DNA from: a phage
Direction: 5' to 3' (one strand)
DNA length: 64,000 nucleotides
Sequence record: PZ583742.1
The notes beneath the pieces are model-generated. The model searched no databases, was not told the DNA's origin, and saw nothing but the letters and a program-made list of their open reading frames with translations. Of this stretch, positions 1 to 64,000 are shown one piece after another. Positions within the stretch are counted from its first letter, which is position 1. Each line of letters begins with the position of its first letter. The translations under genes and the position numbers were made by a program.

Positions 1-372
1 AAGTTATATGACTCATTAACTCCAGAGCAACAAAAATATGCAAAAGACCTGGGAGCTGCGTTAACTCGTGAGATTGAACAAATAGACCCTGCAACGCACT
101 GGATGGCGGAAGCAGCAACATTGGAAGAAGCAATTAAGCGAAATGAATGGATTGTGGATACCAAGATTGGCGCTGATGGTTGCTCTGTTGAGGTGTCAGC
201 TGTAGTTAAAGGTACTCATGGTGAAAAATCATGGGGTTGGCATAATGAGGTAAACAAATATATTGTTCTCTCAACGTCAAAAACTTATGGTCAAAAGGTT
301 CCTGTATCCAAAGCTATTATTAAGCAAGCTCAATGGGAAGCCAATGAAATCTGCCTCGCAAAAATGAAATAA
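1..372 (+). CDS. hypothetical protein, probably 5'-truncated at window edge
   Basis: Frame is open from nt 1 to stop at 372; first in-frame ATG at 103 has no RBS, so gene likely begins upstream. Confidence 0.4.
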   Translation, partial: KLYDSLTPEQQKYAKDLGAALTREIEQIDPATHWMAEAATLEEAIKRNEWIVDTKIGADGCSVEVSAVVKGTHGEKSWGWHNEVNKYIVLSTSKTYGQKVPVSKAIIKQAQWEANEICLAKMK

Positions 373-375
373 AAT

Positions 376-405
376 GTTTACATACCTCTGGGAACATGAT
401 AGTAT
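376..405 (+). promoter_or_regulatory. early promoter-like element (GTTTAC -35, TAGTAT -10) overlapping an inverted repeat
   Basis: GTTTAC at 376-381, TAGTAT about 18 nt downstream; 8-bp inverted repeat gggaacat/atgttccc flanks the -10. Confidence 0.45.
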
Positions 406-447
406 GTTCCCTGGATAATAAAACTTTAACCATCTGAAGGAAATACC

Positions 448-1041
448 ATGAATACTTTAAAGAAAATTGTTGAATTCATCCGCTCCAAACTGGGTACTGC
501 AATGGCAAAAAACCTGTCTATTGAAGACCAATATACTCAAGCGGCTTCTACCCTAATTGACAAGATTACTGAGCTCCAGACTGCCCATGTTAAGTCTGTT
601 AATGAAGAAAAACGCATCCGCGAGTTAGCGAATGAAAAAGACCAGCTTGCTTCTTCTAAAGAACGTGAAATTCGTAAACTGATTGCTGATGGTGCTGATG
701 TTCAAGTTCATGCTAAACTAGGTCTCCTGTATCGTCGCACTGCTAAACAACTTCGTAAGAAGGCAGATGATTATGTTGAAATGCGTAATGAAATTAAATT
801 GAAAGTTAAAGAGCTGGATGACTCTCGTCAGGAACTAGCTGTTAAACTGGAATACATCCGCGAAACCCGTAAGGTGTCTGCACTGGGTATTGCAACCGCA
901 GATGATGTTGTTGAAATCGCTGCATTGACTAAGATTGATATTGAAGACACTCTGATGCGTGTTGAAACCTTCAAAGGTCCACAGGTTGGTGTGGATACCA
1001 CATCCGCTGACATTGAAGAATACATCAATTCACTTAAGTAA
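448..1041 (+). CDS. coiled-coil protein (long amphipathic helices, PspA/IM30-like in character)
   Basis: 197 aa ORF, charged heptad-rich sequence; preceded by early-promoter-like GTTTAC..TAGTAT and RBS GAAGGAAA. Confidence 0.5.
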
Positions 1042-1083
1042 GATAAAGGGGGCTTTGCCCCCTAATTGGGAGAGGAGAATATT

Positions 1084-1638
1084 ATGAGCTTATATAATGA
1101 CCTTATATCAAATGTAGAATGGTTTGGCGGTAGTGGTCTTGCTACTGAAACTAATACAGTTCTTTATAGAATCCGTGGTGACTTGGGTTATTCCAATGAT
1201 TTCTTAAGAAGAACAACAAGTCGCGGCGATACTACCAAATTGCCTTTTATTTTTGCTTTAGCTGAAGACCTTTCTTTCGCAGATGCCTTGGAAATTATTG
1301 ATGTAAATCTGGGTATTCAACGAGTGGAATTCGGTGGGCTGAGTTATTCCGTGTATGCGTTAAATGACCCAGATGATTATAGGCAACTTATTAATGCGAA
1401 CGATGATGACCATTTGGTGTGTTATTTGATGTTGGAAAATGGTGACCACTTTGGAATGGTTGACCGCCGACCAACTTATACTGATATTAAAAATTATGAT
1501 AAAGATGAGCTTCTTGATTTGGCGGCTGAGTATACATTAGAGAGTCGTAAACGGAAACGGAAGCTTAATCGTTTTATTGCTGAATGTCGTGAATACGCTA
1601 AAGGGGTTCAAAATGCGAACGTTATATCTGCCAAGTAA
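1084..1638 (+). CDS. hypothetical protein
   Basis: ORF with RBS GGAGAGGAG 6 nt before ATG 1084; C-terminal FIAEC motif shared with neighbouring genes. Confidence 0.5.
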   Translation: MSLYNDLISNVEWFGGSGLATETNTVLYRIRGDLGYSNDFLRRTTSRGDTTKLPFIFALAEDLSFADALEIIDVNLGIQRVEFGGLSYSVYALNDPDDYRQLINANDDDHLVCYLMLENGDHFGMVDRRPTYTDIKNYDKDELLDLAAEYTLESRKRKRKLNRFIAECREYAKGVQNANVISAK

Positions 1639-1972
1639 ACCAGAAAAATTTGTATACGCAGACAAGATTGATAAAGACCTTATGCCTGCATTTGCAGGCC
1701 TGGTACTGTGTATCGTTGGAATTATAATGATGGTGGTTTGTGGGGATATGAATATTGTTAGTGTTAACATTGCATGGACACTAACAATTTTATCTCCTTT
1801 TATTACAGTCCTGATTATGCTATTGATAAATGTGTGGCATCAAAATCATAAGAATAAAGGATATCGCGGGCGAGTTAAAAAGTGGGAACAAAAATGTGTT
1901 TCCCTGCAAGAAGAGCACAAAATTAAATGTGCTGAAGAATTTATTAAGGAGGTTCGTAATGGAACGGCCTAG
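1613..1972 (+). CDS. small membrane protein
   Basis: ATG 1613 after AAAGGGG; hydrophobic core LVLCIVGIIMMVV..ILSPFITVLIMLLI; C-terminal EEFIKEV tail. Confidence 0.45.
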   Translation: MRTLYLPSKPEKFVYADKIDKDLMPAFAGLVLCIVGIIMMVVCGDMNIVSVNIAWTLTILSPFITVLIMLLINVWHQNHKNKGYRGRVKKWEQKCVSLQEEHKIKCAEEFIKEVRNGTA

Positions 1973-2312
1973 TCTTGCATCACATGTTTATCAATTGGCT
2001 GAATATGATATTGGTGCCAATTTATTATTAGGGATTGTCACCGCCATGCTTGGTGGTTTGGTTGGTCTGGTAATGACCACGGTTATGGCTGCAATCGAGG
2101 GAGTCATGCCTATTGAGATGGGTTTCTTTATGATAATCGCTCCGGCCGTTGTGTCTTATTTTATCCCGGTTGTGTATGATATCTGTCACACAAATGCCGT
2201 GAATGCTCCCAGCCGTAAGAGATATGCTTTGGCAATGGCTGAGTATAATAAGTTCCTAGACAAAACAAAACGTAATGACCTTGAAACCTTTATTAAGGAA
2301 TGTAAATCATGA
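1959..2312 (+). CDS. small membrane protein
   Basis: ATG 1959 after TAAGGAGG; two hydrophobic segments; C-terminal ETFIKEC tail. Confidence 0.45.
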   Translation: MERPSLASHVYQLAEYDIGANLLLGIVTAMLGGLVGLVMTTVMAAIEGVMPIEMGFFMIIAPAVVSYFIPVVYDICHTNAVNAPSRKRYALAMAEYNKFLDKTKRNDLETFIKECKS

Positions 2313-2599
2313 ATAAAATTGAAATTGCTATCCCCAAGTATTATGATGAGAAATCTGCAGAAAAAGCCATCTATTCTCTTCTAAATAAGACCTCTGAAAT
2401 TGAAAAACACTGTGAAGAAATCGCAGATGAATATGGCATCGAATTCAGCACTGGTGATTACGGCAGCGGCCGTACATATCACCCAGTCGGTTATGAATGT
2501 TCCGAATGGTTCGCTCACCATATTGAAAACAACGGCGGGCAAGTTGAAAACGGCATTGTTACTGTTGGTGCCTGGGTTTCATCTTCTGAGGTGTGCTAA
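2309..2599 (+). CDS. small protein, tandem paralogue family member 1 (C-terminal WVSSSEVC)
   Basis: ORF overlapping upstream stop (ATGA); conserved C-terminal G-W-V-S-S-S-x-C tail. Confidence 0.5.
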   Translation: MNKIEIAIPKYYDEKSAEKAIYSLLNKTSEIEKHCEEIADEYGIEFSTGDYGSGRTYHPVGYECSEWFAHHIENNGGQVENGIVTVGAWVSSSEVC

Positions 2600-2600
2600 T

Positions 2601-2882
2601 ATGATGAATGATTACCGTAAAAATAAAGAACTGGCTAACGCAGTAAATGATATCCATAAAGCTATTCGTCGTGCTGAGGAAATTGCAAACAAATATGAGA
2701 CTCATTTTAATATATACCCTGCTCGCGGTATGGGCGGTGACTATTATTCTCCTGGCGCCCTGAAAGCCGACCTTGCTCATTGGGAAGAACATGGCCATCC
2801 TGAATGGGCTATTGTTAATACTCATGACTATACAACTGACCTGGAAAAAGGCGGTTGGGTGTCCTCCTCTTCTGAATGTTAA
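2601..2882 (+). CDS. small protein, tandem paralogue family member 2 (C-terminal WVSSSSEC)
   Basis: ATG 2601 immediately after stop of previous gene; same C-terminal motif. Confidence 0.5.
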   Translation: MMNDYRKNKELANAVNDIHKAIRRAEEIANKYETHFNIYPARGMGGDYYSPGALKADLAHWEEHGHPEWAIVNTHDYTTDLEKGGWVSSSSEC

Positions 2883-2890
2883 GGAATTAT

Positions 2891-3088
2891 ATGTCTCGTG
2901 AATTAGATTGTGCAATCCGTACTGCCGCAGCAGCTATTGAAAACGTTATCCAGATTTGCAAAGAAGAACGCGAAGAAGCTGATATCTATATCGATGGTGT
3001 TCGTGACCTAGACCGACATATTACGCTTTATAATGGTTGTATTACTATTAGTGGTACCTCTTGGGTGTCCTCCTCTTACGAATGCTAA
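2891..3088 (+). CDS. small protein, tandem paralogue family member 3 (C-terminal WVSSSYEC)
   Basis: ATG 2891 preceded by AAGGAA; same C-terminal motif. Confidence 0.45.
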   Translation: MSRELDCAIRTAAAAIENVIQICKEEREEADIYIDGVRDLDRHITLYNGCITISGTSWVSSSYEC

Positions 3089-3097
3089 GGTTATAAA

Positions 3098-3316
3098 ATG
3101 ACTGCTAAAACTGTTAAAGAAATTGAAAAACAAATCCGTGCACTAATCTGTGAAGGTCTGACTGCGGCGGATGAAACCGGCGAACACTTCCACGCTGGCG
3201 GCGAAGAATATATTCCAGCTTCTAGTCCGGAATATAACGATTATGAATGGGTTCGTGACGAATATTGTATTCCAGAAGGTGAAGGTTTCTGGTTTAACTC
3301 CTCTATGTCTTGCTAA
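3098..3316 (+). CDS. small protein, tandem paralogue family member 4 (C-terminal WFNSSMSC)
   Basis: ORF with AAGG RBS; related C-terminal motif. Confidence 0.45.
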   Translation: MTAKTVKEIEKQIRALICEGLTAADETGEHFHAGGEEYIPASSPEYNDYEWVRDEYCIPEGEGFWFNSSMSC

Positions 3317-3325
3317 GGTGATAAA

Positions 3326-3559
3326 ATGACTACTACTGTTGAACATGGTGAATTAGAAAAAGCTGCCCTTGAACTGGCTGCATTGTATAAGAAAGTAAAA
3401 GATATGGCTAACGCTCAAGATTTCGGTATTGAGCTTGACGAATATGATGGCGAGGTTCGTCTCGAAGACTGGTTGTACAGCTCTTGCTACGGTGAAGACG
3501 CTGGTCGCACCTTTGTTGCTCAACCTGACGGTAAAATCTGGTACCCGAGTAGCTGCTAA
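3326..3559 (+). CDS. small protein, tandem paralogue family member 5 (C-terminal WYPSSC)
   Basis: ORF with AAGG RBS; related C-terminal motif. Confidence 0.45.
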   Translation: MTTTVEHGELEKAALELAALYKKVKDMANAQDFGIELDEYDGEVRLEDWLYSSCYGEDAGRTFVAQPDGKIWYPSSC

Positions 3560-3603
3560 AATTATCACAAGGATGTGATAGGAAAACTTATGTGCAGAAA
3601 TTT

Positions 3604-3635
3604 AGTGTACAAGTCTAAAGAAACGGAGTATCATT
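3604..3635 (+). promoter_or_regulatory. early promoter-like element TGTACA-N17-TATCAT
   Basis: One of at least 10 copies of the recurring motif (a)GTGTACA-N16/17-(T/C)AT(A/C/G)AT upstream of gene starts. Confidence 0.45.
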
Positions 3636-3662
3636 ATCTCGTCAACTAATGAGGAAAATATT

Positions 3663-3830
3663 ATGTATAATGTTCTTATTGTTTTTGTCACTCACCCGCA
3701 AGGTGGAGTAAGACAGAATACTTCTCAAGTGGTTCAATTTTCTTCACTAGAGGCCGCCAATCTTGCTGCTTCACGAATTGAAGCGAAAAAATCGGCACTT
3801 GGAAAATATGAAGTAACTCGTCTTTACTAA
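3663..3830 (+). CDS. small hypothetical protein (55 aa)
   Basis: Short ORF flanked by repeated RBS module AATGAGGAAAATATTATG; below ORF-track size cutoff. Confidence 0.3.
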   Translation: MYNVLIVFVTHPQGGVRQNTSQVVQFSSLEAANLAASRIEAKKSALGKYEVTRLY

Positions 3831-3843
3831 TGAGGAAAATATT

Positions 3844-4803
3844 ATGATGTTAGTTATTGGTTCTCGTGCATTACATAACGCTGGTCTGATTGAAAGTCAG
3901 AAAATTGAAAACTCTGATTGGGACTTCATCGCTGACCAGGTCTCATGGAACCACTTTAAAGCACGTATGTTCGGTGCTCATGTTCCTGTGGATAACCCTG
4001 ATGTCCAAGCTTTTAAATGTATGTACAATGGCAAAGAAACCTATTTTGAAGCTTATATTGTCCGTGCCCTGACCAACGTACGAGAAATTACTGGCGAGCT
4101 TCAAGACGAAGATTTCACCTCAAGTTATCGTCTCCTGAAATATGCTGAAAATCATATTAAAAAAGATCGTCTTACAGGTTTTTACTGGGCGACTCCTGAT
4201 ATTTGTCTGGCAATTAAATTGTCTCATCGTTACCTGAAGAACAATCCATTCTTCTTGAAGACCATGAGTCATATTAATTACCTTCGCAATAAGGGTGTTG
4301 TTCTTAATGATGAACTACAAAAAATCATGCTGCAACGTCAGGCAGAAACACTGTCATACAGTCACCCTAAACTAGACGTGGGCAAGAAAACTTTCTTTAA
4401 TGATACAATCTATACCCTTGACCATGACTCCATCCACGAGGCTGTGGCGCTTGCTGATAAGCCTGCATATAAGTTCTATATGAAGGATGATTCAGAAGTC
4501 ATGACCTCGCGTGAAAAATTTGAAGCGCTCCCTGATGTTATTAAACTGGCAGGGGTTTATGAAGAAGCATGTGTGCTCGCTCTGGAGCGTTCGCAGGTTC
4601 CTAATGAGTTCAATATCTCTCCATCTGTGAGCTTCCATATTGCGCTGGAAAAAGTCTGCACCTCCATTACTTCTGGATGGTTCCGTGCCTTCGCATATGA
4701 AAATTACGGCAAAATTATAAGTATGTATAATGCTTTAGGTCATGACGATTATATTAAACGTTTTAAGGCTAACCAACATTTAATTCGTCCTTTCACAAAA
4801 TAA
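3844..4803 (+). CDS. hypothetical protein (319 aa), no T4 counterpart recognised
   Basis: Long ORF with RBS TGAGGAAAA before ATG. Confidence 0.55.
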   Translation: MMLVIGSRALHNAGLIESQKIENSDWDFIADQVSWNHFKARMFGAHVPVDNPDVQAFKCMYNGKETYFEAYIVRALTNVREITGELQDEDFTSSYRLLKYAENHIKKDRLTGFYWATPDICLAIKLSHRYLKNNPFFLKTMSHINYLRNKGVVLNDELQKIMLQRQAETLSYSHPKLDVGKKTFFNDTIYTLDHDSIHEAVALADKPAYKFYMKDDSEVMTSREKFEALPDVIKLAGVYEEACVLALERSQVPNEFNISPSVSFHIALEKVCTSITSGWFRAFAYENYGKIISMYNALGHDDYIKRFKANQHLIRPFTK

Positions 4804-4862
4804 GTGTGTACATCCAAATGAGGCTATGACATAATGGTCCCACAATCAATGAGGAAAATATC

Positions 4863-5549
4863 ATGAATAGTTCTAAAGTGTTTAATAGCCGAGCTCGTGC
4901 CGTAAGTGGTTTTGCTCACGATGTTCAAAACGATCAAATCAAAAATGAACCGATGTTCTTTAACTGTGATTTGAGTTTTGCTTGGGATAAAGGCGGCCCA
5001 ATCACTCGTAGTTTTATTGCCAATCTTCCGATTGATTGGACTAATGAAAATGTCGTATTCGATTCTCGTGTACATATGTTAATGCCTGGTTGGTATCCTG
5101 CTATCCCTGGGTATCACCATGATGATGTACCGCGCCCGGATATTCCGGTTGGTCAACACTTTATTACTGCAGGGCAACCTGATTATGATAATCCTCGTTA
5201 CCATTCTGAACATATTCTCGGTCTTGTTAACGCTGATGTGTGTCCTACTTATTTTGCAACCGGAACTGCCCAATTTAGTCAGATTCCTGAAGGCGAACTT
5301 ATCTATCGCCAGTGGCATAAAGAAGTTCTGGAAAAAATTGAGTCCAATGAATTAACCAAGTGGGATGCTCCTGACCGCACGTTGCTCCAGTTTGATTGGC
5401 AGACATGGCATACAGGTTCTCGTGCAGTAAGTAACGGTTGGCGCTGGTTTGGTCGTGTGTCTCGTAATACCGACCGTGTTAAAAAGATTACAAATGAAAT
5501 CCGCGTTAATGCTCAAGTATATCTGGAATTCCCTATGGAGGGCTGGTAA
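4863..5549 (+). CDS. hypothetical protein (228 aa)
   Basis: Long ORF with RBS TGAGGAAAA; no recognised motif. Confidence 0.55.
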   Translation: MNSSKVFNSRARAVSGFAHDVQNDQIKNEPMFFNCDLSFAWDKGGPITRSFIANLPIDWTNENVVFDSRVHMLMPGWYPAIPGYHHDDVPRPDIPVGQHFITAGQPDYDNPRYHSEHILGLVNADVCPTYFATGTAQFSQIPEGELIYRQWHKEVLEKIESNELTKWDAPDRTLLQFDWQTWHTGSRAVSNGWRWFGRVSRNTDRVKKITNEIRVNAQVYLEFPMEGW

Positions 5550-6136
5550 TGGCCCTTTATGAACCCGGGTGCATGGGTGTTGATGTAAACTTCATCCGCC
5601 GGGCAGAAAATGCGGGTATAATTGTATCAAGAGACGAATTTATGATTACCAAAAAATATTGGGCGAACCTTGATGATGGTGATGAAGGAATCAAGGTGGA
5701 AAATGTTGATTGGTCGCGATGCAATCGTCATGTGAAAGAGCTTTTAATTAAGGAATATAAAATGGGATACATCATTAATGGGCATCAACCAGAACCACTC
5801 AAAGAACAGACACCCGACCCATTAATTTCTTATAGCAAGAAATATGGATTTCGTACCTGGAGTGATGAATTTGATAAATTAATTTGTTCCAGGTTTTATG
5901 CCTGGGCTGGAATCTTATTTTTACCATTCCTGTGGTTTTTCCTGACAGGTAAAAATGAAGCACCTGTAGCTGTAATGGGCGCGTGCTTTTCTACTGCTCT
6001 TGCTGGACTTATTGCATCATTTTTATGGACTATGGTTATTGAAGTGCCTTTTCGTATTTCTAAAGTTAAAAAGGTGTACGACGATATCACTAAGAAAAAT
6101 ACATTGAACTCTTTTATTGAGGAATGCCGTAAATGA
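5549..6136 (+). CDS. membrane protein
   Basis: ATG overlaps upstream stop (TAATG); C-terminal hydrophobic segments; C-terminal SFIEEC tail. Confidence 0.5.
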   Translation: MALYEPGCMGVDVNFIRRAENAGIIVSRDEFMITKKYWANLDDGDEGIKVENVDWSRCNRHVKELLIKEYKMGYIINGHQPEPLKEQTPDPLISYSKKYGFRTWSDEFDKLICSRFYAWAGILFLPFLWFFLTGKNEAPVAVMGACFSTALAGLIASFLWTMVIEVPFRISKVKKVYDDITKKNTLNSFIEECRK

Positions 6137-6369
6137 GTATTGCGATTTATATTAAATCTGAGTCATGTGATTCTTATCTGTATTCCTATGATACAGGCAC
6201 ATCAGAAGAGAAAATCAAAGAAGATTTAGAAAGTGATTTGGATATGTTCCGACCGATTTCTGAATACAGAATTCAAACTTCTGATAGTGAAAGCCCTTCA
6301 TTGGAAAATAGACTTGAATTTTTAATGAGTGATATTTTTAACCAATCATGGAAACGTGACGATGAGTAA
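6133..6369 (+). CDS. small acidic protein
   Basis: ORF overlapping upstream stop; RBS GAGGAA. Confidence 0.4.
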   Translation: MSIAIYIKSESCDSYLYSYDTGTSEEKIKEDLESDLDMFRPISEYRIQTSDSESPSLENRLEFLMSDIFNQSWKRDDE

Positions 6370-6820
6370 GAAAAACAAGGTGAAAGAATTATCGGCTGGC
6401 ATTATTTTCATGACTGAAGATAAAGAGTTATTCATGGGTCGTGTGACCGGTTCTCGTAAACCAGGTATGCCAGCACACAAATGGGACATCCCTAAGGGTC
6501 ATGTGGAAGCTGGTGAATCCCCAATTGAAGCGGCTATTCGTGAAACCGAAGAAGAAACTGGGTTTACCCAATACGACCCGGCATTCTTAAAAGACCTCGG
6601 TGAGTTCCGTTATTCAGATAACAAAAACCTTCACCTGTTTTTGTATACGGTTCCTGTCGAGCATGAGCAATTCAGACACAGTAAATGCTCTGCCTATCAT
6701 ACCTTCCCGGATGGCAGTTCGGTCCCAGAGTTTGATGCATTTGCTCTGATTAAACCGAGCCAATGGCAGTACGTGATGGGCAAATCGATGTACAAGGTAA
6801 TGACTCAAATTTTCGGATAA
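6362..6820 (+). CDS. nudE: Nudix hydrolase
   Basis: Nudix box G-x5-E-x7-RETEEETG (GHVEAGESPIEAAIRETEEETG); position immediately upstream of lysozyme gene as in T4. Confidence 0.8.
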   Translation: MSKKNKVKELSAGIIFMTEDKELFMGRVTGSRKPGMPAHKWDIPKGHVEAGESPIEAAIRETEEETGFTQYDPAFLKDLGEFRYSDNKNLHLFLYTVPVEHEQFRHSKCSAYHTFPDGSSVPEFDAFALIKPSQWQYVMGKSMYKVMTQIFG

Positions 6821-6846
6821 TAAATACTCCTATATAAGGGGGTATT

Positions 6847-7341
6847 ATGAATATATTCGAAATGTTACGTATAGATGAAGGTTGTAAGTTGGATTTGTAT
6901 AAAGATACTGAAGGCTATTGGACCATTGGTATCGGGCAACTGATAACTAAGAACCCATCGAAAGATGTTGCTCGCGCCGAGCTCGACAAGCTTATGGGTC
7001 GCGTCTGTAATGGTCGCATAACCCAGCACGAAGCTGAAACATTGTTTAATCGTTCGGTCGAAAAAGCTAAAGCCGGAATCTTGAGGCATCCTGTCTTAAA
7101 ACCTGTTTATGATGTACTGGATGAAGTTCGTCGTTGTGCGCTCATTAATATGGTATTCCAGATGGGTGTTGCCGGGGTAGCTGGTTTTCCTAAGGGTATG
7201 CGACTGCTGAAGGCTAAATCATGGGAAGCTGCTGCTAAGGAACTGGCTGACTCAAGATGGTATAAAGTCCAGACTCCGAATAGGGCAAAACGAGTTATCG
7301 AAACTTTCCGTACTGGAACTTTTGACGCATACAAAAGGTAA
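6847..7341 (+). CDS. e: T4-type lysozyme (endolysin)
   Basis: [51 protein letters not shown] matches T4 lysozyme along its length. Confidence 0.95.
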
Positions 7342-7344
7342 AAT

Positions 7345-7614
7345 ATGAAAACGTATCAAGAATTTTTGGCTGAATCTGTATTAAATGAATCAGATGAAAG
7401 CCGCATGGCATTTTTAGCTAAGAAAGAAGGCTTTGAGTTTACTTCTATTAAAAAAGTTAATGGAACTTCATTTAAAGTTGGTGATTGGACCTTTGGTAAC
7501 AAAGGAAGTGGCCAGTGGCAAATTGTAGATAAATCTGGTAAAGAAGTGGATTATTTGTTTAATCAGAAATTGGGTGATATCGCTAAACTTATGGGTCAAT
7601 ACTCTAAGAAATGA
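7345..7614 (+). CDS. internal protein (IP) with capsid-targeting sequence
   Basis: N-terminus MKTYQEFLAE matches T4 internal-protein capsid-targeting sequence with L-x-E protease site; sits between e and denV where T4 has ipIII/ipII. Confidence 0.65.
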   Translation: MKTYQEFLAESVLNESDESRMAFLAKKEGFEFTSIKKVNGTSFKVGDWTFGNKGSGQWQIVDKSGKEVDYLFNQKLGDIAKLMGQYSKK

Positions 7615-7645
7615 TGTACATCTCCAAATGATAGGGTTATAATGA
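7613..7645 (+). promoter_or_regulatory. early promoter-like element TGTACA-N17-TATAAT with hairpin around -10, upstream of denV
   Basis: TGTACA 7615-7620, TATAAT 7638-7643; inverted repeat tagggt/acccta brackets the -10. Confidence 0.5.
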
Positions 7646-7669
7646 CCCTATCAACTATGGAGAACAAAC

Positions 7670-8086
7670 ATGACACGTATTAACTTAACCCTGGTATCTG
7701 AACTTGCTGACCAACACCTTATGGCTGAATATCGTGAGCTTCCTCGCGTGTTTGGTGCGGTTCGCAAACATGTACAAAATGGTAAAAAGGTTTCTGACTT
7801 TAAAATCCCATCATCTTTTCTTTTAGGGACTGGTCATGTCACCTTCTTTTATGATAAACTTTTGTTCCTTAAAAACCGCCATCAAGAACTTATTGCGGAA
7901 TGTTTAAAGCGAGGGTTTAACATAAAAGATATTTCTACCCAAGATTTAAATGATATTCCTGATGAATGGAAGAATGATTATCAACCATCAATCTGGTCAA
8001 TTGAAATCAGTCAAGCCAGACTGAATGAGAAAATTTCTCAAAAGCCTACCTGGTACAAATACTATGGGAAAGCAGTGTACGCTTAA
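7670..8086 (+). CDS. denV: endonuclease V (pyrimidine dimer DNA glycosylase)
   Basis: [45 protein letters not shown] matches T4 DenV. Confidence 0.95.
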
Positions 8087-8135
8087 CTAAAAAAGGTTGT
8101 ATACTGATTTTATCAACCAAACAATAGAATATAAA

Positions 8136-8435
8136 ATGTTAACTTATAAAGAATTTATCACAGAAGCTAAAGCTCCTAAAGCATTTCAAATCGGAGTCCA
8201 AGGTAATTTAGACCAACAATATGTTGATGCTATTGTAGCAAGCCTCGGTAAACAGGGCGTGCAAGTGGATTCGGTTGATTTTACTAAAGGCAATACTTTT
8301 AATATTGTTACATCTAAAGGTTCTTTAGCTAAAGTTAAAAAGGCCTTTGGCGTAGCACAAGCATATGAAATTGACCATTCTGAATTAGAAAATAAAGGTC
8401 GCCAGAACACAATTAAAGGTTCTGGTTCTTTCTAA
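8136..8435 (+). CDS. internal-protein-like protein with capsid-targeting-like N-terminus
   Basis: From ATG 8136 the N-terminus is MLTYKEFITEA (CTS-like, I-T-E cleavage motif); the ORF-track start at 8097 is TTG. Confidence 0.5.
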   Translation: MLTYKEFITEAKAPKAFQIGVQGNLDQQYVDAIVASLGKQGVQVDSVDFTKGNTFNIVTSKGSLAKVKKAFGVAQAYEIDHSELENKGRQNTIKGSGSF

Positions 8436-8599
8436 TAAAGGCAAGCCGACCCTCTCCTCATGAACGTCGCGTCCTCTGAGTGATGGACCTTTCCCTACCT
8501 GTAATAAGGTCGAGCCCAAGTGCGGTAAAGGGTTTACATACGGATACATGGACGAATTATGTGCCAAGGAATGGCCCCACCACTTAAAAAGAGACAATT

Positions 8600-9145
8600 A
8601 TGAAAACGTTTTTAACCGGTAGTTACCTATCCCTGATGAATGCTTTTGCAAACCATTCTGATGCTAGAGTAGAACACATTTGTAATAGTGGGTTTTATGT
8701 ACCCGATTCACAAACCTTGTTTAAAGAATGCTGCACCTTAAAACTTGATGGTGGGCGCCAATCTGGTAAAACTAAAGCAGTATCCATTTTTGCTACGGAA
8801 TGGTTAGCTGATGGCGGCTCTATTGTTATTTTGTCTAATAACACGGCATATGCTAATGTTTCGGCTACTGCAATCCGAAAGGAATATTTTAATAACCACA
8901 CAGAAAGTATTAAGCACCGTTTGTACACTGATTCTGTTCGTAGTTTTATTGGTAACACTGCATGCAAATTCCGTGGATTATCACTTTCACGGGTTCTGTA
9001 TATAATTGATGAGCCTGTTAAAACACCTGATATGGATAAGATTTATGATGCCCACATAAAGGTTGTGCATTATTGCTGTCGTGCATCATGTGAAGAAACC
9101 AATCAAACCACACGTCCTCTGTTCTTTGTGATAGGAATGCAATGA
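8600..9145 (+). CDS. hypothetical protein with P-loop-like motif
   Basis: Walker A-like GGRQSGKT and Walker B-like VLYIIDE. Confidence 0.4.
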   Translation: MKTFLTGSYLSLMNAFANHSDARVEHICNSGFYVPDSQTLFKECCTLKLDGGRQSGKTKAVSIFATEWLADGGSIVILSNNTAYANVSATAIRKEYFNNHTESIKHRLYTDSVRSFIGNTACKFRGLSLSRVLYIIDEPVKTPDMDKIYDAHIKVVHYCCRASCEETNQTTRPLFFVIGMQ

Positions 9146-9438
9146 TGACTGATGAAGAACTTTTTGAGTTCTGTTATTTCTCACGTAAGGTCCGAAGAGA
9201 GGACCTTACTACAAATTTCGAATATGCTTATTTCTATCCATTAGAATATGTATTCATGACAGGGCCCTTTAAGGGCTCTCGTTTTAGATGTCATGCACCA
9301 AGCATCCGATTAATGAAACAGGTTCCTTACTTTACTCTGGAATTTATTTCTGGACCGTGTAAGGGTATTATCACTCGCAGTCTCTTAACTTATGACCAAG
9401 AGATTCATATGATTTCTGACTGGAAGAAATATGTCTAA
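9142..9438 (+). CDS. hypothetical protein
   Basis: ORF overlapping upstream stop in the denV-regB interval (T4 vs.3-vs.8 position). Confidence 0.4.
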   Translation: MMTDEELFEFCYFSRKVRREDLTTNFEYAYFYPLEYVFMTGPFKGSRFRCHAPSIRLMKQVPYFTLEFISGPCKGIITRSLLTYDQEIHMISDWKKYV

Positions 9439-9645
9439 ATTGACAATTGAGGGCTCTGATGAAGCTCTGAAGATGTTTGTTGACTGGTTCCACGAACAGG
9501 GCGAACAAGGCTTTATAGAATGTTGGGATGGTGGGCAATGGAACGGTAAAGAAATTGTTTATCCGAGCACATATATCTCTGTTCGTGGTGGATATGATGG
9601 CCTTCGTTTGGTAGAATATGATACTGCATCTGATGAGGAAGTAAA

Positions 9646-9649
<4 letters not shown>
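9431..9649 (+). CDS. hypothetical protein
   Basis: ORF with overlapping start/stop. Confidence 0.4.
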
Positions 9650-10229
<580 letters not shown>

Positions 10230-10285
10230 TGTACAAGCAGGTTGAAATGAGTTATGATTATCCCATCAAACAAAAGGAGATAATC

Positions 10286-10744
10286 ATGACTACTATCGAT
10301 TCAAGTGTTTACATTCGCCGCAATAAACTTCGTCGCATTTTTGAAACGGAGTTCCTCAAAATTAATAATGCTATCAACAAGGCTTGTAAAGAAGCAGGCC
10401 TTGAGGCATTCTTCATTAAGTACAGTCCGCACCTGTTGGACCGTGCAATCCAACGTGAAATTGATGAACAATATGTTTTTGACTTGTTTGGAAAAATCAC
10501 ACCACATGTAAAAGAAATCGTTGAATTCCTGGAGATGAAACCGCTCCCGGAAGTTGAAGCACAAATTGACCCGAATGTGAACTATCGTCCACTTCGTCTG
10601 GAAATCACAGACAAGAACCTATGGTTAGGAATGACAGTTAACCCAGCTCTTCCTGGGAAGTCTCCGACCATGTGTTGTCGTATGGCGTTTGTTAACTCTA
10701 ATCGTCTGGAAGGAAAAATTAGCACAAAAGTGATTTATATCTAA
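10286..10744 (+). CDS. regB: RegB endoribonuclease
   Basis: YIRRNKLRR.FE.EF..HLLDRAIQREIDE.YVF..RP.RLEITD.NLWLG matches T4 RegB; RBS AAAAGGAGA. Confidence 0.85.
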   Translation: MTTIDSSVYIRRNKLRRIFETEFLKINNAINKACKEAGLEAFFIKYSPHLLDRAIQREIDEQYVFDLFGKITPHVKEIVEFLEMKPLPEVEAQIDPNVNYRPLRLEITDKNLWLGMTVNPALPGKSPTMCCRMAFVNSNRLEGKISTKVIYI

Positions 10745-10754
10745 TGGGGAATTC

Positions 10755-11297
10755 ATGAAAAAAGTAATCGCCACCTTACTATTGACAGTTAGTATGTCTG
10801 CCCATAGCGTAGAGCCTACTTTCAGTAATGAACAAATGGGGAACCTCCAATATGCTTATGCGTTTGGAGAACAGTTCCAGAAAAATGGTAAGTACAAAGA
10901 AAATCCGCACCAACATAATGGTTTGGGATATATCATGGCTGGTTTAGCCTGGCAGGAAAGTTCTGCTGGGATTAATACTGGATTAAATAAAGATAAGCAT
11001 CATGCATATGGTATATTCCAAAATTATCTTCCAACCGTGCGCGAACGCGTGAAACAGGTTGGGTGGACAATGACAGATAAAGAAATAATCAAGATGATAA
11101 GCAAGAGAGAGAACAGCGCACGCTGGGCTTATATTGAGCTTTCATACTGGTTGAATATTCATAAGGGGGATATAAGGAAAACACTATCATCATATAACGC
11201 AGGGTGGAATGTGAAAGCTGGTAATACGTATGCTTCACAGGTCCTAGAAAAAGCTAACTACTTAAAATCACGAGGCCTATTAAAAACGGTGGATTAA
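10755..11297 (+). CDS. secreted lytic transglycosylase-like protein (vs.1-like)
   Basis: Signal peptide MKKVIATLLLTVSMSAHS; SLT-like motifs AWQESS and YGIFQ, YNAG; position next to regB as T4 vs.1. Confidence 0.7.
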   Translation: MKKVIATLLLTVSMSAHSVEPTFSNEQMGNLQYAYAFGEQFQKNGKYKENPHQHNGLGYIMAGLAWQESSAGINTGLNKDKHHAYGIFQNYLPTVRERVKQVGWTMTDKEIIKMISKRENSARWAYIELSYWLNIHKGDIRKTLSSYNAGWNVKAGNTYASQVLEKANYLKSRGLLKTVD

Positions 11298-11299
11298 AA

Positions 11300-11659
11300 A
11301 TGGTAAGAGTTATCACTTTAGCCATAGGGTTAGTATTCAGCATGGGAGGAATAGCTTCAGTACAGAGCGATGACAACAACAGCATCATAGAATATGCAAC
11401 GAGGACGGCTAAAGATTATTGCGCAGCAAGCAATGTGGATTGTGTAATCCAGTTCAGTGCCAAGCTCACCGCAGCCTATAAAGATGGCCAAAATGATGTT
11501 GAACATACGCTTTTGAAAAAGAATGTATTATCCAACAAATATGAAAAGAAATTATTTGAAATGGATTGCATTCTATCAAGTGCAAAATATAAGGCGGCCT
11601 GCACCAGTATGGTTGACAGGTTAGTGGATTCATATAATAGAGGATTGAACTCTAAATGA
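11300..11659 (+). CDS. secreted hypothetical protein
   Basis: N-terminal signal-like hydrophobic segment; ORF abuts upstream stop. Confidence 0.4.
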   Translation: MVRVITLAIGLVFSMGGIASVQSDDNNSIIEYATRTAKDYCAASNVDCVIQFSAKLTAAYKDGQNDVEHTLLKKNVLSNKYEKKLFEMDCILSSAKYKAACTSMVDRLVDSYNRGLNSK

Positions 11660-12129
11660 TTACCCAGTATATTAAGGGCGATATCGTCGCCCTCTTTCTT
11701 AGTGGTAAAAACATTGCACATGGTTGCAATTGCTTCCATACAATGGGTTCAGGCGTAGCTGGTCAGTTGGCGAAGGCTTATCCAAGGATTTTAGAAATAG
11801 ACAAAACCTCAACCGACTATGGTTACAGAGGAAAACTCGGTGATATGTCTATTGTTTTTAAACATAAACCTACTGGGTTTGGTATGTGCTATAATTTGTA
11901 CACCCAATATGAACCGGGCCCTAATCTTGATTATGGCGCTTTAGTAAATTGTATGATAGAATTAAATCTACAGGCAGAAATCCTTTTGTTTAAACCGGTA
12001 ATTTATATTCCTCGTATTGGTTGTGGTATTGCTGGCGGCGATTGGGATAAGGTTTCTAAATTAATCGACATGTTTACTCCTGATATTGATTTAATAGTGG
12101 TGGATTATGAGCCAAGCCCGAATTCTTAA
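11656..12129 (+). CDS. macro-domain protein (ADP-ribose binding/processing)
   Basis: Macro-domain-like N-terminal pattern IKGDIV..HGCNCFHTMGSGVAGQL and G-rich loop CGIAGGDW. Confidence 0.6.
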   Translation: MITQYIKGDIVALFLSGKNIAHGCNCFHTMGSGVAGQLAKAYPRILEIDKTSTDYGYRGKLGDMSIVFKHKPTGFGMCYNLYTQYEPGPNLDYGALVNCMIELNLQAEILLFKPVIYIPRIGCGIAGGDWDKVSKLIDMFTPDIDLIVVDYEPSPNS

Positions 12130-12313
12130 AACGGCCAAATGTGAAAAATGTGAATGGCCAGTAATCGCAGCTTTATGCAATGATGAAATGAATTGCGAAT
12201 ATGATTACTGGTGGTACTGTTCTAATAAAGGATGTTCTAATCATAAGGGTGAAGGTTTTCATTCTGGTTATTGCGAACATCCTAAATTTGTGCGATATGG
12301 TGAACCGAAATGA
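12107..12313 (+). CDS. Cys-rich small protein
   Basis: Multiple CxxC-like pairs (CEKCEW, CSNKGC, CEH). Confidence 0.4.
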   Translation: MSQARILKTAKCEKCEWPVIAALCNDEMNCEYDYWWYCSNKGCSNHKGEGFHSGYCEHPKFVRYGEPK

Positions 12314-12495
12314 GTTTAAGCATTAGTCAGAAAAGTAGATTATTTGAGCTTATCCATGAGCTTTTGGATGAGCATACGGAAGCAAACGCCTTTTATGATG
12401 AATATGGTCCGATAGATGCCGAACATCAGGAAGAATTTGCTAATCGATTTGATGCGAAAGAAAACGAATTAATAGCTTATGTGAATACGCTTTAA
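12310..12495 (+). CDS. hypothetical protein
   Basis: ORF overlapping upstream stop. Confidence 0.4.
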   Translation: MSLSISQKSRLFELIHELLDEHTEANAFYDEYGPIDAEHQEEFANRFDAKENELIAYVNTL

Positions 12496-12504
12496 GAAGG
12501 TGAT

Positions 12505-13077
12505 ATGGCGAGTTTAATTTATCATTACGCAGCAATGAATGCAGGCAAAACAGCTTCATTGCTGACTGCAGCTTATTCCTATAAAGAGCGTGGAATGAGT
12601 GTGCTTTTGCTAAAACCTGTTATTGATAATCGGGACTCGGAATCTGAAATCAAATCACGTATTGGTATTAGCCAGGAAGCAAACCTGGTAACGGCCGACA
12701 TGAACCTGTTTGAATTCTATAAATGGGCCGAGTCTCAAAAGGATATCCATTGTGTCCTGGTCGATGAAGCTCAATTTTTGTTACCAGAGCAAATTGACCA
12801 GTTAGCTCAAGTGGTTGATAATTACAATATCCCCGTTATGTGTTACGGGTTAAGAACAGATTTTCGGGGTCAATTATTTCCCGGTTCAGCCAGACTTCTG
12901 GCTATTTCGGATAAACTGGTTGAATTAAAGGGCGTCTGTCATTGCGGCCGGAAAGCAACCATGACCGCGCGAGTAATCGACGGTGCTGCTGTAAAGGACG
13001 GCGAGCAAGTGTTAGTCGGTGGGAATGAATCGTACGTATCTTTATGCAGGAAACATTGGCTCGAATTAACAAGCTGA
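12505..13077 (+). CDS. tk: thymidine kinase
   Basis: P-loop NAGKTASLL, VDEAQF, C-terminal zinc motif CHCGRKA..C; typical TK1-family layout. Confidence 0.9.
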   Translation: MASLIYHYAAMNAGKTASLLTAAYSYKERGMSVLLLKPVIDNRDSESEIKSRIGISQEANLVTADMNLFEFYKWAESQKDIHCVLVDEAQFLLPEQIDQLAQVVDNYNIPVMCYGLRTDFRGQLFPGSARLLAISDKLVELKGVCHCGRKATMTARVIDGAAVKDGEQVLVGGNESYVSLCRKHWLELTS

Positions 13078-13084
13078 GGTTCGC

Positions 13085-13360
13085 ATGATATACAAGGTTT
13101 GGACGTATATCTCTATTTTTGTTATTGCTGGGATTGCATTTATCCCCACACAAACAGATAGCGAGAGATATGAAAGGGAAATTGAAATAGTAGCAAGTAC
13201 GTACCATTCTGTTAATAAAGAATGCCCGAATAAAAATGGAATAAATTTACAAAAATCACATTATATGCTGACTGTTACTAGTCCAGTGCAAAGAATATGG
13301 GTTGATAGACATTTTTCTGATTTATTTGCAATGTATTGTTTCAAATTTAAAAGATTATAA
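13085..13360 (+). CDS. small membrane protein
   Basis: N-terminal TM segment ISIFVIAGIAFIP. Confidence 0.4.
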   Translation: MIYKVWTYISIFVIAGIAFIPTQTDSERYEREIEIVASTYHSVNKECPNKNGINLQKSHYMLTVTSPVQRIWVDRHFSDLFAMYCFKFKRL

Positions 13361-13363
13361 ATA
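13356..13363 (+). promoter_or_regulatory. T4-type late promoter TATAAATA upstream of rI
   Basis: Exact TATAAATA 72 nt upstream of rI ATG. Confidence 0.55.
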
Positions 13364-13434
13364 CAGTTACTAACTAGTATTCCGCTATGTTAAGGCTGCA
13401 AAGCGTAATCATGACCAACAATAAGGAGTCCTTT

Positions 13435-13728
13435 ATGGACCTTATTCGAGGACTTTCTCTAAGTCTATTACTAATGGGCTGTTTAGGCCCAAATATGTCC
13501 TCTGCTACAGATGGTAAATTTACCCAGTATGCAGATAGTGCGATGCAAATCTATTCGCAATTCAAAGAACCCAGCGTCGAGCAGTCCGAACAATTTTGGG
13601 CTTTTATTAAAACTGAATGGAACAATAAGAGTCAATGTGTAAATGAAATCACATGTCAAATTGATGGCCGTGCTGCTGCAGTCGAATACGCTAAATTAAT
13701 GAAGGTAAAATTGGAAGATGAAATTTGA
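13435..13728 (+). CDS. rI: lysis-inhibition regulator RI (antiholin)
   Basis: 97 aa; C-terminal half SVEQSEQFWAFIKTEW..C..AVEYAKLMKVKLEDE resembles T4 RI; exact late promoter TATAAATA at 13356-13363; RBS AAGGAG. Confidence 0.7.
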   Translation: MDLIRGLSLSLLLMGCLGPNMSSATDGKFTQYADSAMQIYSQFKEPSVEQSEQFWAFIKTEWNNKSQCVNEITCQIDGRAAAVEYAKLMKVKLEDEI

Positions 13729-14101
13729 TGATTTCGTAACGGGTCGTGGGTCTGAGGTGGATTCATATATTGGGTGGTTGTTAGTCTCTTTGGCTTATTT
13801 TAAATCCGCCCATCTTGAAACCAAAAGTTACGCCCGCCATAAAGCTTATGATTTCTACTTCACAGAAATCCAAGGTCCACTCGACCAGTTCAGTGAGCAA
13901 TGGTTAGGTTACAGCGGGAAACAATACAAAGCTGCATTACCGTCCGCCTCGGACTTGCCGAAAGATACAATTTTGTTTTTAGATGAAATGATTAAAAGCT
14001 CGGAAAGAGTCTATAAAGTTGTACCTAAGGCTATTCAATCGACTCTGGACGATATCGTTGGAGTTTTCTTTCAGACTAAGTATCTGTTAACACTAGAGTA
14101 A
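13718..14101 (+). CDS. hypothetical protein
   Basis: ORF overlapping rI stop; followed by terminator hairpin. Confidence 0.45.
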   Translation: MKFDDFVTGRGSEVDSYIGWLLVSLAYFKSAHLETKSYARHKAYDFYFTEIQGPLDQFSEQWLGYSGKQYKAALPSASDLPKDTILFLDEMIKSSERVYKVVPKAIQSTLDDIVGVFFQTKYLLTLE

Positions 14102-14107
14102 TTCAAA

Positions 14108-14134
14108 AGGTCTGCCTTCGGGTGGACCTTTTTT
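14108..14134 (+). terminator. rho-independent terminator (UUCG tetraloop hairpin plus T-run)
   Basis: aggtctgcc-ttcg-ggtggacct followed by TTTTTT. Confidence 0.6.
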
Positions 14135-14135
14135 C

Positions 14136-14205
14136 ATTTAGGGGGTTTACATCCTTATAAAAAGGGTGTACTATTATCCCATCAACTACTGAGGAGAATA
14201 CAATG
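14136..14205 (+). repeat. promoter plus RBS-hairpin cassette, copy 1 (PeSL-like)
   Basis: catttagggggtttacatccttataaaaagggtgtactattatcccatcaactactgaggagaatacaatg; about 85% identical to 47341-47412. Confidence 0.6.
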
Positions 14206-14406
14206 AGAATTAAAAATATCAAGATTGATGCAGTTAATACTGGTGATGAGGTTGTTATCTATCTTAATGATTATGCAATCTTTATGGACAGTGCCACTGA
14301 TGAAGAAGTGGTTGAACTCTTGCAGAAAGCTCCATTTGAACTGTGCGAAGAAGATGCTACTCATCTTTCATCAGCAATTTTCTCATTATCATATGTGGTG
14401 GAATAA
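14203..14406 (+). CDS. hypothetical protein
   Basis: First gene after terminator/promoter/RBS cassette; RBS GAGGAGAA. Confidence 0.45.
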   Translation: MRIKNIKIDAVNTGDEVVIYLNDYAIFMDSATDEEVVELLQKAPFELCEEDATHLSSAIFSLSYVVE

Positions 14407-14600
14407 TGATTACTTTAGAACAAGCAAAGAGAATCTCTGCATTAGTTGCAGCAATTCGTGAAGCAGATGATGAAATGGCAGCTTATGCTTGGGCAGCCCC
14501 ATCTGTATCTGGCGGTAAAGAATTAGAAGCAAAAGTTGGCAATGCTCTGGAAGCATTGGATATGTTCCTTGACGAAATTATTGATTACAGGACTGCATAA
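14406..14600 (+). CDS. hypothetical protein
   Basis: ATG overlaps upstream stop (TAATG). Confidence 0.4.
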   Translation: MITLEQAKRISALVAAIREADDEMAAYAWAAPSVSGGKELEAKVGNALEALDMFLDEIIDYRTA

Positions 14601-14782
14601 TGTTAACTACTGAACAGATTGAGAAAATTATCAAACTCGCTTGGCACATTGAAAATGCATCCAATGACCTGGCTGTTGAATATTGTGAAGGTTATTCATA
14701 TTCTGGAATAGAACAGTGTAAGCGTGATTTGAATAGTTCTAAAGAAGAATTAATTGCTTATCTGAATGGGTTGAAAGAATAA
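14600..14782 (+). CDS. hypothetical protein
   Basis: ATG overlaps upstream stop. Confidence 0.4.
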   Translation: MLTTEQIEKIIKLAWHIENASNDLAVEYCEGYSYSGIEQCKRDLNSSKEELIAYLNGLKE

Positions 14783-15039
14783 TGGCTGTTGGATTTGCAA
14801 AAGATGGTGCTGAACAGTTAGAGATGGAAGCGGTTGTACAGGCCGCTATCACCCATGCGAGAGCACAGGTTGCAGTTGAAAGGGAGTCTGCTGAATTCTG
14901 TTTTGACTGCGACGAAAAAATTCCTGAAGCGCGGAGACAAGCGATTAAAGGTGTGATATATTGTGTTGGTTGTCAATCAATGCATGATGAAATTTTTAAA
15001 CGTGAACCAAGAAATTGTTGGCACAGGAGCATGAGATGA
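14782..15039 (+). CDS. DksA/TraR-type C4 zinc-finger protein
   Basis: CFDCDEKIPEARRQAIKGVIYCVGCQ: CxxC-x17-CxxC with IPxxR, characteristic of TraR/DksA family. Confidence 0.5.
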   Translation: MAVGFAKDGAEQLEMEAVVQAAITHARAQVAVERESAEFCFDCDEKIPEARRQAIKGVIYCVGCQSMHDEIFKREPRNCWHRSMR

Positions 15040-15130
15040 TTTATTACTTAGAACCCTGGGCTTGGTCGACAATGATTATAGGTCCTATTTTAATCGGTTT
15101 ATTCTTTTCGTGGTTAGTGAGGAAAATGTA

Positions 15131-15346
15131 ATGTTATATGACCCAAGCGGCAATTCTGAAAATGGTGTGATTGTTCTGGAGCCTGAGCATCCAGTTGGTG
15201 ACGTATACCGCCCAGTTGAAGTATGCGAATGTAATTTTGTTAAAGGTAATACCGGTGGGATTTCCATTGAGCAAGATGATGATGTTATTTACCTGGATGC
15301 AAGCCAAGTAGAAGCACTTTATAGTATTTTAAAACATAACCGTTGA
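15131..15346 (+). CDS. hypothetical protein
   Basis: ATG 15131 after GAGGAAAA. Confidence 0.4.
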   Translation: MLYDPSGNSENGVIVLEPEHPVGDVYRPVEVCECNFVKGNTGGISIEQDDDVIYLDASQVEALYSILKHNR

Positions 15347-15356
15347 GGAACAGAAA

Positions 15357-15917
15357 ATGATTATTGAAACAACTGAATTGTTTGGCGAACTGACCGCTGA
15401 AGTAGTTAATAATGCAATTGAGCTTTGTCAAGAAGACGATAAAATCGTACTGACTATCCAAGATATTAAACCACTTTATGATTTAAAGGTTTTGGATAAA
15501 GACGAATATCTTAGTGGTAGTTTTAGTGGTGTATTTGATATTAACGATGATGTATGTGCTCGCATTTATAAGCACGATGGTGGGTTTAATATTGAAACAG
15601 ATGAAAAATGTCTGAGCATTAGCGATTCTGATAAATTCTTTGATTGTATTTTCAAACTGTTCCAGGAAGAATGTAAGCCAGAAGTTGAATGGAAAGTCCC
15701 AGGTCAAGATGCAGTGATTCGCTCTAGTGAAACCTTTGACGGTGACGAAGAGGAATTGAATTATAATACTGAACTGACTGTTGTTCAGCATGATGGTCGT
15801 GACCAACTATGTATTACCCAAGTACACGATGGTTTTAATGAAGTGGTATTTACTAAGGACGAGCTAAAAGTTTTAGTCTCTTATCTGAACTCTGTTATCC
15901 CAACTATGAACTCTTAA
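15357..15917 (+). CDS. acidic hypothetical protein
   Basis: 186 aa ORF with RBS GAGGAA. Confidence 0.45.
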   Translation: MIIETTELFGELTAEVVNNAIELCQEDDKIVLTIQDIKPLYDLKVLDKDEYLSGSFSGVFDINDDVCARIYKHDGGFNIETDEKCLSISDSDKFFDCIFKLFQEECKPEVEWKVPGQDAVIRSSETFDGDEEELNYNTELTVVQHDGRDQLCITQVHDGFNEVVFTKDELKVLVSYLNSVIPTMNS

Positions 15918-15927
15918 GGAAAATATT

Positions 15928-16380
15928 ATGATTATCAATGCAAACTCTTGGCACGTTAAATTACACGACCGTTTTTATGACCGTCATTCTCGACCACACT
16001 CTTTGTGTGCTTACTTCTGGAAAATGGTTTGGGCTTGTTTTGCTTGTGCTGTTGTTGCAGGTAGTATGCTTTTTGGATTAACTGTTGCAGGAGCTGGTGT
16101 ATTAGAGCATTTCTTTGTATTAAGTACTCCTGTTCTGTTGAGTCTAGGGTTTGTTTTAGGGTTGATTGCAATAGCTCTTATTATTGCGCTATCCATTGGT
16201 TTGGCATTAGGTGCGATGAATTTGCACGCATGGTATGATTTACGTAAAGAAGAAAAGGAATGGCAACGTATTCTAGCCAAACGTGAAGGAAAGGAAACTA
16301 AAGAAAACATCGTTATTCAATACATTAAAGCTCGTAAATCTAAGATGTGTCCTGTAATCCACTTCGAGGGCAAAAAATGA
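15928..16380 (+). CDS. membrane protein (2-3 TM helices, charged C-terminal tail)
   Basis: Hydrophobic segments ACFACAVVAGSMLFGLTVAGAGVL and LSLGFVLGLIAIALIIALSIGLALGA; stop overlaps start of downstream nucleotidyltransferase (ATGA). Confidence 0.5.
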   Translation: MIINANSWHVKLHDRFYDRHSRPHSLCAYFWKMVWACFACAVVAGSMLFGLTVAGAGVLEHFFVLSTPVLLSLGFVLGLIAIALIIALSIGLALGAMNLHAWYDLRKEEKEWQRILAKREGKETKENIVIQYIKARKSKMCPVIHFEGKK

Positions 16381-17387
16381 GAACAGTTATGAAAGGCTAC
16401 TTCGGTAGCCATCTTTATGGAACAAGCACTCCGGAATCTGATGTTGATTTTAAAGAAATCTTTGTTCCTCATCCGCGAGATATCCTGCTCGGAACCGCGA
16501 TGAACCATACAAACCTGAACACGAATAACACGGCTACCAAAAATACAAAAGACGATATTGACCATGAACTTTATAGCCTGAAATATTTCTTTAAACTGGC
16601 AGCCGAAGGCGAAACCGTTGCTCTGGACATGATTCACACCCCGGCTAACCTGGTTGTCAAATCCGATTTACCAGATGTATGGAAGTTTATTCAAGACAAC
16701 CGTTCGCGGTTCTATACAACTAACATGAAAGCCTATTTGGGGTACGTCCGTAAGCAAGCTTCCAAATATGGTGTTAAAGGTTCTCGATTGGCTGCACTGC
16801 GTGGTGTACTGGCAATTGTTAACCAGATTCCTGAACAGTGGGTCGATTATCAAGAAGGAATCCCTGATAGACTTCGTCGTACTAAGGTAGAAGATATCAA
16901 ACACAGACTCCCTGAAAACGAGTTCTGTGAATGGGTATTCCATAACCATGAGAAAACAGGTCCACAAACGTTCTATACTGTTCTCGGACGTAAGTACCAA
17001 ACTACTCTGTCATTAATCGAGCTCAAGCAATCTCTGAATAAACTCGACGCCGAATATGGTGAACGTGCTCGTAAAGCAGAAGCTAACGAAGGTATTGATT
17101 GGAAAGCACTGAGCCATGCTTATCGTGCAGGGTATCAATTGATGGAAATCTACCAAACAGGTGACTTGGTATTCCCATTGCGTGAAGCCTCTATCATTAA
17201 GCTGATTAAAGCTGGTGAATTACCATTTAAAGAAGTTCAAGAACTTCTTGAAGATACTGTCGATTTAGTTGAAGTTCTGGCCATCCAGGCTGCTAAGAAT
17301 GGTATGCCTGATAAGGTAGACATGAAGTTCTGGGACAAGTTTGTTGAAGAGGTATACCTTGACAACCACAATTCCTATTATCGTTAA
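16377..17387 (+). CDS. putative nucleotidyltransferase (Pol-beta superfamily fold)
   Basis: N-terminal GS-x10-DVD signature (GYFGSHLYGTSTPESDVDF) plus downstream DDIDHE; 336 aa. Confidence 0.5.
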   Translation: MRTVMKGYFGSHLYGTSTPESDVDFKEIFVPHPRDILLGTAMNHTNLNTNNTATKNTKDDIDHELYSLKYFFKLAAEGETVALDMIHTPANLVVKSDLPDVWKFIQDNRSRFYTTNMKAYLGYVRKQASKYGVKGSRLAALRGVLAIVNQIPEQWVDYQEGIPDRLRRTKVEDIKHRLPENEFCEWVFHNHEKTGPQTFYTVLGRKYQTTLSLIELKQSLNKLDAEYGERARKAEANEGIDWKALSHAYRAGYQLMEIYQTGDLVFPLREASIIKLIKAGELPFKEVQELLEDTVDLVEVLAIQAAKNGMPDKVDMKFWDKFVEEVYLDNHNSYYR

Positions 17388-17394
17388 TGAAGAA

Positions 17395-17583
17395 ATGAAG
17401 GTCTTCTTATCATACGGAAGACCTAATAAAGGTCGGCGCTGGTATCTCGAAGCAGTCTGTCGGGAAACTGGCAGACGAATCAACAATAAGTACATATGTA
17501 AACCAACTCCCAAACAAACTCGCAGGTTTGTTAACTGGGCTATCAATACTATAAGATTCCATAATTTTTGGAGTGCAATCTAA
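17395..17583 (+). CDS. small basic protein
   Basis: 62 aa ORF rich in R/K; followed by terminator. Confidence 0.35.
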   Translation: MKVFLSYGRPNKGRRWYLEAVCRETGRRINNKYICKPTPKQTRRFVNWAINTIRFHNFWSAI

Positions 17584-17603
17584 GGGCCGGATGGCCCTTT
17601 TTT
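17584..17603 (+). terminator. rho-independent terminator between convergent + genes and minus-strand collagen-like gene
   Basis: gggcc-ggat-ggccc followed by TTTTTT. Confidence 0.6.
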
Positions 17604-17605
17604 GT

Positions 17606-18352
17606 TTATGAAGTCACTGTTTGTTCGGCTACTAACAATGCGGAGGTTATTGTAAAGTTGCCGCCATTTGGCATAACAGTTATAGCTGTACCATTGGTTG
17701 CCATTGCCTCATCTTTATCAATGCTAAAGAACGTTGTAAAAGACAAAATATCTGTAGCATTTTCCGGACGATTCTGTATATAAGTGTTTCCGTTGGTTCC
17801 AACGAAATTTAATGTTATACTTCGAGCTTGCGAGGCTCCTGCAAAATTACCAATAAGGTTGAGTTTAAACATTAGGCTTCTGTCTTGGTTATATGGCCAC
17901 AACTTATCATCAGTGGTTCTAAAAAACGGAGATAGAGTCCCTGCAGTCGGTGGAATCCCCTTTAAAACACTAATTATGTTTGAAGTCGTACCATTAGTTA
18001 ATAGAACGTTTATACCACTCCAAAACACCTCGGATTTTTCCCTCTTTCCTGCTGTATCAGTTAAAAAATCATCAACAGTTCCTGTATTTCCCAAGTCAAG
18101 CCATATCTGATAAGAAGATTTTCCATCCCCACCCGGTTCTCCTTTTGGTCCGGGTACACCCGGTTCTCCTTTGGGACCAGGCGGACCCGGTATCTGAGTT
18201 TCCGAGCTGGACATAGTTTGGAAAAAACGCTCTTTGCTATCTGTAGGGGTATTCGGCAACACCATAGTAGAACCAAACAAATACCAATTATCAGCCAAGG
18301 CAGCCTGGACTTTTTCATTGAGTTCATCAACAGTTCTTCCGGATAAAATCAT
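17606..18352 (-). CDS. collagen-like repeat protein with tail-fibre-type motif and beta-rich C-terminal domain
   Basis: Minus-strand 248 aa ORF with RBS AAAGGAG 8 nt before ATG; seven G-X-Y triplets (GPPGPKGEPGVPGPKGEPGGDG) followed by KSSYQIWLDLGNTGTVDDFL, then N/T/S/G-rich C-terminal domain. Confidence 0.7.
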   Translation of the reverse strand: MILSGRTVDELNEKVQAALADNWYLFGSTMVLPNTPTDSKERFFQTMSSSETQIPGPPGPKGEPGVPGPKGEPGGDGKSSYQIWLDLGNTGTVDDFLTDTAGKREKSEVFWSGINVLLTNGTTSNIISVLKGIPPTAGTLSPFFRTTDDKLWPYNQDRSLMFKLNLIGNFAGASQARSITLNFVGTNGNTYIQNRPENATDILSFTTFFSIDKDEAMATNGTAITVMPNGGNFTITSALLVAEQTVTS

Positions 18353-18397
18353 AAACTTTCTCCTTTATGGTTTTATTAAGTATTTTTATTTAGTATA

Positions 18398-18429
18398 TGT
18401 GTACAACCAGATGGTCATGATGCATAATG
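18398..18429 (+). promoter_or_regulatory. early promoter-like element TGTACA-N17-CATAAT
   Basis: TGTACA 18400-18405, CATAAT 18423-18428; lies in the divergent region between minus-strand collagen-like gene and + strand genes. Confidence 0.45.
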
Positions 18430-18469
18430 ATTCCATACTGAGTTACCAAATAAACAAACGGAGAATAAA

Positions 18470-18676
18470 ATGTTAGAATTAATCAAAGCTGCTGGTGAAA
18501 AAGGTCTGATGGTTAACACTCGTGACCCTGAACAACGTCAAGCATTTGGTGAGTTAAAAGCCAAAGGTCTGGTTAAAGCATCCCTTGGTATTGGTAATGC
18601 TTTGCGTGTGACTTTGACCCCTGCAGGTAAAGCAATGTTCTTCCCTAAACCATTACCAAAACGTCGTCGCAAGTGA
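18470..18676 (+). CDS. small basic protein
   Basis: ORF downstream of TGTACA-N17-CATAAT promoter; RBS GGAGAA. Confidence 0.45.
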   Translation: MLELIKAAGEKGLMVNTRDPEQRQAFGELKAKGLVKASLGIGNALRVTLTPAGKAMFFPKPLPKRRRK

Positions 18677-18682
18677 GGAATT

Positions 18683-18985
18683 ATGAAAAAGTATGAACTT
18701 GACATGATTGAGGCATGTCTGAAATCTGCTGACCATTTTAAGTTGAAAATGCACAAGTTAAGAGGAATGGTCAAAACCCCAGAAGAGAAGAAGCGATATG
18801 CTCTGAAGGAGAAATGTAAAGCTCTTATCATGATGGATAAGTTGCAAATAGTCGCCGCAGAAGCTCACAGGGCACGTAAAGCTGAGGCCCTTGGTGTTTA
18901 TATGGCAGAGCAGCTCCATCGCGCCCAGCAAGCCGTTAAGAGCGTCTGGTTCAGTGGTGAAAATACTGAAAGAACTTTTAATTAA
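18683..18985 (+). CDS. hypothetical protein
   Basis: ORF with RBS GAGGAA. Confidence 0.45.
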   Translation: MKKYELDMIEACLKSADHFKLKMHKLRGMVKTPEEKKRYALKEKCKALIMMDKLQIVAAEAHRARKAEALGVYMAEQLHRAQQAVKSVWFSGENTERTFN

Positions 18986-18986
18986 A

Positions 18987-19018
18987 TGTGTACATGGTAT
19001 GGGGATAGACGTATAATG
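18987..19018 (+). promoter_or_regulatory. early promoter-like element TGTACA-N17-TATAAT
   Basis: TGTACA 18989-18994, TATAAT 19012-19017. Confidence 0.5.
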
Positions 19019-19053
19019 TTCCCATACTGAGTTACCAAATACTGGAGAATAAA

Positions 19054-19578
19054 ATGGAAGCCAAATCAATCTTTAATCTGATTAATTACAATAATGGTAA
19101 TTTTAAATCAGAAGCACAAAGCAAGTTCTTTAATGATGTTGCTTGTGCTGGTGAGATTACAGTATCAGGTGGTCAAACTTATAAAAACACCTGGAACTGG
19201 ATTGTGACTGTTGATTCAGTTGGTATTGTTGATGTGTATAAAAACACCAATAAAAACCGCTCCTTGTTCTGGTCAAGAGAGACTAATGCTGAGTATCAGG
19301 CGACAAGAGCAAAGAAAAATATGCCTACTGAATCTGATGTACAAAACATCAAATCAGATATCCAATATTATGATGGTCTGATTGCTGAACAACAAGTGGT
19401 GCTTGATAAGTTCAATGAAATCAAAGCATGTAAAGAGATTCCTGAATTCATGCGGGAATCAGTTAATGAACAATACAATCTCACTTCAGAGCGTATTGAA
19501 ACCTATACCAAACAAAGAGCAGAGCGCCAGGTACTCCTTCAGAAGTTTGAAGAGCGTTTAAAGACGGTTCTCGCATAA
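19054..19578 (+). CDS. hypothetical protein with C-terminal helical region
   Basis: ORF downstream of TGTACA-N17-TATAAT promoter; RBS TGGAGAA. Confidence 0.5.
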   Translation: MEAKSIFNLINYNNGNFKSEAQSKFFNDVACAGEITVSGGQTYKNTWNWIVTVDSVGIVDVYKNTNKNRSLFWSRETNAEYQATRAKKNMPTESDVQNIKSDIQYYDGLIAEQQVVLDKFNEIKACKEIPEFMRESVNEQYNLTSERIETYTKQRAERQVLLQKFEERLKTVLA

Positions 19579-19641
19579 ACGCTTTATACCAAGGATGGTA
19601 TAATGGTTCTGACCTTTGATTAATCTATTGAGGAAATTATT

Positions 19642-20490
19642 ATGTCACAAGCAATTAATGAAATTCGTTCTGAAGTTAAAAAAGTTGTTAAATTTAACAG
19701 TATTCCAAGCACTAAAGATGTGGTTTTAAATGTTTTATATATGATGTGGAATAAGTTCAATGTTTGTACTAATTCCGCTGAATTCACTAAAATCTTTGAA
19801 AAGACCACTGGTCTTCTTACATTAGAAGACCGAGTCATGAAATCTCTTCATCGTTCAGGTATGTTGTCTCGTGCTAATGCCAAAATTCTACTTAAAAATT
19901 ATAATAAAGGCTATGACCTTTATGGTCGTGCGATTAGCACCATGACGTTTGATGAAGTGGTTAAAGACCTTTGGAAAAACCAGCGCCGTTTATTGGCATT
20001 AGGCGCTCGTTTAGCAAGCGGTCAAGATAAACAAATGACCTTTAAAACCAATAATTCTTTAGATTATAAACTATTTAATGTTATTAAAGGTCAAAAAGAA
20101 GGTGAATACAGTATTTCTTCTTTTAGTGGATGTCAATATGATAATTGGAAATTCCATCTTCGTTTGGCATTGTCTGTACTGGAATGTCACGGCATTCTTA
20201 CCTTTTATGATGTTAAAACTGGAGGCGTCCAGCGTATTAAACTATGTCAAATTAAAGACCAAGTTGAAGTCGAGAGCCCCATTGAACAAGCTCCTAAAAT
20301 GGAACCTGTTCCAGTGCGAAGCAATGAAAAATATTCAGAGCAAATTGAGCTTTTCACTAAACAGATTGAAGAGCTTAACATCACCATCCAGCAGCAAGAT
20401 GATGAAATTTTCCGTCTGTCAGGACTGAATAGCGCAGCGAAAGCCGAACGTCAGAAACTGATGAACGTTATTGAATTGCTTAAGGATTAA
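19642..20490 (+). CDS. hypothetical protein (282 aa) with C-terminal coiled coil
   Basis: ORF with RBS GAGGAAA; C-terminal 50 aa heptad-like. Confidence 0.5.
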   Translation: MSQAINEIRSEVKKVVKFNSIPSTKDVVLNVLYMMWNKFNVCTNSAEFTKIFEKTTGLLTLEDRVMKSLHRSGMLSRANAKILLKNYNKGYDLYGRAISTMTFDEVVKDLWKNQRRLLALGARLASGQDKQMTFKTNNSLDYKLFNVIKGQKEGEYSISSFSGCQYDNWKFHLRLALSVLECHGILTFYDVKTGGVQRIKLCQIKDQVEVESPIEQAPKMEPVPVRSNEKYSEQIELFTKQIEELNITIQQQDDEIFRLSGLNSAAKAERQKLMNVIELLKD

Positions 20491-20574
20491 TTATGGAATG
20501 GCTTGCTGTTCTTGGTTATGCAATCGTTGCCACAGGTATTCTGTGGCTGATATTCTCAAATATTGTAGGTTAAT

Positions 20575-20790
20575 ATGGAAATTGTAGGTTTTATTCTCCT
20601 TTACTTTGTGCTAGGATTCATGACGACCATTATCATTCATAAATCGGGTGATTGGAATCCAATCGAAATTGAATCAAGCTATGATGCAGTATTCATTACA
20701 CTAGTATGGCCTCTGCTTTGGTTTGTTTTGGCAATTATGATGGTGTGTTGGCCTATTGCTAAATTCTATGAAAAATTATTTGGACTATGA
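20575..20790 (+). CDS. small membrane protein
   Basis: Two hydrophobic segments. Confidence 0.4.
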   Translation: MEIVGFILLYFVLGFMTTIIIHKSGDWNPIEIESSYDAVFITLVWPLLWFVLAIMMVCWPIAKFYEKLFGL

Positions 20791-20791
20791 T

Positions 20792-21691
20792 ATGAAAATT
20801 AAAACACGTAAAGAATACGCTAGTAGTTATGAACCACATGACGGTCGTGTGACTCGTCTTATCGCAATGAATTCTTTGGTTAACTTTGGCAAAATCAAAT
20901 CAGGTTCTGCTACCCAGGGGTATGGTCAACGTATTGTAAGAATTAACTCTCTGAATGATTACTGCCGTCGCCCAGCGTTTTTGTTTGGTGCCACGGTTCG
21001 TAAGAGTATCAAGGAAATTCTGGCCGGCGGATTTCGTATTCGCAAAGCTCCGGTTAACATCAAGAACTATAATTTTAACTCTGACAACTTGATTATCAAT
21101 ATTAAGAATGATGGTGTACAGATTAAGTTCAAACCAACTACCAAGGGCGATGTTGCTCTTTGTCATAACTTTAAAGAGGTTATGGGTATTGCGCTGTTTT
21201 ATATGCGCCATGCTGTTGAATCGTACACGTTTGATGAAGATACAAATTATATCCACCAAACGGAAAAATTCCTCAAAACTATAGCCATTGATATTAAATT
21301 GACTAAAGAATATCTTTTATCTTATGCTCCTTATCAAGAGAAAAATGAACCAGAAGATAAAAAGGAACCAGAAATGGAACGTATCCCTACCGCATCATAT
21401 GGCCCAGCATTTGCAGGTCAGTTTAAATCTTACGACCAGACTAAAATTTCACCACTGGAAGTTAAAAATATGTATCAATGGAAAATCCAGCCAAACAGCT
21501 CTCTTGAAATCTTTAACCCACCAATGAAGCCTATTGAGAGCTATCATGCTGATGCTATCCGGGAATCAGTTAACCGCTTAAATGGTCTGATTGAAGATGA
21601 GAAAAAGGGTATCCAGGATGTTCTGAATCGCATCAAGAATATGGAAAAACAACGCAATAAATTGCAAGCGGCAATCAAAGCATTAAAATAA
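20792..21691 (+). CDS. hypothetical protein (300 aa) with C-terminal coiled coil
   Basis: ATG 20792 overlapping upstream stop; ORF-track frame. Confidence 0.5.
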   Translation: MKIKTRKEYASSYEPHDGRVTRLIAMNSLVNFGKIKSGSATQGYGQRIVRINSLNDYCRRPAFLFGATVRKSIKEILAGGFRIRKAPVNIKNYNFNSDNLIINIKNDGVQIKFKPTTKGDVALCHNFKEVMGIALFYMRHAVESYTFDEDTNYIHQTEKFLKTIAIDIKLTKEYLLSYAPYQEKNEPEDKKEPEMERIPTASYGPAFAGQFKSYDQTKISPLEVKNMYQWKIQPNSSLEIFNPPMKPIESYHADAIRESVNRLNGLIEDEKKGIQDVLNRIKNMEKQRNKLQAAIKALK

Positions 21692-21749
21692 TGTTTACTT
21701 CCAGGGATGGAGGGAGTATAATGAATTCCTACTTTATGAGGAGAACACT

Positions 21750-22742
21750 ATGACACGTAACGAATATATCCGGGCCTTTAACACCACTATCGATGCAAAA
21801 GTAAAACCATTAACAGGTGAATCGGCTATCCTTTCGATTATCAATTCCTGGTTAAATCAGATTGATTCGACTATTGTTGCATCTGGTCGCTTTGAAAAAG
21901 ACATCGCGACTATTGCGAGTCGTGCAGGTAAAGATGATATCAAGAAAACTTTTAAAGGTTCCCGAGTCCTGGCATACCTGGTTAATAAAGACCTTCTTAA
22001 TAAGTTTGGCGTTGAATCCAGACATGGTAAAGGTACAATTGGATATCATTGGTTTGGTGATGTTGAAAAATACTACCTTGATAAACAAGGCTATACTGTT
22101 TCTGAATTCGCAAATTGCTGGGCTCGTGAATTCAGAGATAACAAAATGTCTATCATCAAATCAGCGACAAAATTGATGGGTAGCGATTATCGCACTATCT
22201 CCCATTTGGCTGAGCACATGATAAATGTTAAAGAGTCTGGTGAAAACCAGGTAATTATTACAGTTAAGTATGAATTCTTTACGCCGGTAGCTACTCCAGA
22301 AAATGTCAAAAAGTATCTTGATGTCGCGAGCACGCTTACTTCACAGATGCAGTGTGCCCTTAATTATATGCGTACTGTTGAAAAAATTAAAGTAGACCCT
22401 ATCACCAGTACTCATGGTTGGAAAGGTTGGAAAATTGTGGTGACATTGCGTGAAGTTAAATGCGCAAAACAACCAACTGATGCAGAAATTTATAAAAAGA
22501 AAAGTGAGGAAATTATGAATGCTCCGCATGAAGTTACCACCCTTGAAGACCTGATTGATAATCTGAATAATGAGCCAGTGAAACAAAAAGCGCCTGAAAT
22601 TGTTGCCCTGGAAACAGCGTATAATGAAGCTCTTGCTATTAATAAAAAGGCAACTGAAGACTATACCAAAGCCAAGCGACTTTGGGAAGAATCAACTAAT
22701 CGTCTGGATAAACTGGAACAGGCTCTGGAGCTGCTGAAATGA
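21750..22742 (+). CDS. hypothetical protein (330 aa) with C-terminal coiled coil
   Basis: ORF with RBS GAGGAGAA. Confidence 0.5.
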   Translation: MTRNEYIRAFNTTIDAKVKPLTGESAILSIINSWLNQIDSTIVASGRFEKDIATIASRAGKDDIKKTFKGSRVLAYLVNKDLLNKFGVESRHGKGTIGYHWFGDVEKYYLDKQGYTVSEFANCWAREFRDNKMSIIKSATKLMGSDYRTISHLAEHMINVKESGENQVIITVKYEFFTPVATPENVKKYLDVASTLTSQMQCALNYMRTVEKIKVDPITSTHGWKGWKIVVTLREVKCAKQPTDAEIYKKKSEEIMNAPHEVTTLEDLIDNLNNEPVKQKAPEIVALETAYNEALAINKKATEDYTKAKRLWEESTNRLDKLEQALELLK

Positions 22743-23077
22743 AACAACGTTTAGCTGAAGATATTGCAGAAACTGCATTTCCAGAATGGACCCCCGACGC
22801 GGGGCTTAATAAAGGTCTTTTAAAATTTATTGAAAACGCCGAAGGCGAAGACCTTGTGCAATTGGGGAAGATTCATGGGTTTGATGATTATAGTCATGTT
22901 CCTGATTGGGATACGGTAATGGCTATAGTTCGTCGCCGTGAACGTGCTTCTAAACGTGTTCCTAACTGTCCAGAATGTGGAACTGAACAGGTCCAGTTGG
23001 TCCATTGGCAGACTAGTAATCTTCGTTATAAATGCAGACATTGTAAACATAAATTTGAGCGAGAAGAAAATGATTAA
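22739..23077 (+). CDS. zinc-ribbon protein
   Basis: C-terminal CPECG..x17..CRHCKH four-Cys motif. Confidence 0.45.
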   Translation: MKQRLAEDIAETAFPEWTPDAGLNKGLLKFIENAEGEDLVQLGKIHGFDDYSHVPDWDTVMAIVRRRERASKRVPNCPECGTEQVQLVHWQTSNLRYKCRHCKHKFEREEND

Positions 23078-23249
23078 TTTAGATGAATTAAAAAGGCTTA
23101 AAGAAAAGTGTGCTCTTGGTATCGATGACTTTGCAAAACAAATTTGTGAAGTCCAGCCCATGCCAGATAATTTAGTGTCAGACATCCTGGAAGCACTTGA
23201 TGGTAAATCACTTGTAATCAGTCCGCGAGACGAAAATGGCAAAGCGTAA
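23070..23249 (+). CDS. hypothetical protein
   Basis: ATG 23070 overlapping upstream stop. Confidence 0.35.
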
Positions 23250-23481
23250 AGAATATGTTGAGACCGCCGAAAGAGTGGTCCGTGAATTAACTCTGGCCTA
23301 TTATAAAGAACACGGTAAATTTCCGGATAGTTATTCGGTATTGAAATCCGCTTTAACTCGTTCGTATAATAATATCCTTACTGAAGTGCATGATATCAGA
23401 AATGCACACCTTAAAGAAACCGGGACAGAGCTAGACCGCTCTGAAGTATTCAAACAAGTATTAGGAATTCAAGATGTTTAA
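23236..23481 (+). CDS. hypothetical protein
   Basis: ORF overlapping neighbours. Confidence 0.4.
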
Positions 23482-23737
23482 AGTATATGGTTACGATTCA
23501 AACATTCATCGTTGCGTTTTCTGTGACAATGCAAAACGTTTACTTGACGTTAAAAAACAACCTTACGAGTTCATCAATGTTATGCCGGAAAAAGGTGTAT
23601 TTGATGATGAGAAGATTGCTCAACTCCTGGCTGCGCTTGGTCGCGAATCTCAAATTGGTTTGACCATGCCACAGGTATTTGCCCCAGACGGAAGTCATAT
23701 TGGTGGCTTCGACCAACTGCGAGAATATTTTAAATGA
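23474..23737 (+). CDS. nrdC: glutaredoxin/thioredoxin (NrdC)
   Basis: [47 protein letters not shown] is near-identical to T4 NrdC; CxxC active site. Confidence 0.92.
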
Positions 23738-23901
23738 TTGAATTATCGTTGGGTGTTTTGTATCTTATCATCGGTATTGGTTATGCTAAGACCCTAGCTA
23801 AATTAGATGATTTCGGTGCAGGTGACTTTTGTTGGTGGCTGACGTCTATGATTTGTTGGCCTTTATTTCTGGTTGGTGCTTCATTCTGGAACTTTAAATG
23901 A
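23734..23901 (+). CDS. small membrane protein (55 aa)
   Basis: ATG overlaps nrdC stop (ATGA); hydrophobic; below ORF-track size cutoff. Confidence 0.35.
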   Translation: MIELSLGVLYLIIGIGYAKTLAKLDDFGAGDFCWWLTSMICWPLFLVGASFWNFK

Positions 23902-23923
23902 TTGACGAATTTATGGTGGAATT

Positions 23924-24232
23924 ATGAGTGAATTAGACGGACAAACAATTTATCTGGGTGACGGTAAAGAAGACGACCTGGAATATAAACTATACGAATA
24001 CATGGTCGCCCTGGCGAAAGCAGAAGGTATTGACTTTGCTGTGGCTAACCCGTATGGTGAGAACACTGTTGTAATTGGTGGCACTGCTTATGAAGTCCAA
24101 TGGCAATACGTTGGGCTTGAATCTGAAGTATATGAAGAAGATAAGCATGGCGATTGGCATCCGGTTGGTCCTTGGTACTGGGATGACGGCGAGCCCGATT
24201 TTGAAGTAAGTTGTTATTGGTGTGACCGTTAA
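23924..24232 (+). CDS. hypothetical protein
   Basis: ORF-track ORF. Confidence 0.45.
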   Translation: MSELDGQTIYLGDGKEDDLEYKLYEYMVALAKAEGIDFAVANPYGENTVVIGGTAYEVQWQYVGLESEVYEEDKHGDWHPVGPWYWDDGEPDFEVSCYWCDR

Positions 24233-24348
24233 GCCATGGTATACCGCTCGATGGGAAACTGTCGAGCCAGAGGAACCTGTTTACAACGATTCCGAAATAG
24301 ATTATAATGAACCTTCAAACAATGATTTAATTGATATGGAGTTTGGAT

Positions 24349-24522
24349 ATGAGTACCAAAATTGAAGTTGGCCGTCATAAAGGCCGTCTGATTGAGCATT
24401 CGCTTTACGAATTGTCGGATTCTCGTAAGTTACCCGATGAAGAATCTGCTTTAATTTTTGCTGCAGCTGACTACATTCATTGGCTTGAAGCTCAACTCCG
24501 CTTTTCTGATGAGGCCTTTTAA
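24349..24522 (+). CDS. hypothetical protein
   Basis: ATG 24349 in ORF-track frame. Confidence 0.35.
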   Translation: MSTKIEVGRHKGRLIEHSLYELSDSRKLPDEESALIFAAADYIHWLEAQLRFSDEAF

Positions 24523-24794
24523 TGTTTTTAGAAATTGTTAATATTCATGCTGCTGCTCAATCAGGTTTTATGAAAGAGCTTCAAGACGCAGGATTTAAAA
24601 ATGGCGATGTTATCCAGGCGTTAAGACAACGTTTTGACCCTGATGTTGAATGTAATGTTTGGGACGTTGTTGAAACAGATGAATACCTTTTTGATACCAT
24701 AGAAATTGAAGGGTCATGGGCCTGTATCACTGAGTATATGATAATTGATAATGGTAACGTTGACTGCCATTATCCTTGTTTTAGGATTGTTTAA
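24522..24794 (+). CDS. hypothetical protein
   Basis: ORF overlapping upstream stop. Confidence 0.4.
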   Translation: MFLEIVNIHAAAQSGFMKELQDAGFKNGDVIQALRQRFDPDVECNVWDVVETDEYLFDTIEIEGSWACITEYMIIDNGNVDCHYPCFRIV

Positions 24795-24970
24795 TGAAAA
24801 CTGCATTAGTCTATACCGAAAAGTTAAACGGTGGCAAGGTCTGGAAACTCCTTATCAAAGGAAGTCCTACTGACCAGTTTATGGCCACCTGTGTGGGATT
24901 GTATACTCGTCCTACCAAAAAGATGATTCGTCAATTTAAACGGTTACACCGTTCGTTCTATGGGGTCTGA
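24794..24970 (+). CDS. small hypothetical protein (58 aa)
   Basis: ATG overlaps upstream stop; below ORF-track size cutoff. Confidence 0.3.
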   Translation: MKTALVYTEKLNGGKVWKLLIKGSPTDQFMATCVGLYTRPTKKMIRQFKRLHRSFYGV

Positions 24971-25062
24971 TATGGATGCTCTTATTACGGTATTTTGGGC
25001 CGGAGTTGCTTTATTCGGATTGTTGTTAGTGCTAAGTTGCACTGCTAAACTATTAGGATATT

Positions 25063-25096
25063 AATAAATACCCTTATCTAATAATGGTAAGGGTTT
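25063..25096 (+). promoter_or_regulatory. RBS-sequestering hairpin with late-promoter-like AATAAATA upstream of gene 49
   Basis: Inverted repeat accctta (25070-25076) / taagggt (25088-25094) pairs the AAGGG RBS of gene 49; AATAAATA (7/8 of TATAAATA) at 25063-25070. Confidence 0.45.
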
Positions 25097-25099
25097 ATT

Positions 25100-25573
25100 A
25101 TGTTGTTGACTGGCAAATTATACAAAGAAGAAAAACAAAAACTTTATGATGCACAAGCTGGTAAGTGTCCAATTTGCCACCGTGATTTGGACTCTGATGT
25201 TCAGGCTAACCATCTTGACCATGACCACGAATTGAACGGACCAAAAGCCGGTAAGGTTCGCGGGTTACTATGCAATCTGTGCAATGGAACAGAAGGACAA
25301 ATGAAGCATAAGTTCAGCCGTTCGGGTCTAAAAAGTCGCGATGTTGACTACCTGGAATGGTTAGAGAGTTTGCTTGTCTATCTGAAATCTGATTATACCG
25401 AAAACAATATCCACCCTAATTTTGTAACAGACAAAGCCAAAGAGTTTGGTCGTCTGGGGAAAGAAGAAATGATTCGGGAAATGCTTTTGAATGGTATGAC
25501 TTATAATGAATCTGACACCAAAACACAATTAATGGCTTCATTTAAGAAGCAGCTTAGAAAGAGTTTAAAATGA
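25100..25573 (+). CDS. 49: endonuclease VII (Holliday junction resolvase)
   Basis: MLLTGKLYKEEKQK..GKCPICHRDL..HLDHDHELNGPKAGKVRGLLCNLCN..KKQLRKSLK is near-identical to T4 gp49. Confidence 0.95.
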   Translation: MLLTGKLYKEEKQKLYDAQAGKCPICHRDLDSDVQANHLDHDHELNGPKAGKVRGLLCNLCNGTEGQMKHKFSRSGLKSRDVDYLEWLESLLVYLKSDYTENNIHPNFVTDKAKEFGRLGKEEMIREMLLNGMTYNESDTKTQLMASFKKQLRKSLK

Positions 25574-27387
25574 CAATTGAAAACGAAATTGAAGGATTGA
25601 TTCATAAAACTAATAAAGACCTTTTAAACGAGAATGCTAATAAAGATTCTCGTGTTTTTCCAACTCAACGGGACCTTATGGCTGGTATTGTATCTAAACA
25701 CATTGCCAAAAATATGGTCGCGTCTTTTATTATGAAAGCACATGAAAGCGGAATTATTCATTTCCATGATATTGATTATTCCCCTGCTCTTCCATTTACT
25801 AATTGTTGTTTAGTAGATTTAAAAGGAATGCTTGAGAACGGGTTTAAGCTCGGTAACGCACAGATTGAAACTCCTAAATCAATCAGTGTTGCTACTGCAA
25901 TTATGGCACAAATTACTGCGCAGGTTGCTTCCCATCAATATGGCGGAACGACTTTTGCGAATGTGGATAAAGTACTTTCTCCTTATGTTAAACGTACCTA
26001 TGCGAAACATATTGAAGATGCAGAAAAATGGCAAATCACTGATGCATTGAATTATGCCCAATCTAAAACAGAAAAAGACGTATATGATGCATTCCAAGCT
26101 TATGAATATGAAGTAAATACTCTCTTTAGTTCAAACGGACAAACGCCTTTTGTGACAATTACATTTGGCACGGGAACTGACTGGACCGAACGAATGATTC
26201 AGAAAGCAATTCTGAAAAATCGTATTAAAGGTCTTGGTCGTGATGGGATAACTCCTATTTTCCCTAAACTTGTTATGTTTGTTGAAGAAGGTGTTAATCT
26301 TTATAAAGACGACCCGAACTATGATATTAAGCAGCTTGCTTTAGAGTGTGCAAGCAAAAGAATGTATCCTGACATCATTTCGGCTAAGAACAATAAAGCT
26401 ATCACCGGTTCATCTATTCCTGTTTCTCCAATGGGTTGCCGTAGTTTCTTGAGCGTATGGAAAGATTCGACTGGTAATGAAATTCTTGATGGACGTAATA
26501 ATCTTGGTGTTGTAACACTGAATCTTCCTCGCATTGCATTAGATTCTTATATTGGAACACAATTCAATGAACAGAAATTTGATGAATTATTCAATGAGCG
26601 AATGGATTTATGTTTTGAAGCTTTGATGTGTAGAATTAGTTCCTTAAAAGGAGTTAAAGCGACTGTTGCTCCTATTCTTTACCAAGAAGGTGCATTTGGG
26701 GTTCGTCTTAAACCTGATGACGATATAATTGAGTTATTTAAAAATGGCAGAAGTTCAGTGTCTTTAGGATACATCGGTATTCACGAATTGAATATTCTTG
26801 TCGGTCGTGATATTGGACAGGAAATTTTGACTAAAATGAATGCTCGTCTTAAGCAGTGGACCGAAAGAACCGGATTTGCTTTTAGCTTGTATTCTACTCC
26901 TGCTGAAAACCTGTGTTATCGCTTCTGTAAACTCGATGCCGAAAAATATGGAAGTGTAAAAGATGTTACCGATAAAGGCTGGTACACTAACAGTTTCCAC
27001 GTTTCAGTAGAAGAAAATATTACCCCGTTTGAAAAGATTTCTCGTGAAGCCCCATATCATTTCATTGCGACAGGTGGTCACATTTCTTATGTTGAACTTC
27101 CTGATATGAAAAATAACCTAAAAGGTCTTGAGGCTGCATGGGATTATGCTGCACAACATTTAGATTATTTTGGTGTTAATATGCCAGTAGATAAATGTTT
27201 TACGTGTGGAAGTACTCATGAAATGACTCCTACTGAAAACGGATTTGTTTGTTCCATTTGTGGAGAAACTGACCCTAAAAAGATGAACACAATAAGAAGA
27301 ACATGTGGCTATTTGGGAAATCCGAACGAACGCGGGTTTAATCTTGGCAAAAATAAAGAAATCATGCATAGGGTTAAACATCAATGA
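25570..27387 (+). CDS. nrdD: anaerobic ribonucleoside-triphosphate reductase (class III)
   Basis: 605 aa; C-terminal zinc site CFTCGS..CSICG and glycyl-radical motif RRTCGYLG; uninterrupted (no intron). Confidence 0.92.
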   Translation: MTIENEIEGLIHKTNKDLLNENANKDSRVFPTQRDLMAGIVSKHIAKNMVASFIMKAHESGIIHFHDIDYSPALPFTNCCLVDLKGMLENGFKLGNAQIETPKSISVATAIMAQITAQVASHQYGGTTFANVDKVLSPYVKRTYAKHIEDAEKWQITDALNYAQSKTEKDVYDAFQAYEYEVNTLFSSNGQTPFVTITFGTGTDWTERMIQKAILKNRIKGLGRDGITPIFPKLVMFVEEGVNLYKDDPNYDIKQLALECASKRMYPDIISAKNNKAITGSSIPVSPMGCRSFLSVWKDSTGNEILDGRNNLGVVTLNLPRIALDSYIGTQFNEQKFDELFNERMDLCFEALMCRISSLKGVKATVAPILYQEGAFGVRLKPDDDIIELFKNGRSSVSLGYIGIHELNILVGRDIGQEILTKMNARLKQWTERTGFAFSLYSTPAENLCYRFCKLDAEKYGSVKDVTDKGWYTNSFHVSVEENITPFEKISREAPYHFIATGGHISYVELPDMKNNLKGLEAAWDYAAQHLDYFGVNMPVDKCFTCGSTHEMTPTENGFVCSICGETDPKKMNTIRRTCGYLGNPNERGFNLGKNKEIMHRVKHQ

Positions 27388-27854
27388 ATTATGATAGAAT
27401 TTATCCTTGCGATTTTGTGAATGGCCCTGGTTGTAGGGTCGTTCTTTTCGTTACAGGTTGTTTGCATAAATGCGAAGGGTGTTATAATAAATCAACATGG
27501 AATGCTAGAAATGGCGTTCCATTCACTGGTGAAACACTAGAACAATTAATTGAATGTTTGAATAATGATTATATAGAAGGATTAACTATAACTGGAGGAG
27601 ACCCTCTCTATCCTGATAACCGAGATGTTATTCACTCTGTGGTTCAAACTATTAAAAATCTTTATCCCAATAAAAGCATTTGGATGTGGACAGGATATAA
27701 GTTTGAAGATATTAAACAACTAGAAATGCTTAAATATGTTGATGTTATTATTGATGGGAAGTATGAGAAAAATCTTCCGACCAAAAAACTGTGGCGAGGG
27801 TCAGATAATCAGCGACTTTGGTCAAATACCGATGGGGTGTGGAAACATGATTAA
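27384..27854 (+). CDS. nrdG: anaerobic RNR activating enzyme (radical SAM)
   Basis: N-terminal CDFVNGPGCRVVLFVTGCLHKCEGCYN radical-SAM cysteine cluster; start overlaps nrdD stop. Confidence 0.9.
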   Translation: MNYDRIYPCDFVNGPGCRVVLFVTGCLHKCEGCYNKSTWNARNGVPFTGETLEQLIECLNNDYIEGLTITGGDPLYPDNRDVIHSVVQTIKNLYPNKSIWMWTGYKFEDIKQLEMLKYVDVIIDGKYEKNLPTKKLWRGSDNQRLWSNTDGVWKHD

Positions 27855-27968
27855 ATTGAATTACATTATGGGTACTATAAATGATATGATTTTTCATTTT
27901 GGTCCAGAATTTTATTCGCAGTATAGTTTAGTGCTTATCAATGCTTGGTTAATCAATTAAGGGTAAAT

Positions 27969-28184
27969 ATGGATAAATTTAGAAATGCTGCAGCAGATAT
28001 TCTGGCAAACATAACGCTTGTGTTGTTCATCGTTTGTCTGCTTATTCTGGCTATCCCGTTTGGTTTGCTGTTTGTTATCATCGGTTGGTTAAGCACCAAT
28101 CCTGGCCTCGAAAGCTCTGAATTCAACAAACGAATCCAGGCTATCCATAGTACCATTGCAAAAATGATGAAGGTGAAAGAATGA
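27969..28184 (+). CDS. small membrane protein
   Basis: ATG 27969; TM segment LVLFIVCLLILAIPFGLLFVIIGWL. Confidence 0.4.
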   Translation: MDKFRNAAADILANITLVLFIVCLLILAIPFGLLFVIIGWLSTNPGLESSEFNKRIQAIHSTIAKMMKVKE

Positions 28185-28480
28185 AACGTTTTGAAGAATA
28201 TGTAACTACTAATTGGACCGCATGGGACAAGTTCGGTGATGAATGGTACTTCCATGACTGCGACCTGAACCCGGAATTCTTTGTCGGTAAGGAAGAAGAC
28301 CTTAAAGACATCTATGCTCTATCAGAGATTCATGGAATCAAACCGACGGTTTATTTCTCTTTCGATGACACGGGTTTCCTGGTACAGGTTTATGTCCCGT
28401 ACGCAACTGCCAGCGATGAAGAAGTTATTAAAACCTGGAACTACCAAGGAGTGATTTCCTGTGGGCCAAAACTCGACTAA
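28181..28480 (+). CDS. hypothetical protein
   Basis: ORF overlapping upstream stop. Confidence 0.4.
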   Translation: MKRFEEYVTTNWTAWDKFGDEWYFHDCDLNPEFFVGKEEDLKDIYALSEIHGIKPTVYFSFDDTGFLVQVYVPYATASDEEVIKTWNYQGVISCGPKLD

Positions 28481-28778
28481 GATTGAAATCTATGGTATCC
28501 CCGAAGAAGTCGGTCGATGCCCCGGTTGTATGCACGTCAGGAGCCTTCTGGGCTCCTTAAACCTTCCTTATACATTCTATTCAGTCCTTAACAAACAAGG
28601 CTCTGAAATCGCTTATGACAGGCCTTTAATCGTGTCTCTTGCTAAGCGTGCTGGATATCCTACCCTTAACATTCGTTACCCGGTGATTTTTGTCAATGAT
28701 GAAAAAATGACCAATATTCCTGCCTTTAAAACAAAACTGATATCCCTGGGGTATGACCAGGACTTAATTGAAGATTAA
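28461..28778 (+). CDS. glutaredoxin-like redoxin (NrdH-like)
   Basis: GTG start after AAGGAG; KIEIYGIPEEVGRCPGCMHV thioredoxin-fold N-terminus with CPGC motif. Confidence 0.5.
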   Translation: MGQNSTKIEIYGIPEEVGRCPGCMHVRSLLGSLNLPYTFYSVLNKQGSEIAYDRPLIVSLAKRAGYPTLNIRYPVIFVNDEKMTNIPAFKTKLISLGYDQDLIED

Positions 28779-28846
28779 AAAAGGGGTGTACAAGCTCCTT
28801 TGAATGATGTATCATTATCCCATCAACCACTGATGAGGAAAACATA

Positions 28847-29029
28847 ATGACTATTAACGGTAAAGAAATTAAAGTTAACCAGTATTATTCGGTAAATGGC
28901 CATGTGGTCCAAGTAACTCAATTATCAAGTCTGGATGTATGGTATCGCATTTTGGGTTGGCCTGATGCACCCTTGATGGTATGTGACCGTGGTGTATTTT
29001 GTGCAGTGGCAAAGGAAGGTAAAAAATGA
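28847..29029 (+). CDS. hypothetical protein
   Basis: Downstream of promoter/RBS-hairpin module; RBS GAGGAAAA. Confidence 0.4.
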   Translation: MTINGKEIKVNQYYSVNGHVVQVTQLSSLDVWYRILGWPDAPLMVCDRGVFCAVAKEGKK

Positions 29030-29280
29030 GCCTGAAATTACATTCAATGAAAAATGTCGCCACCCTTAATCTTGATGATGAACGTTTGATTTTTATCACC
29101 GTCACTGATAAGAATATTGAAATTGCAAATGGTCCTAAGACTTATTGTTGCCCAGTGAAGAATTGGAAACATGTAACCTTTTTGACCCTGGGTGACCGTC
29201 TGAAAGACCTTAAGTTGGATTTGGATGTCAAAGATATCCAGTACATTAAAAATCTTATTGGATACAAACTGCTGAGGTAA
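29026..29280 (+). CDS. hypothetical protein
   Basis: ORF overlapping upstream stop. Confidence 0.4.
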   Translation: MSLKLHSMKNVATLNLDDERLIFITVTDKNIEIANGPKTYCCPVKNWKHVTFLTLGDRLKDLKLDLDVKDIQYIKNLIGYKLLR

Positions 29281-29282
29281 CT

Positions 29283-29576
29283 ATGGGTAAAACTATTCGT
29301 CGCAAAGAATTGTCTGTAAAAGATTTTTATTATTCAGGGCGTCGTCAGGCACCTGATGGGGTAAGTCAGGAACAAGTTGAAGAAAATATCTTCCGTTCAG
29401 ACAAATGGAAGCGTATGCGTGGTGTTGATTCAGAAGTCAAGAATGAGATGAATCGTCAACTGCGTAAAGAAGTTCGTCAGTTGAAAAAAGATGTATACGT
29501 TGAGGATGATTTTGATTATAATACTTCTCATCGTGTTGCAAAACGTAAATCAAACGAGTGTTATCGTTACAGCTGA
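29283..29576 (+). CDS. basic hypothetical protein
   Basis: ORF-track ORF. Confidence 0.4.
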   Translation: MGKTIRRKELSVKDFYYSGRRQAPDGVSQEQVEENIFRSDKWKRMRGVDSEVKNEMNRQLRKEVRQLKKDVYVEDDFDYNTSHRVAKRKSNECYRYS

Positions 29577-29583
29577 GGAAAAT

Positions 29584-29781
29584 ATGAATCCTGAATCTAA
29601 ATTATCACAGCGAATTGCTGAATCTCGCCGTCAGTTCTTTGAAAATATGATAGCTCAAGGTATTGATGACGAAGTTTTTCTAAACTGGTTTTGGAATCAC
29701 AAATATTCAAGTTGCTCGGGTGCTTTGTTAATTTCCGCCGCAATGATGTATGAAGGTTGGAAAGGCGCTAAAGCGCAGTAA
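29584..29781 (+). CDS. hypothetical protein
   Basis: ATG 29584 after GAGGAAAA. Confidence 0.4.
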   Translation: MNPESKLSQRIAESRRQFFENMIAQGIDDEVFLNWFWNHKYSSCSGALLISAAMMYEGWKGAKAQ

Positions 29782-29853
29782 AAACCAACGGGGTCATGGT
29801 ATAATGACCCCAGGATAATAAAATTTTAATTTAATGAGACTGAGGAATATATC

Positions 29854-30180
29854 ATGACTGCATCTATCACTAACATCATCGCTAATTTCGCATTTGCTAA
29901 AGTCAACACTCTGATGAAATCTGGTTTCGTTACCCCTGAGATTCTGGACCAGTGGGAAGGCGATGTACAGAAGTTGATTATTGCAGAAGGTCAGACAATG
30001 GGTAAAGCGCGTATTCGTGAAAGCCTTGTCCAGTATATCCTGAATGAATTCGATGTAGTAGCGTTTGGTCTGCCGCTTCCACGTGAAAACAAAGAAGTTT
30101 CTGACAAAGCCATCAAGCGTATGAAGTCCCAACGCAAGAAAGGTTTTGTTGACCTGAAAATTGTTAAGGGTGCGAAATGA
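29854..30180 (+). CDS. hypothetical protein
   Basis: ORF downstream of hairpin-embedded TATAAT promoter; RBS GAGGAA. Confidence 0.45.
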   Translation: MTASITNIIANFAFAKVNTLMKSGFVTPEILDQWEGDVQKLIIAEGQTMGKARIRESLVQYILNEFDVVAFGLPLPRENKEVSDKAIKRMKSQRKKGFVDLKIVKGAK

Positions 30181-30425
30181 TTAATTTACCAGAAGGTGTA
30201 GCAGCCATAATTGTCTTTAAAGGTTTATTCGGTTTCCAACGTACAACTATAATGGTTAAAAGCGAAACTATTATAAAAGCTGCAACAAGCCTTGATGTAA
30301 TCAATCGTGATTTCAGAATATTTCCTATAAGCTCTGAGACCACTTATATGGAAATGCCTGAGCCGAAAACAGCATGGAATGAAGGCATGACATTAAATGA
30401 ATTTGAGGATTATCTTAATGATTAA
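30177..30425 (+). CDS. hypothetical protein
   Basis: ORF overlapping upstream stop. Confidence 0.4.
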   Translation: MINLPEGVAAIIVFKGLFGFQRTTIMVKSETIIKAATSLDVINRDFRIFPISSETTYMEMPEPKTAWNEGMTLNEFEDYLND

Positions 30426-30684
30426 AATAAAACTCTCTAATTACGATAAAAACTTGGAAATGATTACTATGAAAGAAGAACTCCTGAATGATGTTCGCTT
30501 TACTGGTTATGCGGTTCAATTTAATGATGTTGGGGTCCTCCAGATTGAAGGTGACCACTTTATTATTGAATATGAATTCCACCAGTATTGGTTGTATGCT
30601 AAAGATGAAGTTGGTGGGATTGATTATGTTGACCAGTTTGATAAGCTTGACGATGTTTTAGAAGCTGCCCAATTGGTGCACTGA
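30418..30684 (+). CDS. hypothetical protein
   Basis: ATG 30418 overlapping upstream stop. Confidence 0.4.
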   Translation: MIKIKLSNYDKNLEMITMKEELLNDVRFTGYAVQFNDVGVLQIEGDHFIIEYEFHQYWLYAKDEVGGIDYVDQFDKLDDVLEAAQLVH

Positions 30685-30950
30685 TGCACATCAATCATAC
30701 AATGATATCCATCCAGGACCTGGGAACGTTTTGGGTGGATGAATTCATGAAAATAACATTCTTCCCACACGCTGAAGGGTATGGCTCTTGGGAGTCCCAT
30801 ATCAGTATGTTGAATGAAGGACAATACCGCAACGAGCATGACCGTCTGATGGAATTCATTAGTGATGCCGAGGTTATCCCTTATATTGACATCCATGAAT
30901 TTAAGGCAATTATGGAGAAGGTCTTCCAGGCTTACTGTTTACTTCGCTAA
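30684..30950 (+). CDS. hypothetical protein
   Basis: ORF overlapping upstream stop. Confidence 0.4.
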   Translation: MHINHTMISIQDLGTFWVDEFMKITFFPHAEGYGSWESHISMLNEGQYRNEHDRLMEFISDAEVIPYIDIHEFKAIMEKVFQAYCLLR

Positions 30951-30976
30951 TGCTTTGTATTAAGGATGATATAATA
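30948..30976 (+). promoter_or_regulatory. middle-promoter-like element (MotA-box-like TGCTTTG plus TATAAT) upstream of gene 55
   Basis: aaTGCTTTg 30949-30957 followed 12-13 nt later by TATAAT 30970-30975. Confidence 0.4.
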
Positions 30977-30998
30977 TTCATATACTAAGTGAGGCGAT

Positions 30999-31556
30999 AT
31001 GAACGAAATTAAATTAACCAAGAATAACTATGTAAATAATAAAGAGCTTTTGAAAGCTATTTCGGAGTGGAAACAGAAGCTGAATGCGAACACCGACCCG
31101 AACAAAATTATTCGCCAGAACGATGTTATTGGTCTGGCGATTATGCTTATAGCCGAAGGTCTTAGCAAACGTTTCAACTTCTCCGGATATACCCAATCCT
31201 GGAAGCAAGAAATGATAGCGGATGGAATTGAGGCCGCAATAAAAGGTCTTCACAACTTCGACGAAACAAAATACGATAATCCACATGCTTACATAACAAT
31301 GGCTTGCTTCAATGCTTTCGTTCAGCGTATCAAAAAAGAACGTAAAGAAATGGCAAAGAAATATAGCTACTTCGTCCATAACGTATATGATTCACGTGAC
31401 GACGATATGGTGGCTCTGGCTGATGAAACATTTATCCAGGACATCTATGACAAAATGACACAGTACGAATCCTCTTTAGTTAAAGCGCCAGGGTCTGATA
31501 AGAGCGCCAAAGATAAAGAAGGTGATTTGGATTTTTTATATGGAACATCAATTTGA
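30999..31556 (+). CDS. 55: late-transcription sigma factor gp55
   Basis: [101 protein letters not shown] is near-identical to T4 gp55. Confidence 0.95.
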
Positions 31557-31773
31557 TATTACCGATTTTTTAGATAAAATCGAGGAAGACTTTACTGCGC
31601 TCCCATATTTCATTAAACTTTATCTGCGAGACATAAAAGGTCTTCCAATTGATATCGACCCTTTAAACGTCCGGAATCTGGAATTTACTTCACCGGATAA
31701 TAACGTTGATTACCGTTATCATGTGGATAATGCTAATCTATATTTTACAATTGAGTTAACTCCCAAGGATTAA
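31540..31773 (+). CDS. hypothetical protein
   Basis: ATG 31540 overlapping end of gene 55. Confidence 0.35.
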
Positions 31774-31774
31774 T

Positions 31775-32086
31775 ATGCAAGCTCCAGATATTTCTCAACT
31801 GACCGATAAGCAGATTGAAGAAGCACAGGAACGTCTCGAAGAAGCGAACGCACTCGAAGCAACCAGTCAAGCAGCGAAGATTCTGAAAAAGAATGCTCGT
31901 GAAATTGCACGACTGAATAAGCATGCTCAAGGCGCAGTGCTGGAAAACAATTTTGAAGCATACAAATATGCTTTAGTTAAACTGCGTGGGATTTACCGCC
32001 AACCCGTTACGGAAGACCTGATTAAGTTGATGTGGGATTCTACTCGCAAACAAATTTGGGAAATCGTAAATGGCATTAGTAAATAA
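31775..32086 (+). CDS. hypothetical protein
   Basis: ORF-track ORF, helical/charged. Confidence 0.4.
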   Translation: MQAPDISQLTDKQIEEAQERLEEANALEATSQAAKILKKNAREIARLNKHAQGAVLENNFEAYKYALVKLRGIYRQPVTEDLIKLMWDSTRKQIWEIVNGISK

Positions 32087-32270
32087 ACCCTTTAAACGGC
32101 TTCTTATTGGAGCCGCTTTCAGACTTCGCTCATATGGTAATATCTGTATCAAACAGACCGAAACCGAATACAAAATGATGGGCCAATATTCTGATGGTAT
32201 TTTTAAGATTGAGCCTGTAGCCAAGGTTTGGGTCGATTCTCATCAACTTAAGAAATGGTGGCAACGATGA
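32070..32270 (+). CDS. hypothetical protein
   Basis: ORF-track ORF. Confidence 0.35.
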   Translation: MALVNKPFKRLLIGAAFRLRSYGNICIKQTETEYKMMGQYSDGIFKIEPVAKVWVDSHQLKKWWQR

Positions 32271-32328
32271 TAACATGGACAGGTGGCTAATGAACGACGA
32301 ACATCCAGATTTTTAAGAGGCTATATGA

Positions 32329-32502
32329 ATGACGAATTCGACGGATTTTGATAAGATTAAATCTGACAAAAATGAGATGATACTTCAATTTGAAGCCGCT
32401 CGCATTAAAGCAGAAAATGAAGGTACTATTACCTATAAGCCTATCAAGTTCAGGTCTTCTCATGAACCTCTGTATGGTGTATTAATTGAAAAGGAAGCCT
32501 AG
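32329..32502 (+). CDS. small hypothetical protein (57 aa)
   Basis: ORF ending inside terminator hairpin; below ORF-track size cutoff. Confidence 0.3.
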   Translation: MTNSTDFDKIKSDKNEMILQFEAARIKAENEGTITYKPIKFRSSHEPLYGVLIEKEA

Positions 32503-32515
32503 TGCTTCCTTTTTT
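32492..32515 (+). terminator. rho-independent terminator
   Basis: aggaagc-ctagt-gcttcct followed by TTTTT. Confidence 0.6.
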
Positions 32516-32539
32516 GCTTTATATTCGGGATGATAAAAT
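32513..32539 (+). promoter_or_regulatory. middle-promoter-like element (MotA box TTTGCTTTA plus TAAAAT) upstream of gene 47
   Basis: TTTGCTTTA 32513-32521, -10 TAAAAT 32534-32539; directly after terminator hairpin. Confidence 0.45.
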
Positions 32540-32559
32540 GAACCAACTGAGGAGAGTAT

Positions 32560-32703
32560 ATGGAATTATTTTTAGGATATGTCGTGCTATTCATGGCATT
32601 CTACACATTCACAAGAGCTTGTTGGATAGGATTCTTTTCTACTCCTGACGGGTTCATTTCAGTAATTTTATTTTGCATTGCGATAACGGTGCTTGGCTTA
32701 TGA
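32560..32703 (+). CDS. small membrane peptide (47 aa)
   Basis: RBS GGAGAG; hydrophobic; overlaps gene 47 start. Confidence 0.3.
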   Translation: MELFLGYVVLFMAFYTFTRACWIGFFSTPDGFISVILFCIAITVLGL

Positions 32704-33719
32704 AAATTTTAAATTTAGGTGATTGGCACTTAGGTGTCAAAGCTGACGACCCATGGGCTCAAAACATTCAACGCGATGGTATTTTACAGGCGATTGCATA
32801 TTCCAAAGCGAATGGGATTAAAGTCTGGATTCAATATGGGGATATTTTTGACGTCCGTAAGGCCGTAACGCATAAGACGATGGAATTCAGCCGTGAGATT
32901 ATGGAACTCCTTCGTGAAGCAGGAATTACTATGCACACGATAGTCGGGAACCATGACATGAATCTGAAGAATAAGATTCATCCTAATGCTATCACTGAAC
33001 TCCTGAATAAGTATGACCATGTTAAAATCTACGATAAGCCAACGACTGTTGATTTTGACGGTTGTCAGATTGATATGATTCCATGGATGTGTGACGAGAA
33101 CGCAACTGACATTCACCAACATATCAAAACTTCTGGGGCTGAATATTGCATCGGTCACTGGGAATTAACCGGGTTTTATTTCTATAAAGGATTGAAATCC
33201 CACGGACTTGAGCCTGATTTCCTTAAGAAGTACAAGCAAGTTTGGTCTGGTCACTTCCACACAATTTCAGAAGCTGCAAACGTTAAGTACATCGGGACAC
33301 CATGGACATTAACAGCAGGTGACGAGAACGACCCACGCGGGTTCTGGGAATTTGATACCGAAACCGAAGAGATGAAATTTATTCCGAATGAAACCACCTG
33401 GCATCGGAAGATTTTCTATCCAAACGAAACTATTAACTACGACGACTTCAAAGACTTATCAGTCCGTGTTATTGTAGAAAAAGTCGATAAAGACCTGACC
33501 AAGTTCGAATCTGAATTAGAAAAGCGTGTGCATGAATTGCGTGTTGTCAATAAGGTTGATAACAGTGTTGACACATCAGACTCTGATGAAGAGTTAGACA
33601 TAAAACGCTTAACAGATATGATGGCAGAATATATCGATGCATTACCTGACGCTAATGAGAAAGAATCAAAAGCTCTCAAAGCATTGGCCAATAAATTATA
33701 TCTTGAGGTGCAACCGTGA
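32700..33719 (+). CDS. 47: recombination endonuclease subunit gp47 (Mre11-like)
   Basis: MKILNLGDWHLGVKADDPW..IQYGDIFD..IVGNHD..GHFH phosphoesterase motifs; adjacent to gene 46 as in T4. Confidence 0.9.
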   Translation: MKILNLGDWHLGVKADDPWAQNIQRDGILQAIAYSKANGIKVWIQYGDIFDVRKAVTHKTMEFSREIMELLREAGITMHTIVGNHDMNLKNKIHPNAITELLNKYDHVKIYDKPTTVDFDGCQIDMIPWMCDENATDIHQHIKTSGAEYCIGHWELTGFYFYKGLKSHGLEPDFLKKYKQVWSGHFHTISEAANVKYIGTPWTLTAGDENDPRGFWEFDTETEEMKFIPNETTWHRKIFYPNETINYDDFKDLSVRVIVEKVDKDLTKFESELEKRVHELRVVNKVDNSVDTSDSDEELDIKRLTDMMAEYIDALPDANEKESKALKALANKLYLEVQP

Positions 33720-33979
33720 GACTTTATGATTTTAATGAAGCGGGTCTTGAACATATCCGCGAATGTGCTGTGGTTGACGACGATAATCAACCGAATACTA
33801 TTAAGTATTGGTTTGAAGCTATCACTGACCGGGAAACTGGTCAACTTATCAAAGTCTATGTAGTCACCGATTGGGCCGTGGAATTTAGCTTTAATGTAAT
33901 GGAAGATGATACTCCAGAGACATTAATTCATATGGCTGAATCATGCATCAAGGATGCTTATTATGATGAAGACTTTTGA
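33716..33979 (+). CDS. hypothetical protein
   Basis: ORF overlapping gene 47 stop. Confidence 0.4.
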   Translation: MRLYDFNEAGLEHIRECAVVDDDNQPNTIKYWFEAITDRETGQLIKVYVVTDWAVEFSFNVMEDDTPETLIHMAESCIKDAYYDEDF

Positions 33980-34172
33980 ATTTAATCTTGATGATGAATT
34001 TGTAGCAAATATTGATTATACCGAAGAAGATTCTAGATATGTCGGAATAATTTATATCACATCAAAAACGGCGCAGGGAGTGGTTTGCATGGCTGAATTT
34101 GATGAATGCTTTTTAGATTATGATGATATGATAGAATGGTCTAAAAGATACATTAAAAGGAATCTTTTGTGA
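33963..34172 (+). CDS. hypothetical protein
   Basis: ATG 33963 in ORF-track frame. Confidence 0.4.
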   Translation: MMKTFEFNLDDEFVANIDYTEEDSRYVGIIYITSKTAQGVVCMAEFDECFLDYDDMIEWSKRYIKRNLL

Positions 34173-35851
34173 AGACTTTTAAGCTTAAGAAAGTTATCTA
34201 TAAAAATATTATGTCGGTTGGTGCTCAACCGATTACTGTTGAACTGGATAAAGTCCAAAAAACTCTGGTCACCGGCAAGAATGGTGCGGGTAAATCTACG
34301 TTCCTTGAAGCGGTTACCTTTGCTATGTTCGGTAAGCCTTTCCGTGATGTAAAGAAAGGCCAGTTGATTAACTCGAGCAACAAAAAAGATATGCTCGTTG
34401 AATTGTGGATGGAATATGATGGAAAAGAATACTATATCAAACGCGGGCAAAAACCCAATGTTTTTGAAATCTCTTGTGGCGGTAAACGTCTTGATGAATC
34501 TGCCAGCAGTAAAGACTTCCAAGCGGAATTTGAACAGCTCATCGGAATGTCCTATGCAAGCTTCAAACAGATTGTCGTACTCGGCACAGCTGGATATACC
34601 CCTTTTATGGGCCTATCCACTCCTGCAAGAAGAAAACTTGTCGAAGACCTTTTAGAGGTTTCTGTACTGGCCGATATGGATAAGCTGAACAAATCTCTTA
34701 TCCGCGAAGTCAATAGTCAAATCCAGGTGATGGATGTGCAGCATGACGGGATTGTTCAACAGATTAAAATCTATCAGGACAACGAAGACCGTCAAAGAAA
34801 ATTATCAGGTGATAATCTGTTGCGGCTGCAAACGATGTATGATGAACTTGCCACAGAAGCACGTGGAATCAAGACAACTATCGAAGAAGCAACAACAAGA
34901 CTGACCGAGATAATCTTGGGAGAAGACCCTGAGCATGAACTCACGAAGCTAAAGCAGGAATCATTTCTGATTAAGTCGAAGATAGACGATTACCGAAAGG
35001 TTGTTGGTCTGTACGAGAAAGGTGGTTGTTGTCAGACTTGTGCCAGTCAGTTGCATCCAGGAGACCCTATTGTCGCCAGGATTGAGTCAAAGATTGAAGA
35101 ATGTAATGCATCAGCTGATAAGCATAAAGCTCGCCAGAATGCTGTTCAAGAGCAATTTGATACGTATTCTGCTGCAAGACAAAACCAGCGTACAATAGCC
35201 CAAGACATTCAAACTAAGAAACAAACCTTAATCCAGACTGTTGAAAAGGCTAAAAAGGTTAAAGCATTAATCGAGCAAGCTAAGTCAGAATTCATTGACC
35301 ATGCAGCAGACATTAAAATGCTTCAAGACCAGCTTGATAAAATAGTCAAACAGAAATCTGACCTTGTGATGGAAAAATATCAACGTGGCATCCTAACGGA
35401 TATGTTGAAAGATTCCGGTATCAAAGGCGCGATTATTAAGAAATATATTCCTATCTTTAATAAGCAGATAAACGCTTACCTTAAAGTTATGGAAGCTGAT
35501 TATAGCTTTACGTTAGATGAAGAGTTCAACGAAACTATTAAATCTCGTGGACGTGAAGACTTCAGCTATGCATCATTTAGCCAGGGTGAAAAAGCTCGTA
35601 TCGATATTGCATTGCTGTTTACATGGCGTGATATTGCTGCGAAAGTATCTGGTGTTAATATTAACACCTTGATTCTGGATGAAGTTTTTGACTCGGCCAC
35701 TGATGTAGAGGGTGTTAAAGCAATTGCTACCATCCTGAACAAATTGGAAGACACCAACATCTTTATTATCAGTCACCGAGACCATGACCCGGAAGCATAC
35801 GGGCAACATCTCCAGATGAAAAAAGTTGGTCGATTCACTGTTATGGAATAA
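34169..35851 (+). CDS. 46: recombination endonuclease subunit gp46 (Rad50/SbcC-like ATPase)
   Basis: GTG start; KNIMSVG..GKNGAGKSTFLEA..FGKPFRDVKKGQLINS; zinc-hook CCQTCAS; SFSQGEKARIDIALLFTWRD and LILDEVFD; near-identical to T4 gp46. Confidence 0.95.
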   Translation: MKTFKLKKVIYKNIMSVGAQPITVELDKVQKTLVTGKNGAGKSTFLEAVTFAMFGKPFRDVKKGQLINSSNKKDMLVELWMEYDGKEYYIKRGQKPNVFEISCGGKRLDESASSKDFQAEFEQLIGMSYASFKQIVVLGTAGYTPFMGLSTPARRKLVEDLLEVSVLADMDKLNKSLIREVNSQIQVMDVQHDGIVQQIKIYQDNEDRQRKLSGDNLLRLQTMYDELATEARGIKTTIEEATTRLTEIILGEDPEHELTKLKQESFLIKSKIDDYRKVVGLYEKGGCCQTCASQLHPGDPIVARIESKIEECNASADKHKARQNAVQEQFDTYSAARQNQRTIAQDIQTKKQTLIQTVEKAKKVKALIEQAKSEFIDHAADIKMLQDQLDKIVKQKSDLVMEKYQRGILTDMLKDSGIKGAIIKKYIPIFNKQINAYLKVMEADYSFTLDEEFNETIKSRGREDFSYASFSQGEKARIDIALLFTWRDIAAKVSGVNINTLILDEVFDSATDVEGVKAIATILNKLEDTNIFIISHRDHDPEAYGQHLQMKKVGRFTVME

Positions 35852-35885
35852 TGCTTTAAACAAGGATGTTATAATAGAGGCTATT

Positions 35886-36077
35886 ATGGCTGACTTCTTA
35901 ACCGGGCAGCATTTACTGGCTGTCCCTGAAATTAAACGGTATGTGTTAGTTAATACCTTTTCGAAAGATGAACACCTTGTTACTGAACGTGACTTACAAA
36001 ACGCTTTCGGTGAAGAATATGTTAAAATAATCGCGAACAGACACAATGCCTGGTTTGCATATGAATACTTTGATTAA
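35886..36077 (+). CDS. small protein (45.2-like by position)
   Basis: 63 aa ORF between 46 and rpbA as T4 45.2. Confidence 0.45.
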   Translation: MADFLTGQHLLAVPEIKRYVLVNTFSKDEHLVTERDLQNAFGEEYVKIIANRHNAWFAYEYFD

Positions 36078-36101
36078 TTGATAATGAATAGAGAGAATAT
36101 T

Positions 36102-36509
36102 ATGAACAACGTAACTGCTAAAGATATCCAAGTTAAAACCATCCGCACCGACGCTAACCCACACAACCAAAACCGCATCCGCAAATCCTGGGTCCTGGCA
36201 TGTGATGAAGCATCTGCTGCCCGTCTGCAGTCTCTGCCGCAAGAAATTAAATTCATGCTGTACGGTGTGATTGATACTGATGTATCTGATAAGTGGATTG
36301 AACTGATGCGTAATCACTACAACGATTCACTGGCTGCTGGTGCTAAACTGGTTATCGACCGTGACGGTTCCGAACGTCTCGAAGATGATTACTGTGTTGA
36401 CTTCGACGACCACCTGGTCCAAGCTGGTTCTATTATTGCTGCGCAACTTCCAGAGTATATTGAATCTCTTCCGGAAGCTATCCGCAAACAAATGGCAGTT
36501 GTTGCGTGA
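36102..36509 (+). CDS. rpbA: RNA polymerase-binding protein RpbA
   Basis: 135 aa ORF between 46/45.2 and 45 as in T4; RBS AGAGAGAA. Confidence 0.6.
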   Translation: MNNVTAKDIQVKTIRTDANPHNQNRIRKSWVLACDEASAARLQSLPQEIKFMLYGVIDTDVSDKWIELMRNHYNDSLAAGAKLVIDRDGSERLEDDYCVDFDDHLVQAGSIIAAQLPEYIESLPEAIRKQMAVVA

Positions 36510-37393
36510 ATTTGATTTATAAAATAACCTTTATAACAAGGGAACAAAATAATGAATTCCCTTGTTATTATATTGGTTCAAAGGTTGATACGACATTTAA
36601 TGGCCAAAATATTCTCGATAAAAATAATAAAATTTATACAGGTTCTCCGAATTCAAAATATACTACGCTGTATAATGAATTAATTGATAGCGGTGACTAT
36701 ATTGTTACTATCATTGGGGAAACAAAACAGGACCCAAGGAAAATAGAAAATATTTTTCAAATGTCAGTTAAAGCTGTAACCAATGAGAAATACTTTAATA
36801 AAACGTATGCACACGACAAAAGCCGCTATGATGCTCCTGGATATGCTCCATACCGAAACTTGAAAACGGGTAAAGTTGTTAAATTACATCCATCTGAACT
36901 TACATCTGATTATGTTGGTGTTCGTAAAGATTGTTCAATTTCAGATAAGCACATTCAAGCAATTAAAGACTTCCAAAAAGAATATTGGACTGACGAAGCT
37001 CGACAAGCAAGGTCTGTTGAAGTCAAAAATCGTTATAAAGATGTTGAGTATGCTTTAAAATTCAAAGCTATAATGAATACATCTGAAGTATATGAAAAAT
37101 ATTTAAAATCAATTACTGAATATTGGAATAATTCAGATAATAGAATAAAGGCTTCAAAACGAGCAACCGAACGAAATGCCAACCCTGAATTTAAAGAAAA
37201 ATTTAGGAAATCTAAAGCAAGAGGAACCTGGTTACAGTATGAAGATGAACTTAAAGCATTGTGGAATGCTTTAGGCCAACCAGGGTATATTAAGTTTAGA
37301 AAACACGCCATTGAACATGGGTTTAATGATGAAAACTATCAGGGTGCAATCCGGTCCTGGTCAAATTATTATGTTAATAGGAAAATGAAATGA
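36506..37393 (+). CDS. GIY-YIG-like homing endonuclease (Seg-like), start uncertain
   Basis: From GTG 36506 the N-terminus is NLIYKITFITREQNNEFPCYYIGSK (GIY..YIG-like); basic C-terminal half; inserted between rpbA and 45, which are adjacent in T4; first in-frame ATG is far downstream. Confidence 0.5.
   Translation: MNLIYKITFITREQNNEFPCYYIGSKVDTTFNGQNILDKNNKIYTGSPNSKYTTLYNELIDSGDYIVTIIGETKQDPRKIENIFQMSVKAVTNEKYFNKTYAHDKSRYDAPGYAPYRNLKTGKVVKLHPSELTSDYVGVRKDCSISDKHIQAIKDFQKEYWTDEARQARSVEVKNRYKDVEYALKFKAIMNTSEVYEKYLKSITEYWNNSDNRIKASKRATERNANPEFKEKFRKSKARGTWLQYEDELKALWNALGQPGYIKFRKHAIEHGFNDENYQGAIRSWSNYYVNRKMK
36535..36566 (+). promoter_or_regulatory. perfect 10-bp inverted repeat (hairpin) inside the 5' end of the Seg-like ORF
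   Basis: aacaagggaa (36535-36544) / ttcccttgtt (36557-36566), 12-nt loop. Confidence 0.5.
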
Positions 37394-38085
37394 AATTTAG
37401 TCGTGACACCATCGCAGTTTTGAAAAACTTCACCTCCATCTACTCTGGCATTATGCTTAAACCAGGCAATACCATCCTAACTCGTTCTGTAACTGGAGCG
37501 TCATATGGTGAATCTGAAATCAATGATACAATCGACTTTGAAGCGGCAATTTATGACCTGAACGGCTTCTTAAGTATCCTGGGCCTGGTAACTGACCAAG
37601 CTGAAGTATCTCTGTCTGAAGATGCATCGAATATCATTATCAAAGACCAACGTTCAACGATTCACTGGCCTGCAGCTGACCCGAGCACTATCGTGTTCCC
37701 TGCTAAGAAGATTCCTTTCCCGGTAGCTAAGGTTATCTTCGACCTGAAAGGCAGTGACCTGCAGCAGCTTCTGCGTGTGGCTGGTGGTTTGTCTCTGGAC
37801 ACTTTTGCAATCACCAACAAAGACGGTAAGATTGTTATCCATGGTTATAACCAGCTCGAAGATAAAGAATTAGCGCGTCCATTGTATTCCCTGGTGTGTG
37901 GCGATTACGAAGGCGATGCAGCGTTTAAATTTATCATTAACAAACTGAATATGAAAATGATTCCGGCTGATTACCGTGTTATGCTTTGGGCGAAAGATGA
38001 TAAATTTGCTACGAAGTTTGAAGGCACACAAGCAAGCTATGTGATTGCAATGGAACAAGGCTCTAGCCACGAATTCCAAGATTAA
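37390..38085 (+). CDS. 45: sliding clamp gp45
   Basis: MKFSRDTIAVLKNFTSIYSGIMLK..IHWPAADPSTIVFPAKKIPFPVA..DLQQLLRV..MLWAK matches T4 gp45. Confidence 0.93.
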   Translation: MKFSRDTIAVLKNFTSIYSGIMLKPGNTILTRSVTGASYGESEINDTIDFEAAIYDLNGFLSILGLVTDQAEVSLSEDASNIIIKDQRSTIHWPAADPSTIVFPAKKIPFPVAKVIFDLKGSDLQQLLRVAGGLSLDTFAITNKDGKIVIHGYNQLEDKELARPLYSLVCGDYEGDAAFKFIINKLNMKMIPADYRVMLWAKDDKFATKFEGTQASYVIAMEQGSSHEFQD

Positions 38086-38090
38086 TAAAT

Positions 38091-38104
38091 GGGGCTTCGG
38101 CCCC
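38091..38104 (+). other. UUCG-tetraloop hairpin between genes 45 and 44 (no T-run; possible RNA processing/stability element)
   Basis: ggggc-ttcg-gcccc without following U-tract. Confidence 0.4.
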
Positions 38105-38143
38105 ATGGAGTACAAAGTAGAAACTAATATGAGGAAAATAATA

Positions 38144-39121
38144 ATGGCAACAGTAATTAACGGTTTGACAGTCAATGAATCCGACTTCATGTGGGAACAA
38201 AAATATCGCCCAGGTACATTATCAGAGTGTATTCTCCCGGCCCATGATAAAGAAACATTAGAGGCGATTGTTAAAAAAGGTTTGATTCCTAACTTGATTC
38301 TGGTCAGTAGTTCCCCTGGTACTGGTAAGACAACAGTTGCAAAAGCTATGTGTGCAGATACGAATTCTGATATGCTGTTTGTTAACGGCTCCGATTGCCG
38401 AATTGACTTTGTGCGTAATGAATTGACTCGCTTTGCATCATCCAAATCAATCGAAGGTCGCCGCAAGGTAATCGTTATCGATGAGTTCGACCGTGCAGGT
38501 CTGGCTGAATCACAACGGCACCTCCGTAGCTTTATGGAAGCTTATTCGAGTAACTGTTCAATCATTATGACCGCGAACAATATCGATGGTATCATCACTC
38601 CGTTGCAGTCTCGTTGTCGCGTCATTAAATTCGGTGAAGCAACTCCGGCTGACCAGACTACCATGATGAAAGAGATGATTCATCGTGCAGTCGCGGTATG
38701 TAAAAACGAAGGCGTTGAAATCGAAGACCTGAAAGTTGTTGCTGCTCTGGTTAAGCATAACTTCCCGGACCTGCGTAAGACAATTAACGAGCTTGACCGT
38801 TACTCTGCAAAGGGTGTTATCGATTCTGGTATTCTGAGTATCGTGACAAACAATCGCACACCAATTGATGATGTGATTGATGCCCTTAAGGACCGTAACT
38901 TTAAAGTTCTCCGTGGCTTGGCTCCTAAGCATGCAAATGATTATTCAAGCTTCATTGCAAAGCTGGCTGATGAAATGTATGGCAAACTGACTGGTGCAAG
39001 TATCATCCGCATGTATGAGATTGTAGGTGAGAATAATCAGTATCATGGCATTGCGGCCAATACCGAAGTACACTTGACTTATCTGTTTGCTCAACTGGCT
39101 GGGGAAATGAAATGGCTGTAA
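38144..39121 (+). CDS. 44: clamp loader large subunit gp44 (AAA+ ATPase)
   Basis: EQKYRPGTLSECILPA..SPGTGKTTVAKA..VIVIDEFDR..SRCRVIKFG..YEIVGENNQYHGIAANTE matches T4 gp44. Confidence 0.93.
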   Translation: MATVINGLTVNESDFMWEQKYRPGTLSECILPAHDKETLEAIVKKGLIPNLILVSSSPGTGKTTVAKAMCADTNSDMLFVNGSDCRIDFVRNELTRFASSKSIEGRRKVIVIDEFDRAGLAESQRHLRSFMEAYSSNCSIIMTANNIDGIITPLQSRCRVIKFGEATPADQTTMMKEMIHRAVAVCKNEGVEIEDLKVVAALVKHNFPDLRKTINELDRYSAKGVIDSGILSIVTNNRTPIDDVIDALKDRNFKVLRGLAPKHANDYSSFIAKLADEMYGKLTGASIIRMYEIVGENNQYHGIAANTEVHLTYLFAQLAGEMKWL

Positions 39122-39690
39122 GTCTCTTTGATGATGACGTTCAATTAAACGAACATGAGGTTGCGTGGAAATCACGCGACTTTAACAAAATTCAGGAATT
39201 GTCCGATTCATACAAAGAGAAAGCAGAAAATGAATTGTTCGCGATTCTTAACGACATAACCGTTAGCAAAAAACCACGGAACCTTATTCAATCAGAAAAC
39301 TACAATAAATTCTGGCTGGATAACGCATTGAGTCAACATGTTGATTGCATCATGCAGGTGAACGTGATGAACTTAATCGGTTCCGGGTTAACAGACCAGC
39401 AGCATTATAATTATTTGTTGCATGCAGTTCCACAAGGCAAGCGTTATGGCAAATGGGCCAAGGCTGAACCGGATGTAGTCAACGTCCAGCTTGTGTTAAA
39501 GCTTTTGATGAAATATTATACAATTAATGCAGATGATGCTTTGATGTATATGGAAACATTGAAAGTCAAAGGTAGTCTTAAAGATGTTTTGAAAAAGACA
39601 AAAGGTCTGGTAACGGATGAATTCTTAAAGACCGTTACCAGTAATGTGAAAGAACAAAAAGAAATTAAAAAACAAATATTGGAATGGTAA
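39112..39690 (+). CDS. 62: clamp loader small subunit gp62
   Basis: 192 aa ORF overlapping gene 44 stop, position between 44 and regA as in T4. Confidence 0.75.
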   Translation: MAVSLFDDDVQLNEHEVAWKSRDFNKIQELSDSYKEKAENELFAILNDITVSKKPRNLIQSENYNKFWLDNALSQHVDCIMQVNVMNLIGSGLTDQQHYNYLLHAVPQGKRYGKWAKAEPDVVNVQLVLKLLMKYYTINADDALMYMETLKVKGSLKDVLKKTKGLVTDEFLKTVTSNVKEQKEIKKQILEW

Positions 39691-39691
39691 A

Positions 39692-40060
39692 ATGATTGAA
39701 ATTACATTAAAGCAACCTGAAGACTTCCTGAAAGTTAAAGAAACTCTGACCCGTATGGGCATCGCAAATAATAAAGACCGTGTACTGTACCAGAGCTGCC
39801 ACATCCTCCAAAAGCAAGGTCGTTACTATATTGTTCACTTCAAAGAAATGCTGCGCATGGATGGTCGTCAGGTGGATATTGACGGCGAAGACTATCAGCG
39901 CCGTGATTCCATTGCTCAACTGCTCGAAGACTGGGGCTTAATTGCTATCAAAGAAGAAGAGCATAATGAATTGTTCGCAGTAACAAACAACTTCCGTGTT
40001 ATCTCATTCAAACAAAAAGACGACTGGAAGCTCGTAGCCAAATATACAATTGGTAATTGA
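39692..40060 (+). CDS. regA: translational repressor RegA
   Basis: MIEITLKQPEDFLKVKETLTRMGIANNKDR.LYQSCHILQK.G.YYIVHFKEML matches T4 RegA. Confidence 0.92.
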   Translation: MIEITLKQPEDFLKVKETLTRMGIANNKDRVLYQSCHILQKQGRYYIVHFKEMLRMDGRQVDIDGEDYQRRDSIAQLLEDWGLIAIKEEEHNELFAVTNNFRVISFKQKDDWKLVAKYTIGN

Positions 40061-40277
40061 TATGAAGCATGAAATTGAAACATGTGAACGCCTTAAAGAA
40101 GTATACGGACTTTCCCCAACTCAAACTATTTTTGACCTTTCCGAAGAACTTCAAATAGAATTTCAAAAGGAACTCAATAAATTATTGCATCCTGGTCAGA
40201 GAGTCTTCCAGGCTATGGTTAGAACTAAAGATGAAAATGGTAATCCGACTATCGAACGTCGTACAATAGAAATTTAA
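40050..40277 (+). CDS. small hypothetical protein
   Basis: 75 aa ORF between regA and 43; followed by UUCG-loop terminator. Confidence 0.4.
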   Translation: MVIDMKHEIETCERLKEVYGLSPTQTIFDLSEELQIEFQKELNKLLHPGQRVFQAMVRTKDENGNPTIERRTIEI

Positions 40278-40282
40278 AGCAA

Positions 40283-40301
40283 AGGGACTTCGGTCCCTTT
40301 T
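40283..40301 (+). terminator. rho-independent terminator upstream of gene 43
   Basis: agggac-ttcg-gtccct followed by TTTT. Confidence 0.6.
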
Positions 40302-40362
40302 GTAGTATAATAGCGTCAAGTCATAAAACAAAAGTCAATCACTCGACTATAAAGGAAACCAA

Positions 40363-43077
40363 ATGCAAGAATTTTATTTAACTATCGAACAAATCGGTGA
40401 CAATCTGCTTGAACGATACATTGACAAGAACGGTCATGAACGTGTTCGTGAAATCCCTTATGCTCCATGCTTGTTTATGCACGCCCGGGAAGGCCAGGCT
40501 GCAAAGTATACAGACATCTATAATAAAGGTTGTGTGAAAAAAGAATTCGATTCCATGCGTGATGCATCCCAGTGGATGAAGCGAATGAATGACATGGGCC
40601 TCGAAGTTATGGGTATGGATGACTTTAAACTCGCATACTTGTCCGACCGTTACCCACACGAAATCAAATATGATTCAAGTAAAATCCGTGTTGCTAACTT
40701 CGATATCGAGGTGACATCTCCTGATGGGTTCCCTGAACCGTCTGAAGCACGTCACCCTATTGATGCCCTGACGCACTATGATTCGGTAGACGATAAATTC
40801 TATGTCTTTGACCTTTTGGGCTCACCATACGCCACTGTGGAGCAATGGTCTATTGATATTGCTGCTAAGCTGCAGGAAGACGGTGGTGATGAAGTCCCTG
40901 AAGAAATCCTGGAAAAAATTGTTTATATGGCTTTCGATTCAGAAGAAGAAATGCTCCAGCAGTATTTGGTATTCTGGAACGAGAAAACTCCGGTTATGTT
41001 AACCGGTTGGAACATCGAGAAGTTTGATATTCCATATATCTACAACCGTCTTAAAAATGTATTTGGTGAAGCTACGGCAAAACGTCTGAGCCCACATCGT
41101 CGTACAAAAGTTAAGGTCATTAACAACGGCTTTGGTGAAGAACAAGAAATCATTCAGATTCTGGGTATCTCTGTTCTGGATTATCTGGACCTGTATAAAA
41201 AGTTCAGCTTCACAAACCAACCGTCTTATTCGTTGGATTATGTTGCGGAATCTGAACTGGGTGTTGGTAAACTCCCGTATGATGGTCCGATTTCTAAACT
41301 GCGTGAATCAAATCACCAGCGGTATATTTCTTATAACATCATCGACGTTTATCGTGTTGTGCAGATTGACCGTAAGCGGCAGTTTATTAACCTGAGTCAG
41401 TCAATGGGTTATTACGCAAAAATGCAGATTCAGTCTGTATTCAGCCCAATCAAAACTTGGGATGCGATTATCTTTAACAGCCTGAAGACTCAAAACAAAG
41501 TCATTCCGGAAACCAAATCGCATGTTCGTCAATCGTTCCCTGGTGCATTTGTTAAGGAACCTATTCCGAACGCGTACAAATATGTGATGAGCTGTGACTT
41601 AACATCTCTGTATCCAAGCATCATCCGACAGATTAATATCAGTCCAGAAACGATTGCCGGTTCATTTGCCCCAGCGCCGATGTATGAATACATCGCAGGA
41701 ACTGCTGACCGTCCATCTGATACATTTAGTTGTGCTCCAAATGGTATGATGTATTTTAAAGATGTTGCGGGTATTATTCCGACAGAAGTCACCAAGGTGT
41801 TTAATCAGCGTAAAGAGCACAAAGGCTATATGCTTGCGGCTCAACGTAATGGTGAACTGATTAAGGAAGCTCTGCGTAATCCAGGAACTGGCACAACCGA
41901 ACCAGAAGTTGATTATCGTCATGACTTTGATGACAATATGAAAACGGCCCTGCATGGTCTGAATCAAACAGTCCTGAATGGTATGTTGTACAAAGCGCAG
42001 ATGGAAGAAGTTGCAGGCATGACCGCACAGATTAACCGTAAACTGCTTATCAACAGTTGTTATGGCGCTCTGGGCAATATCTGGTTCCGTTACTTTGACC
42101 TGCGAAATGCAACCGCGATTACATCTTTCGGACAACTTGCATTGCAGTGGATTGAGCGTAAAGTTAACGAATACTTCGATAGTGTCTGTGGGACAAGCGG
42201 CGAAACTTATGTGTTCTATGGCGATACTGACTCCATTTATATCCAGTGCGATAACCTGATTAAAAAGGTTGGTGGCGAATCTAAATTCCGTGATACAAAC
42301 CACCTGGTTGACTTCATGGACAAGTTTGCGAAAGACCGTCTGGAACCGGCAATCGATAAAGCTTTCCGTGAGCTGGCTGAATACATGAACAACAAACAGC
42401 ACCTTATGTTTATGGACCGTGAAGCGATTGCATGTCCTCCGCTGGGTTCTAAGGGTGTGGGTGGATTCTGGACGGCGAAGAAGCGTTATGCACTGAACGT
42501 GTACGATATGGAAGGCACACGATATGCTGTTCCGAAATTGAAAATCATGGGTCTGGAAACTCAAAAGTCGAGTACTCCAAAGGCATGTCAGAAAGCTCTG
42601 AAAGAATGTATCCGCCGTATGCTGCAAGAAGGTGAAGAATCTCTGCAGACATACTTCAAGGAATTCAATAAGGAATTTAATGAGCTTAACTACATGACCA
42701 TCGCAGGTGTATCATCGGTTAACAACATCCAGAAATATAATGAAGGCGGTTTCCCTGGATTTAAGTGCCCGGCTCATATCAAAGGTGTGCTTGCATATAT
42801 GCGTGCAACTAAAGGTCTGAAGACTGTTCCACAAATCATGGAAGGGGAAAAGGTGTATGTACTTCCTCTTAAAGTCGGTAACCCGTTTGGTGAAACCGTG
42901 ATTGCATGGCCATCTGGGATTGAACTCCCGATTGAAATCCGTGACCAGGTTCTGCAGTGGATGGACTACAACATACTGTTCCAGAAGACTTTTGTTAAGC
43001 CATTAACAGGTTTCTCTGAAGCTGCAAAGGTTGATTACGAAAAGAAAGCAACTCTTTTTGATATGTTTGACTTTTAA
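40363..43077 (+). CDS. 43: DNA polymerase gp43 (family B)
   Basis: 904 aa; N-terminal EFY..IE..G.N..ERYID.NG.ER.RE; exo motifs VANFDIEVT, YNIIDV; polymerase motifs SLYPSII, KLLINSCYGALG, YGDTDS. Confidence 0.97.
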   Translation: MQEFYLTIEQIGDNLLERYIDKNGHERVREIPYAPCLFMHAREGQAAKYTDIYNKGCVKKEFDSMRDASQWMKRMNDMGLEVMGMDDFKLAYLSDRYPHEIKYDSSKIRVANFDIEVTSPDGFPEPSEARHPIDALTHYDSVDDKFYVFDLLGSPYATVEQWSIDIAAKLQEDGGDEVPEEILEKIVYMAFDSEEEMLQQYLVFWNEKTPVMLTGWNIEKFDIPYIYNRLKNVFGEATAKRLSPHRRTKVKVINNGFGEEQEIIQILGISVLDYLDLYKKFSFTNQPSYSLDYVAESELGVGKLPYDGPISKLRESNHQRYISYNIIDVYRVVQIDRKRQFINLSQSMGYYAKMQIQSVFSPIKTWDAIIFNSLKTQNKVIPETKSHVRQSFPGAFVKEPIPNAYKYVMSCDLTSLYPSIIRQINISPETIAGSFAPAPMYEYIAGTADRPSDTFSCAPNGMMYFKDVAGIIPTEVTKVFNQRKEHKGYMLAAQRNGELIKEALRNPGTGTTEPEVDYRHDFDDNMKTALHGLNQTVLNGMLYKAQMEEVAGMTAQINRKLLINSCYGALGNIWFRYFDLRNATAITSFGQLALQWIERKVNEYFDSVCGTSGETYVFYGDTDSIYIQCDNLIKKVGGESKFRDTNHLVDFMDKFAKDRLEPAIDKAFRELAEYMNNKQHLMFMDREAIACPPLGSKGVGGFWTAKKRYALNVYDMEGTRYAVPKLKIMGLETQKSSTPKACQKALKECIRRMLQEGEESLQTYFKEFNKEFNELNYMTIAGVSSVNNIQKYNEGGFPGFKCPAHIKGVLAYMRATKGLKTVPQIMEGEKVYVLPLKVGNPFGETVIAWPSGIELPIEIRDQVLQWMDYNILFQKTFVKPLTGFSEAAKVDYEKKATLFDMFDF

Positions 43078-43146
43078 GTGTTTACAACGGCAATGGATTG
43101 CCGTATGATTACCTCATCAACTGATGAATAACTTAAGGATATTAAA

Positions 43147-43389
43147 ATGGAAACATTAATTGCGGGTACTGTTGTTCTTGGTGCGGGTTCTTTCTTCCTG
43201 GCTGCACTGGCATATTTTCTGCCGTGGATTATCGCGCTGCTGCGTGGTACCAAAAGTAATTGTGGAATCTTCTTTGTTAACCTCCTGTTAGGTTGGACAA
43301 TGGTCGGATGGTTTATTGCATTTATCTGGGCACTCGTTGCTGAACGTAAATCAAACGCACAAGTAATTATCATCAAGGAAGCAAAATGA
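43147..43389 (+). CDS. imm: Imm-like small membrane protein
   Basis: 80 aa, two TM helices; immediately downstream of gene 43 as T4 imm. Confidence 0.5.
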   Translation: METLIAGTVVLGAGSFFLAALAYFLPWIIALLRGTKSNCGIFFVNLLLGWTMVGWFIAFIWALVAERKSNAQVIIIKEAK

Positions 43390-43529
43390 AGATAATTACA
43401 ATTATTGTACTGATTGCATTTTTTAGTATGTCAATCTATTGGGCAATAATGACTCCGCATATGATTCCAACTTTAATTTTGGGTTGGGTATTTTTGGGGC
43501 TCCAAGCCCGCTATGAATGTTTTAATTGA
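43386..43529 (+). CDS. small membrane peptide (47 aa)
   Basis: ATG overlaps upstream stop; hydrophobic. Confidence 0.3.
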   Translation: MKIITIIVLIAFFSMSIYWAIMTPHMIPTLILGWVFLGLQARYECFN

Positions 43530-43539
43530 GGAAAATACA

Positions 43540-44043
43540 ATGAAAAAGTTAGCTATCGCAGCTGTTATGCTGCTATCTGGTTGTGCTTACCAGGGTGATG
43601 TTGTTAATGCCAACGAGATTGGTAAAGCGCGAATTGCTGCAGACCGTCAGGTGCATAATGGTTCCTTTGATTTCAAAGGCGGTACTGGACTTATCTACAA
43701 ACGCGACAACAATCAATGTGGAAACAACTGCGCGAAATATGCTCAACAAGAAATTGAGTACAAACGCGAGCAAGCTGCGAAGCATGACGAAATCATTGCC
43801 AAGCTGGAAGCAGAAACTAAGCGACAAAATGACCTGGATACTGTTAACCAGATTTCACAGGTCTGCATGTCATATATCAATATGCAGATAAACATCATGC
43901 GCGCAGAAGCTTATCAGGCAGCGGAGACGGGTTCTCCAAAAGCTAATGAGTACCGCGATATGTATCAGCGTTCTGCTCAAAACCGTCTGAGCTATATTAA
44001 TAAATGTGTGGCTAAAGAGAAAGCACGCCAAGGTATTAACTGA
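43540..44043 (+). CDS. lipoprotein with coiled-coil region
   Basis: ATG 43540 after GAGGAAAA; signal peptide plus lipobox MKKLAIAAVMLLSGC; occupies the T4 42/beta-gt slot. Confidence 0.6.
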   Translation: MKKLAIAAVMLLSGCAYQGDVVNANEIGKARIAADRQVHNGSFDFKGGTGLIYKRDNNQCGNNCAKYAQQEIEYKREQAAKHDEIIAKLEAETKRQNDLDTVNQISQVCMSYINMQINIMRAEAYQAAETGSPKANEYRDMYQRSAQNRLSYINKCVAKEKARQGIN

Positions 44044-44150
44044 TGTTATTATTACTTCTGATTGTTGTAACAGTAATTGGTTTGTTGCTATTAGAAAAGC
44101 GTAATAAGCATTTGAATGAAGAAAACTGGAAACGTGGTAACGTTTACTAA
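44043..44150 (+). CDS. small membrane peptide (35 aa)
   Basis: ATG overlaps lipoprotein stop (TGATG); hydrophobic N-terminus. Confidence 0.25.
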   Translation: MLLLLLIVVTVIGLLLLEKRNKHLNEENWKRGNVY

Positions 44151-44177
44151 ATTGCTCTGAACTGCGAGAAGAATATT

Positions 44178-44306
44178 ATGATTGGTATGTTATTGATTAG
44201 CCTATGGCTGTTGTCTGCATTTGGTATTGGGTTTATGTACTGGTGGGACAAACGTCAGACCCGGAAGATTGTTGAACGTGCAATTAATCGTGGATTCAAT
44301 CGTTAA
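44178..44306 (+). CDS. small membrane peptide (42 aa)
   Basis: ATG 44178; TM segment LLISLWLLSAFGIGFMYWW. Confidence 0.3.
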   Translation: MIGMLLISLWLLSAFGIGFMYWWDKRQTRKIVERAINRGFNR

Positions 44307-44385
44307 TTGCTCTAAAAATACAGTGATATAATTATCCTATCTTAAACCTGTGAGAAAAATATAATGGTGCCTATGGAAAAAATGA

Positions 44386-45564
44386 ATGTCTATTGCAGAT
44401 TTGAAATCCCGTTTGATTAAAGCTTCTACATCCAAAATGACCGCGACTCTTACCAAGTCCAAGTTTTTTAATGATAAAGATGTAGTTCGTACAAAAATCC
44501 CGATGCTGAACATTGCAATCAGCGGTGCACTAGATGGTGGTATGCAGTCAGGTTTGACTATTTTTGCTGGTCCGTCAAAACACTTTAAATCCAATATGGG
44601 TTTAACGATGGTCTCTGCATATATGAACAAATACCCCGATGCAATCTGTTTGTTCTATGATTCAGAATTTGGTATCACAGAAGCCTATCTTCGTGCAATG
44701 AAAGTTGACCCGGAACGTGTTATCCACACACCAATCCAGTCGGTTGAACAATTGAAAGTTGATATGGTTAACCAGCTTGAAGCAATTGAGCGTGGTGAAA
44801 AAGTCATTATCTTTATTGACTCAATCGGTAACATGGCATCGAAAAAAGAAACAGAAGATGCGATGAACGAAAAAGTCGTTGGCGATATGACTCGTGCTAA
44901 ATCCCTGAAATCTCTGTTCCGTATTGTTACCCCGTATTTTAGTATCAAGGATATTCCTTGTGTCGCGGTTAACCATACAATCGAGACGATTGAGATGTAT
45001 AGCAAAACCGTTATGACCGGTGGCACAGGTGTTATGTATTCCGCGGACACCGTATTCATTATCGGCAAACGTCAGATTAAAGAAACTGGTAAAGAACTTG
45101 AAGGCTTCCAATTTGTTCTGAACGCCGAAAAATCTCGTATGGTCAAAGAGAAAAGTAAATTCTTCATTGATGTAAAATTCGATGGCGGTATTGACCCGTA
45201 TTCTGGCCTGCTTGATATGGCAATGGAAATCGGATTTGTGGTGAAACCAAAAGTTGGTTGGTATAACCGTGAATATCTTGATGTTGAGACCGGTGAAATG
45301 GTCCGCGAAGAAAAATCATGGCGCGCAAAAGATACTAACTGCACCGAATTCTGGGGCCCATTGTTCAAACACGAACCTTTCCGTGACGCAATCAAACGCC
45401 ATTACCAACTGGGTGCAATCGATAGCAATGCTGTTGTTGATGCCGAAGTTGATGCGCTTATTGCCTCCAAGGTTGAAAAATACACTGCTCCTGAAGGTAA
45501 GACAAAACCGTCTGCTGCAGATATTGAAAACGATTTAGATATGATGGAAGACCTTGATGAATGA
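44386..45564 (+). CDS. uvsX: recombinase UvsX (RecA-like)
   Basis: DLKSRLIKASTSK.TA.LT.SKFFN.KDVVRTKIPM.NIA.SG..GGMQSGL..AGPSK.FKSN.GLTMVS.YM..YPDA.CLFYDSEFGIT is near-identical to T4 UvsX. Confidence 0.96.
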   Translation: MSIADLKSRLIKASTSKMTATLTKSKFFNDKDVVRTKIPMLNIAISGALDGGMQSGLTIFAGPSKHFKSNMGLTMVSAYMNKYPDAICLFYDSEFGITEAYLRAMKVDPERVIHTPIQSVEQLKVDMVNQLEAIERGEKVIIFIDSIGNMASKKETEDAMNEKVVGDMTRAKSLKSLFRIVTPYFSIKDIPCVAVNHTIETIEMYSKTVMTGGTGVMYSADTVFIIGKRQIKETGKELEGFQFVLNAEKSRMVKEKSKFFIDVKFDGGIDPYSGLLDMAMEIGFVVKPKVGWYNREYLDVETGEMVREEKSWRAKDTNCTEFWGPLFKHEPFRDAIKRHYQLGAIDSNAVVDAEVDALIASKVEKYTAPEGKTKPSAADIENDLDMMEDLDE

Positions 45565-45898
45565 TATCGATTTATCTGATTTAGATAATTTCGAGAAAGA
45601 TGCGGAGGGAGCTAAGGCTCCTTCTGTACCTTACTACGAAAAAAGTTTGGAGATTATCCGGCAATCCATGGGAACTGTACGACAGGAAATTCTGTTATCA
45701 CTCCCTGATGGGTCCAGTCACATTGTGTACGTAACCGGAATTAAAATTGAACCATCTGGAAAAGTTTCAGTTGATTTCGGCACCCCTTCTGAAGACCGCA
45801 AAGCGGAGCTTGCAGTGCATGTAGAAAAGTGTGTTACAATGCAAATACAAGATGAAATTGATAAGATTAAAATGAAAAAGAGGTGGTGGAAGTGGTAG
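45554..45898 (+). CDS. 40: gp40-like protein
   Basis: 114 aa ORF between uvsX and 41 as T4 gene 40; overlaps both neighbours. Confidence 0.55.
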   Translation: MMNDIDLSDLDNFEKDAEGAKAPSVPYYEKSLEIIRQSMGTVRQEILLSLPDGSSHIVYVTGIKIEPSGKVSVDFGTPSEDRKAELAVHVEKCVTMQIQDEIDKIKMKKRWWKW

Positions 45899-47322
45899 AA
45901 ACTATTTTATCCCAGCTACTCTTTAACAAGGAATATTTTGTTAAAGTCTGGCCATATCTGAATAATACATATTTTGAAAAGGGTCCTGCAAAGACCCTTT
46001 TTAATACGATTAACGAACACGTAAAAGAATATCAAGCGGTACCAACTAAGACTGCACTTGATATCGCGCTCGACAGTTCTGACCTTTCTGAAGTCGAATA
46101 TGAAGGCACAAAGAAACTCTTAGGAGTCCTGGCCGATACTCCAGAAGACCAGGAATGGTTGGTTAAAGAAACCGAGAAGTATGTACAGAAGTCTGCGATG
46201 TTCAATGCCACATCCAGGATTATCGAAATCCAGAGTAATGCCGAACTTCCGAAAGATAAACGTGATAAACGAATCCCGGATATTGGTGCTATCACCGACA
46301 TCATGCGCGATGCATTGTCTATCTGTTTTGACTCTGCTCTGGGCCATGACTGGTTAAACGATTACGAAGCTCGATTCCAGACTTATCTGAACAAATCGAA
46401 GAAGGTTCCGTTCCGTATTAACATCCTGAATAAAATCACAAAGGGTGGGGTTGAGTACGGTACAGAGAACGTTTTACTGGCTGGGACAAACGTCGGCAAA
46501 TCCCTTGGACTTTGTTCGTTAGCGGCTGACTATCTTCAGACTGGTCATAACGTGCTTTATATAAGCATGGAAATGGCTGAAGAAGTATGTGCCAAACGTA
46601 TTGATGCCAACTTGCTGGATGTATCTCTGGATGATATTGATGAAGGTCATGTGTCATGGGCAGAATACAAAAGTAAGATGGAAAAATGGCGCGCAGCCGG
46701 GACTCTTGGGACTCTGAAGATAAAACAATATCCAACTGGTGGTGCTCATGCGGATACCTTCCGTGCATTATTGAATGAATACAAACTGAAACAAGGGTTT
46801 GTGCCGGATGTGATTATTGTTGACTACCTGGCAATCTGTGCAAGCTCAAGATTGAAAACGTTTACCGAAAACAGTTACGGCCTGATTAAAATGGTTGCAG
46901 AAGAACTTCGTGGCCTGGCGGTCGAGAAAAATGTGGTCCTGTGGACTGCAGCACAGACAACCAGGGGCGCGAACGTTGCAGCTGAGATTGATATGGCTGA
47001 CATTGCAGAATCCTTTGGTATTGCTCACACGGCCGATTTTATGTTGGGTGTTGTTGAGACTGAAGAATTCGCTCAAATGGGTCTGCAGTTAATCAAACAG
47101 CTTAAGTCTCGTTATGGTGATAAGAACTACTATAATAAATTCAAGATGGGTGTTAAGAAAGGTAATCAGCGCTGGTATGAGGTTGATGATGATTCGGCTC
47201 CTAAACAAGGCCCTACGGTTAAAGAAGCCACTGGTGAGATGAATCGCCAGGCTGAAATGAATAGACAAACCAGGGTCAACAGGAGCGACCTGGACGACCT
47301 TGCTGCTCAAATGAAATTCTAA
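45892..47322 (+). CDS. 41: replicative DNA helicase gp41 (DnaB-like)
   Basis: From GTG 45892 the N-terminus is MVETILSQLLFNKEYFVKVWPYL (T4 MVEIILSHLIFDQAYFSKVWPYM); Walker A GTNVGKSLG; HNVLYISMEMAEEVCAKRIDAN; ORF-track start is 45883. Confidence 0.95.
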   Translation: MVETILSQLLFNKEYFVKVWPYLNNTYFEKGPAKTLFNTINEHVKEYQAVPTKTALDIALDSSDLSEVEYEGTKKLLGVLADTPEDQEWLVKETEKYVQKSAMFNATSRIIEIQSNAELPKDKRDKRIPDIGAITDIMRDALSICFDSALGHDWLNDYEARFQTYLNKSKKVPFRINILNKITKGGVEYGTENVLLAGTNVGKSLGLCSLAADYLQTGHNVLYISMEMAEEVCAKRIDANLLDVSLDDIDEGHVSWAEYKSKMEKWRAAGTLGTLKIKQYPTGGAHADTFRALLNEYKLKQGFVPDVIIVDYLAICASSRLKTFTENSYGLIKMVAEELRGLAVEKNVVLWTAAQTTRGANVAAEIDMADIAESFGIAHTADFMLGVVETEEFAQMGLQLIKQLKSRYGDKNYYNKFKMGVKKGNQRWYEVDDDSAPKQGPTVKEATGEMNRQAEMNRQTRVNRSDLDDLAAQMKF

Positions 47323-47340
47323 AGACCTTCGGGTCTTTTT
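47323..47340 (+). terminator. rho-independent terminator after gene 41
   Basis: agacc-ttcg-ggtct followed by TTTTT. Confidence 0.6.
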
Positions 47341-47412
47341 CATTTAGAGGTTTACAACACCATAAAAGGGGTGTACCATTATCCCATCAACTACTGATGA
47401 GGATAATAAAAT
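47341..47412 (+). repeat. promoter plus RBS-hairpin cassette, copy 2 (PeSL-like)
   Basis: catttagaggtttacaacaccataaaaggggtgtaccattatcccatcaactactgatgaggataataaaatg. Confidence 0.6.
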
Positions 47413-47659
47413 GTTATTAGTTAATGTGCATTACCAGTTCAAATCTGAAGAAGCTCTCCAAAAGTATGCTGATATTTGTGAGCATAATAAAAGAACAGCT
47501 GCCATTGTTGGTCTGAAGCCTTTTAAAATTTTGGATTGCACCTTGAACAGAGCAAGGCGCTGGTGTAGTGTTGCCTGTCATGCTTCAGTTGAAGGGAATG
47601 ATTATTTTTTCATTACTTTCAATGCACAAGATTTTCATTTAATTAATGAATTAAAATAG
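47411..47659 (+). CDS. hypothetical protein
   Basis: First gene after terminator/promoter/RBS cassette. Confidence 0.45.
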   Translation: MLLVNVHYQFKSEEALQKYADICEHNKRTAAIVGLKPFKILDCTLNRARRWCSVACHASVEGNDYFFITFNAQDFHLINELK

Positions 47660-47689
47660 TGTACAAGCCCCTTGACTTAGGACATAATG
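47658..47689 (+). promoter_or_regulatory. early promoter-like element TGTACA-N17-CATAAT
   Basis: TGTACA 47660-47665, CATAAT 47683-47688. Confidence 0.45.
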
Positions 47690-47738
47690 ATTCCACACTG
47701 AGTTACACAATAAACCAACTGTTAAAAAGGAAAACCAT

Positions 47739-48041
47739 ATGTTTAATCAAACCGACATGAATCGTTACTATTTTGGACAATTCGCTCGCCGTGATGAAAA
47801 CTGTGCCGCTCTTATCGCATCAGGCATTCAAACTGGTAAATTAATAAAGCTCAAAAGCGATGTTCAACCTTCATCTGTTCGCAGCTCTCTTCGTGAGTAT
47901 CTGCTTGCAGGCGGTGAAGTGTACGTCATCGCCGAACCTTTTGTTAACGTGTGTGATGATTACACAATTAGTGTGACTGTTATGCACCCAACTACCGGGA
48001 AAATTCGTTGTCTGACTATGCGCAACTATGAGTTGGTGTAA
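47739..48041 (+). CDS. hypothetical protein
   Basis: Downstream of TGTACA-N17-CATAAT promoter; followed by terminator. Confidence 0.45.
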   Translation: MFNQTDMNRYYFGQFARRDENCAALIASGIQTGKLIKLKSDVQPSSVRSSLREYLLAGGEVYVIAEPFVNVCDDYTISVTVMHPTTGKIRCLTMRNYELV

Positions 48042-48050
48042 GTGAATAAA

Positions 48051-48070
48051 GGGGCTTACAGCCCCTTTTT
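48051..48070 (+). terminator. rho-independent terminator
   Basis: ggggc-ttaca-gcccc followed by TTTTT. Confidence 0.6.
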
Positions 48071-48109
48071 CTTATGTTATAATGACTCTATCAACTACTG
48101 GAGAATAAA

Positions 48110-48427
48110 ATGAAAACCATTGATTGCAAGGCAGAATACAAAGTTTATTATCATGGGTCAAGCTCTAATGCTGGAATCCAAAATATGCTTTGCCCTCCTG
48201 ATGCAACTGGTGTTCTGTCAGAAGTTGGACGTAAGAAAAACCTGAATCGTGTGTTCTTTACTGAAGATATCGGTTTGGCTAAGATTTATGCTGGACGTGC
48301 AGCTCGTTCAGTGGGAGGAGAACCTCGTCTTTATCGTGTAATTGCTCCGGTAGATGTGGTTTGTTTAAATGATACTAAAGGCGCCACGGTTTATCATGCT
48401 GAATGGGCCTTCTGCGAGGAAATCTAA
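48110..48427 (+). CDS. hypothetical protein
   Basis: RBS GGAGAA. Confidence 0.45.
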   Translation: MKTIDCKAEYKVYYHGSSSNAGIQNMLCPPDATGVLSEVGRKKNLNRVFFTEDIGLAKIYAGRAARSVGGEPRLYRVIAPVDVVCLNDTKGATVYHAEWAFCEEI

Positions 48428-48637
48428 ATGGAAGAGTTTGCTAAAGTAGTTTTTATCGGTTGGTTTGAAAATGATAGCATGTTTACCAAAGAAATCCGCA
48501 TGGATATATCAGACAAAGAGCATATCATGTGGGCGACCATGAGTTTTGCTGAAGTAAATAAAGCATTGGTAAAAGCCTTTGTCAACGATGTGAAAGTGTT
48601 TGAATGTGATTGGCGCAACAAGCCTGAGGAAATCTAA
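48428..48637 (+). CDS. hypothetical protein
   Basis: ORF abutting upstream stop; its last 19 nt (ggaaatctaaatg junction) repeat the end of the previous gene. Confidence 0.4.
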   Translation: MEEFAKVVFIGWFENDSMFTKEIRMDISDKEHIMWATMSFAEVNKALVKAFVNDVKVFECDWRNKPEEI

Positions 48638-48877
48638 ATGAATATTACCTTAATGAAACCAACTCCCGGTTCTTTTTGGAACAAATCTTTTGGTAAGCAT
48701 AATATGTTTATCCAACGCACTGTAAGCAACTGGGAACTAGTTCTTTCAGTCGGCCACAACGATTATGAACAAGAATACGTAGAGTTCTTCGATTTTCCTG
48801 TGAAGCCTACTAAGCGTCAGATTCGTCAGACAAAACGTAAATTCCGTAAAATTTATTTGGAAGACGCATTAAAATAG
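48638..48877 (+). CDS. hypothetical protein
   Basis: ORF abutting upstream stop. Confidence 0.4.
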   Translation: MNITLMKPTPGSFWNKSFGKHNMFIQRTVSNWELVLSVGHNDYEQEYVEFFDFPVKPTKRQIRQTKRKFRKIYLEDALK

Positions 48878-48934
48878 TGTACAACAAAGGGATAATGCAG
48901 TATATTATCCCTATCAACTACTGAGGAGATTGAA

Positions 48935-49228
48935 ATGAAAAAGTTATTAATCGCAGCAATTCTTACCGTAGCATCATGTGGTACAGCTCCAGTTACTGCT
49001 GGACTTGATAAAGACCTTTGTGAGTGGTCTATGACTGCGGACCAGACTGATGTTGAACATCAGATTTATGCCGATATCATGAATATTACTAAACGTGACC
49101 GCCCAGATATGGTTAAAGAAGTATCTGACCAATTGACTTCTGGTGACGTTATGCAGTATAACTATGTTCTGTATTGCGATGCTTCATTTGACAACAGCAA
49201 GATTGTTCAATGGGTTACAGGTGAATAA
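48935..49228 (+). CDS. lipoprotein
   Basis: Signal peptide plus lipobox MKKLLIAAILTVASCG; RBS GAGGAGA. Confidence 0.5.
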   Translation: MKKLLIAAILTVASCGTAPVTAGLDKDLCEWSMTADQTDVEHQIYADIMNITKRDRPDMVKEVSDQLTSGDVMQYNYVLYCDASFDNSKIVQWVTGE

Positions 49229-49229
49229 A

Positions 49230-49667
49230 ATGATTAACAGAAATTTAGTTATCAAAAAACTTCGTTGTAAAAATCCAAATGCACAAGCATACAGGGCGTT
49301 TTGGAGCGACGACCATCAATACCTGGGTTATTTTCTTGTTGATAGTGATGATAGAATTACGTTTGCTCATAAACTTCTTAACAAAGAATTAAACCATTGG
49401 AAAGAACTTATTGCGGTCAAGTCCAAATTATTTTCTTGCAATACAATGCACCAATTGGTTTATTTTTTCGCTGATGGTATTCCTGACAAGGTTGAGTTTG
49501 ACGGGTTTGAATTTAAAGACATCAACCCTGATAATGAATTGAATGACAGTATTGTTAATATGGGTATCCCTGGCAAGTACATCAAAAACAGTCTTTTGAA
49601 AATTCTGGAAACCCCTGTTTATTCAGTTGACGACCAGATTTTTAATGCTTTCATGAAGCGAGATTAA
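49230..49667 (+). CDS. hypothetical protein
   Basis: ATG 49230; C-terminal 13 residues identical to next gene (SVDDQIFNAFMKR). Confidence 0.45.
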   Translation: MINRNLVIKKLRCKNPNAQAYRAFWSDDHQYLGYFLVDSDDRITFAHKLLNKELNHWKELIAVKSKLFSCNTMHQLVYFFADGIPDKVEFDGFEFKDINPDNELNDSIVNMGIPGKYIKNSLLKILETPVYSVDDQIFNAFMKRD

Positions 49668-49671
49668 TATG
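49629..49671 (+). repeat. 43-bp direct repeat, copy A (gene 3' end plus next start)
   Basis: gacgaccagatttttaatgcTttcatgaagcgagAttaatatg; 41/43 identical to copy B. Confidence 0.8.
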
Positions 49672-50019
49672 AATGATTACAATTTTCTGAATTTTGAACT
49701 GGCGAGCAATAATGATGGTAATGCTCATTATGAATTCCGCGACCCTCGGTTTAATCAGGCGATTGGTTATATTATCGTTAAAGATGATATTATCATAAAG
49801 GCTCGCTCATTCCTGGTAATGAAAGGACCTTATGAAGATACTCGCGGTTATCCGTTTGATAAAAAGAATGTGCGTGATTGCGCCGCCTGGATAACGGGAA
49901 ATCCCAAAATTGGAGTCATGTTATCTGATGAAGCGAACGACATTTTGAATGGGGTAGGCAAAGCTCAAGAACAGTCTGTCGACGACCAGATTTTTAATGC
50001 CTTCATGAAGCGAGGTTAA
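49669..50019 (+). CDS. hypothetical protein flanked by 43-bp direct repeats
   Basis: ORF whose start and stop each sit inside a copy of a 43-bp direct repeat. Confidence 0.45.
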   Translation: MNDYNFLNFELASNNDGNAHYEFRDPRFNQAIGYIIVKDDIIIKARSFLVMKGPYEDTRGYPFDKKNVRDCAAWITGNPKIGVMLSDEANDILNGVGKAQEQSVDDQIFNAFMKRG

Positions 50020-50023
50020 TATG
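49981..50023 (+). repeat. 43-bp direct repeat, copy B
   Basis: gacgaccagatttttaatgcCttcatgaagcgagGttaatatg; 352 bp downstream of copy A. Confidence 0.8.
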
Positions 50024-50242
50024 TTTGTTTTGACCCAATTCTCTAAAGCAATATATAGTTACTCTTGTCAATGGGAAGTCTTTATTGACACTCCGTCTCC
50101 CAAGTACGGAGTTTTTGGACGAGTAACTACTCAAGCTTACGTTGCTCGACCAACTAAACGCCAGATTCGTAAACTTAAAAAGGCACATCGTCAACTGATT
50201 AAAAGAAGGGAACAATATGAGTGCAATGTGTACGGGCTCTAA
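50021..50242 (+). CDS. hypothetical protein
   Basis: ORF-track ORF. Confidence 0.4.
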   Translation: MFVLTQFSKAIYSYSCQWEVFIDTPSPKYGVFGRVTTQAYVARPTKRQIRKLKKAHRQLIKRREQYECNVYGL

Positions 50243-50408
50243 GATTTCTGTCTTCCAGATTTTTGAAGAATATGAAATCGTATCGCAAGACCAAGAAGCA
50301 ATCCATGTTATCGCTGATGATGGTGTTACCTGGATTATTCCGTTGTATCATGAAGACACTTATGAAGTGACTGATGCAAATGGTGATAAAGCTATCTTCG
50401 TTGTATAA
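50217..50408 (+). CDS. hypothetical protein
   Basis: ORF overlapping upstream end. Confidence 0.4.
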   Translation: MSAMCTGSKISVFQIFEEYEIVSQDQEAIHVIADDGVTWIIPLYHEDTYEVTDANGDKAIFVV

Positions 50409-50411
50409 ATA
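50404..50411 (+). promoter_or_regulatory. T4-type late promoter TATAAATA upstream of CTS-bearing small gene
   Basis: Exact TATAAATA 17 nt upstream of ATG 50428. Confidence 0.55.
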
Positions 50412-50427
50412 GCGGAAAGGGGGTGTT

Positions 50428-50595
50428 ATGAAAACATTCAAAGATTTTATCAACGAAAATATGGTTGCCGGTGATGCGGGTGGAAACCCAACTAATATCG
50501 CAACAGGTACCACTTCCGGGGCAGTTGTCAATAAAGGCCCTGAACAAATCCCATCAAAAAAGCGTAAGAACAAAGACGATAAACCTACAGTATAA
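50428..50595 (+). CDS. small internal-protein-like protein with capsid-targeting sequence (55 aa)
   Basis: N-terminus MKTFKDFINE (CTS-like, I-N-E protease site); exact late promoter TATAAATA at 50404-50411; RBS AAAGGGGG; below ORF-track size cutoff. Confidence 0.55.
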   Translation: MKTFKDFINENMVAGDAGGNPTNIATGTTSGAVVNKGPEQIPSKKRKNKDDKPTV

Positions 50596-50627
50596 TGGTC
50601 CTTCGGGGCCATTGAAATGAGGAAACT

Positions 50628-51656
50628 ATGTCATATATTGATAAAGAATTTGCAGTCAGAGCTTTATCGTATCAACCACGTTATAGAGAAGTCACCGGGA
50701 GCACATTTAAAGCAAACTGTCGTTGCAAGGTTTGTGGGGACTCCCAGAAAGATTCACACAAGGCTCGATTCTGGGCGTATACTAATCCGACTGATGGCGC
50801 GGTTTACGTGAAATGTTTTAACTGTGACTACTCCACGCATATAAGCAAATACATAAAAGAGTTTGAGCCGGATTTACACCGGGAATATATGGTTGAGAAG
50901 TATAAGGAGAATGCATTTGGGCGACAACGCACTGAAGTTGCAGAAGCTCCGAAAGAACCAGAAAAAACTCCGGTTATTGAGCAGCTTGCTTTTTGTGAAA
51001 GACTCGATACTTTACCAGAAGCACATCCGATAATTAAGTATGTAAAAAGTCGGTGTATTCCGAGCAATGTTTGGAACCGGTTATGGTTTACAAACAAATG
51101 GCCTGCATTAGTTAACTCCGTTAATCCTGGGACGTATAAGAATGAAACGAATGAACCACGCTTGGTTATTCCTATCTTCAACGGCAAAAAAGAAATCGAA
51201 TCTTTCCAAGGACGAGCTCTTCGCAAAGATGCACCACAAAAATATATCACAATCAAAGCTCACCCAGAAGCTTCCAAAGTCTATGGCGTAGACAAGATTG
51301 ATGAGCGTAAACGCGTATGGGTAATGGAAGGTCCAATTGATAGTTTGTTTATCCCTAACAGCATTGCGATAACCGGTGGAACATTAGCATTGGAAGCTGT
51401 TCCTTACCCAGAAACCAGAGTATGGGTGATGGATTCAGAAGCAAGACATCCTGATACGATTAAACGTATGAAGAAATTAGTCGATGCAGGAGAAGCTGTT
51501 ATGTTCTGGGACAACGCACCGTGGCATACGAAAGATATAAATGAAATGATTAAATCGGAAGGAGCAACGCCTGAGCAAATTGAAGCCTATATGAATGATA
51601 ATATTGCACAAGGTTTAATGGCAAAACTTCGATTATCCAAATATGCAAAAATATGA
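50628..51656 (+). CDS. 61: DNA primase gp61
   Basis: N-terminal zinc ribbon CRCKVCGDS..x..CFNCDYS; TOPRIM-like VWVMEGPIDSLF; size and neighbourhood as T4 gp61. Confidence 0.9.
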   Translation: MSYIDKEFAVRALSYQPRYREVTGSTFKANCRCKVCGDSQKDSHKARFWAYTNPTDGAVYVKCFNCDYSTHISKYIKEFEPDLHREYMVEKYKENAFGRQRTEVAEAPKEPEKTPVIEQLAFCERLDTLPEAHPIIKYVKSRCIPSNVWNRLWFTNKWPALVNSVNPGTYKNETNEPRLVIPIFNGKKEIESFQGRALRKDAPQKYITIKAHPEASKVYGVDKIDERKRVWVMEGPIDSLFIPNSIAITGGTLALEAVPYPETRVWVMDSEARHPDTIKRMKKLVDAGEAVMFWDNAPWHTKDINEMIKSEGATPEQIEAYMNDNIAQGLMAKLRLSKYAKI

Positions 51657-52420
51657 ATTATCTAAAATTATATAATAAATTAATAGACAAAGGCCTCGCA
51701 AGGGGCCTAAACAAAAAGAATATCCCATTTTATACGGAGTCCCATCATATACTACCAAGGTGTTTGGGTGGACCTGACACCGAAGATAATTTGGTATTGT
51801 TATCAGCAAGAGAACATTTTATTGCACATTTGTTACTTTTTAAAATTTATCGACTTTCTAAATTAATGTTTGCTATACACCGGATGTGCGGTGACAAATT
51901 TGATAGCGCAAAATATGAATGGATGCGAAAAGAACATAGTAAAGCCGTTAGTGAACATATGTCAAACTTATGGAGTCAATCCGAGTTTAAAGACAAAATG
52001 TTAATTGCTTTACACAAGCGACATAACGACCACCCTGTGTCTGATAAAACCAAAAGTAAAATAGCTAACTCATTAAAATTGTATTATCAAAATAATCCAG
52101 TTACTGATGAACAACGGCAAAAGAATCGCGATGCACAAATGAGAAGATTTAAAGAAAATCCGCAAACCGAAGAAACGAAAAAGTTGCGGCGAGAAGCATG
52201 CCGAAAGGCAACTGGAACACCGGTTTGTAGATGCGATGAATTTGGTAATATACTTGAAAAGTATAATTCGGGAGCTGAGGCAAAGGAATTATTACAATTG
52301 GCGGGCAATACTCAAAATATATACACAGCTTGTAAAAGAAATAAAAAGACAGGCCGAATGTATAGGTCAAACGGCCATTTTTGGAAGTATCAAGACGAGG
52401 AAGGGATTCCGGTAAAGTAA
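51653..52420 (+). CDS. HNH homing endonuclease (Mob-like)
   Basis: HNH motif ESHHILPRCLGGPDTEDNLVLLSAREHFIAH; start overlaps gene 61 stop (ATGA); basic repeat-containing C-terminal half. Confidence 0.75.
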   Translation: MNYLKLYNKLIDKGLARGLNKKNIPFYTESHHILPRCLGGPDTEDNLVLLSAREHFIAHLLLFKIYRLSKLMFAIHRMCGDKFDSAKYEWMRKEHSKAVSEHMSNLWSQSEFKDKMLIALHKRHNDHPVSDKTKSKIANSLKLYYQNNPVTDEQRQKNRDAQMRRFKENPQTEETKKLRREACRKATGTPVCRCDEFGNILEKYNSGAEAKELLQLAGNTQNIYTACKRNKKTGRMYRSNGHFWKYQDEEGIPVK

Positions 52421-52596
52421 CCGATGATGGAATGGATATGTTCCATTGTGACCTGGGGTAAGTGTACCCCTTGTGTTGCAGCGATAGGCACAACCAGTAA
52501 GTTCCACAGGAAAACATCAAGAGCTAAAAAGCCCATGATGAGCTTCTTGTCTTTCTTACTGGTTAATTTCCAAATCTGATAGAATAATGTTCCCAT
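52390..52596 (-). CDS. small membrane protein, minus strand (paralogue of 52605..52802)
   Basis: Minus-strand ORF with RBS AGGTGG 7 nt before ATG; TM segment similar to neighbour (FLWNLLVVPIAATQGVHLP vs LLWNFIVAPVAMAHGVILP). Confidence 0.5.
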   Translation of the reverse strand: MGTLFYQIWKLTSKKDKKLIMGFLALDVFLWNLLVVPIAATQGVHLPQVTMEHIHSIIGYFTGIPSSS

Positions 52597-52604
52597 AGTT
52601 CCAC

Positions 52605-52802
52605 CTATATAAGGCCGATTAATGCCAGTGAAACATCTACAACTGATTCGAGCGCGACGACTGGTAATATAACACCATGTGCCATTGCAACTGGAGCAAC
52701 AATGAAGTTCCAGAGTAGAACTAAACAGAGTACCGAAAGGACCAGAATCGTTCGCTTACGACTGCCTTTGATGGCTTGAATTAGACTAGATAGTTTTAGC
52801 AT
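52605..52802 (-). CDS. small membrane protein, minus strand
   Basis: Minus-strand ORF with RBS AAGAAAGGGGG before ATG; late-promoter-like CATAAATA upstream on minus strand. Confidence 0.5.
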   Translation of the reverse strand: MLKLSSLIQAIKGSRKRTILVLSVLCLVLLWNFIVAPVAMAHGVILPVVALESVVDVSLALIGLI

Positions 52803-52886
52803 ACATCCCCCTTTCTTGTATTTATGCTTTAAACCAATACGATATAATTAACATACAAACAACATGAATTGATAAGGAAAAATATA

Positions 52887-53405
52887 ATGGCTCATTTTAA
52901 TGAATGTTCTCAACTGATTGCTGGTGTTGATAAAGCTCAGGGCGCTTATGATAATGCAATTTTTGAAGGCACTGACCCACTGCAAGTTATGCTTGATATG
53001 CAGAAATCATTGCAGGTTCGTCTGGCTAAAGAAAAACCAGAATATAACGAACATCCTGATAACCTGGCGACTGCTGGTGAAGTTGTTACCTGGCTCCGCA
53101 ACCAGAAAGATTATATTGATGATGAATTCCGTGAACTGATTACTGCATTAGGTGGCATGTCCAATGGCGAGAAAGCTGCCTCGGCCGTATGGAAACCATG
53201 GAAAGCACAACATGGCGAAATGCAGCAAACCCTGATTAATGATTTATCTCCTGAAGACCAGCTCGAAATTAAATTTGAGATGATTGATATCCTGCACTTT
53301 GTCCTGAACATGTTCCACGGTCTTGGACTGACTGCAGAAGAAATCTTTAAATTGTATTATCTGAAAAATGCCGAAAACTTTGCTCGTCAAGACCGAGGTT
53401 ATTAA
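52887..53405 (+). CDS. 56: dCTPase/dUTPase gp56
   Basis: MAHFNEC..L..GVDKAQ; DPLQVMLDMQ; IDDEFRELI; SPEDQLEIKFE..D..HFVLNMF.GLG..AEEIFKLYYLKN.ENFARQDRGY is near-identical to T4 gp56. Confidence 0.93.
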   Translation: MAHFNECSQLIAGVDKAQGAYDNAIFEGTDPLQVMLDMQKSLQVRLAKEKPEYNEHPDNLATAGEVVTWLRNQKDYIDDEFRELITALGGMSNGEKAASAVWKPWKAQHGEMQQTLINDLSPEDQLEIKFEMIDILHFVLNMFHGLGLTAEEIFKLYYLKNAENFARQDRGY

Positions 53406-53686
53406 TGGCTCGATTAAATAAACGTCAGCTTAAGAAAGCTCGCAAGAAATATATTAACGATATAATTGAAAATGTTAATACCGAAATCTTCGTAGAACTC
53501 TTATCTAATCAACTAAAACATTTATCTAAACATGAAATTGATACGAATACTGAAAATGCTAAAAATGTAATTGAAACTCATAATGCTTTTGCTAATGCAA
53601 CAGCAGAATGGATGGCGAATCCTACTGCTGAAAATCTAGCTAAAATGACTGAAGCCAATAAAGCAGTTCAAGCCATCAAATTGTAA
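53405..53686 (+). CDS. hypothetical protein
   Basis: ORF abutting gene 56 stop. Confidence 0.4.
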   Translation: MARLNKRQLKKARKKYINDIIENVNTEIFVELLSNQLKHLSKHEIDTNTENAKNVIETHNAFANATAEWMANPTAENLAKMTEANKAVQAIKL

Positions 53687-53688
53687 GT

Positions 53689-53696
53689 TATAAATA
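53689..53696 (+). promoter_or_regulatory. T4-type late promoter TATAAATA upstream of soc
   Basis: Exact TATAAATA 32 nt upstream of soc ATG; soc is a late gene in T4. Confidence 0.6.
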
Positions 53697-53727
53697 CGCC
53701 TGTAATTAAACAACAAAGGAGTTAATT

Positions 53728-53961
53728 ATGGGTGGTTTCGTTAATATCAAAACCTTCACGCATCCAGCTGGTGAAGGTAAAGAAGTTAAAGGTGTTGAAG
53801 TATCTGTTCCGTTTGAAATCTATTCGAACGAGCACCGTATTGCTAATGCACACTATCAGACTTTTCCTTCCGAAAAGGCCGCTTATGTCACCGTAGCGTC
53901 TAGTGCAGCTGATTGGCGAACTAAGAACGCGGCGATGTTTACGCCTACCCCAGTAGTTTAA
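53728..53961 (+). CDS. soc: small outer capsid protein Soc
   Basis: VNIKTF; SGAHYQTFPSEKAAY-type core (ours ANAHYQTFPSEKAAYVTV) matches T4 Soc; exact late promoter TATAAATA at 53689-53696; RBS AAGGAG. Confidence 0.85.
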   Translation: MGGFVNIKTFTHPAGEGKEVKGVEVSVPFEIYSNEHRIANAHYQTFPSEKAAYVTVASSAADWRTKNAAMFTPTPVV

Positions 53962-53966
53962 TTATA

Positions 53967-53989
53967 GGGAACCTTCGGGTTCCCTTTTT
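53967..53989 (+). terminator. rho-independent terminator after soc
   Basis: gggaacc-ttcg-ggttccc followed by TTTTT. Confidence 0.65.
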
Positions 53990-54013
53990 GCTTTTAATAG
54001 AAGCGGTATAATT
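53987..54013 (+). promoter_or_regulatory. middle-promoter-like element (MotA-box-like TTGCTTTTA plus TATAAT)
   Basis: TTGCTTTTA 53988-53996, TATAAT 54007-54012; directly after terminator hairpin. Confidence 0.45.
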
Positions 54014-54037
54014 ATTTCAATTACAGAGGAGAATACT

Positions 54038-54235
54038 ATGTTAAACCGTTGGATTAAACCGAACAAAGTTTTAGATGAAGTTATTGCTCATGATGTCCAT
54101 TTTAAGTATGGATTGGGTGTGTTTGATGAGGTTATCGTACATTCATTCATGATGCATGACGATGACTCTTTAGAATTCAATATTGAAATCCGTTGTGATG
54201 ATGGTAAAGTTGAATTTAAACGAGGTTTCCTATGA
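54038..54235 (+). CDS. hypothetical protein
   Basis: Downstream of terminator plus MotA-box-like promoter; RBS AGAGGAGAA. Confidence 0.45.
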   Translation: MLNRWIKPNKVLDEVIAHDVHFKYGLGVFDEVIVHSFMMHDDDSLEFNIEIRCDDGKVEFKRGFL

Positions 54236-54570
54236 TTAGTTGGCTCAAGAATTTATTCAAGACTAAACCGGGTGAAGGTGTGGTTCCTGTTAGCCTACCA
54301 GATGTTAAACTAAGAGAATATGTTTACATGGGTGATGGTATGATGGAAGAAGTTCGTCGACGACCAGAAAAAGCCGGTAATGTCGGACCAGGCGCATTAC
54401 CATTGAATTCGAAACAGTTAAAAGAGCATCTGGATTCAAGACGTTCTACAAGCCATGTCGATATGACTCCGATTGTAGTCGCTGCTGCCGTCAGTTCGTG
54501 GACTGGTGATTCGTCTTATTCCTCCTATGATTCAGGAAGCTGCGATTCGTCTTCCAGCTCGTGTGATTAA
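54232..54570 (+). CDS. hypothetical protein with Ser-rich C-terminus
   Basis: ORF overlapping upstream stop. Confidence 0.4.
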   Translation: MISWLKNLFKTKPGEGVVPVSLPDVKLREYVYMGDGMMEEVRRRPEKAGNVGPGALPLNSKQLKEHLDSRRSTSHVDMTPIVVAAAVSSWTGDSSYSSYDSGSCDSSSSSCD

Positions 54571-54765
54571 ATGAGAATTACAAGTTGGCTTAAAGATTGG
54601 TTGGTTACCCCAGGGATTGATGATTCCTGGGTGGCCAGAGCCGAGGAAGAAATGCAGCGCGAAGCTGAAGAATGGGCTGCTACAGGGCTTAAAGCCATGC
54701 AGGAAAAGAAGACCGAACGAGCTGCGCTTAAACTGCTGCGTGATATCTACGGGGATAAATCATGA
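54571..54765 (+). CDS. hypothetical protein
   Basis: ORF abutting upstream stop. Confidence 0.4.
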
Positions 54766-54911
54766 CACAAGAAGAAGCCGAACGCCAGGCAAAAGAAGCA
54801 CTGGATTTGCTTTTGAAAATTGGCAGTAAAATGATGGAAGAAAATGAAAAGTACATCAAGGAAAATAAAGTTCCTGATGGTCCATTAGTTGGTAAGAGGA
54901 AATCATTATGA
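54762..54911 (+). CDS. small hypothetical protein (49 aa)
   Basis: ATG overlaps upstream stop; below ORF-track size cutoff. Confidence 0.3.
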
Positions 54912-55390
54912 AAGTATACGAATTAGAATTCTATGTCCGTGATTCGGCTGGGCAAACACGACCTTACTATGCAACAGCCTGTCTTATCTTTGCATATAAT
55001 GGCATGGATTCGGTTACTGAGTTGGAAACAAAATTAATGAACCTGACGATGCCAGAAAACGTTATGCTGAAGGTATTTCATAGAAAAAACGTTAATGTGG
55101 CTGAAGGGTGTCCATTTACTGTTTCCGAAGCTCTGCATATCAAAGGCTATCGCCACCCGGACCTTTATGGCGAAGATACCATTTTCTATAAAGATAGAGA
55201 TAAAATGGCCACTGAACGTCTTCAAGGTCGCACATATCTGATTTCCACTACCGACGACCTTGCTGAAGTTGAACGTCAGATTTGGAAGCACTTTGATATC
55301 GGCTTGCGCTTTACTTTAACAGAAGAAGCTATTCAAGATACTAAAATGCGTGCTCGTATGTATGGTTACGGTCCTATCGGTGGCTACTAA
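54908..55390 (+). CDS. hypothetical protein
   Basis: 160 aa ORF with RBS AGAGGAAA. Confidence 0.45.
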
Positions 55391-55569
55391 TGGATTTATT
55401 TGAACTTTTTGAAGAGCCTAAAGCTCCTACGGAAGCCCGTGTGGACCTAGTTGACGAACTTGATGCGATTATACAGAAGCATGGTTTTAGTCTCCCAATA
55501 GAAGTTCTGCGCGACCTGGCCTCATATTACGACGACCCACCTCCATGGGCACCATGGGTGAAACGATGA
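55390..55569 (+). CDS. small acidic protein (59 aa)
   Basis: ATG overlaps upstream stop; below ORF-track size cutoff. Confidence 0.3.
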   Translation: MDLFELFEEPKAPTEARVDLVDELDAIIQKHGFSLPIEVLRDLASYYDDPPPWAPWVKR

Positions 55570-55799
55570 ACTGGTTAACAAATATTCCCACATCGGCGCT
55601 GGATATCGACCGTAAACAGGCTCATAAGGAAATTGAGCAACAAAAAATTAATCGCTTACAAAGGCTTAAGACTGAATCCGAGACAATTAAAGTCAAACGC
55701 CCGACAGAATCGAAAAGTTCTTACTCATCATATCAATCTCCGATTGGCATGGCCGTAGACATTGCAGTCTTTGGCGTCCCACTTGGAGTATTTAAGTAG
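55566..55799 (+). CDS. hypothetical protein
   Basis: ATG 55566 overlaps upstream stop (ATGA). Confidence 0.4.
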   Translation: MNWLTNIPTSALDIDRKQAHKEIEQQKINRLQRLKTESETIKVKRPTESKSSYSSYQSPIGMAVDIAVFGVPLGVFK

Positions 55800-55855
55800 T
55801 TTACTTACTCCCCTCCTAATGACATAATGGCCTTTCTTACAACAGAGAGGCCATT

Positions 55856-56416
55856 ATGAACATCATCAAATCTGATACCGAACCCAACCAGTTAAAATTT
55901 AGTGAAATGGAGATAGCTTCATTATTTGAGTGTCGCACATCAAAGGTTGATAAGACCTTGCATTCAAACGTTAACTCAATCATCAAGTCAAGGTTATCTG
56001 TACCTGATACAGTCTTGTATCGTGGGGTTACCCAGCAAGAGATTGATTTGTTAGATGAAGCAAAAGAATCAATGCAACCTTTTGAATTTGGAAGGATAAC
56101 CTCCTTTACAGAAGACTATGGTATTGCCAGGGATTTTGCTGCAATGGAATATGTGTCAAGGACTATCATCAGATTGAATCATACAAAAGCTTTTTGTTAC
56201 CATGATGCGATGCGCAAAATCGCGCTTGACGTTCCACTGGAATTCTTCAATACTGCTTCTGGTTCCGAACAGGCAGCAACGTTAAGACGTGAAGAATACA
56301 TGGACATGATTGATTCTGAGCTTGAATGGTTTGTTCCAGTTGACCAGAAATTCGTGGTGGTTGATGCTGGATTTGTTGGTGATTATTATGTTCTTGACTG
56401 TGTACAAGAGCAATAA
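55856..56416 (+). CDS. ADP-ribosyltransferase-like protein (ModB-like by position)
   Basis: R-S-E pattern: LYRGV, SFTEDYGIARDFA, ELEWFVP; paralogue of next gene; sits between 56/soc and dda where T4 has modA/modB. Confidence 0.5.
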   Translation: MNIIKSDTEPNQLKFSEMEIASLFECRTSKVDKTLHSNVNSIIKSRLSVPDTVLYRGVTQQEIDLLDEAKESMQPFEFGRITSFTEDYGIARDFAAMEYVSRTIIRLNHTKAFCYHDAMRKIALDVPLEFFNTASGSEQAATLRREEYMDMIDSELEWFVPVDQKFVVVDAGFVGDYYVLDCVQEQ

Positions 56417-56460
56417 GACACGTTAAGATGTTCCTATCAACTACTGATGAGGATAATAAA

Positions 56461-57075
56461 ATGCTGTACACAAGTCACCAATTAGCAGAGTACATCAATG
56501 CAGTTAAATGTGAATATTTTCGTGAAAATACCCAGATTGAAATTGATGAAATTTACTCTGAGTTGGAACAGAGTACACTCTGGCAGTGTATGGAAAATAA
56601 GCCAGACACTATCCAGGAAACTTTGAACAAAATTATTCGTAAGAATTTGACTTCTGCTGTGCCTGGTAAGTTATATCGCGGGATTTCTAAGAAAACTTTG
56701 GCATATCTTGAAACCGTAGGATGTGTTGGTGCTACGATTGAGTTTGACCGTGTAATGAGTTTCTCCAAAGATTTCAGTGTTGCGCGTAACTTTGCTTCCT
56801 TTAGCTTCTATGGAACCAAAAATATTTTCTGTATTAATGATGCACCATTCGCATTTGATTATCAGGAAGCGATTTTTAAAATGATTTGTGCGGCACCTCC
56901 TGAAGAGTTCAACGGACTATATCCTGAAATAACTCGTTCTTCAAACTTGCAATTAGTAAATGATGAAGATGAGATGATGTTCCCTGCGGGAACTACGCTA
57001 CGCGTGGACTCTATTGAGAGCATTTATAGATGGGAAGACTATAAATTATGGAATCTTTCTGTTCTTTCTTACTGA
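56461..57075 (+). CDS. ADP-ribosyltransferase-like protein (ModA-like by position)
   Basis: LYRGIS, SFSKDFSVARNFA, EDEMMFPAG; paralogue of 55856..56416. Confidence 0.5.
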   Translation: MLYTSHQLAEYINAVKCEYFRENTQIEIDEIYSELEQSTLWQCMENKPDTIQETLNKIIRKNLTSAVPGKLYRGISKKTLAYLETVGCVGATIEFDRVMSFSKDFSVARNFASFSFYGTKNIFCINDAPFAFDYQEAIFKMICAAPPEEFNGLYPEITRSSNLQLVNDEDEMMFPAGTTLRVDSIESIYRWEDYKLWNLSVLSY

Positions 57076-57155
57076 AGTATTCTGGGTTAACAAAAGGCCA
57101 AAAACCTTAGAACCATTATACACAGTAAAAATAAAAGCGTTAAAGGTGAAAAAGT

Positions 57156-57186
57156 AGTGTACATAAAAGATGAATAGTGTATAATG
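57156..57186 (+). promoter_or_regulatory. early promoter-like element TGTACA-N16-TATAAT
   Basis: TGTACA 57158-57163, TATAAT 57180-57185. Confidence 0.5.
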
Positions 57187-57231
57187 ATTTCATACTGAGT
57201 TTTCAATCGTCCGTAAGATGAGAAAAATATC

Positions 57232-57978
57232 ATGACTTTATCAAAAACCAAAACGCTGAAAGTTAAACGTCGTCTGGAACACACTCAAGCTTCCGCTAAA
57301 CGTCGCGGTAAAGACTTTAACCTGGATTTTAATTATCTGGTTAACATTCTTGACCAAAAAGTTTGTGCTTATTCTGGTGAAGCATTTAACAACTCTATTG
57401 AAGGTGAGAAGTTATCATTAGAGCGTTTTAACAATGATATTGGTTATATCAAGGGTAATGTTATTCCTGTTAAAAAGAAATACAATACCATGCGTTCTGA
57501 TTGGTCCCTGGATGAGCTTAAACAACGTCGCGATGATGTTGCTGTAAAAATTGCTCGCCCGTCCGTCAAGAAGATTGAAAAGTTAAATCTGACAGCAGAG
57601 AAATGGGAACAGATTAAAAAGTCGTATACCCATATTAAGAACATCCAACACAAACGTGATAATCGCGTTAAGCATTATGCTCAAATGAGTAAATCAGAGC
57701 AGTCCAAAGAAAACCAATTAAAAATGATTGCTCTGAAGGCTCGCATTGATGGTTCCCGTGTTGCAGAAGGTCATGAGCTTACTAAATTGAATGTCCTGCT
57801 CAAAGGTAATGACTGGAAGGTTACCAAGAAATTAACTAATGCTGAAACGCTTTTTGATTGCTATGATAAAATCATTCAAGGTCTTGAGCGTTTTGAGAAG
57901 ATTGGTTTTATTGGTAAATTAAAACTGAAACGTGGTCTACCTTTGAACGCGTCAATTTTTAAACTGATTAGAGGTTAA
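57232..57978 (+). CDS. Srd-like protein (assigned by synteny and size only)
   Basis: 248 aa ORF between mod-like genes and dda; downstream of TGTACA-N16-TATAAT promoter. Confidence 0.35.
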   Translation: MTLSKTKTLKVKRRLEHTQASAKRRGKDFNLDFNYLVNILDQKVCAYSGEAFNNSIEGEKLSLERFNNDIGYIKGNVIPVKKKYNTMRSDWSLDELKQRRDDVAVKIARPSVKKIEKLNLTAEKWEQIKKSYTHIKNIQHKRDNRVKHYAQMSKSEQSKENQLKMIALKARIDGSRVAEGHELTKLNVLLKGNDWKVTKKLTNAETLFDCYDKIIQGLERFEKIGFIGKLKLKRGLPLNASIFKLIRG

Positions 57979-57982
57979 TGTG

Positions 57983-58279
57983 ATGTACTACGCATATGTG
58001 CTGGTTCACAAAGATAAAGATGGTTTTGAACGCCCATTGGAATACAATGGAAAGGTTACCTTATACACCACAAAAGCGGGTGCAGAATATGAACTTGCCA
58101 ACTATTCATATACCACAAACCGATATTTAAGTATGGGGCGTATTGAAACCATTTACATTCCTAGGAAGTGGTGGTTTGATAAGCGTGAAACAAAAACAGT
58201 TTTTCCTACTGAAGAACACGCACGAGAATTGAAACAGGTTTTATATACTTTATATGTTAAGCGAGTAAAATTGGCATGA
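57983..58279 (+). CDS. hypothetical protein
   Basis: ATG 57983 (GTG 57980 also possible). Confidence 0.4.
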   Translation: MYYAYVLVHKDKDGFERPLEYNGKVTLYTTKAGAEYELANYSYTTNRYLSMGRIETIYIPRKWWFDKRETKTVFPTEEHARELKQVLYTLYVKRVKLA

Positions 58280-59604
58280 TTAAATTTGAAGACTTGAACA
58301 CAGGACAAAAAGAAGCTTTTGATTATATCACCGAAGCTATTCAACGACGTTCAGGGGAATGTATTACTCTGAATGGTCCAGCTGGTACAGGTAAAACTAC
58401 TCTGACAAAATTTGTCATTGACCATCTGGTGCGTAATGGAGTTATGGGAATTGTGCTTGCCGCACCAACTCACCAGGCAAAAAAAGTTCTATCTAAATTG
58501 TCTGGTCAAACGGCGAATACAATCCATAGTATTCTGAAGATTAACCCGACCACATATGAAGACCAAAACGTTTTTGAACAGCGCGAAATGCCTGACATGT
58601 CAAAATGTAATGTTCTGGTTTGTGATGAAGCAAGTATGTATGACGGGTCTCTGTTTAAGATTATTCTTAACTCTGTTCCTGAATGGTGTACTATTCTTGG
58701 GATTGGTGATATGCACCAGCTGCAGCCAGTTGACCCAGGAAGCACACAACAAAAGATAAGCCCATTCTTTACGCATCCTAAGTTCAAACAGATTCATCTG
58801 ACTGAGGTTATGCGAAGCAATGCTCCTATCATTGAAGTAGCGACAGAAATTCGTAACGGGGGTTGGTTCCGCGACTGTATGTATGATGGTCATGGTGTAC
58901 AGGGTTTCACCTCACAAACCGCTTTAAAGGATTTCATGATAAACTATTTTGGTATTGTAAAAGATGCTGATATGTTGATGGAAAACAGGATGTATGCGTA
59001 CACGAATAAATCAGTTGAAAAACTGAACAATATTATTCGTCGCAAGCTCTATGAAACGGATAAAGCATTTTTACCGTATGAAGTCCTAGTTATGCAAGAG
59101 CCACACATGAAAGAGCTGGAATTTGAAGGCAAGAAATTCAGCGAAACCATTTTTAATAATGGTCAGTTGGTTCGCATCAAGGATTGCAAATACACTTCCA
59201 CAATTCTCCGTTGTAAAGGTGAATCACACCAGTTAGTGATTAATTACTGGGACCTGGAAGTTGAGTCAATTGATGAAGATGAAGAATATCAGGTTGACCG
59301 CATCAAAGTTTTACCTGAAGACCAGCAACCAAAATTCCAGGCATATCTGGCTAAAGTTGCTGACACATACAAACAGATGAAAGCCGCTGGTAAACGTCCA
59401 GAGTGGAAAGACTTCTGGAAAGCCCGCCGGACCTTCTTGAAAGTTCGTGCTCTTCCGGTTAGTACAATCCACAAGGCCCAGGGCGTTTCAGTAGACAAGG
59501 CATTCATCTATACTCCATGCATCCATATGGCCGAAGCTTCATTAGCGAGCCAGTTGGCTTATGTAGGAATCACACGAGCGAGGTACGACGCATATTATGT
59601 ATAA
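58276..59604 (+). CDS. dda: DNA helicase Dda (SF1B)
   Basis: GQK.AF; INGPAGTGKTTLTKF; ILAAPTH.AKK.LSKLSG..A.TIHSILKINP; TEV.RSNAPII; STIHKAQG.SVD.AFIYTPCIH matches T4 Dda. Confidence 0.95.
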   Translation: MIKFEDLNTGQKEAFDYITEAIQRRSGECITLNGPAGTGKTTLTKFVIDHLVRNGVMGIVLAAPTHQAKKVLSKLSGQTANTIHSILKINPTTYEDQNVFEQREMPDMSKCNVLVCDEASMYDGSLFKIILNSVPEWCTILGIGDMHQLQPVDPGSTQQKISPFFTHPKFKQIHLTEVMRSNAPIIEVATEIRNGGWFRDCMYDGHGVQGFTSQTALKDFMINYFGIVKDADMLMENRMYAYTNKSVEKLNNIIRRKLYETDKAFLPYEVLVMQEPHMKELEFEGKKFSETIFNNGQLVRIKDCKYTSTILRCKGESHQLVINYWDLEVESIDEDEEYQVDRIKVLPEDQQPKFQAYLAKVADTYKQMKAAGKRPEWKDFWKARRTFLKVRALPVSTIHKAQGVSVDKAFIYTPCIHMAEASLASQLAYVGITRARYDAYYV

Positions 59605-59836
59605 AGTACATAAAGAAGATTTAGATACTCTTATCTATGGTATTCAGGACGCGGTTGAATTTTTCGAAGATAATCCGACTATCGTCCAACAGGGTAATTA
59701 CGTTTTACTGGAACTGAGTCTTATTCAGAAACGTATGGCCGCGATTGAATATTTTAACAATGAAGAGCCAGGAATTTTTATCTCCGACTATGTTGCTGGT
59801 GAAATTCAGAAATTAAAAGAGATGTGCGATGATTGA
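59597..59836 (+). CDS. hypothetical protein (dda.1 position)
   Basis: ORF overlapping dda stop. Confidence 0.4.
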   Translation: MYKVHKEDLDTLIYGIQDAVEFFEDNPTIVQQGNYVLLELSLIQKRMAAIEYFNNEEPGIFISDYVAGEIQKLKEMCDD

Positions 59837-60548
59837 TGCTATTATTGACTTTGAAACTCTGGGAAACGGCTCGAAGGGAGCCGTTATTGACTTGGCCCTG
59901 ATTACATTCGAATCTGACCCTGCTATTGTGGAATCATTCGAAACCCTGGTTAATCGCGGCAAACGTATTAAGTTCAGTCTCGAATACCAAAAAGGAAAAC
60001 GTCTGTTTGACACAACAACCATGGGTTGGTGGAAAAAACAATCAGCAGAAGCACGTGTTAACCTGGCCCCTTCTGCACATGATGTTGATACTCTGACCGG
60101 TATCCAACAGGCGATTGACTATCTGAATGGCAATGGAATTAACAAATACGAAAGCCTTATGTGGTGCCGTGGAATGTCTTTTGACTTCCCGTTGTTTGTT
60201 GACCTTATCCGTGACCTGCAGCGCAATGAGGGTATCCCTGAGCGTGAATTGAATACCTATGACCTGGAGCCGGTTGTATTCTGGAACCAGCGAGATATCA
60301 GGACGGCAATCGAAGCCTTGTCACTCGTCCGTAAGATGTGTGAAACCCCATTACCGAAAGGGACTTTAGATGGATTTGTGGCGCACGATTCAGTGCATGA
60401 CTGCGCGAAAGATATTCTTATGCTGAAGTATGCCCAGCGCTATGCTCTTGGTTTAGATGAAGTTCCTTCCGAAGAAGATGCAGACCCGTTATCTTTACCA
60501 AAAAAAAACGATAAAAGTAGTGTACAAGGCCAATGGAAAGAGACATAA
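59829..60548 (+). CDS. dexA: exonuclease A (DnaQ-like 3'-5' exonuclease)
   Basis: MIDAIIDFETLG exo I motif; position after dda as in T4. Confidence 0.85.
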   Translation: MIDAIIDFETLGNGSKGAVIDLALITFESDPAIVESFETLVNRGKRIKFSLEYQKGKRLFDTTTMGWWKKQSAEARVNLAPSAHDVDTLTGIQQAIDYLNGNGINKYESLMWCRGMSFDFPLFVDLIRDLQRNEGIPERELNTYDLEPVVFWNQRDIRTAIEALSLVRKMCETPLPKGTLDGFVAHDSVHDCAKDILMLKYAQRYALGLDEVPSEEDADPLSLPKKNDKSSVQGQWKET

Positions 60549-60580
60549 TTATCTCATCAACTACTGATGAGGATAACAAA

Positions 60581-60838
60581 ATGATTACTTCTTTTGAAAT
60601 TGGCCAACAATATGAAATGTCCGCTCTTCAAGCTGCTGAAGCAGGTCTGACCGAAGCGTTTGAATGTGCATTTACAAATATTCGTGGTAAAATCTTTACT
60701 GTCAATAAAATTGCGGTATATGATAAAGAAACAGACATGAACAAAGGCATCTACTTGAACGTGTCAAACGCAAAAGGTCGTCGTGAAATTATGGTTGTAC
60801 AACCTAATCAACTGGCGATGTTCAATAAGGTTGCATAA
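60581..60838 (+). CDS. hypothetical protein
   Basis: Preceded by promoter/RBS-hairpin module embedded in dexA 3' end. Confidence 0.45.
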   Translation: MITSFEIGQQYEMSALQAAEAGLTEAFECAFTNIRGKIFTVNKIAVYDKETDMNKGIYLNVSNAKGRREIMVVQPNQLAMFNKVA

Positions 60839-61590
60839 TGAAACCAGAATTTATTGACTTTGATGTTGTAAGTATGTATGTTCGCCCAATTAAACCATTA
60901 AAACTTGAGAAACAAAATATGACTATTGAAATTAACAAAACTTATCAACTGATTGAACCTATTATTCAAAACGCAGCTATGGTTTCTGGGTATAATACTC
61001 TGACTGATGCTTTAGGTGAAGGTGAATTTATTGTTGAAACTTTTGTAAAAAGTAACTGGTTTGATAAAGCATATATTCTACATGCACGTCGCCTTGATAC
61101 AAATAAAGTAGAAAAAATTATGGTTTATGAAGCTGAGATTGAACTCTTCAAAGAAGTTGAAGAAACTCCTATCAAAGTTGACAAAACCTATCAACTTGTT
61201 GGATATGGTGATTTTGATAATACTAATGCATTGAATGCCGGTTGGCGGGTGCTGAAAGGTATTTTTGGATTTGCTCCATTTACCGTTAAAACAGTTAAGT
61301 ACCACAATCACCAAAGCATCTTTGAATTTACTGCGGTCAATGAATCAGGTGACAATCTTGAAGCTATCCTTTATCCACGTGAATCTGTACTGCTGGAAGA
61401 AGTTAGCGAACTGGGTGACCCTATTGACTTGCTGTGTAAACCAGTTCAAATCAAACGCCCATTTAACAGTTCCATTTGTGGTTGGGTAACAGACCAGTGG
61501 ATTGAAGAGAGTGTTGAACTCCTGAACGTTGTCCATGCTGGTGAATTTACTGTTGTACCACGTTCCATGGTTGTTGAAATTTTTAATTAA
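60838..61590 (+). CDS. hypothetical protein with internal repeats; paralogue of 61670..62230
   Basis: Internal repeats INKTYQLIEP / VDKTYQLVGYGDF; C-terminus VTDQWIEESVELLNVVHAGEFTVVPRSMVVE similar to next gene. Confidence 0.5.
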   Translation: MKPEFIDFDVVSMYVRPIKPLKLEKQNMTIEINKTYQLIEPIIQNAAMVSGYNTLTDALGEGEFIVETFVKSNWFDKAYILHARRLDTNKVEKIMVYEAEIELFKEVEETPIKVDKTYQLVGYGDFDNTNALNAGWRVLKGIFGFAPFTVKTVKYHNHQSIFEFTAVNESGDNLEAILYPRESVLLEEVSELGDPIDLLCKPVQIKRPFNSSICGWVTDQWIEESVELLNVVHAGEFTVVPRSMVVEIFN

Positions 61591-61597
61591 ATTTAAA

Positions 61598-61628
61598 GTG
61601 TACAAACTCTTGGGGTCAGAGTATAATG
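61598..61628 (+). promoter_or_regulatory. early promoter-like element TGTACA-N17-TATAAT with hairpin around -10
   Basis: TGTACA 61599-61604, TATAAT 61622-61627; inverted repeat ggggtca/tgacccc brackets the -10. Confidence 0.5.
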
Positions 61629-61669
61629 ACCCCACTGGAGAATAAACTTATTAACCAAGAGAGAAAATT

Positions 61670-62230
61670 ATGAAAGTTGAAGCTGGCGAAATCGTTCGCG
61701 TATCCAAAAAATCTCGTTCAAGAGCCGCTGGACGTTTTGTTGAGGTTGTCAGTATTCGTGCTGATATTTTTGTTGACCATCCTGATAATGAAGTAAAGGT
61801 GCGTATCATTCCCAAAAATGGTCAGACTGAAACTCAATTCGCTTATGTTCGTGCTAAATTCCTGGAATCAACTGCTATTACTGCCGCCAACCTCCCTGTG
61901 GTTGAAGAAGTTGAATCCCATGATGGATATGTGTGCGAAAGCAATGATATCCGTGGCGTAATTGCTCAAGACGTTGAAACCATTGACCAGTCTCATGTTG
62001 GGGTTGATTTTAAATGGAAATTGGGCAAAGGTGTCTTTTTTGTTTCACCTAAACCGTTTGAATATGTTGACGAACCTTTTGGTACTTATGAAACCACTAG
62101 CATGTCTGGTTACATCACAGACCAGTGGGTTGAAGAAGGCGTTAAGCTCTATAACATCGTGTTCCTTGGAACCTTTAAGGTGGTTCCTGAAAGCTTTATC
62201 GTTGAGTATGCTGATATTCATCGTGCCTAA
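61670..62230 (+). CDS. hypothetical protein, paralogue of 60838..61590
   Basis: C-terminus ITDQWVEEGVKLYNIVFLGTFKVVPESFIVE; downstream of TGTACA-N17-TATAAT promoter. Confidence 0.5.
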   Translation: MKVEAGEIVRVSKKSRSRAAGRFVEVVSIRADIFVDHPDNEVKVRIIPKNGQTETQFAYVRAKFLESTAITAANLPVVEEVESHDGYVCESNDIRGVIAQDVETIDQSHVGVDFKWKLGKGVFFVSPKPFEYVDEPFGTYETTSMSGYITDQWVEEGVKLYNIVFLGTFKVVPESFIVEYADIHRA

Positions 62231-62278
62231 ATTATAAAAATGATAGGGTAAAATTACCCTATCAATGAGGAGAATATT

Positions 62279-62509
62279 ATGTTTAATGAAAATTGTGTGA
62301 CCACTTCCCTGACTGCTGAAGAGTTCTGGGACACTGCTGAAAGTGATAAAGTGATTGTGAAGAAAAACATCAATGAATTTCTTTGTACCACTGACATCAT
62401 TTATGTGTACGCAGATAAAGATGCAGAACTACCTAGCTATGCGCTGTTCCGCGAAGAATCAGAAGATGGCACAGATTTTTGGAAGGAGACTTATCATGTT
62501 GAAATTTGA
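62279..62509 (+). CDS. hypothetical protein
   Basis: RBS GAGGAGAA. Confidence 0.4.
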   Translation: MFNENCVTTSLTAEEFWDTAESDKVIVKKNINEFLCTTDIIYVYADKDAELPSYALFREESEDGTDFWKETYHVEI

Positions 62510-62870
62510 AACTGATAAATGGTATTATTTTAAAGATAATGTTGCTGAAAGCAGATTTCGTTTGTTATGCTCTGATAATGATAATATAGCTGATGCTATA
62601 ATCAATGGTGAAGGATTTAGACCAGTCGGAATTGAAGGTGGTGATGTATATCGGATAGAATTTTCGACCGGTGGAATAGAGAGAATATTCATAAAGGAAG
62701 ATGAGCGTCGTTTCTTTGAAGAAGAAAAAGATGACGATACTGAAGATGAATGCGAAGACGCTGATGAAGCATTTGAACCAAGCGAATTCCCTTTGACTAA
62801 AATCACCATTTCTAATAACTCTGAAGCCTGGACCGTTTACCAGATGTTGAAAGCACACTTTAAGGAATAA
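62496..62870 (+). CDS. acidic hypothetical protein
   Basis: ATG 62496 after GGAAGGAGA. Confidence 0.4.
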   Translation: MLKFETDKWYYFKDNVAESRFRLLCSDNDNIADAIINGEGFRPVGIEGGDVYRIEFSTGGIERIFIKEDERRFFEEEKDDDTEDECEDADEAFEPSEFPLTKITISNNSEAWTVYQMLKAHFKE

Positions 62871-62871
62871 C

Positions 62872-63045
62872 ATGCCACTTTATGATTACAAATGTCAATC
62901 CAATGACTGCGCGAAAGAATACGAAAAAATCAAGAAAATCTCTGAAAGAGATAATGATGTTTGTCCTGATTGCCATCGGCTGGCTGTTCGGTTAGTCTCG
63001 GCTCCTAAACATGTTAATGGCGGTTTTTACGACCTTTTGAAGTGA
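62872..63045 (+). CDS. FmdB-like zinc-ribbon protein (57 aa)
   Basis: MPLYDYKCQSNDC..x..CPDCH: N-terminal MP.Y.Y.C..C plus second CxxC, typical of FmdB-family zinc ribbons; below ORF-track size cutoff. Confidence 0.45.
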   Translation: MPLYDYKCQSNDCAKEYEKIKKISERDNDVCPDCHRLAVRLVSAPKHVNGGFYDLLK

Positions 63046-63051
63046 GGATAT

Positions 63052-63312
63052 ATGAAATACATTAATCGTTCTATTGCAGCACTGGTACTGGCGGTTTCAT
63101 TGGCTAGTTGTACTGATGCAGATAATGCCATTCGTGTATTAGATGCAAACGGCTATGAACAAATCCAAATCACCGGTTATAACTGGTTGGGTTGCTCTGA
63201 AGATGATTTCCAACACACAGGCTTTACGGCCGTAGGGCCAACTGGTAAGAAAGTTAAAGGAACTGTTTGTTCTGGATTGCTGTTTAAGAATTCAACCATT
63301 CGATTTGAATAA
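63052..63312 (+). CDS. lipoprotein
   Basis: Signal peptide plus lipobox MKYINRSIAALVLAVSLASC; followed by UUCG-loop terminator. Confidence 0.5.
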   Translation: MKYINRSIAALVLAVSLASCTDADNAIRVLDANGYEQIQITGYNWLGCSEDDFQHTGFTAVGPTGKKVKGTVCSGLLFKNSTIRFE

Positions 63313-63329
63313 GGCCTTCGGGCCTTTTT
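63313..63329 (+). terminator. rho-independent terminator
   Basis: ggcc-ttcg-ggcc followed by TTTTT. Confidence 0.6.
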
Positions 63330-63354
63330 GCTTTAAAATATGTGACTTATAATA
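63327..63354 (+). promoter_or_regulatory. middle-promoter-like element (MotA box TTTGCTTTA plus TATAAT)
   Basis: TTTGCTTTA 63327-63335, TATAAT 63348-63353; directly after terminator hairpin. Confidence 0.45.
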
Positions 63355-63359
63355 CCTCC

Positions 63360-64000
63360 ATGAACTTAAAACAATTTATTGAAGAAAATCTTTTAACTAA
63401 GAACCCGAATCGTCTTAACGGTAATTTGTTCAAAAATGATTTAGAATTTGCCAAGAAATTCTGGGAAAAATATCCAGAAGAAGCAAATGTCTTTAGAACA
63501 GAAGCACTGCATTGTCAAGGAGGTAAAAGAGACCAACATCCGTACAATGAGGTCTGCTACCGTATTTTACATGATATAAAAGGAAAAGTCTTATGTAAGT
63601 GTGGTAAACCTGTTAACTATCATACATTTGCTACTGGCTACCATGAATTTTGTTCCGTTAAATGTCAGGGTGGTGGTATATTTGAAGAAGAGCGTATTTG
63701 TCCTGTTTGCGATACTAAGTATATGGCTACGAATAGGACTCAAAAATATTGTTCAGATTCCTGTGGTAAAGAAGCAAGAGATACTCAATCACTGGACTTG
63801 CCATATAGTCATTCCATAAAGATGAAAAAGCGCGACGTTTTGAAGTTAATTGAGGATACTCCGTATTGTGAAATTTGTAAAATAAAACTAACAAACAATT
63901 CGACTTCTTTATCAAAAAGCACTTGGTTCAATGTAGACCATTGCCACTCGACTGGTAAAGTCCGAGGTATTTTATGTTCAAAATGCAACATAGGCCTAGG
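63360..64000 (+). CDS. zinc-ribbon / endonuclease VII-like His-Me finger protein, 3'-truncated at window edge
   Basis: Frame is open from ATG 63360 to the window end (not in ORF track because no stop); several CxxC pairs; C-terminal VDHCHSTGKVRGILCSKCN parallels the gp49 HLDHDHELNGPKAGKVRGLLCNLCN motif. Confidence 0.55.
   Translation, partial: MNLKQFIEENLLTKNPNRLNGNLFKNDLEFAKKFWEKYPEEANVFRTEALHCQGGKRDQHPYNEVCYRILHDIKGKVLCKCGKPVNYHTFATGYHEFCSVKCQGGGIFEEERICPVCDTKYMATNRTQKYCSDSCGKEARDTQSLDLPYSHSIKMKKRDVLKLIEDTPYCEICKIKLTNNSTSLSKSTWFNVDHCHSTGKVRGILCSKCNIGL

Follow-up and report, generated by a model that had tools for sequence, protein, structure and literature searches.

We found that the 164-nt gap downstream of an ip-like gene in a T4-type phage very probably encodes a conserved, folded, + strand RNA of a phage-specific family that is missing from Rfam 15. 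The gap lies in a 64,000-nt stretch of sequence record PZ583742.1 (hereafter, the window). An earlier note on this DNA had proposed that the gap could be a small structured RNA, the remnant of a decayed gene, or acquired foreign DNA. The first of these readings was supported by deep conservation and by compensatory base changes, despite the lack of any signal from single-sequence folding. The element appears to represent an undescribed RNA family that is present in T4 itself.

Genomic setting and composition of the gap

The window belongs to a T4-type phage of the JS98/IME08 group (Dhakavirus). The genes on its + strand run in the order lysozyme e (6847-7341), a small internal-protein gene (7345-7614), denV (7670-8086), the ip-like gene (8136-8435; PHROG 2667 'internal head protein', E = 1.5e-41), the 164-nt gap, vs.8 (8600-9145; PHROG 1488, E = 1e-70), and vs.7 (9142-9438), with vs.8 named as in the annotation of IME08 and JS98. 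The earlier note had placed a non-coding interval at 8436-8599 downstream of the ip-like gene, and these coordinates are exact, extending from the TAA stop of that gene (8433-8435) to the ATG of vs.8 at 8600. It was noted that vs.8 contains Walker A-like (GGRQSGKT) and Walker B-like (LYIIDEP) motifs, together with weak, sub-threshold Pfam matches to Terminase_6N (the ATPase domain of the T4-type large terminase) and AAA_30. Its product is predicted to be a P-loop NTPase-like protein of unassigned role.

The gap had also been described as richer in GC than its surroundings, which we could confirm. Its GC content is 0.488 compared to 0.350 in the upstream gene, 0.383 in vs.8, and 0.394 in the window, corresponding to the 97.9th percentile among 164-nt windows of the 64-kb window. 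Because 34 other stretches of the window are equally GC-rich, for example within the lysozyme gene, GC content alone is unexceptional; the oddity of the gap is that it is GC-rich and also non-coding. The gap indeed holds no good + strand ORF, the sole one being a 35-aa GTG ORF, and a 70-aa TTG ORF was found on the - strand. Among 13 diverse T4-type relatives, no conserved reading frame was found in six frames, with stops or frameshifts in each. The - strand frame that is open in the window is broken or shifted in most of the 13 T4-type versions, and 1-nt indels occur within conserved blocks of the element.

A promoter-like GTTTAC hexamer was the remaining feature that had been pointed out in the gap. 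The hexamer is present at 8532-8537, where it adjoins the 3' strand of the stem P1 and contains the partner of a candidate pseudoknot (both described below). However, promoter-like matches around the gap are no more common than in shuffles (6 found compared to 5.1 +/- 2.2 expected), and T4 proper reads GTAAAT in place of the hexamer. The consensus scan gave TTTACA-16 nt-AATTAT, a 9/12 match, at 8533-8560. When this was assessed as a sigma-70 or T4 early promoter, the -35 was found not to be kept in T4, and the -10 appeared poor by eye in Klebsiella phages and S16. The stretch at 8533-8560 may be a weak, lineage-specific promoter. The terminator scan called nothing in the stretch that separates the ip-like stop from the vs.8 start, and this stretch gave just one promoter-like match, a weak one.

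Conservation among T4-type phages and the start of vs.8

Conservation in related phages, the absence of which the earlier note had named as refuting its proposals, was found to be extensive. In a blastn search with the 164 nt, 1,037 phage records matched, of which 189 cover at least 80% of the query. The Tevenvirinae genera in which the element was seen directly are Dhakavirus, Tequatrovirus (T4, T2, and AR1), Gelderlandvirus (S16), and Karamvirus, and matches were also encountered in Klebsiella phages such as Marfavirus PWKp16. The homologous sequence of T4 lies between denV and vs.8, at approximately 64,830-64,935 for window 8446-8580, and vs.8 is immediately downstream of the element in the window, T4, AR1, S16, IME08, and Karamvirus. 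The ip genes on either side of the element differ between phages. It was also noted that Escherichia phage 04086 (L010, 1440-1700) and L045 (apparently vb_EcoM-VR5) carry a Tequatrovirus-type 5' half with a short hairpin H1, joined to a 3' half and vs.8 start region of the Dhakavirus type. These mosaic halves indicate that recombination break-points fall within the element.

The T4 RefSeq record (NC_000866; L168 2851-2913, - strand) annotates vs.8 as T4p119, a product of 219 aa beginning at ATG 64912. This ATG falls inside hairpin H1 of the element, in the region equivalent to window 8460-8599. The conserved vs.8 N-terminus MRTFLTG.. (MKTFLTG.. in the window) starts approximately 38 codons after the annotated T4 start, and an N-terminal extension of this kind is ruled out in the window by an in-frame TAA, 9 codons before ATG 8600. 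The RefSeq start of T4 vs.8 is probably mis-annotated, being placed approximately 38 codons too early and inside the RNA element.

Predicted fold of the RNA

Single-sequence folding of the gap was no better than dinucleotide shuffles on both strands (z = -0.03 and +0.08). As folding of this type was uninformative, comparative data were taken over it. Through RNAalifold and pair counts in 13 diverse T4-type sequences, we found that 96.5% of cells pair. Seven pairs were changed on both sides, compared to 3.1 in shuffles, and none of 500 shuffles reached 7; controls in which the partners were slid by 1-3 columns gave at most 2 double-sided changes. G.U pairs occur on the + strand only, which indicates that the folded molecule is the + strand transcript. 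From this comparison, the gap is predicted to fold into a domain of approximately 98 nt (8446-8543), in which a stem P0 joins the ends around a hairpin H1 and a three-way junction of P1, P2, and P3. A second conserved module of approximately 36 nt, with a putative hairpin H4, follows this domain. All of the parts described below lie on the + strand.

The conserved 5' edge of the element, UAAUAAAGG with a short variable leader (8433-8445), is overlapped by the ip-like stops TAATAA (8433-8438). A block, UAAUAAAG, is common to most non-Tequatrovirus T4-type phages, whatever the upstream gene, and in PWKp16 and S16 the upstream gene stops before the 5' edge block. The closing stem P0, with CCG as its 5' strand (8446-8448 with 8541-8543), was identified through RNAalifold and pair counts in the 13 sequences. 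All three of its pairs covary (CG/UA; CG/AU/GC; GC/CG/AU) with 100% of cells paired, and Karamvirus-type sequences have CCUGG/UCAGG or CUCGA/UCGAG at this stem. H1 is a long irregular hairpin, CCUCUCCUCAUGAAC...GUCCUCUGAGUGAUGG (8450-8486), in which 10 pairs have 95-100% of cells paired. Its pair 18-54 covaries (CG/AU), and paired 1-nt deletions on both strands are found in loci L048 and L032. The T4 version of H1 is shortened to CCUCAU-GAUUAU-AUGAGG, and equivalents of P0 and H1 were recognized by eye in rV5-like phages and Klebsiella siphoviruses.

The stem P1, CCCU with AGGG (8493-8496 with 8529-8532), was identified by covariation. Its innermost pair, 8496-8529, is standard in 56 of 56 distinct sequences and occurs as five types (AU, UA, CG, UG, and GC), and the stem reads CUGG/CCAG in Karamvirus, CGCG/CGCG in Ivi, ACCU/AGGU in L042, and CCAU/GUGG in L028. 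P1 encloses the hairpin P2, ACCU-GUAAUA-AGGU (8497-8510), the stem of which is invariant in the 56 distinct sequences. The junction continues with CGA (8511-8513), the mini-hairpin P3, GC-CCAAGU-GC (8514-8523), and GGUAA (8524-8528), and its bases are nearly invariant across the family. In the 2-bp stem of P3, C-G is replaced by U-A in two sequences, one of which, the second copy of L146, reads GU..AC. As the P2 stem shows no covariation, and P2 and most junction bases never vary, we infer the pairing in this part.

The domain is completed by the P1 3' strand AGGG, the tail UUUACAUA, and the P0 3' strand CGG (8529-8543). Within the tail, UUAC (8534-8537) could form a pseudoknot with GUAA of the P2 loop (8501-8504), with 100% of cells paired in alignment A3, one case of covariation (GUGA/UCAC in L017), and a G.U intermediate in Ent31. 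We regard this pseudoknot as a candidate only, because a local GUAA/UUAC hairpin predicted by RNAalifold competes with it. The 3' module (8544-8579) consists of AUACAUGGACGAAUUAUGU and H4, GCCA-AGGAA-UGGC (8563-8566 with 8572-8575), followed by CCCC. The module is conserved across T4-type phages, and H4 is 90% paired with one covarying pair. A weak resemblance was noted between this module and a separate small unit of Klebsiella siphoviruses (7/2000 shuffles).

A side observation concerned the P2 loop (window 8501-8506), in which positions 2-4 read UAA in most sequences, UGA in Karamvirus-type sequences, and UAG in L071, L117, L123, and L132. These triplets comprise all three stop codons, and the only other triplet seen was CAA, in one exception. 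A reading as an anticodon loop or suppressor tRNA was rejected, as the loop has 6 nt, the flanking bases are unfit, and a CUA-anticodon tRNA lies near only one of the four UAG-loop variants (L071, approximately 1 kb away). When the P2 loop was left free in the pattern scan, the true members had only G/A-U/C-R-R-N-A loops, and only chance matches were added.

A core shared with unrelated phages

A 32-nt core of the element, ACCUGUAAUAAGGUCGAGC-N6-GCGGUAA, recurs at approximately 90-95% identity in phages unrelated to T4. Its consensus across lineages is ACCUGUAAUAAGGUC-(G)AGC-N5-7-GCGGUAA, and approximately 40 nt of the gap matches. In the rV5-like Vequintavirus phages FV3 and JEP1, the core was found in a 345-nt intergenic gap approximately 570 nt upstream of a tRNA cluster, and in the 45-kb phage Ivi the endolysin gene is followed by an intergenic gap that holds it. 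Further carriers came from pattern scans of IMG/VR, namely Klebsiella siphoviruses of approximately 46 kb, contigs of approximately 70 kb, and several uncultured phages. The relaxed pattern AAGGTC..AGC..GCGGTAA alone was rejected, as it mostly returned coding P-loop sequences, and a metagenome scan with a UUUAAU-tail sub-family pattern yielded one contig that was already in the set.

A covariance model, R1, was built from 44 core sequences. The family is defined by a variable P1 enclosing ACCU-N6-AGGU, C(G)A, GC-N4-6-GC, and GGUAA, with H1 upstream and P0 closing the whole. The window element has this architecture, its P0, H1, and P1 pairing as in relatives, and in the R1 cmsearch it matched at 8483-8542 (+) with 78.5 bits (E = 3e-21), joint top of 77 matches. 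No second copy was found by R1 in the 64-kb window, in which an exact 19-mer of the core occurs once compared to 0 expected, and the 62-74 kb region of T4 gave one match, at denV-vs.8. R1 also recovered extra tandem copies, missed by the patterns, in L146 and L031. Two tandem copies, approximately 86-115 nt apart, were observed in Karamvirus phages and one uncultured phage (Ent31, L008, 847-906 and 961-1018; L146, 823-882 and 909-967; also L037 and L031), and the second copy of Ent31 is without the long H1 hairpin.

We assessed the genomic context of the motif outside the T4-type phages. The motif was located at most 700 nt from tRNA genes in 8 of 13 independent non-T4 lineages, as counted by eye. 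In L046 it follows tRNA-Ser at a distance of 45 nt, and in L042 it is flanked by tRNA-Glu and tRNA-Met. A tRNA precedes it by 130-300 nt in L028, L132, and L120, and tRNAs follow it at 150-570 nt in L164, Klebsiella siphoviruses, and rV5-like phages. The scan called an intrinsic terminator 14 nt past the motif in L120 and 46 nt past it in L050, and a further one was seen by eye approximately 30 nt past it in L046; L050 also has a promoter-like site approximately 45 nt upstream. No shared partner protein was found, as the neighbor genes of different lineages belong to different PHROG families. The tRNA proximity, the terminators, and the unshared neighbors together indicate that in these phages the motif is a small RNA gene, presumably expressed together with tRNAs or beside them, and not the leader of a particular gene.

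Additional RNA-like features were encountered around the motif in several of these loci. In L022, L034, L044, L016, L039, and L071 (Klebsiella siphoviruses of approximately 46 kb and contigs of approximately 70 kb), inverted repeats were found within approximately 400 nt of the motif. The alternating repeats A (CACAACAGGTAAGAGCA) and A' (TGCTCTT.CCGTTGTG) separate the motif and small RNA-like units, can form stems of approximately 20 bp adjoining tRNA genes, and have the appearance of a cassette array on processing stems. A megablast search with a 1-kb segment of L022 (motif, tRNA-Met, and A/A' repeats) matched 334 phage records. The unit GGTTTACAT..GGAC..GCCACGGAGT of these arrays is the one that weakly resembles the 3' module of the window. 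Further GC-rich hairpins were noted within the 345-nt gap of FV3 (L003, 2400-2660) and the equivalent rV5-like gaps. A unit, UAGAGGG(A/C)UUGA(U/A)AGUGC, flanks the motif as two copies in L049 and L117 and was seen only upstream in FV3. The whole rV5-like intergenic gap may be one larger structured RNA. Within the phage tRNA array of L046, 46 nt at 3351-3396 (+) match positions 1184-1229 of the archaeal large-subunit rRNA model at 26.9 bits (E = 2.8e-4), which is below gathering. This stretch could be a small rRNA-fragment-like RNA, or the match could be due to chance.

Possible functions of the RNA

The function that we tentatively favor is that of a stable RNA, cut from the early transcript, with a conserved host component as its binding partner, perhaps one involved in tRNA or translation biology. 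The RNA would be transcribed as part of an early polycistronic message on the same strand as e, ip, denV, and vs.8, since no terminator-like site was called and only a weak promoter-like match is present in the gap. Host RNases could then excise a stable RNA of approximately 100-135 nt, as with the tRNAs of T4 and its stable RNAs C and D, which are excised from a polycistronic precursor. This RNA would act in trans, its invariant core serving as a binding surface for a conserved enterobacterial component that would most plausibly belong to tRNA or translation biology. Action in trans on a host factor is suggested because unrelated phages carry the core in tRNA arrays, ending at its own terminator, and because the core stays approximately 90-95% identical without a shared neighboring protein gene. 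A stable host-binding RNA is favored because P0 joins the ends, because tRNAs accompany the motif, and because the junction and loop are near-invariant. A more speculative and rather doubtful proposal is that the element is a new functional RNA class exchanged horizontally by virulent enterobacterial phages, either as a decoy or inhibitor of a host factor acting on tRNAs or the translation machinery, or as a new small ribozyme for the processing of phage tRNAs and early transcripts. In the former case, its target could be, for example, a tRNA-targeting defense nuclease.

A counterpoint to the stable RNA is that nearly all T4-type phages have the element directly upstream of vs.8, a position that fits a cis-acting leader too. 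The main rival is accordingly placed here: a vs.8 5' leader that sets translation or elongation as a riboswitch-like aptamer, a translational operator, or an RNA thermometer, which we judge to be unlikely. Besides the position, which is shared by the window, T4, AR1, S16, IME08, and Karamvirus, aptamers typically have a three-way junction in which the junction bases do not vary, and the 3' module separates this junction from the ribosome-binding site of vs.8. However, the gene downstream of the element in PWKp16 begins like an ip gene (MKTYKEFITEAK), unrelated ORFs lie downstream in rV5-like phages and Ivi, and the motif is followed by a terminator in L046, L120, and L050, where what appears to be a separate start region precedes the next gene. 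No alternative base pairing with the ribosome-binding site of vs.8 was found to be conserved, the inverted repeat I1 being without a counterpart, by eye, in T4 and L018, and there was no Rfam riboswitch match. A role in RNA processing or stability seems quite unlikely. Such an element, whether a new type of self-cleaving ribozyme or a folded structure that host RNases cut or are stopped by, would separate or protect cistrons and free tRNAs. The setting between cistrons in T4-type phages and between or beside tRNAs elsewhere would suit it, as would the compact junction, invariant unpaired bases, and possible pseudoknot, and Klebsiella siphoviruses carry the motif on a long stem of alternating inverted repeats that resembles processing stems. 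Nevertheless, no Rfam ribozyme model matched at E up to 10, a cleavage site is not inferable, and simple stabilizer hairpins do not need approximately 30 invariant bases.

The element could also be imagined as a signal in the DNA, either a weak early vs.8 promoter with GTTTAC as its -35 or a homology block for the shuffling of ip cassettes. The 9/12 match at 8533-8560, the differing ip genes around the element, and the recombination within it in 04086 and L045 are in line with this proposal, which we nonetheless hold to be very unlikely. Selection on an RNA is indicated by the compensatory changes and by G.U pairs confined to one strand. The hexamer is replaced by GTAAAT in T4, Klebsiella phages and S16 have by eye a poor -10 match or none, and promoter-like matches are as many as expected from shuffles. 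Upstream, the flank consists of folded, GC-rich sequence rather than an A/T-rich UP element. It is extremely improbable that the gap once coded for a protein and has decayed, that it holds a small protein gene missed by annotation, or that it stems from the host. The 70-aa ORF open on the - strand, and the T4 RefSeq start of vs.8 at an ATG inside the element, would fit a gene; yet every frame has stops or frameshifts among the relatives, indels of 1 nt interrupt conserved blocks, and the vs.8 extension is closed in the window by the in-frame TAA upstream of ATG 8600. With regard to the host, no blastn match to the gap was found in 5,426 complete E. coli genomes. A scan with a 21-base pattern, using one genome for each of 185,579 species, gave only 4 matches, all in apparent coding sequence without the flanking stem, and these were rejected as evidence of host origin and read as chance. 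Because neither search gave a true match, the element is considered to be confined to phages. The decayed-gene and host-DNA readings are essentially excluded, and what stands of the proposed foreign acquisition is that the core does look horizontally shared among unrelated phages.

Implications

T4 and its relatives are, to our knowledge, among the best-studied viruses, and beyond tRNAs they have essentially no recognized non-coding RNAs other than C and D. An element with a covariation-supported fold, found in more than 1,000 sequenced phages and with a core that is repeatedly set in tRNA arrays, is a candidate for a new phage RNA function. The vs.8 annotation in T4 would need correction, as the element is hidden beneath an over-long vs.8. 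If the RNA targets a host factor, it would provide an RNA member for the largely protein-based list of phage counter-measures, and it might illuminate the clustering of the orphan RNAs ROOL and GOLLD with phage tRNAs. Should the proposal of a horizontally exchanged functional class be true, T4 would carry an undescribed functional RNA under the annotated start of vs.8.

Comparison with known RNA families

The element was compared with the 4,227 models of Rfam 15, which include riboswitch, ribozyme, CsrB, ToxI, ROOL, GOLLD, and Drum models. At E up to 10, nothing was found at the gap, the only match being STnc150 (13 bits) inside vs.8, and the motif drew no Rfam match in FV3 or in eight other loci. 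ARAGORN identified 0 tRNA or tmRNA genes in the whole window, and no Rfam tRNA match was found at 8000-9000; the same tools do find the tRNAs adjoining the motif in other loci. We found no description of the element in the literature searched, and a catalogue of 10,006 phage RNA candidates (PMC10690425) may list it.

Three-way-junction aptamers such as the purine class resemble the element in size, in the P1-closed junction with conserved junction bases, and in possible loop-tail tertiary contacts. Riboswitch aptamers differ from it, however, in that no conserved downstream gene or expression platform was seen for the element across the family and it occurs elsewhere as terminated standalone units, and no riboswitch match was found in Rfam. 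The small ribozymes of phage DNA (twister, twister-sister, hammerhead, pistol, and hatchet) share with it a compact junction or pseudoknot fold and invariant unpaired bases. The stretch CCCAAG..GCGGUAA..GGG has a superficial resemblance to the loop and pseudoknot bases of twister, and this resemblance was set aside, as the Rfam ribozyme models give no score even at E up to 10.

ToxI-like type III antitoxins and the pseudo-ToxI decoys of phages are small pseudoknotted RNAs of phages or plasmids that work by protein binding, and tandem copies of our element occur in two lineages. In contrast to these antitoxins, the window has a single copy with no tandem repeat at 8200-8800, its neighbors are ip and vs.8, and no toxin gene is adjacent. 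The apparent similarity to ToxI (ACCU, AGGU, and AAGUGC) is short, was not backed by the Rfam search, and was rejected. Host stable RNAs share 9-12-mers with the element, including GUGCGGUAA in RNase P RNA, GUAACAAGGU at 16S 1497, and CGCGGUAAU in the 16S 530 loop. Mimicry of these RNAs was rejected because column permutations do as well (46/200). A CsrA sponge was also considered, but the three GGA motifs all lie outside the part conserved across lineages.

The T4 genes rnaC and rnaD (species 1 and 2 RNAs) offer a closer likeness, as their products are phage-encoded, non-coding, from tRNA-sized to 140 nt, and of unassigned function, and they share the leftward early region with the tRNA genes. 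They differ in that no sequence resemblance was seen by eye and no R1 match was found at rnaC or rnaD, and the T4 element is approximately 6 kb away, between denV and vs.8. ROOL and GOLLD are orphan structured RNAs typically found in phages and prophages adjoining tRNA genes (PMC5737381; PMC12286853). Like them, the element would be an orphan structured phage RNA, mostly near tRNA genes outside the T4-type phages, but these RNAs are 5-8 times larger and come from other bacterial lineages, and their own Rfam models do not match it. While belonging to none of them, the element has its closest analogues by kind in T4 RNAs C and D, ROOL, and GOLLD.

Follow-up and report, generated by a model that had tools for sequence, protein, structure and literature searches.

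What does the small gene that lies between vs and the thymidine kinase gene (tk) do in a T4-type coliphage? The stretch of DNA that we analyzed (the window, 64,000 nucleotides) is from a Gaprivervirus that is 96-98% identical at the DNA level to vB_EcoM_RZ and SP18. The original prediction, which was made from the sequence alone, was that this gene encodes a macrodomain protein and that, together with two ADP-ribosyltransferase-like genes elsewhere in the window, it might let the phage both write and erase ADP-ribosylation, or else counter a host defense that ADP-ribosylates.

The open reading frame (ORF) extends from ATG to stop at 11656-12129 on the plus strand (stop included), and its 157-residue product (17.3 kDa, pI 5.5) begins with MITQYIKGDIVALFLSGKNIAHGCNCFHTMGSGVAGQL. 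By our reading of the sequence, a Shine-Dalgarno-like GAGGA (11640-11644, plus strand) is found 11 nucleotides upstream of the start codon, and AGGAT or AGGGT is kept before the start in SP18, RZ, and T4. The start codon and the stop codon of vs share the sequence ATGA (11656-11659), and the last 23 nucleotides of the ORF are shared with the next one. The surrounding early array is tightly packed and on the plus strand throughout, as is typical for T4. Between 9000 and 13500, we found 15 sigma-70-like sites, while 14.2 were expected from shuffled sequences, so the promoter scan was uninformative.

The product of this gene is a macrodomain protein. It matches the Macro family in Pfam (PF01661) with 28.4 bits (the cut-off is 22 bits; E = 1.8e-6), with residues 22-136 aligning to positions 2-117 of the 118 positions in the model, and it matches PHROG 335 with E = 3.7e-67; chance does not explain such matches. 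The product contains both motifs that the original prediction had quoted (residues 6-11 and 22-38). The AlphaFold (AF2) model (pLDDT 95, pTM 0.90) has the three-layer alpha/beta/alpha fold with two Gly-rich loops for binding ADP-ribose (MGSGVAG at residues 30-36 and IGCGIAGG at residues 121-128). Using Foldseek, we found 164 matches in the PDB at E ≤ 1e-3. The best 50 of these 164 are nearly all macrodomains; the exceptions are designed serine hydrolases (OSH55). Among the matches listed, the best solved structures are TARG1, BT1257, Poa1p, DarG from Taq and Mtb, and SCO6735 (TM scores of 0.70-0.84). Across relatives of the protein, G33, G122, and G124 never vary, and G31, G127, and G128 almost never do. 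A missing macro fold or a degenerate Gly-rich loop would have spoken against the macrodomain call; instead, the HMM match and the predicted fold both uphold it.

The gene is the ortholog of T4 tk.4, which has been renamed adfM. The two proteins are similar over their full length: the product from the window is 58% identical to T4 Tk.4 (NP_049723) across 153 aligned residues without gaps (64 substitutions; E = 3e-70). Their neighbors have diverged to a comparable degree (71% identity for Tk and 45% for Vs). The order of the array, regB-vs.1-vs-tk.4-tk.3-tk.2-tk, is identical in the window, T4, and SP18. Directly upstream of tk.4 is vs, which encodes the valyl-tRNA synthetase modifier (11300-11659, plus strand; phrog_1256, E = 1.4e-32). 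Downstream, also on the plus strand, are a tk.3-like zinc-binding ORF (12107-12313; PF23895, E = 1.4e-29), a tk.2-like ORF with DUF7438 (12310-12495; PF24219, E = 1.9e-15), both of which are supported by the annotations of SP18 and T4, and tk itself (12505-13077; PF00265, E = 5.7e-58). So the gene is only approximately "next to tk," as originally described: tk begins 376 nucleotides downstream, with two ORFs in between.

T4 Tk.4 is also known as AdfM, for anti-DarT factor Macrodomain. At 155 residues, it is slightly shorter than the 157-residue protein in the window, with which it shares HGCNC, NLYTQ, and PRIG.GI..G.W. The two differ in the phosphate loop (GAGIGKGN in T4, GCGIAGGD in the window) and in the C-terminal tail (EPLL in T4, EPSPNS in the window). 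When T4 was screened with transposons on a host with DarTG2, tk.4 was the sole significant hit (bioRxiv 10.1101/2025.11.20.689424). A clean knock-out of tk.4 made T4 sensitive to DarTG2, and the same 2025 preprint renamed the gene (bioRxiv 10.1101/2025.11.20.689424). This phenotype was measured for the T4 allele only, in minimal medium at 30 C, and the screen covered a panel of known defense systems (bioRxiv 10.1101/2025.11.20.689424). The anti-DarTG2 phenotype is thus reported for T4 alone, in a preprint, and the genetics of the T4 ortholog agree with the part of the original prediction that has the gene countering an ADP-ribosylating host defense (bioRxiv 10.1101/2025.11.20.689424). Because this role was published for T4 in 2025 and hundreds of T4-type genomes already carry an annotation of the gene, finding it here carries little weight as a discovery: tk.4 is an already-known, ordinary, and widely conserved macrodomain gene of the T4 family. 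AdfN is not in the window; it is T4 gene 30.3, which belongs to another part of the genome.

The other part of the original prediction was that the phage both writes and erases ADP-ribosylation, in which case Tk.4 would reverse the modification of host proteins by Alt, ModA, or ModB, or their RNAylation. The window does contain the two ADP-ribosyltransferase-like genes: a modA-like gene at 55856-56416 and a modB-like gene at 56428-57075 (both on the plus strand; matches to phrog_832, "RNA polymerase ADP-ribosylase," with E = 2.8e-28 and E = 2.4e-42, respectively). The genes that flank this pair are mrh and srd, which is also the arrangement in T4. Also, the mod genes and the tk.4 array both belong to the early program of T4-type phages. 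But the mod-like genes are 44 kb from tk.4, with no operon link, and the co-occurrence of genes about 44 kb apart is simply the conserved gene order of T4. Furthermore, the ADP-ribosyltransferases of T4 (the Alt and Mod enzymes) are specific for arginine, while the characterized ALC1-like macrodomains act on other linkages. The known substrates of the ALC1-like macrodomains are Glu/Asp esters and linkages to thymine N3 or uracil N3 (PMC9411070, PMC13036486), and macrodomains that are specific for arginine, MavL among them, have been placed in a family of their own (PMC10951314). Finally, the phenotype in the T4 screen was specific to DarTG2 (bioRxiv 10.1101/2025.11.20.689424). Given the mismatch in specificity, and with no evidence that ties the mod-like genes to tk.4, we set aside the write-and-erase proposal and give almost no weight to the idea that Tk.4 acts on the phage's own modifications.

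To understand how Tk.4 might work, we aligned its active site to those of characterized macrodomains and of 258 relatives. Substrate-binding loop 1 (H22-G23-C24-N25-C26-F27...M30-G31-S32-G33-V34-A35-G36; 11719-11763, plus strand) contains H22, G23, and N25, which correspond to H24, V25, and N27 of SCO6735 from Streptomyces coelicolor. N25 also corresponds to N23 of PhiKZ AdfM and to N22 of Taq DarG. These three residues of loop 1 are conserved in nearly all of the relatives (251, 255, and 257 of 258, respectively), and their equivalents have been mutated in earlier studies (PMC9411070, PMC13309987). The next motif is N80-L-Y82-T83-Q84 (11893-11907, plus strand), which we placed using hhalign against Mtb DarG, Taq DarG, and TARG1, and using a profile alignment to BT1257 (which has NMIGQ). 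Where DarG and TARG1 have their catalytic Lys (K80 and K84, respectively), Tk.4 has Gln84, which corresponds to the essential Gln85 of SCO6735. This Gln is present in 258/258 relatives. The phosphate-binding loop (P119-R-I-G122-C-G124-I-A126-G-G128-D-W130; 12010-12045, plus strand) includes G122 and G124, which are G126 and G128 in SCO6735. In this loop, the sequence in the window (PRIGCGIAGGDW) is nearly identical to that of SCO6735 (PRIGCGLAGGTW).

As judged from these alignments, the Tk.4 clade is not DarG-like at its active site, with Gln replacing the catalytic Lys. We considered whether the loss of the Lys implies an inactive macrodomain that only binds its ligand, but we dropped this idea because SCO6735, with the same Gln, is highly active. 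Wild-type SCO6735 is faster than DarG and TARG1 at clearing dT-ADPr from DNA, and it protects E. coli against DarT (PMC9411070). In SCO6735, the Q85A and Q85E mutants are inactive, N27S is nearly dead, and G128E has reduced activity (PMC9411070). The best structural matches of Tk.4 belong to the ALC1-like class, whose members have been proposed to have thymidine de-ADP-ribosylation in common (PMC9411070).

We propose that Tk.4/AdfM from the window is an early counter-defense macrodomain that erases DarT2's ADP-ribose from phage DNA by SCO6735-like catalysis, and we estimate the probability of this at roughly 75%. During infection, DarT2 from the host would attach ADP-ribose to thymidine (at N3) within TNTC motifs of the phage's single-stranded DNA, which would block the replication of the phage's DNA. 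The two Gly-rich loops of Tk.4 would hold the ADP-ribose moiety, and Tk.4 would cut the bond between thymine and ribose, so that replicable DNA is restored. The chemistry would most likely be that of SCO6735, a Gln-type ALC1-like enzyme, instead of that of DarG or TARG1. Specifically, Gln84, locked by Asn25, would position the distal ribose and the transition state, and a water bound by the backbone of residue 23 would start the reaction, with no catalytic lysine being used. We infer that the Tk.4 clade as a whole removes ADP-ribose enzymatically; in the searchable literature, we found no biochemical assay of any protein from this clade.

Alternatively, Tk.4 might protect the phage mainly without catalysis, by binding and inhibiting DarT2 or by shielding the modified DNA, as a mimic of an antitoxin. 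The dead Q85A mutant of SCO6735 still inhibits DarT by direct interaction, and in vitro it does so more than DarG K80A or TARG1 K84A (PMC9411070), which suggests that a non-catalytic contribution is possible. Also, AdfA and AdfB, which are other known anti-DarT factors, bind the toxin (PMC11825919). However, the residues for SCO6735-type hydrolysis are invariant or nearly invariant in the 258 relatives, including distant ones from bacteria that have no DarT2 nearby, which argues for selection on catalysis. Tk.4 also has no counterpart of the C-terminal domain with which DarG binds DarT (157 residues for Tk.4, as compared to HMM lengths of 329-338). We consider it unlikely that protection is mainly non-catalytic.

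Some databases suggest a third activity, on a small molecule. The GenBank label for T4 tk.4 is "phosphatase; contains A1pp phosphatase motif" and PHROG 335 is labeled "phosphatase," so historically Tk.4 would be an ADP-ribose-1''-phosphate phosphatase or an O-acetyl-ADP-ribose deacetylase of the Poa1p/YmdB type. Yeast Poa1p (PDB 6LFR), which is an ADP-ribose-1''-phosphate phosphatase, has the same fold as Tk.4 and is among its top fold matches. The N-terminal motifs are similar as well (IAHGCNC..T.G.G in Tk.4 and ILIHSCNC..S.G.G in Poa1p), including the equivalent of His23 of Poa1p. But the central regions are not alignable by sequence, and the residues that were mutated in the deposited structures of Poa1p (His23, Ser30, and Phe152; 6lfu is F152A) correspond to H22, Thr29, and Ala126 in Tk.4, so that Phe152, which we take to contact the distal ribose, is replaced. 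The phosphate-binding loop is instead of the SCO6735 type (GCGIAGG). Furthermore, we know of no source of Appr1p during T4 infection, and the sole recorded phenotype of tk.4 is sensitivity to DarTG2. A phosphatase or deacetylase of this type is very unlikely, and the "phosphatase" label, which reflects the resemblance to Poa1p, is misleading.

A variation on our main proposal is that the main substrate of Tk.4 is another ADP-ribosylated nucleic acid, such as N3-uridine on phage RNA that a putative host transferase has modified, with DarT2 being one toxin among several. TARG1, DarG, and especially SCO6735 also reverse the ADP-ribosylation of uracil on single-stranded RNA (PMC13036486). An eraser works no matter which toxin wrote the mark; this argument was made for AdfN (PMC11825919). 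The Tk.4 clade is also very large and widespread: relatives of the protein are encoded in 2,722 phage records, with close homologs in many groups of phages, and the clade comprises 1,229 clusters at 50% identity (E ≤ 1e-30). On the other hand, the cited literature does not describe any bacterial defense with an ADP-ribosyltransferase that targets uracil in RNA, and the T4 screen was limited to known systems. We view a main substrate other than DarT2-modified DNA as quite unlikely.

The 5' end of tk.4 also contains a conserved stem-loop followed by a U-rich run, within the first 40 coding nucleotides. This terminator-like match is at 11675-11693 on the plus strand, inside codons K7-L13, and it is kept in T4, SP18, and RZ. 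The wobble positions of the stem are fixed in 20/20 sequences, while those of the loop and the flanks vary, and compensatory variants are present in the stem. Judging from these patterns, the stem-loop is under constraint at synonymous sites, and it has no part in the protein's function. In phage T2, an Hfq/sRNA contact with the tk.4 mRNA was reported by RIL-seq. When we paired the sRNA ArcZ with the 5' region of tk.4 using RNAduplex, which ignores intramolecular structure, 164/200 and 99/200 dinucleotide shuffles gave equal or better energies. A scan of 11300-12300 with Rfam gave only a sub-threshold chance match (PhrS, 16 bits, with a gathering score of 37).

SCO6735 (PDB 5E3B) and BT1257 (PDB 2FG1/2AFC) are among the closest known macrodomains to Tk.4. 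Both are Gln-type ALC1-like proteins that share the active-site His, Asn, and two Gly residues with Tk.4, and BT1257 is the best match by sequence in the PDB (E = 7e-19 with the profile of the Tk.4 family). Tk.4 has Gln84 with Asn25 in loop 1, as well as H22, G122, and G124 with a GLAGG-type phosphate loop, as expected for this subclass. Yet the identities are just 25-28%, and Tk.4 is acidic while SCO6735 and BT1257 have pIs of 8.7-9.6 (computed from partial sequences). Tk.4 also lacks K34 and K89, which are the lysines through which SCO6735 binds DNA and acts processively. Lys89 is in the "mobile loop," which is said to typify the subclass and is about 5 residues longer there than in DarG or TARG1; Tk.4 has the short form. 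Similarly, the spacing from the Gln to a conserved Tyr is 8 residues in Tk.4 and TARG1 but 13-14 residues in SCO6735 and BT1257, and BT1257 has a 6-residue insertion relative to the Tk.4 profile. Because its loop is short, we liken Tk.4 to SCO6735 in its working but do not place it in that subclass. Nevertheless, T4-type AdfM is best modeled on SCO6735, with Q84 and N25 as the sites for catalytic-dead controls.

Human TARG1/OARD1 (PDB 4J5S), which removes dT-ADPr from DNA, is the top Foldseek match (TM up to 0.84 when normalized by target length). TARG1 and Tk.4 both have the loop-1 His, and in both the loop that follows the catalytic position is short. However, the Lys84/Asp125 dyad of TARG1 is Gln84/Ala126 in Tk.4 (A126 aligns to D125 of TARG1 as well as to F152 of Poa1p), and TARG1 has Ser at the position of N25.

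The macrodomain of the antitoxin DarG2 (PDB 5M31/5M3E/5M3I) also has the same fold as Tk.4 (TM 0.75-0.78), and so we considered whether Tk.4 is a captured DarG antitoxin. We rejected this idea: Tk.4 scores just 27-29 bits against HMMs for DarG, it has no catalytic Lys and no C-terminal domain, and the bacterial relatives that we checked are not near DarT2. Specifically, Tk.4 scores 26.7 bits against NCBIfam NF048014, whose cut-off is 250 bits, and covers only positions 15-149 of the DarG models. In the window, tk.4 is adjacent to vs and tk.3 and not to darT, and using tblastn with a single query, we found a DarT2 homolog within 4 kb of 0/80 bacterial relatives. Also, Asp49 and Tyr82 are invariant in the Tk.4 clade and specific to it, while SCO6735, BT1257, and DarG have Tyr and Ile/Pro at these positions. 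The short loop, these two residues, and the lack of linkage to DarT in cellular relatives suggest a separate branch and not a capture of DarG. In a fuller form of this proposal, which we offer tentatively and which is doubtful as a whole, the clade would be a phage-adapted Gln-type branch whose substrates may exceed DarT2-modified thymidine (to include N3-uridine in RNA or the marks of other host transferases) and whose expression may depend on the stem-loop and U-tract, possibly the site of the Hfq/sRNA contact in T2.

Phage PhiKZ encodes another protein that is called AdfM, gp104, which removes DarT2-made ADP-ribose from DNA in vitro (PMC13309987) and is an independent precedent for the activity that we propose for Tk.4. 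DarG2, gp104, and T4-type Tk.4 have DarT2 as their common target system, and DarG2 and gp104 share the conserved Asn and the Thr before the catalytic position with Tk.4. Also, gp104 is as acidic as Tk.4. But like DarG, gp104 has the catalytic Lys (FPTK; K80 in DarG, K78 in gp104) where Tk.4 has Gln84. Furthermore, gp104 scores 133-138 bits on HMMs for DarG (132.9 bits for PADLOC's PDLC02990, as compared to 29.2 bits for Tk.4) and is similar to Mtb DarG (E = 9e-25), while Tk.4 and gp104 match each other with only 24 bits. Based on these comparisons, the two types of AdfM are from different lineages, with the PhiKZ type being Lys-type and derived from DarG2. Because the T4 type has Gln instead of Lys at the catalytic position, the label "DarG-like" is imprecise for it. 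Phages have acquired macrodomains against DarT2 on at least two occasions, and the two sources, represented by the T4 type and the PhiKZ type, are different branches of the family. This repeated recruitment speaks for DNA ADP-ribosylation as a selective pressure that acts on phages strongly and recurrently.

The ORF at 11656-12129 (+ strand; 157 aa; N-terminus MITQYIKGDIVALFLSGKNIAHGCNCFHTMGSGVAGQL) lies among genes that are all on the same strand. Its start codon overlaps the stop codon of the upstream gene (ATGA), a GAGGA ribosome-binding site is found 11 nt 5' of the start, and its last 23 nt are shared with the next ORF. Both of the N-terminal motifs that led to the original prediction of a macro-domain protein are within MITQYIKGDIVALFLSGKNIAHGCNCFHTMGSGVAGQL, and the protein matches Pfam's Macro domain (28.4 bits, E = 1.8e-6; the curated threshold is 22 bits) as well as PHROG 335 (E = 3.7e-67). 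The region 10700-13100 is 98.4% identical at the nucleotide level to Escherichia phage vB_EcoM_RZ (RZ) and shares 96-98% identity with Yersinia phage P8 and Shigella phage SP18, members of Gaprivervirus (Straboviridae, Tevenvirinae). In SP18, the corresponding gene is annotated as tk.4, within the array regB, vs.1, vs, tk.4, tk.3, (one extra ORF), tk.2, tk, and the gene order of T4 matches. With T4 Tk.4, the window protein shares 58% identity (153 residues, no gaps, E = 3e-70); for the flanking Tk and Vs, the identity to T4 is 71% and 45%, respectively. By sequence and gene order, the window gene is the tk.4 orthologue.

Relatives are encoded by 2,722 of 50,697 phage records, and a family profile search found 1,229 clusters (50% identity, E ≤ 1e-30) among 1.84 billion representatives. 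The gene is already a known and widely annotated phage gene, whose role was lately published for T4. Vibrio phages Pylo, Cilsick, GRLPWR, and Dax (127 kb) have a Tk.4-like macrodomain gene (37-40% identical) that adjoins a gene annotated as ribose-phosphate pyrophosphokinase, a possible sign that another phage group links this gene to ADP-ribose or NAD+ salvage modules. Within the array, SP18 and several relatives have an extra 207-bp ORF between tk.3 and tk.2 (4617-4823 of the SP18 locus) that is missing from RZ and from the window (junction 12313/12310); this explains the two-piece megablast matches (~2610 bp versus 2401 bp). The vs.1-like ORF at 10755-11297 has a signal-peptide-like N-terminus and a weak, below-cutoff match to the SLT lytic transglycosylase domain (PF01464, E = 0.009); its counterparts in some relatives are labelled "SLT domain-containing protein."

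An AlphaFold2 model of the protein, built from 89 family sequences, has a mean pLDDT of 95 and a pTM of 0.90. In the PDB, Foldseek matched this model to human TARG1, Bacteroides BT1257, yeast Poa1p, Streptomyces SCO6735, and the DarG macrodomains of Thermus aquaticus and Mycobacterium tuberculosis (all with probability 1.00 and TM-scores of 0.70-0.84). Scores were lower for coronavirus Mac1-type domains, and among predicted viral structures the best matches were phage macrodomain proteins, one of them "tk.4" of Acinetobacter phage 133. Given the predicted macro fold and the conservation of both glycine-rich binding loops in the family, the macrodomain call stands. The database label "phosphatase" on T4 tk.4 comes from a Poa1p-type reading; despite the structural match to Poa1p, we disfavour this activity because the equivalent of Poa1p's Phe152 is alanine in the window protein.

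A role of tk.4 has been published for T4. DarTG2 is a host defence in which the DarT2 toxin ADP-ribosylates thymidine in DNA and the macrodomain DarG is the antitoxin. T4 lacking adfA and adfN is still resistant to DarTG2, and a further factor was predicted (PMC11825919). When a T4 transposon library was grown on DarTG2-expressing E. coli, tk.4 was the single significant hit, and a clean knock-out was DarTG2-sensitive; the gene was renamed adfM (preprint, November 2025, bioRxiv 10.1101/2025.11.20.689424). From its likeness to the M. tuberculosis DarG structure, the same authors inferred that T4 AdfM removes ADP-ribose from DNA. The anti-DarTG2 phenotype, shown only in T4, agrees with the original suggestion that the protein counters an ADP-ribosylating host defence.

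The original prediction also pointed to two ADP-ribosyltransferase-like genes elsewhere in the window, and proposed that the phage might both write and erase this modification. The two genes are indeed present: a modA-like gene (55856-56416) and a modB-like gene (56428-57075), both matching phrog_832. As in T4, they are preceded by mrh (54908-55390) and followed by srd (57232-57978), dda (58276-59604), and dexA (59829-60548). Their presence reflects conserved T4 gene order and is no evidence of a functional pairing with tk.4. Also, T4's Alt, ModA, and ModB are arginine-specific ADP-ribosyltransferases, whereas the characterised macrodomains of the tk.4 class cleave other linkages, so it is unlikely that tk.4 erases the phage's own marks. 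Overall, the original finding was correct and its interpretation was essentially right.

Two other features of the window are worth describing. Directly 3' of primase gene 61 (50628-51656), the ORF at 51653-52420 encodes a homing-endonuclease-like protein (255 aa; phrog_655, E = 6e-45), and probably inserted into the replication gene cluster as a mobile element. Of the adjoining ORFs at 60838-61590 and 61670-62230, which both end in a MotB-type C-terminus, the second is a full homologue of MotB (PF17613, 193.6 bits) and the first has only its last ~40 residues in common with it, as if part of the gene had been duplicated or a domain were shared.

At the nucleotide level, tk.4 has two unusual stretches. 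Across the 2.4 kb of 10700-13100, the window and RZ differ at 39 nucleotides, 25 of which are in tk.4, and 24 of those lie within 141 nt (11701-11841, residues 16-62); identity is 100% in tk.3, tk.2, and tk. This patch causes nine amino-acid changes (residues 16-59), leaves the catalytic residues unchanged, and points to a short recombination tract or to an exchange of alleles within a counter-defence gene. Within the first 40 nt of the coding sequence, there is a GC-rich stem-loop at codons K7-L13 (11675-11693), with a U-rich run after it that reaches about 11703. T4, SP18, RZ, and many IMG/VR relatives share the stem-loop. In a set of 20 unique sequences that code for this peptide, the stem's four-fold degenerate codons do not vary (GGC, GTC, and GCC in 20/20), while the loop codon and the one following the stem are free to change; at other invariant Gly/Ala/Val positions of tk.4, 3-4 synonymous codons are in use. 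In one lineage, two changes compensate each other (AAG to AAA plus CTN to TTG), and at the corresponding site distant homologues carry palindromes of their own (GGGAGAT...ATCTCCC; GGGATC...GATCCC). Where a lineage has Lys, Glu, or Gln as residue 12, the hairpin is absent and the wobble positions are free. By a formal count, 74% of cells are paired, versus 30-67% in slid controls, and none of 500 shuffles reached the covariation score. The element resembles a terminator, an attenuator, or an Hfq-binding module. The tk.4 mRNA of T2 is reported to be an Hfq-dependent RIL-seq partner of ArcZ and other sRNAs, with protein level unchanged (2026 preprint, bioRxiv 10.64898/2026.06.19.733364); a crude duplex test gave no signal for pairing of ArcZ with the 5' region of tk.4.

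To compare active sites, we aligned the Tk.4 family profile to the DarGs of M. tuberculosis and T. aquaticus, TARG1, and BT1257. All four alignments place N80-L-Y-T83-Q84 of the window protein opposite N-F-P-T-K (DarG), Y-L-I-T-K84 (TARG1), or N-M-I-G-Q (BT1257), so the catalytic lysine of DarG and TARG1 is replaced by glutamine. This glutamine is kept in 258/258 aligned family members and in 77 of the best 80 of 202 bacterial loci. Opposite Asp125, the second catalytic residue of TARG1, the window protein has Ala126. We set aside the idea that the substitution makes the domain inactive, as SCO6735, with Gln85 at the same position, is active: it takes thymidine-linked ADP-ribose off DNA more quickly than either DarG or TARG1, can rescue E. 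coli from DarT, and does not cleave guanine-linked ADP-ribose (PMC9411070). Q85A and Q85E are fully inactive, N27S is nearly so, and G128E is impaired; in the proposed mechanism, the backbone of Val25 holds a water and Gln85 positions the distal ribose (PMC9411070). Because catalytically dead Q85A still inhibits DarT (PMC9411070), it is possible that Tk.4 acts mainly by inhibiting DarT2 without catalysis, but the strict conservation of the catalytic residues speaks against this.

We prefer a catalytic role, and we give roughly three-in-four odds that the tk.4 protein counters DarTG2 by hydrolysing DNA-linked ADP-ribose with glutamine and water. The protein would be expressed early, within the vs-tk array. 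In a DarTG2 host, DarT2 would ADP-ribosylate N3 of thymidine in single-stranded phage DNA; the macrodomain would bind the ADP-ribose and hydrolyse the base-ribose bond, which would restore replication. The substrate range may be wider, as SCO6735, TARG1, and DarG also reverse N3-uridine ADP-ribose on RNA (PMC13036486).

PhiKZ gp104 was independently named AdfM (2026, Cell Reports; PMC13309987). In vitro, gp104 removed DarT2-made ADP-ribose from an oligonucleotide, N23A had reduced activity, and a figure legend gives N23 and K78 as putative active-site residues (PMC13309987). It matches M. tuberculosis DarG (E = 9e-25) and has the FPTK motif, and its scores on the DarG models of PADLOC and NCBIfam are 133-138 bits. 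The window protein and T4 Tk.4 score only 27-36 bits on these models, and the window protein matches gp104 with only 24 bits. By similarity, then, gp104 is a close relative of DarG2, and the two Tk.4 proteins are not. The 202 bacterial loci (from one genome per species) reach at best 41-43% identity, and the best are from diverse phyla (Ruegeria, Desulfobacter, Hyphomicrobiaceae, Verrucomicrobia, and Planctomycetota); there were no enterobacteria among the best 80. Within 4 kb of those 80, tblastn with a single query (P. aeruginosa DarT2) found nothing better than E = 0.7. Within the limits of that query, the cellular relatives are stand-alone genes rather than antitoxins. The T4-type and PhiKZ-type "AdfM" were therefore recruited independently, from different branches of the ALC1-like class.

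While the fold, orthology, and active-site equivalence of the window protein come from our own analysis, catalysis by Tk.4-clade proteins is inferred; the active-site comparison of this clade is the point that we add. The active-site residues of SCO6735 have equivalents in H22, G23, N25, Q84, G122, and G124 of the window protein, and the phosphate loops are almost identical (PRIGCGIAGGDW versus PRIGCGLAGGTW in SCO6735). SCO6735 and BT1257 have a longer "mobile loop" and lysines (K34 and K89) that the window protein lacks. Unlike them, it is mildly acidic (pI 5.5), but so is PhiKZ gp104 (pI 5.05), which is a proven DNA hydrolase. Asp49 and Tyr82 are invariant and specific to the Tk.4 clade, and set it apart from SCO6735 and BT1257.

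Follow-up and report, generated by a model that had tools for sequence, protein, structure and literature searches.

The 64,000-nt stretch of DNA analyzed here (record PZ583742.1; hereafter, the window) is the early-gene (prereplicative) arm of a phage in the genus Gaprivervirus, related to T4 and similar to VR7 and RZ. Megablast of positions 12500–16500 gave 99.9% identity to Escherichia phage vB_EcoM_RZ (RZ) and 90–97% identity to VR7, SP18, VR20, and other Gapriverviruses; across the entire window identity to RZ is mosaic at 91–99%, and identity to Gaprivervirus genomes is 91–99%. The gene content, read from the annotation of RZ, VR7, and SP18 together with tblastn against T4, runs through e.6, e, denV, regB, tk, rI, nrdC, nrdD, 55, 47/46, 45/44/62, regA, and 43 and continues with imm, uvsX, 41, dmd, sp, 61, 56, soc, mod, srd, dda, dexA, and motB, with essentially all genes on the + strand.

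Two similar intergenic blocks are the subject of this study. Both were found where a preliminary description had placed them, at 14102–14205 (copy A, between the rI.-1 and mobD.5 orthologs) and 47321–47413 (copy B, between gene 41 and an accessory gene, ORF82), and its reading of each as a terminator followed by a promoter and a ribosome-binding site (RBS) is borne out by UUCG hairpins, sigma-70 elements, and a Shine-Dalgarno (SD) sequence in A and B (Table 1). In sigma-70 terms copy A is TTTACA-17-TACTAT and copy B is TTTACA-17-TACCAT. Upstream of the -35 both have an A/T-rich, UP-like region, TTTTTTCATTTAG, and T4 has TTTTTCAcaaagtt at an equal distance.

Table 1. Coordinates of copies A and B, of the array behind gene 41, and of the remaining cassettes in the window
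Feature	Position	Strand	Basis and remarks
rI.-1 (MobD.6) ortholog, DUF5856, upstream of copy A	13718..14101	+	tblastn T4 59205-58822, 56% identity; Pfam PF19174, E 6e-31; stop codon 14099-14101
Copy A intrinsic terminator hairpin (predicted)	14105..14132	+	12-bp stem, UUCG tetraloop; terminator scan; -16.7 kcal/mol, z -4.6
Copy A TTTTTTCATTT	14129..14139	+	terminator U-tract (T-run 14129-14134); read from sequence
Copy A -35 GTTTAC (TTTACA in sigma-70 frame)	14145..14150	+	promoter scans
Copy A 18-nt spacer ATCCTTATAAAAAGGGTG	14151..14168	+	haplotypes common to sites A and B in different genomes
Copy A -10 TACTAT	14169..14174	+	followed by TATCCC
Copy A leader	14181..14202	+	predicted unstructured: 0 kcal/mol, z +1.4
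Copy A SD GAGGAG	14191-14196	+	within leader; ATG at 14203
mobD.5 ortholog driven by copy A (predicted)	14203..14406	+	tblastn T4 58722-58537, 52% identity; VR7 annotation mobD.5
Copy B terminator hairpin after gene 41 (predicted)	47321..47338	+	7-bp stem, UUCG loop; terminator scan; -8.1 kcal/mol, z -4.4; T-run (T5) 47336-47340
Copy B promoter core	47350..47379	+	GTTTAC (47350-47355), 18-nt spacer AACACCATAAAAGGGGTG, TACCAT (47374-47379)
Copy B leader	47386..47410	+	SD GAGGA 47399-47403; ATG at 47411
ORF82, accessory gene driven by copy B (predicted)	47411..47659	+	junction patchily distributed
Cassette driving ORF100 (predicted)	47659..47741	+	leader type 2 (CCACACTGAGTTAC); promoter scans
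Cassette driving ORF105 (predicted)	48048..48112	+	hairpin AAAGGGGCTTACAGCCCCTTT overlaps -35; -15 kcal/mol, z -4.3
Cassette upstream of sp (spackle)	48877..48937	+	orthologous to T4 promoter at 20109; stem-loop GGGATAAT/ATTATCCC across -10
Cassette upstream of e.6	376..450	+	regex + PWM scans
Cassette at hot spot	3605..3665	+	ORF55 (3663-3830) flanked by 21-nt RBS repeat
Cassette	4806-4865	+	regex + PWM scans
denV cassette	7614-7672	+	regex + PWM scans
regB cassette	10229-10288	+	regex + PWM scans
Cassette	18399-18472	+	regex + PWM scans
nrdC.8 cassette	18988-19056	+	regex + PWM scans
nrdC.4 cassette	21693-21752	+	regex + PWM scans
Cassette upstream of 55.6 ortholog	28786..28849	+	stable within genus; T4 promoter-like site at 41706
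55.2 cassette	29776-29856	+	regex + PWM scans
imm cassette	43080-43149	+	regex + PWM scans
Cassette	55799-55858	+	regex + PWM scans
Cassette between two mod (ADP-ribosylase) genes	56400..56463	+	-35 within upstream coding sequence
srd cassette	57157-57234	+	regex + PWM scans
Cassette after dexA	60520..60583	+	orthologous to T4 promoter at 8218; downstream ORF differs from T4 motB.2
motB cassette	61598-61672	+	regex + PWM scans
cef cassette	62225-62281	+	regex + PWM scans

Copy A is an inherited junction

The predicted transcription start of copy A, judged from its spacing to the -10, is the A at 14181. By its position, set against the upstream regions of T4 promoters, TTTTTTCATTT may play a dual role, serving as the U-tract of the terminator and also, 7 nt ahead of the -35, as the T-rich stretch seen in T4 early promoters (TTTTTCAcaaagttGTTTAC). 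The T4 GenBank record annotates no promoter features, and T4 promoters were therefore located by pattern alone; a literature search for a paper mapping T4 transcription starts that covers mobD.5 found none. The T4 rI.-1/mobD.5 junction (∼58.72–58.82 kb) has the same flanking genes as copy A and reads GTCTCCTTCGGGAGAC-TTTTTTTCATTTTACCG-GTTTAC-N18-TACTAT-...GAGGAG...ATG, in which GTCTCCTTCGGGAGAC is the UUCG hairpin equivalent to the copy A terminator and is followed by TTTTTTTCATTT. The two junctions thus share the order UUCG-loop hairpin, T7CATTT, GTTTAC, 18-nt spacer, TACTAT, GAGGAG, and ATG, but differ in spacer, discriminator, and leader, for which T4 has TTTCCGTTTGAGCTGTGG and acaaccatcgg; in addition, the window phage, unlike T4, has a paralog of the core behind gene 41. 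The same parts in the same order indicate that copy A was inherited as a regulatory junction and does not mark the edge of an insertion. Because the structure of this junction is invariant in 11 Gaprivervirus relatives and T4, with no structural change in 8 of 8 fully compared relatives, copy A is not an insertion scar. Its -10, leader, and SD (the 3' 37 nt) are 89–92% identical in Tequatrovirus and Klebsiella T4-like phages. An IMG/VR search with the mobD.5 ortholog returned 3 Gapriverviruses only.

The window contains a same-strand family of cassettes

About 22 cassettes in the window, all on the same strand, follow the scheme GT(G/T)TAC-N18-TAnnAT-nnTYCCA-leader-SD-ATG. Scanning both strands of the window with an untrained regular expression (regex), G[TG][TG]TAC-N16-19-[TC]AnnnT, we found 24 sites on the + strand versus 4 on the − strand. 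A position weight matrix (PWM) built from 18 regex sites scored 22 + strand sites above 14, 18 of these being the training set, and no − strand site; it contributed additional sites at 7638, 29800, and 48078, one within a gene at 24303, and one at 62249 with a low score of 8.3. The members share one layout: an A/T-rich block precedes the -35, which is GTGTAC or GTTTAC, 18 nt of spacer separate this from TAnnAT, and a C-rich discriminator (TATCCCA, GATTCCA, or GACCCCA) is followed by the leader with its SD. At every intergenic promoter site the -10 lies 24–50 nt upstream of the ATG. In 11 of the 22 cassettes a stem-loop with z < -2 spans the spacer and the -10; counting any stem-loop raises this to about 14–15, namely those 11 plus A, B, 18423 (upstream of the -35), and 48078 (over the -35). 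An exact-motif scan of IMG/VR added only the 55.6 and trna.4 sites.

These features match published descriptions of T4-type early promoters, in which the -35 is GTTTAC at -36 to -31 behind an A-rich UP region, with G preferred at -33 in some relatives (PMC1524935), and which are of the UP/-35/TGn/-10 type with further consensus regions (PMC2988021). Early promoters of RB69, RB49, and 44RR are C-rich at -3 to -1 (PMC1524935). The genes downstream of the cassettes are orthologs of T4 prereplicative genes, and T4 (AF158101) has promoter-like sites before e.6, denV, regB, mobD.5, nrdC.8, nrdC.4, 55.6, sp, srd, and motB, as well as directly after gene 41 and after dexA, as in the window. Common ancestry with T4 accounts for most of the ∼22 predicted early-promoter sites.

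The 3' part of the block had been noted before several other genes, and this recurrence is confirmed and extended. The 18-mer ATCAACTACTGATGAGGA has 6 matches at ≤3 mismatches, all on the + strand (14181, 28822, 47386, 48913, 56436, and 60556), against 0.06 expected, and the copy at 48085 is weaker (ATCAACTACTGGAGAATAAAATG). Further copies had gone unlisted: related leaders lie at 3642, 7651, 10264, and 43117, and CCATACTGAGTTAC, a second type of leader, is present at 18423, 19012, 47683, and 57180. T4 leaders also carry cTATCAACTACtGAGGAG. Measured against 8 relatives, identity is highest in the leaders (98.0%), followed by promoter cores (95.0%), flanking and downstream coding sequence (92.5%), and third codon positions (86.5%).

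A promoter-like site, GTTTAC-N18-TATAAT at 24279–24308, lies within the 49.1 ortholog, upstream of a pin-like gene, at a position kept in T4 (∼47452), and may be an internal early promoter. The two ADP-ribosylase genes at 55856–57075 both have T4 modB, not modA, as their best tblastn match; the window pair is separated by a cassette, whereas modB and modA of T4 overlap and have no intervening promoter.

Leaders carry a RegB/S1-like motif and are predicted to be unstructured

Strong RegB/S1 sites in T4 early translation-initiation regions have the consensus GGAGRAYARAA and are cut at GG*AG (PMC3014915). In the window cassettes a GGA(G/T)AATAAAA module abuts the ATG, with exact matches to GGA(G/U)RAYARAA at 18460, 19044, 47401, 48100, 56451, and 60571. 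Copy B is an exact match (GGATAATAAAA, 47401–47411), and in copy A a motif scan found 10 of 11 positions of the strong-site consensus in GGAGAATACAA (14193–14203). Exact + strand matches to GGAKRAYARAA are concentrated in cassette leaders (8 of 9), and 6 of these 8 abut the ATG; allowing one mismatch, the window as a whole has 35 matches versus 23 expected, modestly above chance. The leaders fold at 0 to -4.3 kcal/mol (z 0 to +1.4), no better than shuffles, and the whole window has no match to an Rfam family. As at the RegB/S1 sites of T4, the motif is part of the SD directly before the ATG, the leader is predicted to be unstructured, and regB is encoded in the region (10286–10744). Several window copies including B differ in having GGAU in place of GGAG, and cleavage here is a prediction. 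By analogy with T4, the RBS module may double as a shut-off site for early mRNA.

Copies A and B are more alike than other cassettes

Copies A and B, whose hairpins are of unequal length, are 82% identical over a 126-column MAFFT alignment (∼85% in the preliminary description). Their 70-nt cores show 79% ungapped identity, compared with a mean of 45% (sd 9%) among all 231 cassette pairs, of which A and B are the most similar. The 18-nt spacer is 72% identical between them versus 36% (sd 12%) for all 231 pairs, and it lies outside the promoter consensus, with an information content of ∼0.1–0.3 bit.

We compared 12 A-site and 8 B-site sequences, including 8 genomes with both copies. The spacer haplotypes ATCCTY, AACACC, and ATCACC were found at both sites, in different genomes; the CACC haplotype occurs at site A only in genomes that also carry B, and where B is lacking (four genomes), site A always has ATCCTC. 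Across the 71-column core, A and B sites have 0 fixed differences and 4 shared polymorphisms, as against 18 fixed differences in the flanks (terminator 5' arm and SD tail). Furthermore, copy B of P896 is an A/B chimera in which a B-type 5' arm is joined, in the TTCGGG loop, to an A-type hairpin 3' arm and core. Shared polymorphisms, the lack of any fixed core difference, and the P896 chimera are a classical signature of ectopic gene conversion between paralogs, and in these alignments they point to exchange of short tracts between copies A and B over 33 kb. Recombination among co-infecting phages could contribute to the pattern. In the P896 chimera (OL451225.1 103697–103993), where the post-gene-41 terminator combines a B-type 5' arm with an A-type 3' arm (AAAGACCCTTCGGGTGGACC), canonical hairpin pairing is disrupted, and termination there may therefore be weakened.

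Rearrangements touch a minority of cassettes

The window was chained by overlap-tolerant blastn to RZ, VR7, SP18, TH40, TH41, TH44, TH54, and TH57. Relative to these 8 phages we counted 55 distinct indel or replacement events, of which 17 reach into a cassette junction at one end or both and 38 touch no cassette, the latter including homing-endonuclease insertions and tight ATGA-type gene junctions. Among ends located in junctions, 24 of 77 (31%) fall at cassette junctions versus 15% expected (binomial p = 3e-4), a two-fold enrichment under a per-junction null with 22 cassette junctions among 145; per intergenic nucleotide the enrichment disappears, as most of the non-coding DNA is found in cassette junctions. 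The events are clustered at a small number of sites; 8 of 22 cassettes touch a rearrangement (3629, 4830, 7638, 18423, 47374, 47683, 48078, and 48901) and 14 are untouched. The preliminary description had proposed that each copy marks a boundary at which accessory genes were inserted. Mapped against synteny breakpoints, three of the copies it named, B (47374), 48078, and 48901, do lie at variable boundaries, but the others do not: copy A, 28810, 56424, and 60544 are all untouched and stable within the genus, although the gene that follows 60544 differs from that of T4. Active gain and loss of modules is limited to part of the family, for example the array behind gene 41, which tempers the claim that cassettes mark insertions.

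The array behind gene 41, headed by copy B, is truly plastic. VR7, which also has a UUCG hairpin after gene 41, lacks 47358–47678 and joins its gene-41 terminator directly to the ORF100 cassette; TH40 and TH57 lack 47323–48048; and in TH54 the interval between 47356 and 48072 is filled by 532 nt of different sequence. All ends of these three different indels lie within cassettes. The ORF105 cassette forms the right end of a 724-nt indel versus TH40 and TH57, and the sp cassette forms the right end of a variable block at 48611–48871. In T4, dmd directly follows gene 41. The copy B/ORF82 junction was found in only 13 phage records and is absent in VR7, TH40, TH57, and TH54; promoter B and ORF82 are flanked by an exact 10-nt direct repeat, TTTTCATTTA (47337–47346 and 47632–47641). 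An IMG/VR search returned no ORF82 relatives, and we rejected ORF82 as a goF paralog, the similarity being marginal (E 0.018).

Variable blocks also occur elsewhere in the window. At 3645–3846, ORF55 lies between direct repeats (21 nt) of the RBS module, ACTAATGAGGAAAATATTATG; RZ lacks ORF55 and has a single repeat copy, which looks like a repeat-mediated indel. The sole minus-strand gene of the window (17606–18352) codes for a collagen-like repeat followed by a tail-needle-knob domain of the Sf6 type (PF16532, E 2e-31), and this block, whose right edge is the -35 of the cassette at 18399, is missing or replaced in VR7, SP18, TH41, TH44, and TH57.

Discussion

We interpret the blocks as transcription-unit junctions of a T4-type phage, with A and B as paralogs that exchange tracts by ectopic gene conversion, and assign this reading a probability of roughly 0.87. 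A Rho-independent terminator, consisting of the UUCG-loop hairpin and U-tract, would end the upstream early transcript, and host sigma-70 RNA polymerase would re-initiate at the T4-type early promoter, with the A of ATCAAC as the predicted start. The short, probably unstructured leader would present an SD embedded in the RegB/S1 motif GGA(G/U)RAYARAA, and for this reason we propose that the early message is translatable at once and then inactivated. Most copies would be alike through common function, most being positional orthologs of T4 early promoters. The core of copy B may be A-type sequence that was placed behind the gene-41 terminator together with ORF82, and the A and B cores would keep swapping short tracts by ectopic gene conversion; this mutual exchange is probably what keeps A and B alike. 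Recombination between neighboring cassettes, the published mechanism for promoter-early stem-loop (PeSL) elements, would also add and remove promoter-ORF modules behind gene 41.

Much of the family could be explained by convergent or conserved function alone, that is, by strong early promoters with the same RBS and no copying or recombination between copies. The extended consensus is common to T4 and other genera (89–92% over the 3' 37 nt), most cassettes are positional orthologs of T4 promoters, the leaders are strongly constrained, and 14 of 22 cassettes touch no rearrangement; for most pairs other than A-B this explanation remains adequate. It is contradicted for the A-B pair, where the spacer is twice as similar as in other pairs (72% versus 36%) despite lying outside the consensus, sites A and B segregate for the same 4-nt spacer haplotypes, and copy B of P896 is a chimera. 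Indels versus VR7, TH40, TH57, and TH54 that end within cassettes also count against it. As a complete account it is improbable; most cassette similarity reflects shared function and orthology, and paralogy and gene conversion account for what A and B share beyond that. The opposite extreme would make the cassettes autonomous or semi-autonomous mobile elements (PeSL+ORF mini-circles) that move accessory genes between sites or phages, every copy being an insertion scar. The patchy distribution of the ORF82 module with its 10-nt direct repeat on both sides, the ORF55 indel flanked by the 21-nt RBS repeat, the gain and loss of modules behind gene 41, and the experimental demonstration of mini-circles for RB49 and phi1 (PMC2839356) are all in keeping with mobility. 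Yet 14 cassettes, copy A among them, show no structural change, most of them at the same junctions in T4, 38 of 55 indels have no contact with a cassette, no terminal inverted repeats or recombinase are present, and ordinary homologous recombination suffices for the pattern, which makes mobile elements of this kind unlikely. A transposon or MITE was rejected since neither terminal inverted repeats nor a target-site duplication is found, only a terminator hairpin and short direct repeats in homologous cassette sequence.

Two further readings concern what the core and leader do. Complementary CATCA and TGATG segments, read from the sequence of five copies, could make the leader a structured cis-regulatory RNA, either riboswitch-like or with an SD-sequestering hairpin (CAUCA-ACUAC-UGAUG). 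We rejected leader hairpins and SD sequestration because the folds are no better than those of shuffles; the TGATG arm is also absent in copy A and in the T4 orthologs, and the window has no Rfam match, so that such an RNA is very unlikely. We give equally little credence to MotA-dependent middle promoters in place of early ones. The cassettes do lie in a prereplicative gene region, and both promoter classes commonly share a TAnnAT-type -10; however, the MotA box, (a/t)(a/t)(a/t)TGCTTtA around -30 (PMC1524935), is not seen on reading A (14135–14160) or B (47340–47365), both of which instead have GTTTAC at -36 to -31 with sigma-70 spacing.

In kind, the element is an ordinary T4-type early promoter/terminator cassette of the PeSL type, already known. 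PeSLs were named by Arbiol et al. 2010 (PMC2839356) and Comeau et al. 2014 (PMC4122927), and those of T4/PST have the consensus TTTACW-N17-TAYWAT with stem-loops just upstream of the promoter. The resemblance drawn in the preliminary description is thus correct: like the PeSLs of RB49/phi1, PST/T4, and nt-1/KVP40, the window cassettes are built from an AT-rich region, an early promoter of the sigma-70 type, a stem-loop that lies across the -10 or before it, an SD, and an ATG; they are repeated in many dispersed intergenic copies in early/hyperplastic regions and conserved over ∼70–100 bp; and indels end in them. The hairpin-loop crossover reported for RB49 PeSLs is matched by the P896 chimera. 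The window cassettes differ in belonging to another genus, in having GTGTAC as the commoner -35 form, in being for the most part stable orthologs and not indel boundaries (a PeSL trait true of B and untrue of A), and in that exchange is seen in the form of short gene-conversion tracts between copies separated by 33 kb.

Morons of lambdoid phages are promoter-ORF-terminator insertions, and the ORF82 module is likewise an accessory ORF with its own predicted promoter beside a terminator. In contrast to morons, the module has a promoter copied from one resident in the phage, and its boundaries lie within homologous repeats, which does not suggest illegitimate capture of host DNA.

The mildly new point is that genome comparison provides evidence of gene conversion across the 33 kb separating two copies. 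The analysis also places ∼22 predicted early starts and two predicted terminators in the Gaprivervirus early region, with little importance beyond annotation. More tentatively, and at somewhat below even odds, T4-type early-promoter cassettes may form a concertedly evolving multi-copy family, in which short-tract ectopic conversion acts across tens of kb with ends in the UUCG loop and leader, and in which a core with its RegB/S1 shut-off site can be copied before new ORFs such as ORF82. If so, a newly acquired gene would receive a ready-made expression program of immediate onset and quick shut-off.

A 295-aa ORF at 36506–37393, between rpbA and gene 45, has no Pfam match, is missing from 8 of 8 Gaprivervirus relatives compared (gap 36524–37384), and ends at tight gene junctions without a cassette. 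After the primase gene, a 255-aa ORF (51653–52420) that resembles T4 mobB and has a weak match to HNH is present only in the window and RZ and is probably a homing endonuclease. Finally, a 56-nt direct repeat (49623–50030; 88% identical) over the ends of two adjoining small genes, 49669–50019 and its upstream neighbor, suggests that these are tandem paralogs.
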